Below are positions 1 to 64,000 of a stretch of 64,000 nucleotides of DNA, one piece after another. The position numbers and the translations under genes were made by a program. Location of the stretch: NCBI GenBank assembly GCA_030704615.1, contig CM060733.1:61690001-61754000 (forward strand). The letters run 5' to 3'. The stretch is from Takakia lepidozioides (Eukaryota > Plantae > Bryophyta). Every line of letters begins with the position of its first letter. Within the stretch, counting starts at the first letter, position 1. A model generated the notes under the pieces. It did not search any database. It was given only the letters and a program-made list of their open reading frames with translations, and was not told where the DNA came from.

Positions 1-3000
1 ATGGGGCGCGAGACATGAGACCTGCTCCACATACAGTGACAGCCACCGAAATCAAGGAGCGTGCACGACATTACAAACAATGGATTGATGATGGTGGGAC
101 TGTAGGCGCACAGAACGATCCCTCCAAGCTCCATGGCGTAAAACGATTGTCCATTCTGTTTGACTTGCCTTACTGGGAGGTGCGATTACCACACATGTGT
201 TTTGGGAACAAAACAGTGCATTGGTTTTTCATTGTGCATGATTGTTGTTTACTGAACCTGTGCTGTAAACATCATTCATGACTGCATTGCAATGTGCCTA
301 ATTTGTTAGACCACATGGTGCAGCATCTTATCATCCGCCACACTTTTGATACCATGCATTGCGAGAAGAACGTGACGGAGAACATAATCAAGACTATTTT
401 CGGCGAGAAGGACACGATGCAAGTTCGCCGCGATATGGAATTGCAGGGCATTCGAAAGCCTCTTTGGTTACGACGCCATCCCACCAGAGTGGATACATTG
501 GTAATGCCTGATGCGCCATATGTGCTCACAAAACCAGAGCAGCGGGTGTTCCTGGAGATTATCACGAATCTGAAAGTACCCACTGGCTATGCCTCTGCTT
601 TCAAAAAACATGTGGTCAAACAAAAGTTGAGCCAATTGAAGTCACATGATTATCACGTGCTAATGCAACAGATCCTCCCACTTGCTCTACGTGGGTTGAT
701 GGCGCCTGGGGTTCGCAATGCCATACTAAGAGTGTCCGTGTGTTTCGCAAGCTTTGTGCAAAATTCATTGATCCCACCGAGCATGAGGAATTGAAGAAGG
801 AGGTGGCAGTGACTCTTTGTCTTCTGGAGAAAGAGTTCCCACCCTCATTTTTTGATGTTATGACACATTTACTTATCCACTTGGTGGATGAGGTGGATTT
901 GTGTGGACCTGTAGCTTCTCGGTGGATGTACCCGGTGGAGAGAGCAATGAAGGATTTTAAAGGGTATGTGCGAAACTTGGCGAAGCCTGAGGGCAGTATG
1001 GCGGAGGGCTACGTGTTTGACGAGGCATTGGGATTTTGTACAGAGTACTTGTCTTCTGTTGATGCTACTAGGCGGAGAGAGTGTGGGATGCAGGAGAGGA
1101 GGAATCAGTGTCGGGCTGGGTATTGGAAGGAGTTGGTCGACCACGGAGGTTGACCCTCGAATTGTTGCAGCTTGTCCACGACTACGTCATTCACAACCAT
1201 CCAGTTTGAGCATTATGTTGGGGTAAGTGGCAAACGTTCTGGTACCTGCTATGCATGGGTATGCTTTGTATAGGTGTGTGCAGTAGTTCTTCCATCGGCT
1301 GCAGGGGTTGCACTAGATAAATTTTGTGGTTGTGCGTGTGTTGGCAGGTCCTATGAGGTGGGAGAAATGCAGGTTGGAGACTGAAAATGCTACTAACCAG
1401 AACAAGATCCGTGCTCTCCCTCACTTTGCAGAATGGCTGGTAAAAGCAGTCCGCCAGCATGTGTCAAGTGTTGCCAACCATGCTACTGATTCAGCCTGCA
1501 AGGAATTGTTGGACATGTCCAAACCCCCATCAGTAATCGCAACATCATACAAGAGCATGTCGGCTTATGGAAACCACTTCAGGGTTACTTCAGATGGACT
1601 CAGCCCCTTTGTGACATATGACTCGGGGGTCTCTACTGTTTTCCAGCATGACAGTACTTGCATTGACCGTGAGCAGGTGGTGGAAAGCGTACGGTATGTG
1701 GGGTCATAAAGGAGATTTTAGAATTGGATTATGGCTCCACAAACACCACGGTGCTATTGTGTTCATGGGTACGTGCACGACGTGTGGGCTCTCAGCCTGT
1801 GTCAATGAAGCAGGATGAGTCTGGCTTCACATTGGTGAATTTCTCCCACTTGTTGCCTCCACTTGAACAGCCTTTTGTGCTCCCATCACAGGTCGAGCAA
1901 GTTTTTTCTCTGAGTGTGTGAATGAACCGAGATGGAACGTGGTGCTGGAAAAAAAACCCCAGGTCACGCAGGGCTGTTTCTGATGTGAGCATTTGCAACG
2001 ATGATATTGCAAGTGTATCAGGCCTCTTAGCCCCCAATCACATTGAAGAGACCAATGTTGCTAGTGACAGGTGGGCCAGACCATCCAAGTGACACCTGAA
2101 GAGGTTGCTTCACTTTACAGAGACATGCGATCTGAGGAAGCACATCCATGTCCCACGGAGGACAGTTGCGATGGAGATTCAGAGTCCAGTGATGAGGAGT
2201 TGGTTGATGTGGATGTGTACTAGTACCTAGAATGAGGTATGACTTTCCCCCCCAACTGCCTTCCTCTATCTCAAGTATATGAAGGGTGGTATTGGGCAAA
2301 AATTGAATATGTAATCCCGGTTGATTCATGAATAATGTGGGATTCATAAGACTGGCACTAAGGGTTGCCCTTGGGGGTGTCCTTTTGCAGGGTGTTGGAG
2401 GTGTCCAACTTACATGGCGTGTCTGTCTGGCAACGTGTCATGACATTATGTCACTATAGACTTTGGAACGGCATGCAAATTTACACATCAGTTCTGCCTT
2501 TGGGTACATTGTTGACAAAGTGCATGTGCCTCCAGTTTACATTACATAATTGCCCCAGTGATTTTTGTGGGTCTTATATTGGGCAGGCTCGTGTTTATGG
2601 ACCATTGAATACAATGGAGTGCTTTTAAGCTTGGTCCCTACTTATCATATTTTCATTTTTCCCCAAAAGAATCTGGCAATCCGCATAGATGATGCTCTGG
2701 CTGGTTGAGTGGGTTATTTGCGTAGATGCATTTTATGGGCAGTTTCTCTCATGCCCAGCTAACAGCCATGTGACTCACTTGTATAGTCCCCCATCTGTGA
2801 ATGGCTCAAGCAGGGTGCAGTACATTCAACACTACAATGTTGCTGCCCTGCAGGTGTTCCATGCCTTGCACCACATCATTATTCCCTGATGTCATCCTGC
2901 TGCTGTTCTAGCTTGGGGCAGGTCATTGGGGATATGTTACATTAGAGAGAACAACATGAGCTGTTATCTCAGTTGTTTTATCATACAAGAAGCTGAATTC

Positions 3001-3901
3001 ATGGGCTCTCCCATTCTTAGAAAACCCCCCCATGGCAAAGTGGGTGGATCGGAACAGACCGTATTGCCAAGCTTCTATTCCAGTAGCACACGGCGTGGAG
3101 CTCCGGGATGGCCTACTATAGGGACGACATGCACAAGGTGATATGTTAGAGTGTATTGGATTTCATATTTTGTTGGTGTTCTTGGTCACTGCCCAAAGAC
3201 TTTTGTTGAGCCCATGTTTTGCATCACTGTCATGAGTGAATTTTTTGATTTGCATGAATTTATCTATCCCCTGAATGCATCATTTGTTCGTCTGTCATTC
3301 CGCAGTATGAGGCTTGCTTTTGATGTTGTCGGCGATCAACAAACACTAAAATGCACGCCGCCATTTGAACGTAACGTCACAAACAGATGCGGTTCCAGAT
3401 CGCCTCTCTAGCATGTTGGCTTCACGTTCCATTCTTCTCCACAAAGCGCCAACGGCCTACTAAGCTGCTTCGTGTGCAACCGTTCCTTTCACTTGCATCC
3501 CCCGCACCACAATATCAAAGCCACTTAACCAATCATATGTAGACACCTCATAAGTTGTTCCATGTCACAGACTCTCCATGTCATGACGACATGTGATGAT
3601 CTGGCAGAATACATTAGAGTGGCAGTCATGAAGTCATATGTCCGTCTAGCAATATGCACACGTCATTCACGTATGGGCATGACCCTGACTGGTAGTCATA
3701 TCCACCATGGCAATATTCCTGGTCAAAGGGTGTTTGACCTGTGTTGCGCAAAGTTCGGAGTCATACAGTCGCATAACCGGCTTCGTCGTGATCTATGTTA
3801 TGACTTCAAAAGGCATTTACGACTGCAAATGGCATTTCTGCCACAAATTGGTCGTGACTGCGCACCCATGGGAGTCATAAAAGCCGCAATCTGTTGTAGT
3901 G
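1..3901 (+). mobile_element. 3' portion of a CACTA (En/Spm) DNA transposon, running off the left edge of the window
   Basis: Transposase fragments at 15-2000. Right terminus ...AATCTGTTGTAGTG ends at 3901 (reverse complement CACTACAACAGA). Many GTCAT/ATGAC subterminal motifs in both orientations at ~3560-3885. Confidence 0.88.
15..2000 (+). pseudogene. CACTA TnpD-type transposase (Transposase_21 C-terminus, DUF4218- and DUF4216-like regions), frameshifted, with a probable intron at ~180-323
   Basis: Motifs SILFDLPYW, RHTFDTMHCEKN, LKSHDYH, FPPSFFDVMTHLLIHL, GPVASRWMYPVER, EGSMAEGY, YDSGV, DESGFTLVN and PFVLPSQVEQVF are spread over several frames (ORFs 15, 294, 740, 1326, 1724). Confidence 0.88.
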
Positions 3902-3980
3902 TCGGCGAGCAGTTGTTGAACATGATACGAGCCGATTTCACCACTTTGAAGATGGGTTTGTTCTTGTGGGTATAGTGAAT
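3902..3980 (+). pseudogene. C-terminal remnant of a DYW deaminase domain (PPR editing factor) directly after the CACTA terminus
   Basis: Reads [17 protein letters not shown] then, after a 1-nt shift, CSCG. Collinear with [26 protein letters not shown] at 5464-5545 on the minus strand. Confidence 0.75.
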
Positions 3981-4749
3981 TGATGTTGTGAGTGGCTTGC
4001 TTCATTTATTAAAAGCATCCAGCTGCTTGGTTCATTCGCCAATGCCCTGGGAATGTCGACTATGACATACTTTTAAAGGCATTTCCTCCCCCCGGCATAA
4101 CAACGCAACAAGAGCTGATTGTGGAGTCTACCAACCGGGAGGTGCCCGAGATTGCGCTTTGCACGCACATTATCAAAAGCAATCTGATTACAGGCATCAG
4201 ATCATGATAGCAAACAGAATGTGTATGCCTGCATTGCTATTGGAGCTCCCAATTTGACCACAGATATGATACGTGGCTCTCATTGGATCGCATAATTGTA
4301 TCTCATACAAGAAAAAGAAAGATACTGCAAACATTTTCCTTACCAACAGGAAGCCAGGCAGAGTCTCCTTTGTGATCTTCACTCTACCTAGGAAAGATAT
4401 TTGTTATATGATCTGTAGTCATGCTTGGTTGGGTAGTTGCGCCTTGCCTGTGCATTATAACTAGGGTGATCCTGGGTATAACACATCCCACCCTTAGCAC
4501 AAGAGTTGAGCGTCACACCACATCACAAGGCAAAGTGGAGTCTTGTTGTGACAATGCCGTCACAGCCAAAGGAGGAGCAGTCGACATCTCCCTCTCATTA
4601 GTCATATCCATTATTTTGGTGTACTAATTGTATTAATATTAATTGAACCAACATGATGGATCAAGAGATTCACCCATAAGTTTTTGGGTCCAAATTTGAG
4701 ATATTGGACAGTTACTGGAAGCAAGAGATTTAGAAAAAGAGGTTTGTTT

Positions 4750-5079
4750 TTCGTGATGTGGCTATTGGATATTTATGAGATCTTGCCGCTTGTTTGAGAT
4801 CAGCATCTCAAGTACTTTACAATCACTATGTGAAGTTTCAGGCCACCATGGAATTGGATCTTGGTGAATTATGGCTAGCTTTCGACAACATTCATGCAAG
4901 TTAATCAAGAGCTCTTCATGATGTGGCTATTGGATATTTATGAGATCTTGCCGCTTGTTTGAGATCAGCATCTCAAGTACTTTACAATCACTATGTGAAG
5001 TTTCAGGCCACCATGGAATTGGATCTTGGTGATTTATGGCTAGCTTTTGACATCATTCATGCAAGTTAATCAAGAGCTC
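4750..5079. repeat. Tandem duplication, 2 x 165 bp
   Basis: TTC(G/A)TGATGTGGCTATTGG...CAAGAGCTC at 4750-4914 and 4915-5079, with only a few mismatches. Confidence 0.95.
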
Positions 5080-5463
5080 CAAACATGTCCAAATTTAAGA
5101 TGTTGAACAAACTTGTGCATAGGGCTGTCCCTCTAATCAAGCTCATTACGAATTGTATTCACTTTCATCTTCAAGCTTTGGAGAAGGTCCACCACCCACA
5201 CCAGAACTAGCACAGCACGCTGATTTCCTTCCACTATCACCAGAGTCAGTCGAAATCCCCCCTTTGCTCATTACCTGCTCCAGTCAAGTGCAAGTATGGG
5301 CTGACTTCACCTACCCCACTACCATTTCCTGTGGATGTGTAGCAGGAAATGCCCTCAACCAGTACATCATGGTCAATCTTCTCCAGAAATGGTGGATGAA
5401 CTGAGTAGCTACATAGATCAATGAATGAAGCAAGACACTTGCATCTTCTCAAAAAAAATTGTT

Positions 5464-7320
5464 TCACCAGTAATCCCCGCAAGAACAAACCCCATCTTCA
5501 AAGTGGTGAAAGCGGTTAGCATCCTGTACAACAATTGCGCGGCCAACAATCTTTGAGATGAACTTGGTGGAGGTGTGGCAGTCACCACAATTTTCCAGAA
5601 AAAACTGTTTCCCCCAGTAATCCCCGCAAGAACAAACCCCATCTTCAAAGTGGTGAAAGCGGTTAGCATCCCGTACAACAATTACGCAGCCAACAATCTT
5701 TGAAATGAACTTGGTGGAGGTGTTGCAGTCACCACATACCCGAAGATTCTTGATGAGCCGGAGTGTACTCCTAGGGGCCGTGCTGATCAGCCCAAAACCA
5801 ATGGCCAGCTTCTCACTGTGGTGACAAAGAGAAAATTCCTTTTGCTCCTCCCCCACATCATGCAATACAAAGCGTGTGTCAGGCAGGCACATACCCTGCC
5901 TCCTTCATCTGTCCAGACAATCTTATCAGCTGAGCATGGATTTCCTTAATTTTGGGGTGCAATTTGTCATCTACAACAAAGGTGTGCACCCTATTGCCAA
6001 CCTCAATGCAGCAGTGACTTGGCTCATTCTAAGCCCCTCTGACCTTCATCATGTTTCGTGCCTTTGCACTATCGTCCCACCTGCCAGCTGTAGCATAGAT
6101 GTTTGATAGCAACACATAAGTCGCAACATTATGTTCATCCCACTTGAGAATAGATGTTGCTGCACGTTCAGCCATCTCCACATTGCCATGGATTCTGCAA
6201 GCACCAAGCAAGGCCCTCCAAACCATAGCATTTGGTTTCATTGGCATTTTGTTAATAGCTCCTCTGCCTCATCCAATTGCCCCATATGTCCAAGAAGGTC
6301 CACCATGCAGCCAAAGTGCTTTACTGTCGGAGAGACATCATGATGTTGACTCAAGGAATCAAAGTTGCGTCTTCAGCAGAGAGAAGACATATAAAGGTGA
6401 TACTGTCCAGCTTCAAGCTTTCTGTTTGCATTCCTTCATAATATAGTTGTAGGGCTTCCCTATGACAACCATGCTGGGCATATTCTGCAGTCATAGCATT
6501 CCAGGACGCCACATCTCGATCAGCCATATTGTTGAACACTCCATTTGCATCCTCCATGCTCCCACATTTGGCATACATGTCCACGAGGGCATTATTTAGA
6601 GTGACATTTGGTACAATACCAGCTCTGACGATGTCACCATGGACCTCTTTGCCCTTTTCCAAGGCTGCCACCCTTGCACATGCATTGCAAACACAAAAAA
6701 ACGTGATGTGATTGGGCTTCATCTCTTCTTGCATCATTTGCTCATATGTCTGCAAAGCCTTAGTCCCGTGCCCTGCTGTGCATATCTTGCAATCATTGCG
6801 TTCCACGACACCACATCATGTTCAGCGGTAGTGTCAAACACTCCCTTTGAATCTTCAATGCTCCCACATTTGGCATACACGTCCACAAGGGTACTGTGCA
6901 GAATAACATCTGGTACACTTCCAGCTTTGACGATGTTACCATGGACCTCTTTGCCCTTTTCAAGAGCTGCCAAGCTTGCACATGCCTTGCAAACACAAAC
7001 AAACGTGATGCGGTTGGGCTTCACCCTTTCCCACATCATCTGCTCAATACATCTTCAATGCTCCCACATTTGGCATACATGTCCACCAGGGCAGTGTTCA
7101 GAATGACGTCTGGTACTATTCCAGCTTTGACGATATCACCATGGACCTCTTTGCCCTTTTCCAAGGCTGCAAGGCTTGCACACGCATTGCAAATCAAACA
7201 AACGTGATATGGTTGGTATTGATATTTGCTCATAGGTCTCCAAAGCCTCCATCCTAGACCGTGCTGTGCATATTCTGCGATCATCACGTTCCATGACACC
7301 ATTCCATTGCGTTCCATGGA
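5464..7320 (-). pseudogene. PLS-class PPR-E-DYW RNA editing factor; 5'-truncated, frameshifted, with an internal deletion and a duplicated DYW C-terminus
   Basis: PLS repeats (MYAKCGS, VVSWNAMI, ACASLAALEKGKEVH) lie in shifting frames. E1/E2 motifs VWRALLGACRIHG and YVLLSNIYA. DYW motifs [15 protein letters not shown] and [15 protein letters not shown], the last present twice. Confidence 0.9.
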
Positions 7321-7321
7321 A

Positions 7322-7642
7322 TGTGAACGCCCTCGTTGCGTAGGGACGCGTTTGGAAAGCACGGAGACAACTGTTGTACGAGGAAATGCACGATGAGGGT
7401 AACAAAACCCTTGATTGGGGTGGCCATGTATGTGACGACGTGGCATACATCTGTCGTGCGCATACATATCGCTACACAACTACATCGCTGTCCAAAACCA
7501 CACAACACATGTGCACACCACACACTAGTATACCACTAGTCCACCACTAGTCCAGCCACTAGTCCAACCACTAGGCTACAACTAGTCAGTCACTAGGCTG
7601 CCACTATGCTGCCCACTATGGCAGTCACTAGTCCACACAATA
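7322..7642. repeat. Left part of an unclassified repeat element into which the gypsy element appears to be nested; contains a CCACTAGT-type mini-array at ~7523-7633
   Basis: Non-PPR sequence begins abruptly at ~7322. About ten CACTAG/CACTAT units with ~11-nt spacing. CTAG/CACTAGT motifs resume right after the gypsy element at 18365-18410. Confidence 0.45.
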
Positions 7643-7777
7643 GATAAGGAAGAAGAATACAAGCACAAGCTCATGCGAGCTCACAAAGCTGAAGCGTAAA
7701 CTCATGCATATATAACCTCATCACTCAAATACAAGTCAAGCCAAGTGCACCCCACGCCATGGGGAATCCACACTACG
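7643..7777 (-). repeat. Truncated 3' LTR
   Basis: 134/135 identical to 18094-18228. It is fused directly to integrase coding sequence at 7778, so the integrase C-terminus, PPT and 136 nt of LTR are missing. Confidence 0.88.
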
Positions 7778-8600
7778 AGGCAAGTGATGCTTGTTTGCTG
7801 AACCTGTAGCCCATGGCTAACCAAAGAACCTGAAGATCCCAATCTCCTAGGTGTCCCTTCTGCAAGCCATACTTTCGCAAACCCCTCTTCACCGTCTGAA
7901 CAACTCTCTCTGCTAAGCCATCGGCCTCAGGATGATCCCGAGAAGTGGTGCGGTGGTCTATCAAGGCTTTATCACACAAAGCCTGAAACTCCCCCAAAAA
8001 TTCTCTCCCTTGGTCCGTGAGTACCTCAGCTGGAGCACCAAATCGGCTAAGCACACGATCCAAGAATGCATACGCAGCCCCTTCACTAGCCTTGTCAGGC
8101 AATGGAACCAACTCAATCCACTTGGAGAAGTGCTCCACCATCACCAACACATATCTGTGGTGGCGCATAGTCAGTGGCAACGGTCCTGCGAAGTCAAGAC
8201 TCCACCTGTAGCCCAATCCCATGATTGGTAAAGGATGCAACTGTGGTGTAGGGGCGTTGAATGAAGCACGCACCCTGTCACACACCATGCACCTAGCCAA
8301 ACTGTTGCACCTCTGTATGCATACCACGCCACCAATACTGCCCTGCAGTAAACTGTGAGTGCGTCGCACTCCAAAATGCCCCAACTCCTCATGGGCATGC
8401 GCACTAACCGTGCACGCTGTGTGGGGTGAGGCACAATCCTCACCCGACCATCCTCCCACACTCGAAGTAGGTGTATCCCCTCCCACTTGAACCTCTTGGC
8501 TCGTTGCAGGATCCGATCCCTCTCCCTGGCAGTCACAATGGCTGCGTGTCTCCCGTGCGGAGGTAGTCCAACACAGCCGAATCCTCATGTATATCTCTGG
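7778..8600 (-). pseudogene. Integrase (HHCC zinc finger and DDE core), frameshifted and C-terminally truncated
   Basis: AHEELGHFG...CMVC, WSLDFAGPL, VLTDQGREF, HPEADGLAERVVQT. Confidence 0.92.
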
Positions 8601-8769
8601 CACCACCTAGCTCATCACTAGCCTCAGGTCCTCAGACACTCCGTCTACAGTCATCCCTGTTGTAGGTCCAATCTGACCTCCCGATGCCAAGATACACAAA
8701 AATGCAGATGCGTGCCATCCCGGCACCATCTCCTCGTCCGTCTCACCATGCCACCGAGCTCCAGTGTCA

Positions 8770-9230
8770 TCCTGCTGGCTCATGCATGGATTGCGACTCA
8801 ATCCATCCGCATCCCGATTGACCAAACCCGGTCGATGCACAACCTGAAAGTCATACTCCTGGAGTATAAGTGCCCACCGTGCAAGCTTCCCCGTAAGCTT
8901 GTCTGACTCCATCAACCACTTGAGTGGCTGGTGATCCGTGACAAGGGTGAAAAGATTGCCGTATAGATAGCACCTGAAGTGTGCCACGGCCCACACTGCA
9001 GCTAAGCACTCTCCCTCATATGAGCTGTACTTAGCCTCTGCAGCGTTGTTCGAGCGGCTAGCGTAAGCCACTACGAACTCTCTTCCCTCATCATCCACCT
9101 GTGTGAGCACCGCTCCAAGCCCCAGCATGCTCCAATCCGTATGCAGCTGAAAGGGACGCCCCCTGATAGGTCGTCTCAAGATAGGCGCCGAGGTCAACTC
9201 GCCTTGAGCTCTTGAAAAGCTCGTGCTCAT
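8770..9230 (-). pseudogene. Ty3/gypsy RNase H
   Basis: PFQLHTDWS, GLGAVLTQ, VAYASRS, YSSYEGECLA, LVTDHQPL, RWALILQEYDF, ADGLSR. Confidence 0.92.
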
Positions 9231-10150
9231 CTTCCCACTGCCACTCCTGGTCCACCTTGGTCAGCTTGGTTAGAGCCTTTGCAATGGTACTAAATCCCTT
9301 GACAAACCGTCTATAATAGTTTGCCAACCCCATGAAAGCTCGAACTCGGCTCACATCCGTGGGGCGTGGAATTTGTGCAATGGCCTCTACCTTAGTCTGC
9401 TGTACCCCCAATCCTCCAGGATATATCATGTGACCCAGATACTCAATCTGGTTGTGGAAAAACTTGCACTTCCCCGGATGCAACTTCAATCCGTGCGCTC
9501 TCAAGCGCTCCAATACCACCTGAAAGGTGTCTCTCATGCTCCTCCATCGTAACACTAAAGATGATGATGTCATCTATGTAGCACCGAGCAAAGTCCACCC
9601 CTGCTAGAATCCTATCCATGACTCTCTGAAACTCTGCAGGAGCATTCTTAAGCCCAATGGTAAGAACCGCCACTGATATAGGCAATCCTTGCCGTGCTCA
9701 TTGATCCCCCAGAATGCCGTCTTCTGCTTGTCCGCCTCCTTGATTGGCAACTGGTGATATCCGGATCGTAAATCCAAAGTGCTAAAGGCCTTAGCATGCC
9801 CGATGGCATCAAAGATCTCCTCTGGTGTTGGCATGGCATACTTATCGGACTTGGTCTGACGATTTACAGGCCGGTAATCACCGCACATACGTCTCTCCGT
9901 CCAATTGCCATAGACATCCTTCTTGGCTGGCATCTGTGGCTGAAGCATACTCTCCACCAGAGAGCTCCACCAAACCTGCCTCCTCCCAGAGATCTTGAGT
10001 CCTCATCTGAATCAAAGACCTCTCCATGTCACTGTATCTATAGGGTCTCCGAAAGATTGGCGTGTCAGTGGCCAACTCAACGGATCTCTTGACCCTTCAG
10101 TGCTCCCAAGTCCTTCAAACTGAAGGCAAAGCAATTCCTGTAAGCCCTCA
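9231..10150 (-). pseudogene. Ty3/gypsy reverse transcriptase (frameshifted)
   Basis: PIFRRPYRYS, RRMCGDYRPVN, LDLRSGYHQ, GLKNAPAEFQR, CYIDDII, KCKF, YLGH, FMGLANYYRRFV. Confidence 0.93.
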
Positions 10151-10589
10151 GGAACCGCCGTATACGTCGTCTCTCTCCTCCGGTGACAATGGGTCCAATG
10201 TCAGGCTCCCAATTGTCCTCCGTAACTGCAACCTTAAGTCCAGTGGGCTTAGAGGTAGAGGACGCGTCCAGTGGTTGCTATGTTGCAACCTCTTGAGCAG
10301 TACTCCCTGCCTGCTCAGTCAATGACAAGGCCTCATCCTGCCCCATCATCTCATCCTTGAGGACCTCCTCAACCCGAGAAGAATCCCCAACCTCATCCAT
10401 CACAGCCGCCTTGGCTGCCAACTCCCTCTGAACCTCGAGCACCTCCCACGTGTGCCATGGATGCATGCACCCCGTGGTCCTCACATGCTCGCCCCCACTC
10501 ACTGCCTGTACCGTCTCGGTAGGCAGAGAGACCATTGAGGGAAGTGTACTCCGCACTCTGCGTTGCTCAGCCAGCCAAGCTGATAATCC

Positions 10590-11495
10590 AGGTCAAGCAA
10601 TTGAGATCCATTGCTTGCCCCAACACTTGACGACGTGATGCCTCAGAAAGAGACGACACCGCCGTGGTACCAGTGGTAAAACCCATTGCCCGCTCACGCT
10701 CGTCAGCATTAGGCTCCACTAACTGCTGCAACTGAGCATCCCACAGGAGGCCAGGTCCACTATCCCGGAAAGCATGCGATCCTGGGAAGCTGAGCAGTGT
10801 AGGTAATGCTGCTCGTGGTTGACCCACCTTGTTGACCACTGCCAAAGGCGAACGGTCATCGTGTCTCACACGCTGAGACTGCCTCCCTGTGTCCAGAATG
10901 TTATCCACTGTGAGATGTGCTGGCCGCTGCACCCCCCATCAAATGCACGCTTGAGCAGTGCGGGTGACATCAAGTTAGTCCACCATAGCCGTGGACGATG
11001 AGCCCGTGACCCACTGTAGCTGCATCTAGCAACACTGCTGACCCAAGCCACGACCGGACTTGATGCACACTGGCCATCACCCTGGCCCGAGAATCGCCCA
11101 TCAGTGGCACATTCTCCAAGATGTATGCTGGAGATACAGCTTGATGAAGCTGCAAGTGGCGCAAAACCCGCACCATCTCCCAAAACAGACCGACCTCGAG
11201 TCTCGCAATCCATTGCCATGCCCGGCTGATGAATGCCCTTGGCAGGGCCAACCTGCCACTACCAGATCAATGGAGCCAACCCGCTCCAAATCCTGCGCCC
11301 CCAGCAACGAAATGTCTGCTGAAGAATTGCTCCGACAACAACTCAGGTACCGCTGCACCAACTGAGCAACATGGCGAAGTGAAACGTGCAGTCTCATCCC
11401 TCTCCACATACAGGTAACGCCGAACTCGTACACCTGCTGTAACACAGCAGCCAATCCGGTGCTGATCCCGCCAAACAAGTCCAGAAGACAAATGC
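10590..11495 (-). pseudogene. C5 DNA cytosine methyltransferase domain (DNMT3-like) inside the retrotransposon polyprotein; split by single-base frameshifts
   Basis: Motif I LLDLFGGISTG (Phe codon 11473-11475). Motif II YLYVERD. Motif IV IDLVVAGWPCQGHS (Cys codon 11242-11244). GLFWEMVR. Motif VI YILENV (11108-11116). Motif VIII AHRPRLWWTNL (~10970-11005). Motif IX ERERAMGF (~10680-10700). Motif X RRQVLGQAMD (~10605-10635). Confidence 0.92.
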
Positions 11496-11899
11496 CTTCA
11501 TCCGATACTGCCACACAATAGGTGTGGTGTCCAATGGAGACAATTGAGGTGGTCCTGGTGCAATCCCCACACTCTCCTCCTCTCCTGACGGTACAAAAGC
11601 CTCCACCCAGGCTTGTTGCACCCGTCGATCAGCATCCCGCTGCAAATCCTTGCTCGTGCCCCACAATGGAGTCTGAGCAACCATGGTAGGCAACTCCGCC
11701 ATACCATACATGTCATCCTGCTCTCCGGAGGTGGTACATCCTCTGAATGAGCATTGCCCTCAAGCAACTCTCTAGGCCAACTCACTGCCGCTGTGAATGC
11801 TGCTAGTGTCGGCATCTTGCCTCGCTGGGCAACCGCAACTCCTCCTATGAACGTCACAGGGAGCTGCACACGCCGGCCCTCCCCTGACTGCCATGCAGG

Positions 11900-12270
11900 C
11901 CTATAGGAAGCTGACTCCTCCCAAAAATCCAGGGTGAAGCCCATGGGGTACAACACTGCCCACCAACCAGGACATCGTATGAGACTGCGTCTGTCACAAT
12001 GGCCTTGGCTCGCATCACTGAGCCATCTGTAGGGTGATCCGCCGTAGTCTGATAGCCAACTCACGCCGTGTCATGCCCCGAGCCTGCTCCGATCCTCCCA
12101 GAGACGTCTGTATCTGGAAAGGACAAGGCTCCATATCCGCCTCCGTGAGGCCCAAGCCTGCAATAGCAGCTCTGCCCAGCATCAATGGCTGAGCTCCCGA
12201 GTCCAACAAGACCCGCAGTGGCCGGTACCTCTTGCCTGCCGGTCCACTCAAACAGAAAATGCCATCCTGG
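11900..12270 (-). pseudogene. Retroviral-type aspartic protease
   Basis: RVLLDSGA active-site motif at ~12195-12215, followed by a YDVLVG-type C-terminal motif at ~11965-11985. Confidence 0.8.
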
Positions 12271-12849
12271 TTGTCTAACATGACAACTCCAGGTGTCACC
12301 ATGGCGCGCTCAATGGCTGGCCTAGCTGGCAGCTCCATCAACCTGGCAGCTGCAGCTTGCCATGGCGCCGCCGTGGCAGTCTTGACCCTCAAATCCGAGG
12401 ATCCCTCCGGCACTACACCTCCCACTATCTCCGCAGAAGATGAAGTAACCTCCCCACTCTCACAGAGTGTAGCTGCCAGCCTGAACACCTCAGCTGGTCT
12501 TACCCCCGCGTCGCAATCATGGTAGCCGAGAACAATGGAGCCTGGCACACAGATGTGGCCGCTCCTAGCAGCACACTAGCTGCCGTAGCCTTGGCAACAC
12601 TAGGTAGTGGTGCTACCCGTGTAGCTCTCCCCCCAATGGCATAGTAACCTCCGCCTCGGTAACAGTCGGGCGAGAACTAGGTGCCATGGATGGCGTCGAC
12701 ACTGTCTCCGCCAATGTGAATGACTGAGGAAGCCTAGCCTGACGGCTTGCCTCCCCACGCTGTGGATCCAACTCCACCTCTGCACCTCGTGGCTCAGGAA
12801 CTCGTGCTGCTCCTCGAGTCACGGCTGCAGCAGACTCCACCTGCACTAG

Positions 12850-14420
12850 TGGTAGTGCTGCTCCACACATGAATCCCATGCCTCCCATATCTCCTCCCTC
12901 AGGAGCAGGAGGTGGACCATCCGGCCCTTAGCCGGTACCACCTGAGCTGTAGCCATGGCAGCGAGCCTCTGCTCTAGCTGCTGAAGCCGGTTGGCCATGC
13001 CTTGGTCAACACCCTGACCTCCGCGTCCTTGGCCATGTTGAGCTTGCCCTTGGCCTGCACCTCGTGGCTGGCCACCTCGTCCTCTCTGGGCTGCTCCACC
13101 TCGCCCCCGGCCACCATTGTTCCCTTGGAACTGGCCTGGGCGCAACTCAGGATGCAAACCATAACACTGGGCCTCTCCATGCCCGTGCTTGCCACAATGC
13201 CCACACTGCAACTGTGCAGGCTGTGCATGTGCCGCCCTTTGCCTCCCTCTGGGCAATCTTCTTGACATGGGGTCCTCCACATGTCCAGCACACCACATCC
13301 GCCCGTTGTTGGCCAGCAAATGAAGGGAGAGACCCCTGCATCTGAGGTCCTCTCTGCCCTTCCCTGAGCTTCACCTGAGCCCCCTTGTTGCCTTGAGCAC
13401 GTTGAGGTAGTGGTTGGCTAGGAGCACCACTACCCCGTGGTGTCTCCTTAGCAAATCCCACCATGACCACTCGTTCCTCCACCATGTTGAGCTCTATCCG
13501 CTCTGCCAGCAAAAACACATTTGCTAAGGTGGGTTGGGCCGCTTGTAGGAGAGTTGCATCCCGCACCCTTCTCCTCAGCTCCTTGTCCAATATCCCATAC
13601 CAGAATTGGACTGCCTGAGCTTCCGTAACCCCTTGGGTTACATTTATCAAGCGCCTCATGCGAGTGAAAGCCTCCCTCAAGCTCTCGGTCGGCTTCCGTT
13701 GGAACTCTTGCAAGCTCCGCAACTTCTCTCTGTCCTCACCCCTTGGTAGTTCCCTCTCAACTCTTCGAAGAACTCCACAACAGGGTTGAAGGCAGGCACG
13801 GCTAGTGCTGGTGCGGTAGTGGCTTGGGTGGACGTCGTAGCTACTGTACCACCAGTCCCACTAGTCCCTGCTACTTGCTGAAGCTGCCGGTGCAGCGGCA
13901 GGTGTAGCCACTGCCCTCGTGGCTCTAGTGCCCCTAGTGATGGAGACATAGTCGGGTGACCAGTACATCCTCCACTCCTCGATCTCAACCTCATGCCCCC
14001 GCCTGAACTCATGGTAATCATCCATAGGCGGCCCCTCAAGGTGCTGAAACAGCCCCTTCCATGCCATGAAAGGGCGTAAATAGTTGTGGATTGCGCATTT
14101 GCTGCAAATCACACCAACTATCAAACTCTTGGATAAAATCATCCAACTCGATGGTGCCCCCCCCAGAGTACCTTCGTGGCCCCTTGGTAGCTCCATACAT
14201 CTCCTCCATTGTGTCCCACAACAATGGCAAAGAAACAACTTGCACCCGCCGGTATGAGTCCTCCTGATTCACAATCCGAATCAGAACCTTCCGTGGAAGA
14301 CACAGGAGGTGAAGGTGGCCTAAACCGCACACCTCGTCTCGTGTACCCACTAGTATCGCTAGTGCTCGAACCGGCACTGTCCCCAGCAACTAGTGGCACC
14401 TCCGTGTTGACACTCAACCG
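12850..14420 (-). pseudogene. gag (capsid-like region, two CCHC-type zinc knuckles, RGG-rich tail), frameshifted
   Basis: LDDFIQEFDSW, LREAFTRMRRL, AVQFWYGILDKELR, CWTCGGPH, CGHCGKHGHGEAQC, GGRGRGG repeats. Confidence 0.82.
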
Positions 14421-15099
14421 GTCATGAACATGTCCCTAACCCCCTCTCCACAAGGTAACCGGGTAGAGAACCTGTTGCGGCTTATGGTTTGGAATACTAA
14501 GTTCCTAACATAGCCTACACCTGTACCTGCATCCACCGCAAGCACTCCTATGGTTGGCTGGTCATCACCTCCAACCTCACCACAGAGAAACAATGATGGT
14601 CTGGCTGGTCATCACCCCAGCCTCACCATCGACAGCATGCTCTAGGACTGGCCGTGATCAAATCCGGACCAATCACCTATAAAAACAAGCGCCCACACAA
14701 AACTAGCATGGCGCACAGTCAAGCATGCAGGTATGGAGGGGATCCAAACACAAGAAATCAGAACGACAACTCCCCCACACCCAAAAACAAGGTGTTGCTC
14801 TCCTGCAAGGACACCCCCAGCCCAAACCCGGACTGACTCTTGCCTCCACCTACGGAAAGGTCTTGGCCTAATGAGAGGGTGGAAACTACGAGGAAGAGAA
14901 GCTAAAGCAATGCCTAACCCCAGCATGCCCTCATCCCAACACTCTTCCTCTCCTCTCTTCCCTCACTTGCATGACCATGGGAATATCATGAAGATACTCC
15001 TCAAACCGCCCTCCACGAGCTTCAAAATTCGGCCTTCCAGACCACATGCCAGTCCTTAGGCAGTCCACCAGTGCCTCCACGAGTCAGCACAGGCCGTCC

Positions 15100-16562
15100 A
15101 CAGGTCAACACGGGCCACCACAGACCAGCACGGCCCACACAGCTCACTGGTCAGAGCCGTCACAGTCCCACAGGCCACTAGGCACAGCCTGTCACAGCCC
15201 CTCATAGCCGTCACAGCTCGCCACAGCCTGTCACAGCCCGTCACAGCCCCACAGGCCACTGGGCACAGCCTGTCACAGCCCTCACAGCCCCAAGGCCTCA
15301 GGCACGCCTGACACAGCCCTCACAACCCGTCACAGCCCCACACAGCCTGTCACAGCCCCGCACAGCCCGTCACAGCCCCACAGGCCACTGGGCACAGCCT
15401 GTCACAGCCCCTCACAGCCCCAAAGGCTCAGGCACGGCCTGACACAGCCCCTCACAGCCCGTCACAGCCCCAACCCCAAAGGCCTCAGGCACGGCTTGTC
15501 ACAGCCCCTCACAGCCCCAAGGCCACGGGCACAGCCTGTCACAGCCCCTCACAGCCCGTCACAGCCCCACAGGCCACTGGGCACAGCCTATCACAGCCCC
15601 GCACAGCCCGTCACAGCCCCAGGCCACTGGGCACAGCCTGTCACAGCCCTCACAGCCCCAAAGGCCACGGGCACAGCCTGTCACAGCCCGTCACAGCCCC
15701 AAAGGCCTCAGGCACGGCTGTCACAGCCCCTCACAGCCCCAAAGGCCACGGGCAGCCTGTCACAGCCCCTCACAGCCCCAAAGGCCACGGGCACAGCCTG
15801 TCATAGCCCTCACAGCCCGTCACAGCCCCAAAGGCCTCAGGCACGGCCTGTCACAGCCCCAAAGGCCTCAGGCACGGCCTGTCACAGCCCGTCACAGCCC
15901 CAAAGGCCTCAGGCACGGCTTGTCACAGCCCCTCACAGCCCCAAAGGCCACGGGCACAGCCTGTCACAGCCCTCACAGCCCAAAGGCCACGGGCACAGCC
16001 TGTCATAGCCCCTCACAGCCCGTCACAGCCCCAAAGGCCTCAGGCACGGCCCGTCACAGCCCATCACAGCCCGTCACAGCCCCAAAGGCCTCAGGCACGG
16101 CCTGTCACAACCCCTCACAGCCCGTCACAGCCCCAAAGGCCTCAGGCACGGCCTGTCACAGCCCTTACAGCCCGTCACAGCCCCACAGGCCACTGGGCAC
16201 AGCCTGTCACAGCCCCTCACAGCCCCAAAGGCCACGGGCACAGCCTGTCACAGCCCCTCAGGCCTCAGGCACGGCCTGACACATCCCCTCACAGCCCGTC
16301 ACAGCCCCAAAGGCCTCATGCACGGCCTGTCACAGCCCGTCACAGCCCCTCACAGCCCGTCACAGCCCCAAAGGCCTCAGGCACGGCCTGTCACAGCCCC
16401 TCACAGCCCATCACAGCCCCAAGGCCATGGGCACAGCCCCAAAGGCCATGGGCACAGCCCTCACAGCCCGTCACAGCCCCCACAGGCCACTGGGCACAGC
16501 CTGTCACAGCCGCACAGCCCGTCACAGCCCACAGGCCACAGGGACAGCCCGTCACAGCCCCA
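15100..16562. repeat. ~1.45-kb minisatellite in the retrotransposon leader (core TCACAGCCC; higher-order units such as GTCACAGCCCCAAAGGCCTCAGGCACGGCCT)
   Basis: Directly visible: dozens of TCACAGCCC cores interleaved with AAAGGCCTCAGGCACGG or AGGCCACGGGCACAG modules. Confidence 0.97.
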
Positions 16563-16929
16563 TCCATGGCCGCTCTGGCAGTTTAGCCATTTCTCCAAGG
16601 GGTTTAGCCACGCCAAGTGAGGGTTTGTGTCTCTTGGACTCTAGGCTTCTTTCCACCGAGCTATGGCGGCTGTGAGGAAATTAACAAGGTATCTTGCTCT
16701 TTCGGCTCCCACACACCACCATAGTAGCCCTAAGCCATGAGGTGGTTGCCACAAACCAAGCCTTCTTTCTCACTTAGCCTCCCAAACATGCCACTAAACT
16801 CACTGGCAAACAACCAAGCCCTGCTGGTTCCCAGCCCTTGTGAACACTCATTCAAGCACTCTCCTTGGCCATAGCATCTATCTTAGAGCCTATTCCAGCC
16901 CCCTACACCTGCTGCTTCAAGAGTTGCGC

Positions 16930-17420
16930 TCCCTTCAAGCTTGAAGTTGAAACCCCAACTCACATAGGCCCTACAAGTGCTTTTCTTTCACTCCAAGTGG
17001 AAACCAGCCCTAGACCTTCCGTTCTAGCTCTCTAAAGCTTGAAAACAAGAGCCTCAATGGGCTGAAGGCATGCTCCACACATGCCCCACTCTCACCATAA
17101 GAGAATCAGTTCCTTTGCTTCATTTCTTGCACCCACAAACCTGAAAATACAAGCTTCAGCAGGCTGAAAGCATGCTCACATGCCCTACAGGGAAACCAGC
17201 CCCTTCCTTCCTTTCTTGCACTCCCACACCTGAAAGTGCAAGCCTTCACCAGGCTGATAGCATGCTCCACACATGCATTGCCCTCACATAAGGGAAGTCA
17301 GCCCTTCCCTCTTCCTTGCTTGCCCTCCAAGCTTGAAGATGGAAGCTTCAATGAGCTGAATACATGCTCCACACATGCAACCTTTTCACACAAGAGATAT
17401 CAGCCCCTATCTTGGCTCCT
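16930..17420. repeat. Degenerate tandem repeat, about 4-5 units of ~90-100 bp, in the retrotransposon leader
   Basis: Recurring ...TGAA...AAGCTTCA...GCTGAA..CATGCTCCACACATGC at ~17036, 17140, 17229 and 17330. Confidence 0.7.
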
Positions 17421-18076
17421 TGGCTCCTTGATGCTCTCTAAGACAAGACTAAGCACTCCACAGCCTTTGCCAAGCTCCTGAAACCCTAAGGCTTACATTT
17501 CCAGCCACAAGACACTTCTCTTGTGGTGCAAGAGCTCTTCTTCCAAGCTCTGAGACCCTAGGTGCACATTCCATGGCCTTGTCGCACCTCTTAGATCCTG
17601 TTCCAGCCCTGCTCTTGCCATGACAAGAGCCCTCTCAATGTTGAAGCTCGAGATTGAAACCCAATCTCACCATACTCCACAAAGTGCACTGATTTGCCCC
17701 AAGCCAAATCAGCCCTTTCGCTTGGTCTTGCAATCCTTCACACAATGAAAGCTCGCATTCCCAAGTCCAGTTCTCAGCTTTGCCACCAAAGCCACTATAA
17801 CCTGCTCTTGACTGGTCCTCTTCCCAATCGTGCTTGCTCATGCATGTACACAATCTGAAACCATCAAGGTGCTCTGGAATTACCTGCAGCATGGTGCTTT
17901 CATCTCTGAAGCTGAAGATCGAATGCCAAGGTCTACCACCTCGTAACCCACATCGCCTCCGTTTCTAACATCCAAGAGCTCCACGGTGCTCCTTGCATAA
18001 CAACTTGGTTTCTCTCATTCTCAAGCAAAAACCACAAGTACTACAACTAACTCGTATCTGGCACTCACAGATACGA

Positions 18077-18093
18077 GCTGATCTTTCTCGAGT
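18077..18093 (-). promoter_or_regulatory. Putative self-priming primer-binding site
   Basis: Lies immediately inside the 5' LTR. It is not a tRNA complement (no TGG start) but is the reverse complement of LTR positions 18257-18273 (13 bp perfect, 16/17 overall). Confidence 0.62.
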
Positions 18094-18364
18094 GATAAGG
18101 AAGAAGAATACAAGCACAAGCTCATGCGAGCTCACAAAGCTGAAGCATAAACTCATGCATATATAACCTCATCACTCAAATACAAGTCAAGCCAAGTGCA
18201 CCCCACGCCATGGGGAATCCACACTACGGCGCCATAGCTAGGCGCGGTGAGGCTCAACTCGAGAAAGATGAGCCTTCCGCGCTTGCCTTGTGTGAAGATA
18301 ACCACTCCAGGGCCTAAATCTGCCTTGACCCCTGGATTGACACTTGGGCCAATCCCAAATGTCA
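18093..18364 (-). repeat. 5' LTR, 272 bp
   Basis: Starts TGATA and ends TGTCA on the + strand (TG...CA with an imperfect terminal inverted repeat). Its first 135 bp after the T match the 3' LTR remnant. Confidence 0.78.
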
Positions 18365-21300
18365 ATATGTAAAAGCTAGCTATTTCCTAGCTAGTTTCAC
18401 ACTAGTGGTAAAATAACTTGACACATCTGAGCATCAAGTCCTTTGCTCAAATTTGCCATTTGAAATTTGAATACCTGTCAGAATAATTTTCGAATCATGC
18501 ATAATTTCATGAATGCATGATGTATGCTTGGGATAGCATGTACTATGTTGGATGCAGGACGATGGCAGGCATGAGGGCAGGATGGGAGGCGGGATGGGGA
18601 TGCGGGAGAGGGCATGGCCAGGGCATGCGTCATGTCCCCGCAGCGGGCACATGAGGCGCAGGAGGGCGTGCCGCGCGGCAGTTTGCGGGCGGGGGTGGGG
18701 AGGGGGTGGCGGGGGGTCCACGCTGGCTAAACCGGCTCCCTCGCATTCAACTCCAGGGCCCATCTAATGCTTGGCATTCGAGATGAAGGCTCTCCTTGAC
18801 CTTGGGAAGAAGCCATTCTTTTAGTGGCGAATAATTGCCAGATTTCGACCTCGCGCGGGTCTTGGCGACAGGGGTAAAGGGAAATGAGGCTGAAAAATTC
18901 ACACTTTTCGCCAAAAGCTGATCTGATGGGCCCACCATTCGCTAGAGGGGCTGCCACAGGGAGGCACATGGCGCCATATTGAGTGAAGACAGTTTACAGC
19001 AGAGGAGCCAGATCCCACCGACCACGTGCAGGACATCGCTGCATTCCGAGTGCGCGGGAGGACGTGGAGCCAGCTACGTTGCCCATTTTTGTACATAGAT
19101 GTACATAGATATATATGGGTAAGTATAGTATAATCTGTATAGATAAACTTTGTAGTGAAACATTTTGTAGCATATGTATGGGTAGCTTAGTGGTAAACAT
19201 CTCCCTTCTTAGCCAATCGACTTGGTGTTCAATTTCTAACACCTCAACGTTGTTTTGATAGCAACCTGGTTTGGATGATAAAGTTCCTAAATATGAAAAA
19301 GGTGGCCGCGAAGGAGGGCAAAAAGATGACTGCAGAGGAGGAGGATAATAAAAAGGGTGGCATAGGGTTACATAAACGGAAAGAGAATGTCATTTATTCA
19401 TTGTTTTTGGGATGAAAGGACACATGTCATCAAGTTTAGGGGGGAAAAAAAAACCTAAAACACACTTCTTCCTTCTTTCATTTTTTTCCTCTCCTCTCTT
19501 TAGGCCTTAGGGCTGCTTGCAAGTTGCAGAGCGTGCTTTCGCATGCACTTTATGTTAGTATCAGTAATCACTCAAGGCTGCGATTAAAGAGAGCAAACAT
19601 TGATACTTCTTATCTATGTGCCATGTAGCATTAGGCAGGGTCTTTTTGGGCCAGGGTTCAAATATGCCACTTAGTGTAGATTGACTGAAATGCAATATAA
19701 GCCAATTTAAGGTTTTCTACTTATGAATGATGGTTTAAATTTTTTTGGTGGTGTTTGGCATAATTTCTGCCTAGTCTCCAATGATGCCTAAACCCTCCAA
19801 TTTGCTATGTCAATTCTGGGTTATTCACCTCAACAAGTCTACTAGGTTTTAGGTTCATTCGCCCAATACCCATTCAAAATCTCATATTATTGCCAGCCAT
19901 TTCCACTACGCATTTTGTACAAGCGCCAGACATGCTCCTCTAAGGTTCTAATGGATGCCACTTGTGCTACAATGTAAATACCTTAAAAGAAACGCTGCTG
20001 GGAAGCTGATCTGTTCCTCTCAAATTCTCCATCCCGAGTTTGACCAAGGCAAGCGGTCCTAGTTGTGGTTAACTCGTGATTCTTCTCTGGTAGACATATG
20101 AAGCCTTCTGTCAAAGTAAGCACAAAACTGATTGGGACCACCAGTTGGGTGATTCTTGTTTCTTCTTCCTCTGTTTTTCTCTTGGTTGGCATATCTGGAG
20201 TTCATATTTTATTGATTGTGCTGAAAAAGATGGCAGTCTAGATGGATTCTGCCCACGCATGGCATGTACACTAGATCTTGAAAATTGCAGGCTTTGTTGC
20301 CCGTAATGTTGCAAACTCACATTGAGAATTAAGGCGATCACCTTACACCCATGCAGATATTCAAATCCAGCATCCCCATCTTCATTAACATCATTGCCCA
20401 CATATTACGTACCAAACAGCCTTGTGTGTCAGTGGTGCCTTTAGGGCACTTGGTCTTCCCACCCAAGGGAAGACCAGCATGATTTTGGGGCTTTTGCGAG
20501 AGTGGCCACCAGTCCAATCCACTATATGCCACCATCATGTCACTCCTACTCAATAATATCAAACAATTTTAGAATTAATTAAAAAATTTCAAATCCAGTA
20601 GAAGCTCCCTCCTTCCGTAAGATTGATTCAGAATGTCTCATCCCAACAATCCGACCAGAGAAGTGCAAGTCATATTTAGTTAGAAGTTACAGCTTCCAGG
20701 AAAGCCATTGGTGGGGAGAAGGGTGGGCAATTTGCTGCAGGGAAAGACTTGCCTGCAAAAGTCGTCAGCCCCCTGCCACAGGAATGCGTAAGCACCTTTT
20801 GCCATTATATTCCCATGGAAAGTCTGGTCTCTGGTCCTTTTTACCATGAGTCTACAGCCCCAGTTGGTTTGCAATGCATATGGCTCTGAAATATACGCCA
20901 CCTCCTCAGTAATGGTGCCCACCTACACAGTATCCCAGCACTGAATAGGAAACTGAAAAGTCAACTACAGCAAGCCTGCAAAATGTGTGAGAAAAAGAGT
21001 AGTACTTCTGTAACTTTCCTGTAAAAAGAGATGACCTGTCACGGCTGCAATTAATATCATCCCTGCTAGTTCAGTCATAACCACAGTACAGCTTCAGCTC
21101 TTACAAAGAAAACCGTGTCACACATACACACATGCAGGAGTCGTCATCCTTTGTAAAAGAGGAATGACAGAACTCTTTAGGGGCGGAGAGACAGGAAGAG
21201 AAGTTACTACATCAACCAAGAGGGACCATGGGACACAGAAGAACAACACAGTAGAACACAGAAACCAAAGAAGAAAAGCAAACCCAAGATGCTGCGGGAG

Positions 21301-22014
21301 GGACAAGTGCCTCAGACAGGTAAGCTGGTAGGCACTTTAGGAGAGAGAGGGAGATGCTGGCCCACATGTCAACTCCCACTGGCATGATCAATGTTGCAGC
21401 AGTAGAGATCATGATAAAATGCCTCCACTTTATCCTCGAAGAATGCACCGATCAGAAAGAGAAATGTCTCAAAACTCATGGACATCATTGTTGCCGAAGA
21501 CCACAAGGGTAGGAAACATTTAAATCAGCACCCTACTTGAACCCATGAGCATGGTCAACTTTATTTCAATAGAAGAATGTAGTTGAGAGCCATGGCACTA
21601 AAACCCCTGCACCTGGATTTGCATCTATTCTCGGCTTGCTCATGAATTCTGTTGCAACCCACAGAGGAGGAATATGAGGGTTCAAGTGAAGTGTGTGGAC
21701 TTTAGGCTAGCAGTGTATTTCTACCAACCACAGGAGAGTACTACATCTATGTTCATGGTTGCATTTGATGGGAGCTTGTTGAAGAGCTGCCTCCTAATAT
21801 GTGAACGTCAGTTTATAGTTTCTGTGGGCAAAGAGATGGGCAAGATACTGGAGGTCTCCTGCATACCACTGAGAGGGTTGATGGTACTGACACATGCATC
21901 CGAGGATCGGTATTCTGTCTGACTGGATACTTTGAAGAGTGGGTGGTGAGTGCTCACAAATAATTGGGTAAAGGAACTTTACAAATTGGGGGTAAGAAGA
22001 TGTTGAAGTGGATG

Positions 22015-25000
22015 TTATAATAAGGTAGGACACTTGGCGTCGAGGAAATCCCGTAGCATGCGAGCAGGCCTTTGTCCACCCATGAGCTCTGCTAAGCGCT
22101 CCAAGCGCAGCAAAGCTACTTCAGCCAAGCTCTTGCACTCATCCATCAGTGTCCGGTAATTTGCATCTGTCACCCCTGGCAACCGACGCAGTAGCTCAAC
22201 TGCGGTTGTGTTGTAGTTCTCTGCCCTGGAAGCCACAGACAGAGTTATGCATACTGTCCTCCAACATACATAGAAAGAACATGAATGTAGTACATCTTAG
22301 CAAAAGATGCAATCCGCAAGTATCAGTTCCTCACTTGTAACCTCTGATTGTCTCATACCTGATATCCCCTTCAATGAGGCCATCTTCGGTTGGCACCCCA
22401 ACTCGCATAGCTCGTTCAAGGTCGGGCTCGTCTTGGTTAGCTTTTAGGGTTGAGAAGATGTCAGCTGTCGCATGAAGGCTGCGAGACCACACAATGCGGA
22501 GGCGTGGAAAATGGAGGACTAGCAGTGACACCTTGGAGACAATGTTGGCAGGTAGTATCTCCTCTCCCATATCGTTGGCTGACTGTCACAAACATCTGCC
22601 ACACTTGAGAACTCATCATAAAACAACACCAAGGTGAGTGCTTGCACCACAATGCACCACAAGCCCTGGAAAAGGAGAGACAGAAGGTTGGGCAAGGTAT
22701 ACAAAATATTTAAGGCAAACAGGGTAGACAAATTAGGGGAAAACGGGGAGAGCATGGAAGAGAGCCCACACCTGGAGAGAGAAACTTTTGTCCTGAGAAA
22801 ACTCAATGAGCAGCACAGGGAGTCGGTAGTAACGGGTCATGGTTTCAGCTTGATGGTAGAGACGTCCAGATGTGAAACTGGAGAAGAGGTCAGCAACACT
22901 CTTTCGTTCCACACAGATATCGGGGGATAGAATGTAGTCACCCACTTCAAGAGTCACTGGCAGGATTCGCATGCCCTGCTGGTGCAGCACACTTGGAAGA
23001 CTGCTTCCGAACTCCCTCATATCCACAACAACCTGTATCCCACCCGCTGGACCCCTCACCAGTTGCAAAGGGAAACCCCAAAAACATCCTGTCCCTCTCT
23101 ACTTATTCCTATAGGCCCTTGGCCCCCCTGGGCATTACCAAGTTTCTGTTTTCTGCTCAGGCGTCCAACTTTTTTTGAGTGCAGCGGACTCTCCATTGCT
23201 TCCCTACTGCCACAAAATACGGAGGGGGTGGAAATTTCGTCCAAGCAGGACCACAATAGATCCATCTGGCAAGAAATTATGGAACTTCACATCAGGCGGA
23301 GCCAATCTAACAACAGAACTGCAGTTCTATCAGGAGACATTCTCGGTCCTCCGTGACGATAGAATCTTGCAGCCCAATTACCTGTCTGCAGCTCTGTCTC
23401 CCTCTCTTCTAAGGGCATTGGGGAGGTTTAACGGTGGGCTGCATAGTCTGCGGATAGAGACTGGTAGGGGGGACAACCTGCAGCGTGAGGACTGCATATG
23501 CCCGCACAGGGAACAACAGGGAAATCAAAAGTGAAGAACATTTCTTCTTTCACTCTCCTTTCTACTATGAGATCCGTGGGAGATTCTATTGTCAGTTCCG
23601 TGATACCCAATCTCTTACGGAGGTCTTCCATTACGAGGATCAGAAATGCTTATCAGCATACCTGCATGAAGCATTGATGCTTAGACAATCCCTTGAGAAA
23701 TAGTTGTCTTTGGACTGCTTGGTGTCTCTTTCTTGTTTCTTGCTTTCTCTTGTCCCATGAGCCCTTTGAGCTTTCTGTGGACGTTATAAAATACCATTTC
23801 ATTTCATTTCACTCTTTTAACTTTTTTGCACCCATATTATCTTCTCTTTGTCACACCTGTTGTACTCTCCTGCCATACCCTTGCCACCACTCTTCCCCTT
23901 TTCTGCTCCATCTAAACCAGTGCAGGGTCTTTGGGCACAAGGTGTAGGGCAACACATGTTGTAATGAGATAGAGAAAATGTGCAAACCTGCATTTGCTTC
24001 TCTGCTGCCTTCCGTCCTCCAGCCTTCCTGGTGGCCGCATTGAGTGTCACACCTGTGGCCGTTTGCGGTGGGGGAGTGGCATCCAACATTCTTCCATCCT
24101 GTACATTGACAAAGAGATAAGCAAGGTAAACAACCTCCACAGATTCAAGTAATGGGTCTCTTCTCAAAAACAAAAAGAGGCCGGGGAGGAGAGAGAAAAA
24201 CCGAAGTTTATAACATCAGCAGGAGATCCAAAGGCCTAAGGGACAGAGAACAGAAACAGAACAAAAGAACTACTCAAGATGGCACCCAAAGGGAAAGAAA
24301 TGGCACGAAAGGGGAAAGAAAAGGAAATAAATATTTGTAACACCTGCAGGAAGCTCAGAGAGCTTATGGGACAAAAGAAAGCAGGATACAAGAAAGAAGT
24401 TGGGGCCCCCAACAAACAGCCTGAAAACTACCAGTCAACTTTGAGAGGTTCCCTGAGTTGGAGAGTCTAGTGTAGATACGCTACCACGCATCTCAATCTT
24501 TGTAACATAACACATGTGAGGGAGTGGCTGCCTCTATAGACAGTAGTAGCCGCCCCAGATTTCATAGCAGAGAGGACAGTGAAAGAAGAAACCTGATCAA
24601 CAGGGATCATCATCGACGCCTTTTGGCGTATAAGCCCCTCAAAGGCACTATTTTCCCTCTGTATGCTGGCTTCAAACTTGCGACCTTCAGTCGAGTCTTC
24701 ATAGAACAGAAAATACACCTTGAGTGGTTGCGTTGGATTTTCTGCCTTATATACCTCCATTTCTCTCACAAAACCCATATCTGGGTCATAGACAACCACG
24801 AATAGTGGCCTTACAACCTCCAAAACACGCTGCTGACTTTCCAGCGCATAGAAGTGGACAGGTGGCAAAGGTCTAGTAGTTGTCTCCGCTTCCTCCAAAC
24901 TCTTTTCGCCATCTGCTAGCTCAAGGTTATCCTTCTCCAGCCGTTGAGGGTTTCTACTCTCCACCCCCACATCAATCAAGTCTGGAGATTCTGATGCTGT

Positions 25001-28000
25001 TGACTCAGCAACCTTCGTCTTGCCTTTTCCTGAAGACCGGGGTTTTCCACCGTGCTCATTCCCTGATGCAGCTGTGTGCCCATGTCCTACTCCCCTACCT
25101 TTCTAGAACAAAACAGTAGATTGGTACATCAGAAAGCACTCCTAGGATGCCTACTGAAGAAGAAGATGAAGACTTTGGCCGAAGCCAGTGTAACTAAGAG
25201 CCATTTTACCTTTGCGCCTACTTCATTATAATATCTGTCCATAAGAACCAAAAGCATTGTTACTAAGATGAGCGCAGAGAATGAGATCCTTGAAAAGTTT
25301 CTACATAGCCGTGGGCTACATACAGCCACCACCTGGACTGCTTGTTGCAGCTGCATTAGGACTCCTTAAACCAAGACACCATTGTCAAAGACAATACGAC
25401 CAACTGGTTCAGAGACTACTCCATAAAAGACACGTCTTCTTACCCAGTGTAAATATTGCAGACTCTAGGAAGCCTAAACCAGGCAGAATAGTGCAAGTGC
25501 ACCTTGTTGCATGGAATCTCTGAACAGATCTTCTTGAACTCACCAGTTCTCTGCCTGCCTCTCCCCCTACCATGTGTCTTCAATCCCTTGCCAATTGGAA
25601 CATCCTCCCCAACAACAATGACCTCCCTTTCATGTGCTGCCACCTCAGCAGCAGCTGCCATGAGGGCATCTTGCTCCTGTTTGTGCTCATTTTGCACCCC
25701 ATCACCATCATCTCCTCTCCAGGATCTTGGACTCCCCTTTCCATTCATGATCCCCATCCCTTTGGCACCATTTGACTTTTTCCTGCTACGGGTGCGCATC
25801 CCATGGAGTTCAGCTTTACCTAACAAGTACTTGGTCCATTCGTCTCGCATCAGCTGCACACAGGTCCAGTAGAAATGTTTGCCATCAGGAGTGCTTGTTG
25901 CAGGATATTCCAAGCTCTCTTTGAAGCATCAATCTCTCTTCCATAGGCCCACATTCAAAATTCTTCGATTTGACCCTCTGGCTACTGTGGATGTACTGAA
26001 CTACTCTGTCTTGTGAGAAGAAGCTCTTACTAGGAATGCTGGGTGCCGAAGCCACAACATGGGGTAGATCAAAATTGATGCCAATACAACAGGAATCCTG
26101 CTAGGGCCACATGGTGCACATATGGGAGGATGATTACTTTTGGGAAAGATTACTTCAGTTTTATGCTTTTTGTCCTGTGCTAGAGTGTCCCTCGGGCCTC
26201 CCACCTTTGTGTCTGTCTCCTTTCTCTGCGTCACTTTCTCCTTCTGTCCCTTGGGACCCCCCCCTCCCCCCCCCCCAAAGAGTTCTTTCTTTTTAAACAG
26301 GACATGTCAACATACCTTCTGGGGCCCATGTGTGACAACATCCTGCAGCTGTACGCACATGCGCTCATCCTTGCATGCCACCAGAACCGCCCCGCCCCCT
26401 TCTCCCCAGGCATTCTGTGACCCACGCACCTCAGTTGCTCCAATGGCCTTCACTCTCTGCCGTTCCTCCTCTATTTCCTCCAACACTTCCTGCTCACCAT
26501 GAGTGATAAGGGTGTCAGTGGAAGGCCTAAGCAAACATAAACAGTGATCGAGACAAGATGAGAGCATCACAGAAAGCCCTTCCCTTTTGATATCACTGTC
26601 TCTCTTTATGTCTGCTACCAGACTTAAAAGTCATTTGGAAATTCAGGACACACTCATGTACATCATAGACCCTGAGAGCTAGCTGGCCATGCAATCATCA
26701 GATTTAGGATTTACTCCCTCATCCCTCACATTGCCCAGATTTTGGTGCAAGCATATCTGGCTTAAGAGAATCCAAGACCTAGGAAAGATGAATTCGTGAC
26801 AAATGGTGCTATTTGTTTCAATCTGTATCCAACATAAAAGCTCCAACCCTTAGTTGATGAAACCAAGGAAAACTTTCACCTGGTTGTTTGCCAAACCCAG
26901 ACTTGCCTGTGTCTCTCAGCTACATGATTACCACAACCAGATCATTGACATGAAGTAAGAGTAGTGCAGTAAGTACCCTCAAAACCTTCCACTTTGGCAT
27001 CTCCTCCACAACAACCTCAAGCTCGACTCCCTCAACCTCCCCCACCACCCCTTCCATTCTATTACTCGCCTCTCTTGGGTCACCGATTTCATCTCCCTGC
27101 CCCAACCTTGCCTCTCCCGTCTTAGGGCCACCCAAATCATCCAAAATGCTTGAGGTACCACCTGTACTGATCGTCACATTCCCATTTATTCTCCTTCGCT
27201 TGCCACCCTCCTGATCTTCCTCCTCAGAAAGCACCCAAGGGGCATCCCTACTACCTGCTAGATTGTCAAACAAATTTAACTCAGGACCTATAGCACTTAT
27301 ACCCTCTCCTTCTGCATCACTTTCACTTGTGAAAGCAATCCTACTTCCTGTCCCAACCCTGGCAGATGGTTCTGACACAGAAATTCTAGCAGGAGCCCTT
27401 TCTGGGTCGTTGGACTTAGAACCAGGTTTCCCTTTCCAGCTGTGCCGCCCCACTCTTCGGTCTCTACCACCTAACCCTGCTCCGTTAGTCCCTTTATGGT
27501 GAACAAGCCTTGTGCCATCGGTTCTCACTAATTGATATGCACGACGCTTGGCCAACTCAAATATCTTGTGAGTAGGATTGGCGAAAATCCACGCAGATCT
27601 CACGCCCTCCGACACCCGCAAGGTGTCTAGATACTTCAGAAATGTGACCGCATCGTAGCGTTGTAGATACTCGACCAATTTCCTGAGGGTTTTGAGGTCC
27701 CCCACCAGCTGCTTTGTCTTTCGGCCCACAGTATGCCATATGGGGTCCAGCTGTCGCCTGATTATCTCATCAAAAGATTTGAGCAGTCCATTTTCAACAG
27801 TCAGGTCTTCAACATCAACTTTGTTGGTCTTTCTCAGCTCTTTCAAGCATGCATCCATGACCTCTAGTATAGCATTTTGAATTCCAGCCATGGCATTCGT
27901 CAGAGGCATTCGAATGTCAATCACTTCAGGAGGTGTCTCCTCAAGTGTACCACTCACGGACAGGTGGAAACGAGGCCAAATATACAATCTTTTCACAAAC

Positions 28001-28515
28001 AAACTCTTCATAATCCTCTCTGTCTTTGAAAAACCCGAGATCATAGCCTGTGGACGGTCGGAGAAAGCCTGCACAAACCCTTTCTTGTTGGCCTGCCGGA
28101 AAAGCCTCACAATGAAAGCCTCCGCGCAGGTCTCTGACAACCGGTGCGCGTTGTTCACGATTATTCCAGCTACTTTTTGCAATGGCACACGCGCATTCAG
28201 CATGTCTACAATCAAAATACGAGAAGTGATGAAAAACGAACCCCCTTCTGAGTAGAAATTCAAGCGTTCAGCACCTCCGTATTCATTGTTAATCTCCATG
28301 GGCAGTTGGGCTGCTGGATCCTGGTCTTGCATTTCCTCCCGAAGTGCTTGCCGCTGCGGGTCTGAGGTGGAGAGGAGAAGAAGAAGCCCATCCGACCGAG
28401 AATGCAACCGCAGCAGCGATGCCAACACTTTACATAACCCTAGCCCTGCTGCCATAACCACGACTCCATCGCCCTCCAGTAATTCTCCAACTATCTGCTC
28501 ATGGAAAGGCAACAT
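22015..28515 (-). CDS. UVH1: XPF/RAD1/ERCC4 structure-specific DNA repair endonuclease; 8 exons (28515-26977, 26489-26316, 25853-25544, ~25102-24593, 24098-23988, 23032-22772, 22582-22359, 22225-22015)
   Basis: N-terminal helicase-like domain ([32 protein letters not shown]). ERCC4 nuclease VVDMREF...[16 protein letters not shown]. HhH region LRRLPGV. GT-AG boundaries that keep frame. Confidence 0.96.
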
Positions 28516-28859
28516 TTTCCATACAATCACATATCAACACTCCTCCTCCCACACCACCTCCGCTGCCCGCCACATCTCCCGATCACAAATCCGAGAGCTC
28601 ACTTCGCAGCCGAGCTATGACCAGATTGCACAGGCATTTCACAATTCCTGAAAATGAGTGCGACGCCAGCTAGGCTCCACCCTCCCTTCTGATTGGCTTG
28701 CCACATCACTACCCCATGGCTTATTATTTAGAGAAAGAATAATACTTAGTAATAAAAGATAGTAGGTAATCATAAAGAAGGAAAAATAAAACGAAAAAAA
28801 CAGAACAACAACAGAAAAAAAAGAGAGTTGAGAGGTAACTAACTTAGTTGTCCGACAGC

Positions 28860-29045
28860 CCACAATTCAGCCTTGAGGAGGGGGGAAAATTAACCCCCTT
28901 TCATTTATGAGCCATGAGGCCTACAGGACTATCAACGCCCAAACATAACGTCACGAACAATCCCACACATTGGGCAGGGCAGCGGGTTTGAACACCCAAC
29001 CACCAGGGTGACACACCGTGCACTTACCAGCTGAGCTACCAGCCG
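28860..29045 (-). mobile_element. Putative tRNA-derived SINE
   Basis: Minus strand GGTAGCTCAGCTGG (A box, 29027-29040) and GTTCAAACCC (B box, 28984-28993) with tRNA-like spacing. Stems pair poorly. A unique body follows toward a T-rich tract. No TSD found and the 3' end is uncertain. Confidence 0.6.
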
Positions 29046-29503
29046 ATGTGCCATACTTACGGTTCTTAAAAATACAACAAAAAGAAAAGAAAAAGAAAAA
29101 ACAAGGTGAGCGCGTGCGAGCGAAGGGGAAGGGAAGGTGCGGGCGGGGCGGGCCGGCCTGGCGGCAGCTCAGCCGTGAGCGGGGATGGCAGAGCGCGTCT
29201 TGTGTAAGGGAGGGGAGAGATCTGCAAGAACAGGTTTGTAGGTGCTTGATTTGTTGTGTCTTGGTTGATACTTGGTACAGAGTAGACTAGGAGTTACGCC
29301 CTTTCTGTGCTTGGAAGGAGATATGTAATTTTTTTTTTTGCGTCTTCTCTCCGTTCGGATGAGCATCGCAATTTTTTGATTTTCATGTGGAAGTTGGTGT
29401 GCAGCAGGAGGGGCGGATATTGAAGTCGGATTTTATCTGCCTCGCCCAACTTTTCTGGGAACATATCTCTTCATTCAAGGTTTGGGGGATCGTAGAGATT
29501 GAG

Positions 29504-31281
29504 ATGGGAGAGTCGTTTGTGGATCCTAGTGTTCCCTTGTGGGGGCATGGTGAAGATAACAGAGCCTTATGGCATGCACTAGATGCTGCCTGTGATTTTC
29601 CAGAAGTGCCGGACGATCTGTCAATTGACCATGGATTCTTCATGGACGAGATTGAATTACAGGAGGCTGTGTCTCATCAAGGGAGCAATTTCTGGGGTTT
29701 CATTTCTTCGGCACAGCCAGGTGCCGGTGCTGTGGGTCTGGATGCTCCTGACAGCGGGGTTGGACATTTGGTAGAGGATTGGTTGGCGGAATCGTCCGAA
29801 AAGAGGCAGGATGTGCCTTTGGGCGTGTGTGTGAAGAGACTGGAAGATGAAGCACCATGGGCAGGCTTTGGTGCCAAGCTGGGACAGGACGAAGATGAAT
29901 CAGTGGTTTGGGCTAACTCTCTCCCAGATATCTCACAGGAGGTCACACACAACGATCACTCTTTCTTTGACAATTTCTCTATCCAATGTGACTCGAATGG
30001 TAGGAAGCGTACCAGGATGCACAGTGCAGCTCTGCATTCACCAGACTCGTATGACTCTCCAAACAGTGAGTCGATTGTCCTAAATAAAGATGCATCGTCA
30101 ATCTCTGGCGGTGACAGCTCCGATGTGGATGACTTGGGCAGGGGCGGTGAAAAAACTCTCAACCACTTGAAGACTGATTTTCCAAAGACCTCCGAGCCAA
30201 TACAAGACGATGATGTTTCCAAACGTCAGATGAGGTTTGCAGTCTTTCTCACTACGGATTGCTACTTGTATCCAATTATGACTCTTGATATTTTCGGTCC
30301 AAGTTTCTAGATCCACATGATTCGCACTCTCTGACCTATTGTGGACTGTGTTGGATCAGATTGATCAGGAACAGGGAGTCAGCGTGCCAATCCCGAGCCA
30401 GAAAGAAGTCCTACGTGAAGGACCTGGAATTACGATGCCGCATGTTAGAAAGTCAATGTTGTCATCTCCAGAGAGCAGTGTCTGTGTCTGCTTTGGAAAA
30501 TAAAGTGCTGAAAGAAGAGCTTGTAAGTGTGAAGAAGCCTAAGGACGGTTACCTTAAGTCTGGCGTGGCAGAGCCTGCAGTGCTTGAAAGCAGTAAGTAC
30601 ACAATCCATCTCTTGTTTCCATGCAGATATAGTTTCAGGCCTGGGAGATCTTATCCAGCTTTGTCCTGGCAAGTGTTATTGCTTCGCCATGATGCAAATG
30701 TGTTTAGATCATGTGTTTTGGTGATTCAGTCTGTCCACCAGTGCATTTGTTTGTGTGCAATGCAGTATGTACGTCATGCCTTTTTCTGTATTTCTGTGGT
30801 GGTTATCTTCACTGTTGCTGTTATGGTGTATGCAGACTCCCTGCTGTCGGAGTTCCTGCCCCACCATTCTTACCCCTGCCCTTTGGGGCAATGGCTTACC
30901 GCCGGCCATTGCCACGGTTGGCTGCTCACACTACTGCACGTGGTACTTCTAATGGTAGTAAGCGGAGCAAGCGCTCATCATGCAAGCCTCCTTCAGTTTC
31001 ATGAGGACAGCACTGCTCGCTCCTTTGGGTACTCGTCCCAAAGGATCACTCACCAGAGACACTTCTCCTCCACAGGTGTTTTGGGATGTTGGAAGATTTC
31101 CTGTTATTCCTTAACCAGGAAGAAGAGAAGGAAGTTTTTGAGTGGTTACAATAGACACAGTCAACGTGAATCTTGCAATGTGGGGTTTATGAAATTGGGG
31201 TTTCCGAGGAGGAAGCTTATTTCAACGAGATGGCGTTGTAAACGTCTCCGGAGGAGTTTGCCGTCCTTCCAAATGCTGTAG
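29504..31281 (+). CDS. bZIP60: bZIP60-type membrane-anchored UPR transcription factor; exons 29504-30234, 30360-30592, 30836-31281
   Basis: bZIP basic region KRQMRLIRNRESACQSRARKKSYVKDLE. EPAVL..SLL junction. Hydrophobic WLLTLLHVVLLMVV segment. C-terminal RWRCKRLRR. Twin CUG|CNG hairpins at the expected position. Confidence 0.9.
30571..30854 (+). promoter_or_regulatory. IRE1 unconventional splicing site (twin hairpins; 23-nt intron in the mature mRNA)
   Basis: Hairpin 1 is GAGC-CTGCAGT-GCTT. Hairpin 2 is AACTCC-CTGCTGTC-GGAGTT after spliceosomal joining. Cuts after 30577 and 30843 remove 15+8 = 23 nt. Confidence 0.85.
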
Positions 31282-31420
31282 ATAGAAGGATTGATCATTA
31301 GGATATCCGGAGGAGGAACTTGTCTTCCTTCCCAATGCTGTAGATAGGACTAATCAGTAGGATATTTGGAGGAGCAGCTTGCCTTCCTTACCAATGCTGT
31401 AGGATTGATCATAAGGATAT
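31248..31420. repeat. Tandem triplication (~59 bp) spanning the bZIP60 stop codon
   Basis: GGAGGAG...CCTT.C.AATGCTGTAG...GATCA.TAGGATAT units start at 31248, 31307 and 31366. Confidence 0.88.
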
Positions 31421-32483
31421 TTATACTAGTCTTTAGATTAGTACTCACAGTAGGGAGGTGAAATCAGGATGCAGATTTTTGCTCCGGGAATTTTCCCAGA
31501 CTCCCCTGACTCTGCGAAATGTAATGACAGTTCATGCATCAGAGTAATTGAGTAATTGCATATTTGAGTAAGGTCCATCAACCTGTGCTTGACTGATGAA
31601 CTGTCCATGAAGTACATACAAGAGGTATAAGGCAGTTGCAATTTAAAGTATAAGCACAAGAGCACTTTACAACTACTACTACGCCTCTGCTTTAACAGTG
31701 CCTCAACAATAATTCAATCCGCTCCTTCCGTTTTGACCTTTTCACAAGCTGGATGCCTAAAAAAGATTTCTGGGTACATGACAATGTAGACTCACTGCCT
31801 GGTATCATGCTCTGGTCATGCAAGAGTAAGCATAGGTTGTCCCATCATCCAGTCCTGCTCTTGTGTTCTGTCTCAACCACCATTCTGCATGTGTCCAAAG
31901 AACCACAGAAATATCTTAGTAGAGAATGCAACAGTTTGGATGTGTTTCTCGAGTGGGGAAAGGTTTGCTGTGCTCTTCCAGCAGCTGCTTACTGTATGGC
32001 AGCTTCTCCTCGATGGGAATCTCTCAGTGTGGACTGAAAAGAGATCCATGGGTGGAGGTCTCCTATGGGTTCCTGCGAGAGGAACCACTTGAAACTTGAA
32101 CTCTATATTGCAGCCGCCTGTATGACCTCAGCGAATAGCTTTTGACCCCTGCACAGCCAGCCACTGGAGCAACTTGGATTTAGTCCGCATGCACATGCTT
32201 TGGCCAGGACCAAACTTTCTGCTGTTTAACTGCACAAATAGTGGCAAGCTACGGTTGAAAACAGGCTATATAGTCCTCAGGGATGCACTTACCATGACTT
32301 CATACTCATGGATGTTATGCCCCACAAATTAAAGCCCTCAAGGGCCTATGGGCATGAAACATTCATAGGACCACCCTTGCGCAGACTGCCTTTGCTCGAG
32401 TTGATTGATAGTGTTGAGGACTGTCTGGTAAGAAGCTCTGGAGAGGATGCTGCAGTGATTCAACAGCAGTTTCTCGAAGCTCC

Positions 32484-34696
32484 TCATGGTTTTGAGCCAG
32501 AAAGCCTCAAGCCCAGGAAGATGGCAACAAGCAACAGCACCAGCAATGTAAACCTTCCTCCCGGTAAAAGAATGTTATCCTCCAGTTGTGTTCTCTGACC
32601 TCCACTGTAACGGTACACCCATGCCATGACAGGAGGCAGTACACCGAACAGAAAACAATTTGCATACACTCCAGCGAAGTCAAGAGCCCTTGCAAAGGCT
32701 GTGGGACAAATCATCGCCATTAACACTGGGGGCCCAAGCGCCACAGACAAGGCTGCCATCCTTTTGGCATCTTTCCACCTGCCCTCTTCCAAATCAACTC
32801 CATTTTGATTTGACAACCCTATACTTGTAGGGGTTCCAAGCAAAGCCACAGTGTCTGCAAGTTGCTTTGGAAAACTCAACGAATAACCGATAAGTGTGGT
32901 GCCCAGGGCAGCAAATGCAAAAGCCTGGACAGCAGGTACTGCCAAAGTACTCCTTGACATCAATAGCTTGATTGGGTCTAGTGATCCAGTGGCAAGGCGC
33001 GCAGGAGCAAGGCTGGTAATCACCGCATTCCATGCCAAAACCATAGCCAGCGGCACTGCCCCACCACAGAGTATTGCGTTGCGAGCATCTTGTGGTCTTC
33101 CCCCGACAACATTACACACTAAGGGTGTGATTACATGAAAGCCTAAAGTGAGGACAATGACAGGTATGGAGGGCAGTAAAGCCTCAAGAGTCCAGATTCC
33201 ATGGGCCATGGACTGCACTGACAAATGATGCCCCTCATAGAGGCCTATCCCAACCAAACCCACAATTGCTGCAAGCATGAGACCACATAGTGCCCTGTTG
33301 AGAGTATCCACAGCTTTGAAGGGGGAAAACGCGACCATACCAGCCACCAGCGCTGGGCTAAATGAGCAAACTAGGGCAAGTGGCAATTGCAACCAGCATG
33401 CAACAATTGATCCAAGGCCTGCGATACATGCCACTAAGAGGGCGTAATTGAGGAGAGCATAGACTGCCGCTACAACACACCCACTCCTGTGGCCAAGTGT
33501 ACGAACTGCTAGGCCTGTGAAACTTACTTCTGCCCCTCCTTGCTCTGCCATCACTGTCAACATGGAATGCATACTTTGTGAGTTTGCAAGAATTCGGTGG
33601 TTGAAAAACTGTCCAAGGGCAATGATTTCTATGGTGACAGCCAAACTACTTGAGAGCTCCCAGGCACTTCAAAACCAGTGGCCAAAAACATATGACTCAA
33701 TACCGTGAAAGAATGGTGGTCTGTTGATCAAAAATATTCATACAACAACCACCACCAACCGACACATCAGTTCGGTTTCATTTTTTGTAAAAAGTCTGAT
33801 GCATGAATATCAGTGCGACCGACTGTAGTTTAACATTTCCCAGTGAGGAGCAAGAAGCGAGTTTTTTCATTGCATGACTGCAAAGCCTCTTTATTACATA
33901 CCTCTTTTCACTCAAGAATTAGATAAGAAGGGAGGAAAATTGCCTGCATAGCTGAGCTCTGCAACTAGTAGCACAGAGGCGATGACATACGCCCAGGCTG
34001 TGATGATCGTTACACTGGATGGAAGCAAGCCTGCTTTTAGAGTGGCTGCCGGAAGTCCAAGAATACCAGGCCCAACAGCAGTGCCCATAATCAGCCCCAC
34101 TGCTGATGTAAGTCTTCCTCTTCCTGCGCCACCTGCTGCACGTTTGTTAAAATTCACTTTCATATGCTGCAATCTTGCAATGTTGCAAAGCTACCTAGAA
34201 TTGGCCCACTGGAGGCTGTGATGTAAACCCTCTGTACTTATAAAATGGCCAAACACTTGCAGGTATTTCTTTAGAGGACAAGGACTTCTGCACTGAGCCC
34301 TACTTACAGATATGACAACCAACCGCCAGAACACATTATTGTGAGATTGTGTTTCTGACCTGTGTGTGAGGTATGCAAGGAGGTTTCTGGAGACTCAACT
34401 TCCAAACTTGAACTGCCCCCGCACGCGACTTTGCTTGTAGGTGTCCCCCGAAACGACTTTGCAAGAGCTACGGCATCTGGTTGTTGGAAACAAAGACCAG
34501 TGCCAGGCGGAAAATTTCGCAGACCTCGTTGAATCATTTTTGTCTTTGGAGAATGAGGCGATTCAAGAAAGAATGTGCTATGCCGACATGATTTCTTCAA
34601 CGATGAGGGAGGGAGCATTCTCTCCAATCTTGCCAAATTGCGATGGGTCCATGCTGCTATAGGGAGGCCCCGCACATAAGAAGAAACAAATGACAT
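32484..34696 (-). CDS. Tryptophan/tyrosine permease-family (aromatic amino acid) transporter with a probable transit peptide; 3 exons (34696-34360, ~34137-33944, 33553-32484)
   Basis: SAVGLIMGTAVGPGILGLP, LLVAELS, YALLNYALLVACI, LTLGFHVITP, FARALDFAGVYANCFLFGVLPP, LPGG; multiple hydrophobic helices. Confidence 0.88.
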
Positions 34697-34940
34697 CCTC
34701 AACAAATGAAGCGATGACGACAACAAAATGGTCCGATGTAATCAGGACAGCTACTGTCAATCCACACAGATTAAATCGCTGACTAGCATGAAATGGTACG
34801 ACAGCGAATCAGCTCAGCTGCATCCGACGCCTCGAGATTTCTTCCAGCTTCCAAAAGCGCCATGGATATGCGTATGTTGGATGTCGACCAACCTAGCTCT
34901 CATATAAAAGCGGGGTAACTGAGTCACTACTGGTTCCTTA

Positions 34941-35212
34941 GGGCCACTTTACACTAGGGACCAAGACCAAGACCAAGCGGAAATGGAGCATTCTTATTGG
35001 TCGAGGGCCGAAAATTGGGCTTTACACTAGGGACCAAGCCCAAAAGACCAAAGCGGGCCAATATGCTTACATGGCACCTACTTTCGGCGCGAAGTTGTTG
35101 GTCCAGACCAAGGAAAAGGAAGCCTCCTGATAGCTGGGCCCAACTGTTTGGCTCCGGACCAAGAGCAGCCCAAGAGTGGCACTTCTCGGTCCCACCATTT
35201 CTTGGTCGGCCC
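34941..35212. mobile_element. PIF/Harbinger (Tourist-like) MITE, 272 bp
   Basis: TTA flanks on both sides (34938-34940 and 35213-35215). GGGCC...GGCCC ends. Repeated GACCAAG motifs, and TTTACACTAGGGACCAAG twice. The right TIR appears internally deleted. Confidence 0.72.
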
Positions 35213-35573
35213 TTAGTCGTTTGGGATTCGCTAAAACGACTTATTAGCCTATGGTCAGCTAAATGGGGAGTGCTCATAAGGGAAAAGTGGAAGGGGTTGT
35301 GTAGAGCTAGGTGATGAAAGGTCGGTGGTACTCACATTTTGCGGCAGTAGAGATGCAAACTTTGGACAGAGCTAGACGTTGAGCAGGAGACAGAGAGCAA
35401 TCTTGCCTGCGAGATTACTGAAAAGACTACAAGGTTGTGACGAGCCTACCTCGGTCAAGGAGCCGGAGCTGGAACCGAGCCCAGCGAGAGATCGAAGCTG
35501 GTAGGTCTGGGCCGGAGCTAGTGCAGACGCTATCCACTGTGGCTGCGTGTGCGGGGGTGTTGGAGGGCGAGAG

Positions 35574-38026
35574 ATGGAGGCGAGGGTGATGGCGGGGGGA
35601 TGCGCAGCTGCGGTCTGTGATGGCAAGGCTGCAGCTGTCGGGCTTGCTGGAGCGCTTGCAAGGCCTTTCTTTGGGGGAGCGTCGTCGTGGAGGTGCTGTA
35701 GCAGTCGGCTTTGTGTAGACAATAGGAGAAGGCTGGGTTTGGTTAGCGTGCAGGGCAAGGGGAAGCGGAGTTTCACGCCTGGAAGGCAGCCTTCGTCACA
35801 GCCAATGCCTGCGTTTCCTAAAGACAATGATGACAATCCCAAGTTCGTATTGTTTATACGGACCAAGAATGTGCGCAGTTTTCTGCGTCCCCGGTTCTTT
35901 TCTTGCTTGCAGACAAATGCATTTTTCTTCAGCTTGATTTCAGTCGCTTATGTGCTAATTTTCTGTTTCAGTACTGCATTGGATGAGTTTCTTGCTATTA
36001 GAATGAAGTGTGCCTATGAGGGGCAATTGAATCTTATATGGGATCAGAGATATCCTGTTCAGGGATGCAGAAAGCCGGAAAAGTGCAGAAAGCTCATGTT
36101 TGTTTAGTACATTGAGGTGATGACGAGTCCTCAATCACTATTACTCGATTTCAACTATGGTTAATAATGACAGTAATGTTAATTTCTGGCAACGTGGTAT
36201 CCACTACTGACCTTGTGGCGCCAAAGGTGATTGAAGAGCGCTACGTTATGTTGTTTTTTGGAACTTGAATCTGTATATCGCAGGTACCACGCTGGTATCC
36301 ACTGAGCGTAGTGACAGGGGGAACAACAGCAAAGATGATGCTAGCGGCCATGAGCAATGATTGGGGCAAGAAGCTTTACGGAGGCACTCTCACCCGCAAT
36401 ATTGCAGAGGTCGTCTACAAGGTATACTTTTTCTCGCTCGCGTTTGAACATTTGTCCGCAAATTTGTCAAAACAGAATTGCAGCCATTGTTACATGTACA
36501 TCTGGCGTCGACGGGGGCATTTCACTACTTCATCGCTGGTCACCAATACAAGTCTTGGTAGTCATCATAAGACAGCTCATCTTCATGATCTCTTATATTT
36601 TGATATTTTCTCTATTGGACTTCAATCGCAGTGAAAGGTGCCTTACTTCCAATTCAATGACCCCGTTGGCCTTTTTGTTGGGCAGAGAGAGTGGGGTGGG
36701 GGGGATTCAGTCATCCTTTTGAGGTTGCATTTTGTTTGCTGGACAATCCAGCAATGGTGCTCTAGGTAGCTCACCCCTTCACCATTGTATTAGCCCTGGG
36801 CTTGGGGGTCATTATTAGCTCATGTGAGGGCACCACGGCATTCGAGTATGAGAAAGTGCAGGCAAAGAAGGAAGTATATATTGTAAGGAGTTGCCTTTTG
36901 GAGTCTTGTTTACCGTTGGGTATGTCAAGAGTCCCTTGATACCCTTATGATATAAGTCTCTTCATATAGTCTCTTGATGCTGTTCCCTTGCCTCACCGTG
37001 GTTCCATCCTTTCGCTTGCCAACAAACTTTAATCACCTATGCAGTTATTTTCAAACAATGCACAATGAGGATTTGTAAAGGCTTTTTTGTGATACTTATT
37101 TCCAGGCCTAGCAGACTTTGGGCCAACCACTGAAGCCACAAGGGCAGAGTAATGTTTGATCAATTTCTGCACTCCCACAGAAGAGACATTAAAGTGTGTC
37201 CCTACATGGAATTGTAGCATCTGAAATGAAACTGCGTACTTTGATCAACTTTGTAGGATGAAAGGGCTCTGCGACAAACAGCATTCAAGCAGTATCCTGT
37301 GCTCAAGTCAGCTTCGGGTTTCGAATATGGCTTCAAAGTGATGGTGAGTGTTTCCTTTCAAATGTTAGCCATCTAATTATTCAATATCTATACTTGCAGG
37401 GTTTAGAAAAGATGAGCTGTTTCGTGGGACATGTAGGGATTTAGTGCTATGAAACTGAGGGCTGGCTGGATGAACTGCGGTTGTGGGTCATCCAGGACAA
37501 GAACAATCCAAAGGGATCACTTTTTGCAACTGACGTCACCAAGGTGAGATAGTTCCTCATGTGAACATACGATTTTTATTTTTGCAACCTTTTCTCAGGA
37601 ACCTGTGTCATTGAGATGGCACTCGCATCTATCTGCCGCAGCTGTAATGAGGGAAACCTCGTTTTGAGCCACGAATGTGGAGTTTTAAGCTCTAGGTTCT
37701 TTCTTGGTCAATGCTCGAAGGAGTGTTCAATGTGGGCAATGTCAGTCAGGGCTTCTCTAATAATTACTGCCTTAGCTCCTGACTACGATGTTATTGAACT
37801 TGAATAACTGTAGTGTCGATTATCTGCAGCATGGAAGTGGACTTACGTTTTTCTTGCTCCTCAGATACCACCTCAAGGAGAGATGAAGTCAGTGGTGGAC
37901 AGAGTAAAAGATTTTTTTGGAAACACAGTAGGGGGTATCAAGGAGTCATTTGGCAGTATTTCCAATCTTTCGGGTAGTTCACAAGAACAAGGCGAACAGC
38001 CATCCGATTCAAAGAAGCCGAAGTGA
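35574..38026 (+). CDS. HHL1: HHL1-like thylakoid PSII repair protein; 5 exons (35574-35870, 36284-36421, 37257-37343, 37496-37543, 37865-38026)
   Basis: NPKFVLFIR, WYPLSVVTGGTTAKMM, TLTRNIAEVVYKDE, FEYGFK, KSVVDRVKDFFG, KESFG; transit-peptide-like N-terminus. Confidence 0.88.
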
Positions 38027-38840
38027 GCAGCTTTTTCCAGCCGGAATATGATACTCTTGTTGAGCCTGTGGGCTTTGACACATGTCATGCGTATGCAAGG
38101 TGGGAATTGGACTGAGAGGTACATCTTCTGGAGCATTCAAGTACTTTCTGATGGTGTGCCTTACTACAGCAGTTGCTGTTGAAAATAGAAATCATAGCTG
38201 AAATTTCTGGCTTACAACATCTGTTAGCTTACTGAGCGGTTTTTAGGAGAGGCCCATAGGGTAGGGGCCAGCCTGCACACTCCCAAGCTTTAACATTGCA
38301 GGCATGTGACATTGTGTAGAGAGAACTTATGAACTTAAGAGCAGATCAGATGTTGCAGAGTTAAATACCCCTTGGAGCAAAGCTCCTTTGTTTAATTGTA
38401 AGATGCAGTATCCTCCTAGATGGCACATTTGGGCATCCAGATTCATGGCTTTGTGTCATCTGATTAATGAGTCAGATCTCATTGTACTTGTAGCTCTATG
38501 GAATATTCTTCTACTGCTTCATAAGGTTGTACACTGATATGCCAGGTAGCTGCTATCGTTTCCACAATCAGTAATACATCCACTACAGAAAAATACACAT
38601 CAAAAAGAGAGATTAGATTCATCAACAATTCCTTCCTCATCCACCACAGTTGACATTCTGAGCACTGGTTAAGTGCTCCTGCTACCATATTGCGGTTGGC
38701 ACTGTATATGGCCACTATTGTCAACATACAGGTCCCAGGACAACATGGCTTCAATAATTATGACCACTATGATCGACGTGTCACAGGAACAGCTAATACG
38801 CTGGTGGCAGTTGAGAATTCGTTTCTCGATAAAAAGGCCA

Positions 38841-41800
38841 TCAGCCTTGAGGGCAATGCAGTGTAGAACAATAATTCCTGTAGGCAGTGTCAGCAGCAGA
38901 CAGTGTGACCATGTTCTTACAAAAGGCAATCCTCACATAGCGCTCCCTGTAGTTGTACGTATTTTGCAGCACCTTGCTTGTGTATCCTTGAGCTCTGTTG
39001 GCAGAGGAATGTTCAACTTCTTGCTGAATGCAAGAATCAGAAAACCTGGCACTCTTCGAACTAGGGCCACACAATTGGTCTGGGTGGAAAAACCCACGCC
39101 CTGGGACAACTGCAACTCCAGCTGTTTTGATCAACTCCGCCACATATTCCACCTACACAGCAACTCTCAAATTAGGCAAAAGAAACCCATAATGCTCTCC
39201 CCTTCACATTCCAACCAGATAGCACAGCAGTCCACTTACATCATTCAGACGACATGCCGGTGGCAGCTCAGCAAATATGAAGAAAGAACCTTGTGGTTTC
39301 AAGAAATTGCAAAAGCCAGCTTGCTCCAGCATCTTGCAGACAAAATTACGCCTCTCTTTATACTGCTGCAGATACCACAGGTATAACATCCAGATGACAA
39401 TGCTGACATGACATTCAATACGAGTTTACAGAGACTTTCGGCCATGGCTAATACGTAGGTAGATCCCATTATAAGAGAGGCAAATTTATGTCTGTCTGTC
39501 TGTCTCTCTCACTCGTGACCACGACTGTGATCCTCACCCCTTTCAAAAGCACACACACTTCATTCATGTTTTCCCAGGGAATCCTTTTCACCAACGCAGT
39601 GAGTTCGACCATTGAGTTTGACCAATTGAAAGGTCTCGGATAAGTAAAGACCTGCCTCAACTGCATATAAAAAATCTTGGAGCTTTGGAGGGCAGCCAGG
39701 GCTGCCTCCTGAAAAGGAGCCGGGGCAGAGTCAGTGAGCTTCACATGGATGTTTTGGATTGCGGCCGATATGAATGGTGGTGCTATTGCCCAACCAACTC
39801 GCCAACCTTGCAACAAAAGCACTGCAGCGATCAATTAACAAAATCTACGAGATATAATGACCGGCATTTGTACAGACATACAACTGATAGAGTGACAAAC
39901 CTGTAACACTAAAAGTCTTGGACAACGAGGATGTCACAATAGTACGATGCTGCATGCCTGGAAATGATGCCATGCTAATATGCTTGACCTCATCAAACGT
40001 TATGTGTTCATACACCTGCCACATCCCATTGTGCCACACTACAAGTCAAGCCAACCTTTTTGGATTCTTATGATGCGAGAGAACATGTGCTTGCAAAGTT
40101 GCCAATATACCTCATCAGTGATGGCCAGGCAGTCATATTTGCAGCACAATGTGGCCATAGCAGCTAGCTCGCGCTCATTGAATACTTTGCCTGTCGGGTT
40201 GTGAGGGCTGCAGGAAGTAACTTATTTGTCAGTGACCCCTGGAACCAGAGTGTTGGGACCAGTGCAAGGTCATACAACCCATAGTAGCTGAAGATGCTGA
40301 GGCGACAGAAAACATTAGGAATATCCTAAACATCTTGACTGGGAACCTCCTAGGAGATATTGAAGCAGTAGAAGAACTGACATAAAAACAGAAGATATGA
40401 CGAGCATTATTCAATGCAGAGACCTGTTGACAACAATGGCTTTGGTGTGAGGGCCAAAGGCAGCTTCCAACTTCTTCATGTCTAATGTCCAGTAAGGTGG
40501 TTCCAGGGCAACATATCTCTGTTGAGAGAGGATGTCAGTGAATCACTCCATAGCCGTGCACGCAGTAACATGATCTTCAAAAACGTTTTGAGGTTCCAAT
40601 CCACAAATTTCCTACCAATCTAGTAATTCTTTACAGCCATAGTCTTTATCATGGTAAGTCACAATACCGGAGTGAACCCCTTACAAAGATAGTGTCTGTT
40701 CCCTTAAAACTGGGCGTGGGGTCTATGGCCACAAGGCTAGGGCAACCACATCTTATGAGTACATTTTTACAGGCAAAGAAAGGAGCGTGCATCCACATAA
40801 GTTTGTGATGACTTAGAGCTGCACCACTTACAGGTGTTCCTCCTGCCAGGATGATGCATGCTTCATATGTCTCATATGCTGGATCTAGCAGTACAACCTC
40901 ATCACCTTCCTCCACCACTGCTCTTCCACACACAAACATGGGTGCCCAGACATTGTAAAAAGAAACCACATTGGAGGGCTAATGTAAATGCTCAGAAAAC
41001 TAGGACAGGTTCCAGAGCACACCAGCGAAGACAGCAGCTGCCATAGCTTCTGATTGGCCACAGCAAATAGTAACCTGTGTTGTCGGGTCCACTGTCACAC
41101 TGTGAGACTTCTCAAATGCCTCCGCCACCTTCTCACAAACACCCTGTACATGCCTACCAGCCGACAGAGATGCTTAAGTCCCTCACCCTCTCCTGGAATT
41201 GATATAACTAGCTCTCTCCACTGATGTTTTGCATTTAAAATGATTAAAAGAGCACCCAAATGCTAAGCAATTCTTAAACCCTGAACCCTCAGTTCTGTGG
41301 CGGGGGTGTCGGCTAGTAGTGCATACCTGTATTGATTGAAATCCGCTGCGATGGCAGAAATTGCAGCCTCCTTGATTTGAGGAGGGGCAGGAAAATCAGG
41401 GAACCCTTCATACATCAGATGCCACCTTTGGATTAGAGCTGATGAAAAACCTCGAGGAAAGCGCACTCACTCTCTCACTCTCTGACTGAGTCCACTGACT
41501 CGGATTTTAAAGTAAGTTTTCTTCGATACCTCTTCTCCCCAAAAATGCCACATTTGCAGTACAATTTTCAAGACTACAAAGAGTAGGTCGTTGGATGTCA
41601 CAGCGCCATGGCAGTTTCATGCTGAGTCATCTAGCTGCGCAAGGCTATCCCCAGAGACTTTGTGTGACAACAATGCTTGAAGCTAAAACTCTTTCAGTAT
41701 CTTCATGCGCGATAGTAGAGCTGTAAAGACATATTCATTACTCTTCTACTTGGTAAAAGCTGGAGAAATGTCCTCATTCACTCAATCATTGCGGCGTTGG

Positions 41801-42233
41801 AAGTCGAGGAGAAGGTGCAAAAATCTCAACCAAAACCAACAAGAATGACTTGTTTCGGGATCTCGTCTTGTGATCCTTACACCCAGCATATACATACTAA
41901 CGACCTTCTGCGGATTGACACAAATTGGCTTTATGCAACCTCACAAGTGGCCTGAGCTACCCTGCCCGTCCAGAGATGCCGCCTCCCATTGACAAATTCA
42001 AGAATTGGAAACTGAAGTCCTTTCCTGGCTGTATATGCAGGACCTGCCTTTGGGGCAGCCCAATGTGGGCGGTTGTTGTTAACTACAGTCGCTCGAGCGA
42101 GAAGAGGGAGGGAGAGGGCACCTTCAGCAAGGTTGAGGGCATTGCAGCGCTGTGCGAGCAATGAAAGCTGCTGGATTGGCGACGGCTTGAAGGCCAGGGT
42201 CCGCCTGGCCAGCACAGCTCGTGATTCCGCCAT
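38841..42233 (-). CDS. PLP-dependent class I/II aminotransferase (kynurenine/glutamine/methionine aminotransferase-like), multi-exon; start could be 42233, 42248 or 42284
   Basis: LNLAEGFPDF, CGQSEA, DEVVLLDPAYETY, NSPHNPTGKVF, TDEVYEHI, PLP-lysine motif SSLSKTFSVTGWRVGW, PQGSFFIF, YVRIAFCK. Confidence 0.9.
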
Positions 42234-42780
42234 AGCTTCTCCTCCCATCCTTCCGGCCTTCCGTGTGTACTTGGTACCTCTCATCAAGTTCAAATCTTCT
42301 TCCTCCCTCGCTCGTGGGCGATGTGTGGGCCCGTGGCGCGATTTGCACACCAATGATCCGATGACAGCACTTTGATGAGAAATGCGGTGAGCTCATCCCA
42401 AAGTTGGAGTCTCGCTCATCGAAAGAAAAAAGAATGGCAGAGAAGGAGAAGAGGAAGGTGCGGTGTTGCTGGTTAGGTTTGTTACGTGTTGTCTTCTCAC
42501 TGTGCATGGCTTGCATAGGTGCCGTCTGGGCCCCCATGCCAGGTGGTGGCCTACCGAATTGGCGACGGCGCTCATCCGTAAAAGAACGGAAGAACCCGTC
42601 TTGCAGAAAGGTTTGAACTACTACGACAATATATCTGCAACCCACTCTGTTTTTCGAGTTTCATTCTTGCTATCAGAAGCTGCGAGGGATCCAGTGTGTG
42701 AACTTGTCTGTGAGGAGGACTTCGGAGATCAAGCCAAGTGGGTTGTGTTGGCTGTCTGTGTCCCATAGTATCTCATAGCG

Positions 42781-45700
42781 ATGGGAATGGAAGGCGTGGA
42801 GAATGGAGGAAAATTAACAGGGCAAGCAGCAGCCCCGCGGCATTATAAGATGTACTTGGCGAGCCAGGGTGTTGATTCTCAAACGAATTATCTGGATGTG
42901 CAGAACAAGTACACCGGGGCCGTGGGTACAACACTCTCCGTCCTTCCCTCTCTCATCATCATTGTGGCTTATTCCGATTTCTCGTACTTACAAGGAGCAA
43001 GTTTAAATTGTCAAGTCATGATCTTGCAAATTCGTTTGATCGTCTGACAAGCAATTTGAAGGGGAGGTGCATGTTTGGTCAATTCAGACTCGTACGAGTC
43101 TATTGATTCAAATGCGGCTCTCCAGCTTTGTCCAGTGTAGGACGTCGCAATAGGATTTACTTTCAGAATATACCTCACCTCACCGAGCTTGACTGAGAAT
43201 GGTTTGAGGTTTTCGTAAGAGATTCTAATTTGTCTTTGCGTTTGACTGGCGGGGTGTTTGTAGAGGCGAGGGTGCCATTGGCTACCCACGCCGACATTGA
43301 TAAGGCAATTGACGCAGCAGTGAAGGCTGCACCGGCCATGGCTGCCATGCCTTCATACGAGCGAAAGGCTGTCCTTGAGAAGGTTCCTTCGCAACATACC
43401 AGTCCAATAACTGTAATAATAAAGACTTCAAAGGACAGTTGTCTTATTTCTAGTTCTTGGGTGCTCTTTGTCCTTTATCTTTGGCCACTGTTGAAATCTG
43501 CATTCTAGGTCCTTGCTTTCTGACTTTCAAAATGGTTGGGTCCAGTTTGATCATCGGTCCACCAGGTAGAGGTTAGAGAGAGCATTTGTAGTCAGAAGAA
43601 ATTTGAATCCTTGGGGATCTTGGAAATCAAAACTGTTAGAATGAGGAACCAAATGCCTTGTTTTCATGGCTTTGTAAATTGGATGATGGCTCACAGTTGG
43701 TAAGGGGGTTCTTGTGGGGCAGGTGGTAGCAGAACTGCGAAAGCGAAGTGAGGAGATTGCACAGATCATAACTATGGAGGCAGGCAAGCCCATAAAAGAT
43801 GCGCGGGGAGAAGTGGCTCGCACCATTGATACCTTCCAGGTGGCTGCCGAAGAAAGCACGCGTATTTATGGTGAACATATGCCTCTGGACATTTCTCCCC
43901 GCAACAAAGGGTTGCAGGTATGTGGCATACTTAAGTATTAGGTTGCATGGAATTTCACAACAGCAGTCATCTTCAGAATCGCAGTCCCTTCAACTATCAA
44001 GAGTAACAGTGGCTGTGAGGAGTTGGTCTACATGTGCAGCTTCATAGACAAGGATATGGCATCAGTGGAGGCTATTTACAAGCTTGACGGGTAGAGACAT
44101 TGGTTCTCCCTGGAGATTCTGAGTTGGTGTTTGTTGATGGACAACAGGGGCTGGTTAGAAAATTTCCCATAGGCCCAGTGTCTATGGTCAGCCCGTGGAA
44201 TTTCCCCTTGAATCTGGTGGCCCATAAAGTGGCTCCAGCCATAGCTGTTGGCTGCCCATTCGTCCTGAAACCCAGCAGTCGCACTCCCCTCTCTGCTATC
44301 ATCTTGGGCGAGATTCTGGAAACTTGCGAAATGCTGCCAAGGGGTGCCTTTTCCATTCTTCCAGTCTCAAGAGAGAATGCGGACTTGTTCACTACAGATG
44401 AACGATTCAAGCTTTTGACCTTCACAGGCTCTGGCATGGCTGGTTGGGCAATGAAGGCTCGTGCTGGCAAGAAGAAGGTATATTCTGCATTTATAGTGAG
44501 AAGAATGTGGGCGTAGTGGTGAGGTGTTTGTTTGCATATGTTTTGTTTTATGTTTATGTGTATAATAAAGTAGTGCAGAAGAAATGGTTGAATCAACCAT
44601 TTGTTAAAGATTTTTGGATTTACAGTGAAAAGAATGCAGTCTTAAATGGTGAGGTGTAAGTATGGTTGTTAAGTATTGTTTATACCTATGGTCGTTTCTA
44701 AAGTCAAGTGCTGGAATTTTGGCAGGTTGTCATGGAACTCGGAGGGAATGCACCATGCATAGTTGAGGATTTGGTACCAGACTTGGATAGTACCGTTGCA
44801 AGGTTGATCAACGGAGGTTTCTATCAGGGAGGACAGTCATGTATTCATATGCAGCGGCTGTATGTTCATGAGCGGCTCTATGACCAGGTTTGACATCTTG
44901 CTGGCATTGGGGTTGCAGTAGTTTTATGACATTTAAAAAAGTATTGGCTTCTGGGTTGTGTATGATGCCCTTGTAGGTTGTTCATAGCTCATCGACAAAC
45001 ACTTGCTTCAGATGTGACCGAGTAATAGGTAGTTTCAAGTCTGCATGGTAAAGCATGCACATTGTCCAACTCATGCAGGTGAAGCGTGCATTCCTGGAAG
45101 CTGTGAAGAAATTGAAAGTTGGAAATCCATTTGAAGAGGATACCTACCTTGGTCCTATGATTTCGGAGTCTGCTGCAGAAGGGATTGAGAACTGGATTAA
45201 GGATGCCATAGCGAAAGGAGGAAAATTACTGACAGGTGGGAATAGGAAAGGTGCATTCCTGGAGCCAACAGTTCTAGAGAATGTACCCATGGAAGCGGAT
45301 GCTAGGCGTGAAGAAATTTTTGGACCTGTTCTTCTTTTGTACTCCTACAGGTAGGATCCGGTTCCTTTCCCAAAGGTATTTCACTGTTCCATTCTAGTTT
45401 CTTGGGTATCTCCAAGATGTTGAACTTAAAAAACTGGAAATGTGTCAAGAGGTTAATATATATGAGTGATGACTAGTAGTATTCCATGGTGAGTTTCTGA
45501 TGGGAAAAATACTGAAGTATTGCTAGGCAAACTGGAGGTTTGTTTTTTTTTTTTTTTTCCCCATGTGTAGACACCATGACATAGCACTCTATCCCCTTTC
45601 TGCAGTGGTATTTCTGTATAGAGCAGCAATATAATTGTACCTTAGTTTCATAGAGGATTTTGAAAAGAGTGGTCTTGGGGAGCAGAGACTTCAAAGATGC

Positions 45701-46271
45701 TGTACGAGAGGCAAACAACACACACTATGGACTACAATCAGGGATATTTACATCTGATTTAAACAAAGCGTTCTACGCATTTGAGCACCTTGAGGTATGT
45801 TACAGCATGCATACTTCGGGATATCAGCAATTGCTTTTTGTCCATATTCTTTATAGGATTTAAGTTTCCTTATAAGTCGCAGTCAACTTCTCTGCTATGT
45901 GCACACACTGTAGGTGATTGTTTTTTTCCCTTTTCTCGTCAAGCAACTATCGCAGAGATCATAGCAACCAGTTGGCTTAGCCAGAGCCCTGTTCAAATGT
46001 GAGGTTATGGTTTGAATTGTTCTGCAAATGCCTCCTACTATCTTAAAAATGTGGATTTCATGTAGGAACTAATAATGTCTACACAAATGGTGTGATTTGT
46101 TTCCTGCAGGCAGGTGGAGTTGTTCTGAATGATTCACCAAGCCTCAGGGTAGATAGTCAACCATATGGAGGTTTGAAAGACTCAGGCCTGCAGCGAGAGG
46201 GTGTTAAATATGCTATGGAGGATATGCTTGAAATGAAAGTGTTGGTGATGAGAAATGTAGGTGTTCTGTAA
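42781..46271 (+). CDS. ALDH21A1: Aldehyde dehydrogenase family 21 (NADP+-dependent succinic semialdehyde dehydrogenase type), multi-exon
   Basis: SPWNFPLNLVAHKVAPA, LKPSSRTP, TFTGS, MELGGNAP, GQSCIH, EEIFGPV, QPYGGLKDSGLQREG. The peptide closely resembles moss ALDH21A1 as I recall it. Confidence 0.9.
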
Positions 46272-47120
46272 AAATGTTTGCAAGATAGCAATCTGATTTG
46301 GCAATGCTCCATCTGATGGCATTGTCAGAACCTAATTGGGGCTTGGCTTCAAAGATTGAGCTATGTAAGTAGGAAATGCCTATCTTTTATGGGAGAGGGT
46401 GAAAAACTAGAAAACAAGTATTCAGTAGCATGCGCAGACTGAATATATGTAGGTATGCTGGATATGCAGAAGATTGTGGACAATGCCGGTCTGTTTGCAA
46501 ATAAACCGTGCAGACAGTGCAGGGTTGAATACACACTTGGAAAACTTCTCCAAACTTCAGAAGGTTTATCATGATTTATGATTTATCAAGTTTTTAAGAT
46601 TGTAAGACTCGCTTGAAGTGACAATCCATGATATTTTCTCTTTTTATTGTTAACTGTGAAAAGTGTGTTCATTTCCAGCAAATTTACTAAACTTGCAGCT
46701 CAATGCAGGAGGCTTGGGAGCCTAAGAATTCTAGTGTAATGCTTATCATCTAGGTTTCTTCTCTATACATGTTAAGCAATACTGTTACCATGCATCATCC
46801 CGGGTACCTTTCCATTACTGCAGTCAAATAAAGTGTATGCTGTACTTGCGGAGTTAGGACTGCAGTACTAACAAATTACAGTTCCTTGTCCATGAAATGT
46901 AGTGCAGCTCATAGAAACAAGCAAGAAGTACAAATACTCTTTCCAGTCCCATACATGTTAACTCAGTGCACCTGCTCAACAGCTGCTGTCACCCAATACT
47001 CTCAAATATATGGTTGAAAACAACATGGGCAGCTGCAATTCGATTTTTTGTGATAATCCCATCTGGCTACCACTATATCTGGCAAGCCTAAAAACTGTAG
47101 CATGGCTATATCGGTAGGTA

Positions 47121-50100
47121 TTATATCTTGTATGACCTGTGCCCAGTTTCATCGCTGGTCAAATCCTCGTCCCAGTCACCCAGATCCTTACCCCCAAATA
47201 CCAGCTGCTTGATACCAACATAGCTGCTCCCATCATATGCCAGCAAAGCACAAAAGCTGAATGAGAAATAAAATAAGACTACACGGGTACAATTTAGACT
47301 ACCAATGCTTTGACACAAATTTCTGAGTTCCATGTGTAGTATTAGAAAGCAACCAAATGATAAGAGAGAGAGCAAGAGGAGAGAAATTAACTGGATGAGA
47401 GTGACACAAGAGAAGGTTGAAAACTGAAGTAGTTCCAGTGAGCTCCGCACAGAAGTCAGAAGCCATCCATTCCACCTCTTTAGGTGGTGAAATATAGTAG
47501 TGTGAGGGTCTGGGTGTTTGAGATATAGCAGCATAGCACTTTACTAGTTAGAAAGAGGAGAGAGAAATGGGCTTACTCTGAGCTGACAGCAGCAAAAGCA
47601 TTTATCATCACATCCAAGGCTACTGGGTCTGAAGTGCCCAAATCCACCCTGCCAGTGAAATACAAGTTAATGATAAGTTTTTGCCGTAGTATTCGTGACA
47701 GCAACCACAAGGTCCAGAAGAAAGCTTAAGATGAACCACCTCACGCATTAAAAGAGCAAAAATGTCATACCACACACGGGCCCAATTGTCTTGGAACTCG
47801 ACGTCACCAATGTTGTGGAACAAAGCTGGCAATGCTTCTGCAGCCTGATCTGGACTGTAGCAAATCTTCGCATCCACTGGTGCCTTCGTCAGCTGCAAAC
47901 TCCATGTCCATCACACTAGATGCTCATCGACTGGTATCGCCCATGAAAACTGCTTATAAGCTAAAGTGATTCAAAGAGGAAGGTTCCAGAATGATCTGTG
48001 AAAGATGGGTGGATAAGCAATATGCAGACATGGCCAAATCTGAAACAATTTTTTTTCATGTGTGAATTAAAATCCCATCTGGAGTAGCAAGGCTGCCATG
48101 ATGTACAATGGGCTACCAGCCAGCATTGATAACATAGCTCCTACTGATCGGAATGCACTTCAAGCAGCTAGAAAGTGAAGAGCAACTGCCAGAGAGAATG
48201 GGAGAACATATGCTTGGTGCTACCCACCTGCAAGTTCATAGAGTTGAAAGCGCCCAAACGGCCCAGTATATACCATGAGCGGACTACCTGCAATTACCCT
48301 CATACCAGTCAACAAAGGAGATGGAAGCTCATTCACAGCTTTTTGATCAAAGAACAAAGTACACAAATGGTAGAGACAACCCTGGAGACATTTATAATCA
48401 CCTTTAGATGCGACCATGGAAACCAACTATGCATGGATGCTCTAATCTTCTGCCCCCACAAGCACTACTTGACAACATATGGCCTGCAGTCTTTAGATAT
48501 TTTCATCTGAGTTGCAAATTGACAAATTCTTCTACTCTTGCAGAGGCTCCTTTCTCAATAAGTCTGCTCACGAAAATGCCGATGTTGGCAAGGAGAAGTT
48601 TCTTCAAGGGAAATTTGTCGATGATGAGAGGGATGGAGGGCATACACCGCCAATGATTTCAATATCCTTATCGGACGGAGCAGCATAGAGCTCCAGCCAT
48701 ATGTGTGAGTCCGTGGGATCAAACCTGCCACATTTCTTTGCATCTTAGCCAAGGTAAAATGTATCTGTAGGGGAAGGTGTGAGAGATTGATTGGCTATCC
48801 GGCTTGACAACCATGGCAAGTTGCCCATGGTAGCCGAGAGAAAATCTCCAACTTCAACTCTTGGCTAGCAGAAGCATAAGCAAATGAAGGTGCATAGAGG
48901 AGACATGAGTTCCTCGAAGAAAAGGAATCCCTGTACTCACTCTTGAAATACAACAGCCATGGCAATAGCTGACCCAGTCTTGGCTTGGAGAATATCACGG
49001 CCCTTCCTTCGAACTCTCTCCTCCACCTGCAAATCCACACAAACGCAGTCAGACTAGTATCCACTCCTGCAAAGCTTGAAATGATGACAGGGTCCTGATT
49101 TTTGGAAATCTTAAATTGGCAACTTTAAGTGCTTTAGCCTCCAAGAAAATGTACAAACAGAACATACTTGGATCAGAGGTAAGGGAGCCAGGCACAGGCA
49201 GAAAGCGGGGAACAACATCTGTTCCTGAAGTAAATATCCCATTGAGAACATATACACCAGACAGGATTACCTCTTCTCTAACAGTTCCCCACATCAAAGC
49301 AACCAAGCAGGCCCAGTAAGAAAAGCCCGAGTAATTGATGGCAAAAGGACTATAGAAGTCCTTGAATGGAGCAATGGATATGTGGGTACATAACAATGCG
49401 TGGCAGCATAAGCTGAACTCTTATATGCAATGGTGCAGAATTAACCCTATGCTGAACCTTCAAGTTTGGAAGGCTGTGAACTCAATGAGAGTAACTAAAG
49501 GAAGGGACAAGCTGGCTGCCAGCATCCAGTAGCAAGTTGTCCCTATTAATCTGCAAAATCATTTCACTCTGCTCAAATGGCCGGACATTGCAGAAGTTAA
49601 TTCAACCAGCTTGAGCTTGCTGTTCTTAGGTAATTTTTAAAGTCTTGCCACACTTCCAAAGGAGGAGAGGAACAGGTACCATACACGTCGCTTCATTTCT
49701 TCTGGGTTGCCGAGAGCATCTCCAATGATTTCTTGAAGCTCAGCATCATCCTTGCATGCATTTTCTAGAATCCTGTGGCCAGATGAAAAAGACTGCTTGA
49801 AAGATGGGAAGATGGTGATGTTTCAAAGTTCTCCTACAAAATTGTGGAGCATTACACTGAAGTGAAAAGTAGCATGACTTCAAGGACGGCTTCTCATGTA
49901 GCCTTTCATGATATATATACCATCCAATCACACGAAGGGCTTAAACCCTGAGTGCACACTGGCCTTCGACATATTTGAGGCCTAAAGCTGTAACCTGAGT
50001 CCGGGCAGATTCTGGGTGCAACAACTGAACTATAGTCACTAGAGAGAACAATGGAACCCCCTAATCCACCTCGGAAAGCATTTTCTTAATGGATGTTACT

Positions 50101-51086
50101 AAACCCTCTACCGGCAGCATGTTGAGATGAGAGATATAGAGTGACAAATTGAGTTTTCGAGACTTGTTAGCATGTAAAATGAAACCTTGTTTCCACAAGC
50201 CATTGAAGGCGAAACAACCAAAAGTTACACAACGCTCTTGAAGGTGGAGCTTATCTCACTGGCATCCTGGTCTGCGAACCCGAATACTGTCCGCCTCAGG
50301 ATTATAACACATTTTCGAACTTCAAGGGCCCCACTTTATTACTTATGGGTAGCTACCCCTACTTTGTGATTGAGCTGAAAATATTTCCAGGTATCTTAGC
50401 AGAGGAGAGAGCAGCGAGAGCAGGAGTGTGCGACACCAGAAAGAAAGAAAGAATCTTCCAGTAGAGAGAAAGAGAGAGAAGGAACAACATACGTAGCCCA
50501 TTCAGGGTACTTTTCGTCCTCCTCTTTATTCCGCCGTCTCTTCTCTTCTTGGACTTTGAGCAGACGGCGTTCCCTAGCTCCAGACTTCGATCCCACTGCA
50601 TTTCCTCGACTACTGCTAGATTCCACCAAAACTCGCCTCTCTTGCCTACTCTTACGAAGCTCCCGAGATGAGCAATTGATTCTTTGTCGTCCCCTAGCTG
50701 GACAACCATCACACATTCCTTCAAAAGGCCAGGGAGACACTGCTGTTGCCGGAAAATAAAATAGACGTATGAAGCAGACAACCTGTCCAGTCCAAATATC
50801 TCGTGAAAATGCCTGTCATCCTGAGACCAATACATAACCAAGATTCACACATGGAGGAGACACGATGGATTTTAAGAGCTTCAAGAGGTTCCACAAGCGG
50901 AAATCCATGCTGCTGACGGTTCAAAGAGGTCATAGATCTGGAAGAAAAAAAATTTAACCTCCTCGAAGCGAAAAATACAAATTGGAGCGTACATTGAGCA
51001 AGATTGAGGCTATGACAGCGCTGCACGACCAGAGAGAGCTGTTGTGGGGTCACGGCTATCGCCAGCAAGGAAGACGCATCCGCCAT
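47121..51086 (-). CDS. DUF3531-family plastid protein, ~7 exons
   Basis: NPHIWLELYA, ALFHNIGDVEFQDNWARVW, DLGTSD, GIKQLVFGG..LGDWDEDLTS....YKI; transit-peptide-like first exon. Confidence 0.82.
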
Positions 51087-52739
51087 AGCTGCTGTCACTG
51101 AGATGTCATGCCTCCACGAAAGGTCCAAGGCATCTCCATCATCAGGGCTTGTTGGGCAGTAACAAATCAAGGCTGCATCCTTGCAACTCCTGCTCTCTTC
51201 TCTCTCCTCCCTTGCTGCAGCTTAAACCCCAGCCGTTCCCGTTACTAACGGAATGTGTCTACGTTTCATAGCCCCCCCTTGGCAGATCAAAGAAATAAAG
51301 TCTTGGATTCTTAATAGTGAAACTGAGGTAAGAGGGAGTGGGGAGGATTTGACCGGGGCCCCGCCGGAGGAGCCCAGGAGGGTGCCGGGAGCCGGAAAAA
51401 GTACCGTCAGATGACCCGAGTGCATCATTCCTATTATCTTCCCACACAAATCAAGTTGTTTCCAATACTGTTTTTGAGAACTTAGTTTCCTTGAGGTCTT
51501 TCACTCCCAGTGGATTCCCTAGTTAGTCCTCATTACTGTATTAGGGAAGGGTCGTTCCCTTCCACACGCGGAAGGTACTTCCCGCAAATTGGGGGACCCT
51601 TCCAAAAGCCGAAGGTACTTCCCGTAAATCGGGGGAACCTTGCGGCCAGGGAGGCTCCTTGAATTACAAAGAAAAAAATTTGCCAGTGTTTTACGTTGCA
51701 AGGAAAGCTTGGCAAGCAAACATTTCTACTCGTTTTCTTACAAGATTTCCTCCTGAGAGGAGCATTCTTGATTTTGACATACAAGACTGGTCCTGGAGAG
51801 CTCATTCACACTGAAGCATGTCTGGAAGGGAAATTCCTATCCCACCAATTGAAGGCCACATGGTGAAGCTCTGAAACAAGCAGCTGTAAGCAAAATGTAA
51901 AAACCCGAACAAGTGGACAAGACACACATTCTCAGTTACATATCTGATCATGCAAGATTAATTGCTAGAATTCAGCCTGCTCCAATGTGCAATGTGTGCA
52001 CAGCAAATTTGATATTCCTTCAGGACCACAGCTTGTCAAATGAGAGAGTGAGGCTGTGACGTATATTGACTGTTTCGGTAATGAACTTACTTGAATGAGA
52101 ACTTTTGACTAAAAGCCTTGGTTGCTCAAGCACGTCGCATTCTCCAGTTAACCTTTTGGAAAAGGCAGGGCAAATAAGGTTTGTCTTGTAAGTCGCTCGG
52201 GGTAGGATGTTGATTAATCAACACAGCCCTGAGCAAGTTGTTTTTAAGGATCATGAACATGGTGACAGAATGCACAAGCAATAAAAAATTGAATCAACTC
52301 TGATGATCAGATGGCGTTTCTCGTAGTAGTCCGAGAGGTTGGTTCACTTCTGGTCATGCCACATTTGCTCTTCCCGTCTCTTTTGGACATATTCGGCATG
52401 GTGCTAGAACTTCGTGTAATTGCCATCATTTAGTTTGAAACCCAGTGCTCATCACTAGAAAAACAGACTTAGTTCACAACTAGATGGACAGTCCAAAATC
52501 TTACATGTGACAGATTGTCTGGAGGTTTCCTTGTAGACGACAACTGAGTTCCACGTCCAAAAACTCTCTAATGTTTGGGTATCAACATGTAGACAAAAGA
52601 CCGTCAATTTCTTCTCTAACCTCAAGGAGAGTGAACATTCAGAATGAATGGATGGACTAATTGTGCCTTACAGAGTGGATGCGCATGCAAGTAGATCCTC
52701 GTCAAACATTTGGAGAACCACATTCACGTCTACTTCGGT

Positions 52740-55700
52740 TCATTCTTGCAAAATGGCACGACCCAAGTTGCAGGCTAGTGCAAGACGAACTCTCTGTATT
52801 GATGGACCTACAAGATCTCGTGGATTAATTCCATCAACATCTCCTCGAACTTTCGCTAGTGAAAGCTCTTGCAGTCGGCTCAACAAGACATGGGTTTCAC
52901 CTGCATTGAGCAGGGGCTGCTCTGGCCACTCAAGCAACTCTACCTGCCCCACGCACCCAACAGTCCATGTTGACTTTAGGACACCACTATGATGCAAATT
53001 CTGTGTGAAAGAGAGTTTTCAAATTGGAAGATTGGATCGATGATCACATTGTTTGGCAGCAATCTTCAACCGACAGCTTCGACTGATACGCAACAAGGAG
53101 ACTATGCTTCAGGCGAGTGCAACAATGATCTCTAACAAAATCCAATATCATCAATAGTAACCGTCACGGAGAGACGGGCTGAGGTGAAAACATACCGAGT
53201 CACACAGCAGAGGTAGCCAAAACCGTTGAGGAGTGACCTGAGGTTTCAGAAGCTGCACAGGTATGGGCACACCATAGCTCATCATGATAAATCACACCAC
53301 ATCCACATGTTATAAAGACCGTTCAATGTTTGTGTGCTGAGTTGCCAAAGCAAGGCAAGATCACAGAGATTTAGAGCAAACATAGGATTTAGTGCAGCTA
53401 CTGCCCAAACGGAGCCAATTTTTCATGCAAACCAGCAAGGAATGAATCAAGCTTCTGATAATGTTTATCTCAACATCACAGAGTTCCAACTCCCATCGCT
53501 GACATGCAACTGATTACAATCGTACAGTCCCCCAAAATTGTACCTAATTGAGTCCACTTTCACTACTGCATATAAAGCAAGGTGTATGTACCTGCAAAAG
53601 AGAATCAGCAGCCTGTCTAGCAGCTGCTACCAGCTTTTGTGAGTCTGGGACTTTAGATCTCATCTCCCATATGCTCTGCAATGCTACCTTGAACTCCCTA
53701 TACCTGCGCATGCATCAGTGTAGTCATGGCATGCATCAGTATATGAAAGTGGTTTGGGAGAGGAGCGACAGACCTCAAACAATAGAATACCGCTATCTAA
53801 TGGTGGTTACCAATCAAAGGGTCAATTATGCGAAGCTGTGGTCCTCTAGATATCACAACCTATTTTTTAGAGCATGGCACAATGCTGACAGTTTCGGGTA
53901 GAGAGGGTTTCACATGGTCCCAGCCAACGCAATGGCCAAGCAAGTATTAGGCTCTCCCCTCCCATTCGGTTTCAGACATGAAAGTAGCTTGCAGTGCTCT
54001 TCACTGTTCTCTTCAGGGATCAGACACCGCATTTTGGGAGAACGCTAAGTAGACAAGAGCATCACTACCCCTCAGTCCCAGATCCATGGCTTCCCCTTGC
54101 TTTCAGATCCCATTGTTCTCCACAACATTGTTATCAAAAATATGTACTAGCTCATTACTTGTATGCAGGCCAGTTCAACAATGTGTCTAAGACAGGTAAA
54201 AACTGTCTAATTAGATCAAGTTGGACAGATTGCTAAGGGTTTCACAACCAGGAAACCAGGGGCAGCAGCTGATTGATTAAGACACATCAATCTACAAGTT
54301 AGTCAAGGAAAACTTTTTGGGTGATGTCACGAACAGAACTGACCTATGTAAAAAGGAGAGACCTCGAGTAGCATGCAGTTCAGGACCCAGCAGATCCACC
54401 AAGCCCTCGAGATGCTGCAAAACAATAGCCCAAGAACCAGCAGCATCACTCCCCCTCTCTGCAGAAGAGTCACTTCTCAATGGTGTGTAGACTCTACCAT
54501 TCTGCAGGTTTACAACAGCCTTCTACTACCTTAAGACTCTCAGTCTGGGCCCCAGTAATTCCAGCAGACACTGAAGCCAGAAGCTCATCTGCGACTGCAG
54601 ACAGGCGGCGGTCATCGTGGGCCCGCTGGAGCCATGCAATGCCAGCACCCTTGCGCCCATGTTTCCAATTATGCACTCCTGCAACCTGCAGTACCGATTC
54701 TTTAGAACAAAAGACACATGCATCGCTTGTGCCCTTGACTGCTTTGAGAATCCCAGAAAGAGCGGTAGTTAAAACAGTGCCCAGGGTTCCCATATTGATC
54801 ATAAAACAAGGTATGGGAACATCACCCTATTGATGGTCGTAGCCACAGCTTCCAGATCATAAAGCCTGCACACCTCCAAAGCCTGTTGATACAGAAGGAA
54901 CTTTTGTGTGTGAAAAGATATTCTGTTACAACTCTAGCTATGTCATCCTTGGTAATCTATCAATTCTATATACCATTCTTAATACCCCCATAAGGTCAAG
55001 GAATAGCTATCGCTGAACAGAAACATCCTTCACTACTGGAGAATTGAAAACAACCTCTAGAAAACAGAACACCATACCTTGAGAGCAACACAATCGCCGC
55101 TTGACACTGGCTGTTTCAGAAGCAAGGATTCTAGCATCCCTAGTCCTTCTCTTGGACAGAATGAAAGGTACACAGGAGCTAGCTGCGCCAGGCCCCGACA
55201 ACCGTTTACAGCAAAAAAGTCATCAATACAGAATGGCTGCAAATGAATCACTCCAGAATCTACCGCTTGCACCTGTTATATCAAACCCTAATCAGAAAGT
55301 TTCTGACTTGACAAACCAATGAGAAAGACAGAAAGTGAGTTGAAGGCATTACTTGAGACACTAAATGTCGGTAGCTACACGCAGGAGGGTGGTTACATTA
55401 TGAATGGTAAACATAAGATAGAATGAGCAGAGGCCGCTAAATTTTAGCAAGTCAGGGGAGAATTTTAGGTGAAAACTAGAAATTTTCCTTGCAGAAGGGG
55501 GAATTGAGATTTGAGGTTTCAGATGGCATTGGCCTAGGTTTGGGACGTTCTTTGTGACACCCATTACTCAATTGCACCCCATATGCAGCAACAAACGGAT
55601 CTCAGACAAGCTGGCACTGGCTGCAATGTTCAGACCTGCCAAGTGAGTGGATGAGAAGCAAGGACTTGTGCATAAAATAATCGGTGGAGTTCTTCCAAAC

Positions 55701-58700
55701 TGATGCCACCAAGCGTGTCTCTTTCTTCTCCTAAAAGTGCTTGAGCATACTTGCTCTTGGCAGTCAATAATTCCATCACATGTGACATGAACCTGAAGAA
55801 ACACATGCCACAATCATTGGTCATGATGTGTATCATCCAAAGATCACCACACCAAGGAAACTCTATCATGTTCATGAGGAAATTGCCTCAAGGACAAAAG
55901 GTTCAACTTACCAGGGGTCAAAGACTCGGGAGCACTCAGCAACCACCACCTGCATAAATAACCAGTGTTGTCTCATCAAGATTAAGTCCAGGTCAATTAA
56001 GGACCGAAAGACAAAACAAACTGCCCTATCTATGCCGAAACAGATTAATGAAAGCTAAGCCCAGCACGCTGACCAATATGAATTACAGACACCAAAAATA
56101 GAACCTCAGTATCATCGCCAAGTATCGCCAGCATCAATTCCTGAAGTGGATCATTACTGGATGCAGCTTCATCAATACTTGAATTAGCTTTGGACTCGAC
56201 ACATTTGATAGCATAGCCTGCTAACCCTTCTGACACCTGCTCAGAACCACCCAGTAATCAGAATGAAGCACAGAACTCGGTATTGAATCATAATTAAGCC
56301 TGCAGGTGTGAAAGATAGCCTTCAGATACTGCACATCCACATGTTTTCACACTGAAATACCTTAGTCACACATGAGGCTCATCACTGCTTGATGACACAT
56401 CATAAATTTATAACATTTGATTTAAATACATAATTTGTTATCTCCATTTTTAGGATTTTGCATGCAGAGATGTCAAGGTTTTATGGGTTTTGGTATAAAA
56501 TGCTGGTGGGTTTTTTTAGTAAAGAAGCTTGAAGGATTTATATCTCTTGAAATCTGCAGACTCTGGACATCTGTCCCATGCAGAAGCATTACACTTCTCA
56601 GCACAAGATTGTCATACTTGCATAGATCAGTAACCCAAGACAACAGAGGTAATGACCATGTAAAGCACTATAACAGAGGGACATACCTTAGAGAAAGGTT
56701 GGACGTGGAGGAGATGAGCCACGAGGAGCTCCATCCAGTGTGACGTGGCACTGACCAGATCCCCCATGCTGCCCAACAGCAGCTTCAGTAGCTTCTTAAG
56801 ACCCTGCAGTGTGTTATGGTGATTACACTTCTCCCAATAGTCGCTCCCGTCCAGTTTAGCCACATGCATCCGCCATCTCTCCCACTCCTACACCATCCCC
56901 CATGTGCATTAGGCCAAGATATATCAAACTCCAAACCGATCGCAAAACAAAAGTGGAAATGTAAGCATCTAATCGAGAGGGAGTGAAAACTCAGCAGGTG
57001 ACATGCCTTGGCAAACTCTGGCTTAAAGTTGAAGGCAATGCCAGGAGCACCGGCAGGTAGACTAGGACGCAGCCGGGGCATCTTTGAGATGAGCACTGCC
57101 ACTGTTTCCACGAGCCCATTCTCTACCTGTTCCATCACCCATATGGATATCAGGAGCTTAATGGTACTTGCATTAATTTCACCGTAGTAGTTCCTTAAAA
57201 AACAAGCCATACATGCTACTTGCAAATCTCTGTAATTGACTTCAGAGACAAGAGGCTCACTGAACGGTTGTCAATTTGGTCATGTTGATAAGAGCCATGC
57301 ATCCGCAGCAAGTTAATCTGCAGCCAATACAAGCCATGATTCAGATGTCAACATGGACAGAGTGACACCACCTAAACTTAGCCACACACTACATCTGTGC
57401 AAGCATACATACACGGTTTTAAGGGGTGATTAGTGGTAACACAGAGCCACAAACTAGCAAAAGTTAGAGGGATCCCGACCACTATGTCAAGCCAGCCAAC
57501 TGCAAGGGCTGAAGCGACTCCCTCCCAGTATTCAGCATCATCCTCTGGAAACTGACATAGCCCACACCTTCAAGTGGTCAGTTTACATACATTAATGACT
57601 CGGTGTAACCCCCACCCTCAGGCAAGACAAGAGGACAGTATTTTCCACAGTAGGAGCACAGCGACTGACAGCGATACAAAGATACACAGACAGACAGTCA
57701 CATCAAGCTGAAACTTTGATAAACACAGTGCATGTAAGCAATGTTCTGCAAAAGTACTCAACCACTTTTTCTCACATAATCAGCAGCAATAAACATCTAT
57801 AAAAAAAAAGAGAGAGGAGGCTTTGACACCCACCCGCAAGTTTACCAACTTCTGCTGAAGTTTGACAAGCTTGGACTGAAGTGTTGCACTGGGCAGCGCC
57901 CCATCATAGCTCTGCAAGGATACCAGACCCTCTTTGGTCATAAATATCCTGATATATTAAAGTGAAAACGGTGCCTAGCCACCTGTAGATGATGCTGGCA
58001 GCATGTAAAATCATGATGGCTAAAAACCAAAGATAAGTGGAAGATGTCAAGTAAATTGCTTACAGCCAGCCAGTCAACCAAGCGTTCTGGAAGCCATGAT
58101 GCTGCATTCTTGTCTACATAAAAGATTTCCAACAGGTCCCAAACTGCCTTCACAGTTGTCGGCTCCTGCTTCACACAGAAATATACAAGCAGACAAAGTC
58201 TTACAAACGTGATTCAAAATCCTCTTGAATCTTTGGACTAGAAAAGAGGTAAGAGAGAGAGGTTTGTGTCCCATCACAGGATATCCTGCTTGTTATGTAA
58301 AAGATGTATTGAAGGTCCCAAGATAAATACCTATATCATACAAAGAGGAACTACTGGTTGAAAATTTTGGACGTTAGTTACTTCAAGGACAGCCCCCATT
58401 CTGAACTCAGAATTTATATATGTTTGTCTGACAGTCAACGTGCACAAAGTTGGAGATTAGTTTCAAAATGCAGGACGCATCCCCAAATCCCAATCCATTC
58501 CAAGTTCTGAGTTGACAAAAACTCAAAACAAAAAAGCGAGATCCACAATTAAGCCAGCATCTCAACCTTGCCTTTGAAGTATCACTAGAACGGTGTACAG
58601 CTGAGCCTGCTGGACCCTTGCTGGACCCAAGGGTGGCACTAATGCTGTGGCTGTACTCCAAAACATTTTGCCACCTGCAAATACAAACCCACAGTGTTCC

Positions 58701-59644
58701 CCTCAAACGTACTTTTCCACTAAATTTCGGTGTTTTTGCACCTAGGACTGGACATACAACTTCAGAGCATATTATATTGCCTTCCAAGTGAAATTTGCCC
58801 CATTTTCCCCCTTCATCATGTGATGCTACCATCGTCCCTGAATATTTGGGACCTCAGAGGCCGTCTGAAAGCGCAAGAAACCGAAGCTTCTAAGCAAACA
58901 AGGAGACAGATTTCGGCACATTCGGGCAAATTCAATAGTTCCACAAAAATTGTCTCCTCGGCACTTCACTTCCACGCAGTCCTACGCAGCTAATAAATGC
59001 CTTTTGGGGAGTCCACTTTCAAGAGCTAAGAAATCGAAACACCGTGCTTCTTTCACAGTACTTCGTGCATGATGCATCTCCAAAGATCACTAATATTGAC
59101 TTCAGCAACCGAAACAACTTCTGGAAACGTAAATGCAGGTCAGCCTCAGGGGGCTGCGTTTTAGAGCAGCTTATCATAGCCCGATATACATTCCCGTTCA
59201 TATCCAAGAAGGTTGAAGAGAAGGCCGCGGGTGCACTCACCAATCGGCAGCAACGCCCCTATTCGGAGTGTCAAACTGGAACAACTGCTGCTTCTGGTTT
59301 TGCAAGTACGCAAAGGCTTGAACAGAGACATACGCAATGCGTCGCTTCTCTGCGAATCCCTGGCTCTCATCCTTCTTCCCAAGCTGGATTTCAACCACTT
59401 TTCCGCCCCCGTCCGCCTCGGCGTTGAGGGTAGCTACTGTACCAGAATTAGAGTCAGCAGAGGGAGGCTGGGCCAGGTAAGAAACGCGAAGGCAATTTCC
59501 ATGGTTCCACGATAACAGGATGCGGGGCACTCCTTTGACACAGTGATGAACAGTGTACACGACGCTTGGACTCTGCTCAGAGAGCCGTTCTTCATAGGGC
59601 ACAAGAATGCCGCCATTGTGGCCATTATTAGAGGGCATTCCCAT
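52740..59644 (-). CDS. NUP85: Nuclear pore complex protein Nup85, many exons
   Basis: SWNHGNCLRVS, EKRRIAYVSV, VKAVWDLLEIFY, WLPERLVDWL, ENGLVETVAVLISKMPRLRP, HWMELL, SHPLTWQ, HNWKHGRKGAG, RVRLALACNLGRAILQE. Confidence 0.92.
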
Positions 59645-60508
59645 GCAGAATCTGTTTCAACTCTCCAACCGATCTGGACAATCCAGCAACGCAATCTTCA
59701 AAATCTTCACCACAACACCGCAGCTGCCAACTCCTCCGAAGAACCACTGGAAACTTGGATGTAAGACCTAGGACACTCCTCGAAACAAATGAAGCTCTGG
59801 CCTGCACACTGCAGTGTCCCCGGTTCTCTCTCCTACCTGCTACAGGGTCGTAGAGTAGCTGCTCCGCTTCACGAAGCTAGCAGTCAGTCAAGTGAGTCAA
59901 GACCTAAACCTAACCTAATTTCAAACTAATTTTAGACTGTAAGCTAATGTGTCCGACTTCCGTTTGCAAACACCTGATAGCTTATCGGAATCTTGAGCCG
60001 AGAATTTACCCAGTTTTTCAGTTTTACAGTTTTTCAGTAAAAAGGGGCTGTCAGGTTGCCATGCTTGTGGCCTAATTCATACGCAAATGGCAACTATAGC
60101 AGGTGTCATATGATCATATGGAGAGAGTTCATTGGTCTAGTTGGGGATTGAGAGTCTTATTCTGCGGCATTTCTGATAACAAGTCACTTGTTCATGCAGA
60201 CCGACTTGTTGTACAATGGCTGATGGAAATTCTGTTAAGTATCATGATGCCTCTTGGCCTCTTGCCAGACATGTAGTATTAAACTATTCACTCATTCAAG
60301 ATCACAGGTGACATATAGCATATCCATAGGTTACTACCTGAAGTACCTGCATAATACCTGATTTGTCAAATGTGAACTGTCAAAGAGATGAAGGATTTCA
60401 GTTCTGAGGTGCTCAATGACACGATTCATATATTTCCACACTAACAATAATAGGACAAAATTTGACCTAAAATTGGAGAGATACTTTCTTTCATGTGTGC
60501 TGCCTGTT

Positions 60509-60999
60509 TCAGCAGTAATCTCCGAAGGAAACCCATCTTTGAAGTGGTCAAAGCGGTTGGCATCCTGTACATCATTTGATCGCGAAATGGACTTAGTGGC
60601 TGTGTGGCAGTCACCACATACCCAAAGGTGTTGATAATGCAGAGAGACCTGGGGGCCATGCTGATCAGCCCAATAGCAATGGCCAGCTTCTCACAGTGGT
60701 GGTAAAGAGAACATTCCTTTCGCGTCTCCTCCACATCATGCCATACAAAGCACATGTCAGGCTTATACCCAGTCCCTGGACAATTTCTTCAGCTTCGCAT
60801 GAATTTCCTCAATTTGTGGATGCAGCATGTCTTCTGCCATGAATTTATGCACCTGGTTGTCTACCTCAATGCAGCCCAAGCTCCTTCTGTCACACCTGCC
60901 CTCCATCAATGTTCTCACCTTTGGTGCATCATCCCACCTGCCAGCCACTGCATATATGCTTGATAGTAGCATGTAAGTTGCAGCTGGCAGTGGATCCAA
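60509..60999 (-). pseudogene. Decayed E2/E+/DYW C-terminus of the PPR gene above
   Basis: After TAG at 61000-61002 the same frame continues LDP..ATYMLLSSIY. Frameshifted pieces follow: GYKPD, HHCEKLAIA, VCGDCHTATK, DANRFDHFKDG, DYC-stop. Confidence 0.88.
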
Positions 61000-63459
61000 C
61001 TAGAGAAGGGATTTTGCTGCACGTTCTGCTAGCTCTACATCGCCAATTCTGCAGGCAGCAAGCAAGGCCCCCCACAGTGAAGCATCTGGTTCCATTGGCA
61101 TGTCATCCATGAAGTCCTCGACATCATCCAATCGCCCTGCACGGCCAAGAAGATCCACCATGCAGCCAAAATGCTCCACTCCAGGAGTAAGACCATGATC
61201 TTGACTCATGCAATCGAAGTAGTGGCAGCCTTCATCCACCAGGCCCGCATGGCTACATGCAGAGAGAAGACAGAGAAAGGTGATACTGTCCGGTTTCAAC
61301 CCTTCCTCTTGCATTTGTTCAAATAGTCCGAGGGCCTCCCGACCACACCCATGCTGGGCATATCCTGCCATCATGGTGCTCCATGAGACCACGTTTCGTT
61401 GAGCCATATCGTTGAATACTTGACGTGCACTCTTTAAGCTCCCGCATTTGGCATACATGTTGACAAGGGCAGTCTCTAGGATATAATCAGGCCCAATTCC
61501 AGCTTTGACGAAGTCAGCATGGACCTCTGTGCCTTTTTCAAGAGCTGCCAGGCTGGCACAGGCCTTGAGAACACAAATGTACGTGACCTCATGGGGGGTC
61601 ACCCCTGACTGTATCATTTGGTCATACATGTTGAGAGCCTCCTTACCCCACCCATTCGCGGCATATCCTGCAATCATGGCACACCATGAGACAGCATCAC
61701 ATTGAACCATCTTGTCAAATACTTTACGGGCATCCTGCATGCTCCCACAAGTGGCATACATGTCCAAAAGGGTATTTTCCAGAATGATATCTGTAGCAAT
61801 TCCCCCTTTGACGATGTTAGCATGCACCTCTCTGCCCTTTTCCAGGGATCCCAGGCTGGCACAGGCATTGAGAACGCAAGTGAGTGCAACCTTGTCAGGC
61901 CTTACCCCATCCTGTATCATTTGCTGATACAACTTGAAGGCTTCCCTTCCATATCCATGCTGAACATATACTGAGATCATGGAGCTCCATGAGACCACAT
62001 TCCGTTTAGTAATATTGTCGAACACTTGCCGTGCATGTTTCACACTCCCGCATTTGGCATACATTGACAGAAGGTTATTGGCCAGAATGATATCCGGTAT
62101 GATTCCAGCTTTGATGATGCTGGCATGTACCTCCATGCCCTGTTTCAGGTCTCCCAGGCAGGCACAAGCCTTGAGAATGCAAATGAATGTGACCCCATTG
62201 GGCATCACCCCATCCAGTCTCATTTGCTCATACATTTCCAAAGCATCCCTACCATATCCATGCTCAGCGTATCCTGCAATCATGGCACTATATGAGACAA
62301 CATCTCGTGGAATCATATTGTTGAACACTTGACGTGCATCCTTCAGGCTGCCACATTTCGCATACACATTGATAAGGGCATTCTGCAAAATGATATCTGG
62401 GGCAAGTCCAGCTTTGAGGATGTCCCTGTGCACCTCTCTGCCCTTTTCCAGGGCCCCCAAGCTGGCGCATGCTTTGAGAACGCAAGTGAATGTGACCGCA
62501 TTTGCCATCACCCCTTTGTGTACCATCTGGTCATACATATCCAAAGCCCCCCTATTACAGCCATGCTGAGCATACCCTGTGATCATGGCACTCCATGACA
62601 CCACATTCTGTTTAGCCATATAATCAAACACTTGATGTGCATGCTTCAAGCTCCCGCATTTCGCATACATGTCCACAAGGGTATTCTCCAGAATGATATC
62701 TTGTGTGATTGCGGATTTCACAATGTCTGTATGTACCTTTATGCCCTTTTCCAGAGCACCCATGCTGGCACACGCCTTGAGTATGCAAGTGAATGTGACA
62801 GCATTGGGTGTCACCCCTTCTCCTATCATCTGCCCATAGATGTCAAAAGCCTCCTTACCACAACCATGTTTGGCATATCCTGCAATCATTGTATTCCACG
62901 TAACCACATCACGTCCAGGCATTTTCTCAAAAACTTGGCGTGCATCCACTATACTCCCGCACTTTGCATACATGTCGATGAGGATGTTCAGTAGAGAGAT
63001 GTTTGGCTTGAATCCACTTTGAATAATTTGGGCATGCAACTGCTTACCCTCTGCTAGCCGTTGCTTGCTGATGCACTCCTTCAAGATACAGACATAAGTG
63101 TTAGAGTCCGCCGGAGTACCTTGTGGGTTCAAAATGTGCAGCCCCTCTTTCAGCCATTCTGCCTTACACAGTGTCCTCACATCCTCACACATGCCAAGAG
63201 AGTTCTTGCTGACTCTCTGTGTTGGTCCTTCAAGCCAAGCTGATTGTGGGCAATACTCAAATCTGTCCACGGCCCCTGTTTGACCATGGACTGTGCTTTC
63301 ACCATGATGTGGAGCAATAGCAGATTGAATTTGAAATTGTATCATGGCACCTACCTCCTCTTTGACCCAAGGAGGATTTGCACAACCCTCAATCCAAAAG
63401 GCCTCCTTGTAGCATACATGTATGGAATGAGGTGATCTTGCACTTTTCTGGAAAACCAC
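61000..63459 (-). CDS. PLS-class PPR protein (about 20 motifs: L-S-(P-L-S)x5-P2-L2-S2, then E1), ending at a premature TAG; start codon uncertain (first in-frame ATG ~63345)
   Basis: Uninterrupted 819-aa ORF of canonical 35/35/31-aa PLS triplets, then FLCLLSACSHAGLVDEG, CMVDLLGRAG and LWGALLAACR. Confidence 0.9.
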   Translation of the reverse strand: MVFQKSARSPHSIHVCYKEAFWIEGCANPPWVKEEVGAMIQFQIQSAIAPHHGESTVHGQTGAVDRFEYCPQSAWLEGPTQRVSKNSLGMCEDVRTLCKAEWLKEGLHILNPQGTPADSNTYVCILKECISKQRLAEGKQLHAQIIQSGFKPNISLLNILIDMYAKCGSIVDARQVFEKMPGRDVVTWNTMIAGYAKHGCGKEAFDIYGQMIGEGVTPNAVTFTCILKACASMGALEKGIKVHTDIVKSAITQDIILENTLVDMYAKCGSLKHAHQVFDYMAKQNVVSWSAMITGYAQHGCNRGALDMYDQMVHKGVMANAVTFTCVLKACASLGALEKGREVHRDILKAGLAPDIILQNALINVYAKCGSLKDARQVFNNMIPRDVVSYSAMIAGYAEHGYGRDALEMYEQMRLDGVMPNGVTFICILKACACLGDLKQGMEVHASIIKAGIIPDIILANNLLSMYAKCGSVKHARQVFDNITKRNVVSWSSMISVYVQHGYGREAFKLYQQMIQDGVRPDKVALTCVLNACASLGSLEKGREVHANIVKGGIATDIILENTLLDMYATCGSMQDARKVFDKMVQCDAVSWCAMIAGYAANGWGKEALNMYDQMIQSGVTPHEVTYICVLKACASLAALEKGTEVHADFVKAGIGPDYILETALVNMYAKCGSLKSARQVFNDMAQRNVVSWSTMMAGYAQHGCGREALGLFEQMQEEGLKPDSITFLCLLSACSHAGLVDEGCHYFDCMSQDHGLTPGVEHFGCMVDLLGRAGRLDDVEDFMDDMPMEPDASLWGALLAACRIGDVELAERAAKSLL

Positions 63460-64000
63460 CAGTGGGCAGCTGAGCAGTCATATTCAACCACAGCCTCATA
63501 CATACCATGTACAAGCACCAAAGCTCCAACTAGATTTCAAGTACCAAGCAACATTACTTTCCCGCACTATTAAAAACGAAGGAGCACCTATACATTGTGG
63601 CAGTAAAAAACCCTTTAGCTGATATTTTCACACACAGCAAAATTATACGGATCAAAGAAACTGACATACTGGATTTTGCTACAAGCCCTTCGTGAAAAAC
63701 AGTATCACATTTGAAATAAAGATCACCTCGCCTTATCAGACCTCTTGTGTGGAGAATCTGAGAAAAGCTCCTGCCAGAGACAGGAGCTTGACCTGCATAC
63801 AAAACCTTTAAGAACTTGAGAACTTTGCCAGCTTCAATCGCATCAATTATCCTTGGCAAGTGCAGTGCTTAGACAGAGATCTCCGCCAGCTCTATTTATC
63901 ATCATATGGAGCAATGCTAGTGAAGGCTTGGCATTAAAGTCACCTCTTCTCTCTCTCTGCTCTCTCTCTATAGGGTAACTGCAATTACAGCAACAACTGT

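Follow-up and report, generated by a model that had tools for sequence, protein, structure and literature searches.

The window (a 64,000-nucleotide stretch of the Takakia lepidozioides genome) carries a member of a very abundant Ty3/gypsy retrotransposon family whose first open reading frame (ORF1) encodes Gag, protease and a DNMT3-like cytosine methyltransferase (DNMT). The copy itself is 3′-deleted and probably young. We lean slightly towards a model in which the particle carries the enzyme, which methylates the cDNA of the element ahead of insertion.

Structure of the element

The element occupies window positions 7452-18423 on the minus strand and is bounded on both sides by exact 4-bp target duplications (GATG). 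An earlier note on this DNA had placed the element at 7643-18364, but the true ends lie further out. On the minus strand the order is gag, protease, DNMT, stop codon, reverse transcriptase (RT), RNase H and integrase, including the protease (PR)-RT-RNase H-DDE integrase order of Ty3/gypsy elements. The features are as follows (window coordinates):

18424-18427, minus strand: left target-site duplication GATG (minus-strand reading), same as 7448-7451
18093-18423, minus strand: repeat A1, 331 bp, begins TGTCA, the left integration end; at other copies' loose ends at 18423, the end of B plus GC precede
18257-18269, minus strand: predicted RNA 5′ end (self-primer), exact 13-nt complement of the PBS; start site inferred
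18081-18093, minus strand: PBS of the self-priming type, directly after A1
15183-16530, no strand given: tandem array of a 10-bp unit, ~134 copies, within the 3.9-kb leader
13486-14209, minus strand: gag; aligned N-terminal parts 76-77% identical to P0005
11726-12314, minus strand: aspartic protease region, LLDSGA near 12200 (profile and alignment)
10579-11513, minus strand: DNMT3-like C5-cytosine methyltransferase domain, motifs I-X linear (motifs, profile, alignment to P0005)
10272-10280, minus strand: in-frame stop TAG (10278-10280), then CAA CCA; ends ORF1
9250-10090, minus strand: reverse transcriptase (profile and alignment)
8805-9249, minus strand: RNase H (profile and alignment)
7778-8473, minus strand: integrase (H2C2 and DDE core), truncated at 7778; loose ends at 7777
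7642-7777, minus strand: remnant of repeat A2, 134/135 identical to A1
7452-7641, minus strand: repeat B2, finishes CGACA, the right integration end
7448-7451, minus strand: right target-site duplication GATG (minus-strand reading), same as 18424-18427

An RGG-rich linker follows gag and extends to about 12900. The Pfam profiles for RT, RNase H and rve exceed their cut-offs in pieces of the window sequence; those for protease and gag match below cut-off. An internal deletion at 7778 has removed the C-terminal part of the integrase, a PHD finger, the PPT, repeat B1 and the initial 195 nt of A2, and the copy as a whole has 18 frame breaks. No empty insertion site was found within the window.

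The methyltransferase domain

All eight core C5-methyltransferase motifs named in the earlier note were recovered between protease and RT, in linear order on the minus strand, with PC, ENV and RxR present and the catalytic Cys codon at 11242-11244. The note had also proposed a frameshift-aware translation and a DNA_methylase profile search, and both agree with its assignment. Read through from 11513 to 10579 with X at the breaks, the domain has six frame breaks and no stop and is 74.6% identical to the Marchantia protein P0005 (307 of 322 residues aligned); the Pfam profile matched a native ORF piece, one of the four DNMT pieces scanned, at 26.4 bits (E 5.9e-6; cut-off 22 bits). In a PDB sequence search with the intact relative L001, DNMT3A/B/C led (E 1e-11), ahead of M.HhaI (E 6e-4) and entry 4onj (E 1e-3), and DNMT3A/B/C made up every match listed in a fold search (TM ~0.63). 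By both sequence and fold, L001 matches DNMT3A best; judged on this relative, no other solved C5 methyltransferase comes as close to the domain as DNMT3 does, and its description as an intronless, non-permuted DNMT3-like domain holds. Plant DRM identity was rejected, as the circularly permuted DRM order (motifs VI-X before I-V) is absent.

Purifying selection acts on the DNMT: between the window copy and L003, pN is 0.175 and pS 0.777 over 266 codons, much like the RT values (0.194 and 0.688, respectively). Across 205 full-length domains, from 345 proteins with a match, the catalytic Cys is kept in 197, the motif VI Glu in 204 and the second motif VIII Arg in 199.

The domain might still serve in vivo as a nucleic-acid-binding or structural module, or as an RNA methylase, rather than as a DNA methyltransferase. 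The Pro before the catalytic Cys is replaced by Glu in 85/205 relatives, production at Gag level would suit a structural role, and the Klebsormidium domain gave no methylation in yeast, a result that its authors called inconclusive in the available text of PMC5890265. However, the catalytic Cys, Glu and Arg are almost invariant across the clade and PC is kept in 13 of 16 bryophyte-like domains, and we consider this explanation quite unlikely. The same text reports that the related Dnmt3 domains of SymbioDIRS-Dnmt3, a Symbiodinium DIRS element, methylate CG in yeast. The DNMT likely methylates DNA and, as the earlier note had suggested, might be released by the protease and packaged in the particle.

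A conserved stop codon between DNMT and RT

The TAG at 10278-10280 parts the DNMT from an RT in the same frame. The position given in the earlier note, between protease and RT, is right, but the implied continuity with RT is not: the DNMT closes the Gag-protease frame, and while it shares its frame with gag-pol, as the note had asked, a stop precedes RT in 59 of 61 loci. CAA follows the stop, also in 59/61. The window's TAG-CAA-CCA fits the leaky CAR-YYA context, as does the Tobacco mosaic virus UAG-CAR-YYA signal, for which the available text of PMC2754532 gives about 10% readthrough. Unlike the viral signal, it would act, if at all, between DNMT and RT, and most moss-type loci have CAA-CCC (55/61), which falls short of the full consensus. 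The distant L063, L066 and L067 have TAG-CAG-TTA or TAG-CAA-TCA, and L063 retains two intact same-frame ORFs. Reinitiation may also occur, since L001, L003, L066 and L070 have an ATG 2-4 codons past the stop.

Since a conserved, in-frame leaky stop follows the DNMT, most ribosomes would halt there and the enzyme would be made about as often as Gag. We infer that occasional readthrough supplies RT, RNase H, integrase and the PHD finger.

Split repeats, priming and integration

The earlier note had read the repeat at 7643-7777 and 18094-18228 as an LTR pair, 134/135 identical, and took this to suggest recent activity. The repeat and its 99% identity stand, and the copy is probably young; its LTR status does not, as there are two repeat types and the 135 nt are what a deletion has left of one of them. 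The family layout is A-coding-B-A-B, from which the window copy lacks B1 and part of A2; for Marchantia, Calypogeia, Riccia and Sphagnum this layout was inferred from metagenome loci only. B-spacer-A was found in eight loci (seven insertions), and all nine loci with both ends have 4-bp duplications, six exact and three with one mismatch. A canonical LTR retrotransposon was rejected: the PPT precedes B1, the element begins at A1 and finishes at B2, and there are no two full terminal LTRs. DIRS, PAT and Ngaro elements were likewise rejected, no tyrosine recombinase match being found in the window pieces or the two L063 ORFs; the family has a DDE integrase and 4-bp duplications instead. Split-repeat elements of those groups are not known to make a target-site duplication.

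Inside the repeat lies a palindromic junction, GACA-GC-TGTC (CA-GC-TG), also seen in L063 and L067. The self-priming stem is present in the best predicted fold. Among 21 decayed loci, only nine reach 10 of 12 matches for self-priming. Taken together, the PPT, the self-priming PBS and the CA-GC-TG junction inside the repeat suggest that cDNA is inserted after its ends have been joined. Self-primed RNA would give a true LTR of B+A, running from after the PPT to before the PBS, and hence a BA-coding-BA product; the ends would then be joined and the integrase would cut within the palindrome, yielding A-coding-B-A-B. Counting against this route, a symmetric two-LTR circle should also yield A-B-A-coding-B, yet A-B-A starts were seen at 0 of 19 5′ ends, while single-B endings occur in 13 loci.

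This asymmetry would suit a DNMT that serves insertion itself, strand-specific CG methylation beside the internal attachment (att) site either showing the integrase which of the two B/A junctions to cut or blocking autointegration. The junction CACGACA-NN-TGTCA, with its CG, is common to the window family, L001, L028, L069, L063 and L067, only the propagating arrangement is seen, and DNMT and split repeats co-occur both here and, from the available text of PMC5890265, in Klebsormidium. However, only 10 of 20 B ends retain an intact CG, assembly collapse of the longer A repeat may explain why the A-B-A form is missing, and the co-occurrence may be shared ancestry; this role strikes us as very unlikely. 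A broader scheme, in which a capsid-level DNMT is paired with insertion only from end-joined cDNA through the LTR-internal site, strand-specific methylation picks the propagating cut, and the clade is old and green-plant-wide, Marchantia included, appears decidedly unlikely.

Distribution of the family

The window has a land-plant host, as the earlier note had inferred from host genes; it contains PPR-DYW genes and a spliced ERCC4-domain gene. Relatives with DNMT occur in Marchantia, Calypogeia, Riccia, Sphagnum, Klebsormidium, Closterium and chlorophytes, and Marchantia polymorpha has at least 12 proteins of the same element type, annotated 'hypothetical'. Cluster labels yielded few names: Coleochaete scutata, Calypogeia fissa and a single 'uncultured Synechococcales', which is probably an algal contig binned in error.

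A one-off capture of a host DNMT3, a nested insertion, an assembly chimera or an algal contaminant might be suspected from the 18 frame breaks, and no contig among those listed spans an element end into the flank. However, protease and/or RT adjoin the DNMT in 75 of 80 metagenome loci, which come from few assemblies and in some cases represent the same insertion; named liverwort and moss proteins have the same domain order; the DNMT and RT are covered to equal depth; the target duplication is exact; and both the DNMT and the RT tree place the window among bryophyte sequences. The homologue and depth data refute these explanations, to which we give almost no credence, and bear out the note's view that the domain is borne by the family. 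Element bins reach 0.5-1.3 million against 54-90 in single-copy bins (run X3), where likeness settings differ, contigs are summed and depth is not copy number.

Both trees are quick searches (81 of 197 and 82 of 187 rows), the DNMT tree covering retroelement domains only; the long branch of L071, whose translation runs across frame breaks, is to be disregarded. In the RT tree all DNMT-bearing rows fall outside a group of 14 conventional gypsy RTs (support 99), and the K. nitens P0132 and the bryophyte group do not pair as sisters, the deep forks being provisional. The claim of a DNMT-carrying gypsy lineage in an embryophyte is right as to the land plant, but not as a separate land-plant capture: the lineage extends across bryophytes and probably goes together with the charophyte elements already known. 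No report of such an element in a land plant was found in the literature searched, where supplements may list land-plant copies; the searchable supplementary text of PMC5890265 makes no mention of Marchantia, Sphagnum or bryophytes. The coding stretch had no match among the RNA datasets listed. Two runs, guessed to be RNA, thinly cover repeat A and were not counted as evidence of expression.

Relation to known elements

The closest known system is KnitGypsy-Dnmt3 of Klebsormidium nitens (de Mendoza et al. 2018, PMC5890265), of which the window element is a sister variant rather than a member. In the available text, it likewise places a Dnmt3-like domain, intronless and non-permuted, among gypsy domains, with A-coding-B-A-B and purifying selection, but in an alga; self-priming, an internal att site, 4-bp duplications and a PHD finger are absent from that description. 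The K. nitens P0132 shares the order PR-DNMT-RT-RH-IN, but its DNMT is fused to RT, where the window family has the conserved stop. SymbioDIRS-Dnmt3, from the same text, also sets a Dnmt3-like domain within A-coding-B-A-B, but with a tyrosine recombinase and DIRS-type RT instead of a DDE integrase and target duplications.

From its available text, bioRxiv 10.64898/2026.05.21.726589 describes EpiLTRs/DAM-LTRs, LTR elements that also carry methyltransferases and a chromatin reader, and names 'streptophytes (Gypsy-DNMT3)' as previously described; their DNMT, however, is sister to DNMT4, comes last in pol and is accompanied by DAM and a chromodomain. The available text of PMC6317226 gives a self-priming PBS for Tf1/Sushi and Tcn1 chromoviruses and places Tcn1 in mosses and club-mosses, but the intact L063 ORF2 has no chromodomain match, and what marks the family instead is a PHD finger, a DNMT and split repeats. 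Foamy-virus integrase, a DDE enzyme, also cuts an internal palindrome of two attachment ends; in the available account (PMC1180852) that palindrome is the end-to-end junction, whereas in the window family it lies inside the repeat, off the ends defined by PPT and PBS.

Possible roles of the enzyme

In intact relatives, the integrase finishes in the PHD finger lost from the window copy. At the integrase C-terminus, L063 ORF2, P0171 and P0173 have a PHD and no chromodomain, and a chromovirus (Tcn1, Chlamyvir) was rejected. The solved structures nearest to the finger are the PHDs of CHD4, PHF12, PHF21A and KDM5. These are readers of unmethylated H3K4, as are the ADD domains of DNMT3. The presence of such a finger, together with the abundance of the family, would fit a DNMT acting after insertion or in trans, a Gag-level enzyme methylating the target site or host chromatin under the guidance of the integrase PHD. 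However, the finger sits on ORF2 and not on the DNMT, and the Klebsormidium methylome is ordinary and plant-like despite such elements (PMC5890265, available text). We think this fairly unlikely.

The model we prefer, methylation of the cDNA before insertion, starts from the observed domain order, stop after the DNMT, A-coding-B-A-B layout and 4-bp duplications. In its weakest step, the DNMT would place 5mC, probably at CG, on the cDNA, so that new copies would be marked like host DNA and partly silenced. No self-methylation footprint was seen (CpG observed/expected 0.47-0.62 in the element vs. 0.31-0.58 in host genes).

Implications

The benefit of a cytosine methyltransferase to a retrotransposon has been in question since 2018, in hosts that are hard to work with. 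Marchantia polymorpha, with its methylation mutants and long-read assemblies, makes it testable in a model liverwort. Judging by the arrangement of the repeats, the DDE integrase bypasses the ends produced by reverse transcription, a behaviour that neither textbook LTR models nor LTR-finding programs anticipate. A first indication of dose comes from the stop that follows the DNMT, which would put the enzyme at Gag level and RT and integrase well below it, at a fraction of that amount, and bryophyte DNMT counts and methylome models may be missing a multi-copy source of the enzyme.

A DNMT3-like domain between protease and reverse transcriptase

On the minus strand of the window, the element encodes gag, protease, a C5-methyltransferase domain, RT, RNase H and integrase, in that order. 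Coding breaks were bridged by X and the frameshift-aware read-through was aligned to a Marchantia polyprotein (P0005). The stretch 11513-10579 was 74.6% identical to this protein (307/322 residues aligned), with motifs I (LDLFGGISTG), II, III, IV (GWPCQ), VI (ENV), VIII (AHRPR), IX and X in linear order, bearing out the core motifs that the earlier note had placed between protease and RT. In the same alignment, identity was 76-77% for gag and 52% for the protease region, while RT, RNase H and integrase were 77%, 85% and 88% identical, respectively, to a Calypogeia protein (P0169). Judged by these similar identities to bryophyte proteins, the DNMT is as conserved as RT. The likeness to DNMT3 also held: among the 43 solved-structure sequences listed, the best match of the intact metagenome relative L001 was DNMT3A (E 1.1e-11 vs. 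6e-4 for M.HhaI), and its predicted model (pLDDT 73, pTM 0.79) suggests the same fold, with solely DNMT3A/B/C among the matches listed (TM about 0.63).

The DNMT-bearing element of the window is thus real. It is a variant of an already known kind, KnitGypsy-Dnmt3 of Klebsormidium nitens, which has the same domains and repeat pattern (PMC5890265). Within the openly accessible literature searched, that name was confined to one paper, and we found neither a land-plant report of such elements nor any description of the stop, the priming or the internal site discussed below. In the available text, two later papers of the same group speak of 'streptophytes', with land plants unnamed (PMC12344493; bioRxiv 10.64898/2026.05.21.726589), and PMC6453930, PMC11982613 and PMC6317226 make no mention of such elements.

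The land-plant host proposed earlier is backed by one PPR gene, two DYW remnants and one spliced ERCC4-domain gene among the following features:

60444-63477 and 5467-7300: a long PPR reading frame, intact and accompanied by a DYW remnant, and a degenerate PPR-DYW paralogue whose DYW end is duplicated
22736-28533: host gene for an XPF-like nuclease with an ERCC4 domain; runs X12 and X16, which we guess to be RNA, show it spliced
29363-31278: host bZIP gene
32487-33668: host Trp/Tyr permease gene, intronless
44088-44513: host aldehyde dehydrogenase gene
282-1706: transposase-like fragments with DUF4218, which we take to be CACTA-type

State of the window copy

The window element has 18 frame breaks and no stops over 1,313 aligned codons, the opposite of the spectrum in the DNMT regions of 80 metagenome loci, where stops predominate (294 stops against 28 frame changes over 24,383 codons), the two sets having been scored by different methods. 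Half of the breaks (9/18) adjoin a run of at least 3 equal bases (expectation 29%), and nearby host genes show 0-1 differences, gap-free, from contigs of run X3, perhaps the source sample. Most of the breaks are probably long-read errors left unpolished in a young repeat copy. Two lesions appear genuine: this copy lacks a short segment that others have between motifs II and III, and a deletion extends from 7778, within the integrase, into repeat A2, since the integrase of other copies continues past 7778.

In X3, depth is moderate and similar on both flanks (18424-19105 and 7402), at about 8,000-9,500; the element is thus probably embedded in another repeat. In its 3.9-kb leader, a GC-rich unit of 10 bp is repeated about 134 times (15183-16530); the leaders of relatives L001 and L079 are only about 1.1 kb.

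A conserved stop after the DNMT

The sequence TAG-CAA-CCA lies at 10280-10272. At the homologous site, alignable in 61 of the 80 loci, a stop was present in 59 and CAA came next in 59. Distant loci, with DNMTs 47-48% identical, have TAG-CAG-TTA or TAG-CAA-TCA, and L063 keeps two intact ORFs (1,369 and 1,047 codons) that share a frame. With the conserved stop as its end, ORF1 comprises Gag, protease and DNMT, so that the enzyme would be produced in amounts like those of Gag. Readthrough into ORF2 is suggested by the CAR-YYA context, common to the window and TMV, where its efficiency is about 10% (PMC2754532). Two observations speak against readthrough: CAA-CCC is the context in most moss-type loci, and in 4 of the 6 loci shown the stop is closely followed by an ATG, which the window, L063 and L067 lack. 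In contrast to the window and its relatives, Klebsormidium P0132 and Closterium P0224 have an uninterrupted frame without the stop.

Split repeats and putative self-priming

Repeat A or B was found in 37/80 loci. The layout A1-coding-PPT-B1-two bases-A2-B2 was complete in five loci (four insertions), with the B-A junction in three more; the CGACA-GC-TGTCA junction also occurs in other copies, in contigs of two runs. Elements start with TGTCA and end with CGACA or a decayed form. All nine loci with both ends have 4-bp duplications, six of them exact; the window element ends at 18423 and 7452, with GATG on each side. Since the PPT lies ahead of B and a self-complementary PBS just after A, the LTR, as far as reverse transcription is concerned, is B+A, and the element as inserted is a rotated version of this arrangement.

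The 13 nt following A1 are the exact complement of 18269-18257; the putative priming stem that they would form is present in the best fold (z -8.2, for a stretch picked after the match was seen). Among 21 decayed loci, 8 keep at least 10/12 pairing matches at one fixed position and one more does so elsewhere, a level reached by 64 of 2,000 shuffles. A perfect 10-bp hairpin immediately after the primer-binding site (18051-18077) is a possible packaging or priming signal.

The move of B from the left to the right end suggests that the cDNA ends are joined and an internal palindrome is then cut. A2 and B2 meet cleanly in six loci, and L069 carries 19 additional bases at the join, as expected from end-joining. 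Cleavage of such palindromes, as proposed here for the internal site, is reported for foamy-virus integrase (PMC1180852). None of 19 5′ ends showed the mirror product A-B-A-coding-B, and a single B closes the element in 13 loci; both findings could stem from collapse of short reads or from recombination at a later time.

Family abundance and evolution

In X3, DNMT depth (0.60-1.10 million) equals RT depth (0.84-1.13 million), and both greatly exceed the 54-90 of single-copy bins, although these values are not copy numbers. The family is therefore abundant and carries the DNMT throughout, in keeping with the DNMT-carrying lineage proposed in the earlier note. Family elements are nested within or next to one another in L013, L059, L060 and L077.

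Searching with the C-terminal piece identified 106 proteins out of 545 candidates (named sources Marchantia, Calypogeia, Riccia and Sphagnum), and a profile search 78/7,989 (adding Klebsormidium, Cymbomonas and Monoraphidium); neither named a vascular plant or hornwort, a weak blank. The RT search also recovered Closterium and Volvox proteins with a DNMT domain, and HMMER gave 432 clusters at E 1e-30. Two layouts were seen: the DNMT lies either ahead of RT, with streptophytes as named members, or between RNase H and integrase, with chlorophytes (Cymbomonas, Monoraphidium and Volvox; P0096, P0143, P0156, P0166, P0254). In the second, EC replaces PC of motif IV in 51/99, and the domain is often missed by Pfam. 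The RT-integrase-PHD protein P0452 (cluster of P0174), a clade member labelled uncultured cyanobacterium, is likely from a mis-binned algal contig.

Quick trees of DNMT and RT alike placed the window among bryophyte sequences. In the RT tree, a Coleochaete transcript fell inside the 99-supported group surrounding the window, and 14 conventional gypsy RTs formed a 99-supported group with every DNMT-bearing RT outside. Saturated synonymous sites between the window and L003 (pS 0.78), with pN 0.18, indicate old divergence under purifying selection rather than recent transfer.

We propose that reverse transcription would be self-primed inside a DNMT-rich particle, where the DNMT may methylate the cDNA. 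The layout, the stop and the duplications behind this scheme are seen in the sequences; readthrough, priming, a joined intermediate and methylation would be its predicted steps. The CpG content of the element gave no support for this methylation step, and the sole assayed clade member was negative, a result that its authors judged inconclusive (PMC5890265). The cDNA ends would then be joined and the product inserted through the internal site, with a PHD finger on the integrase guiding target choice.
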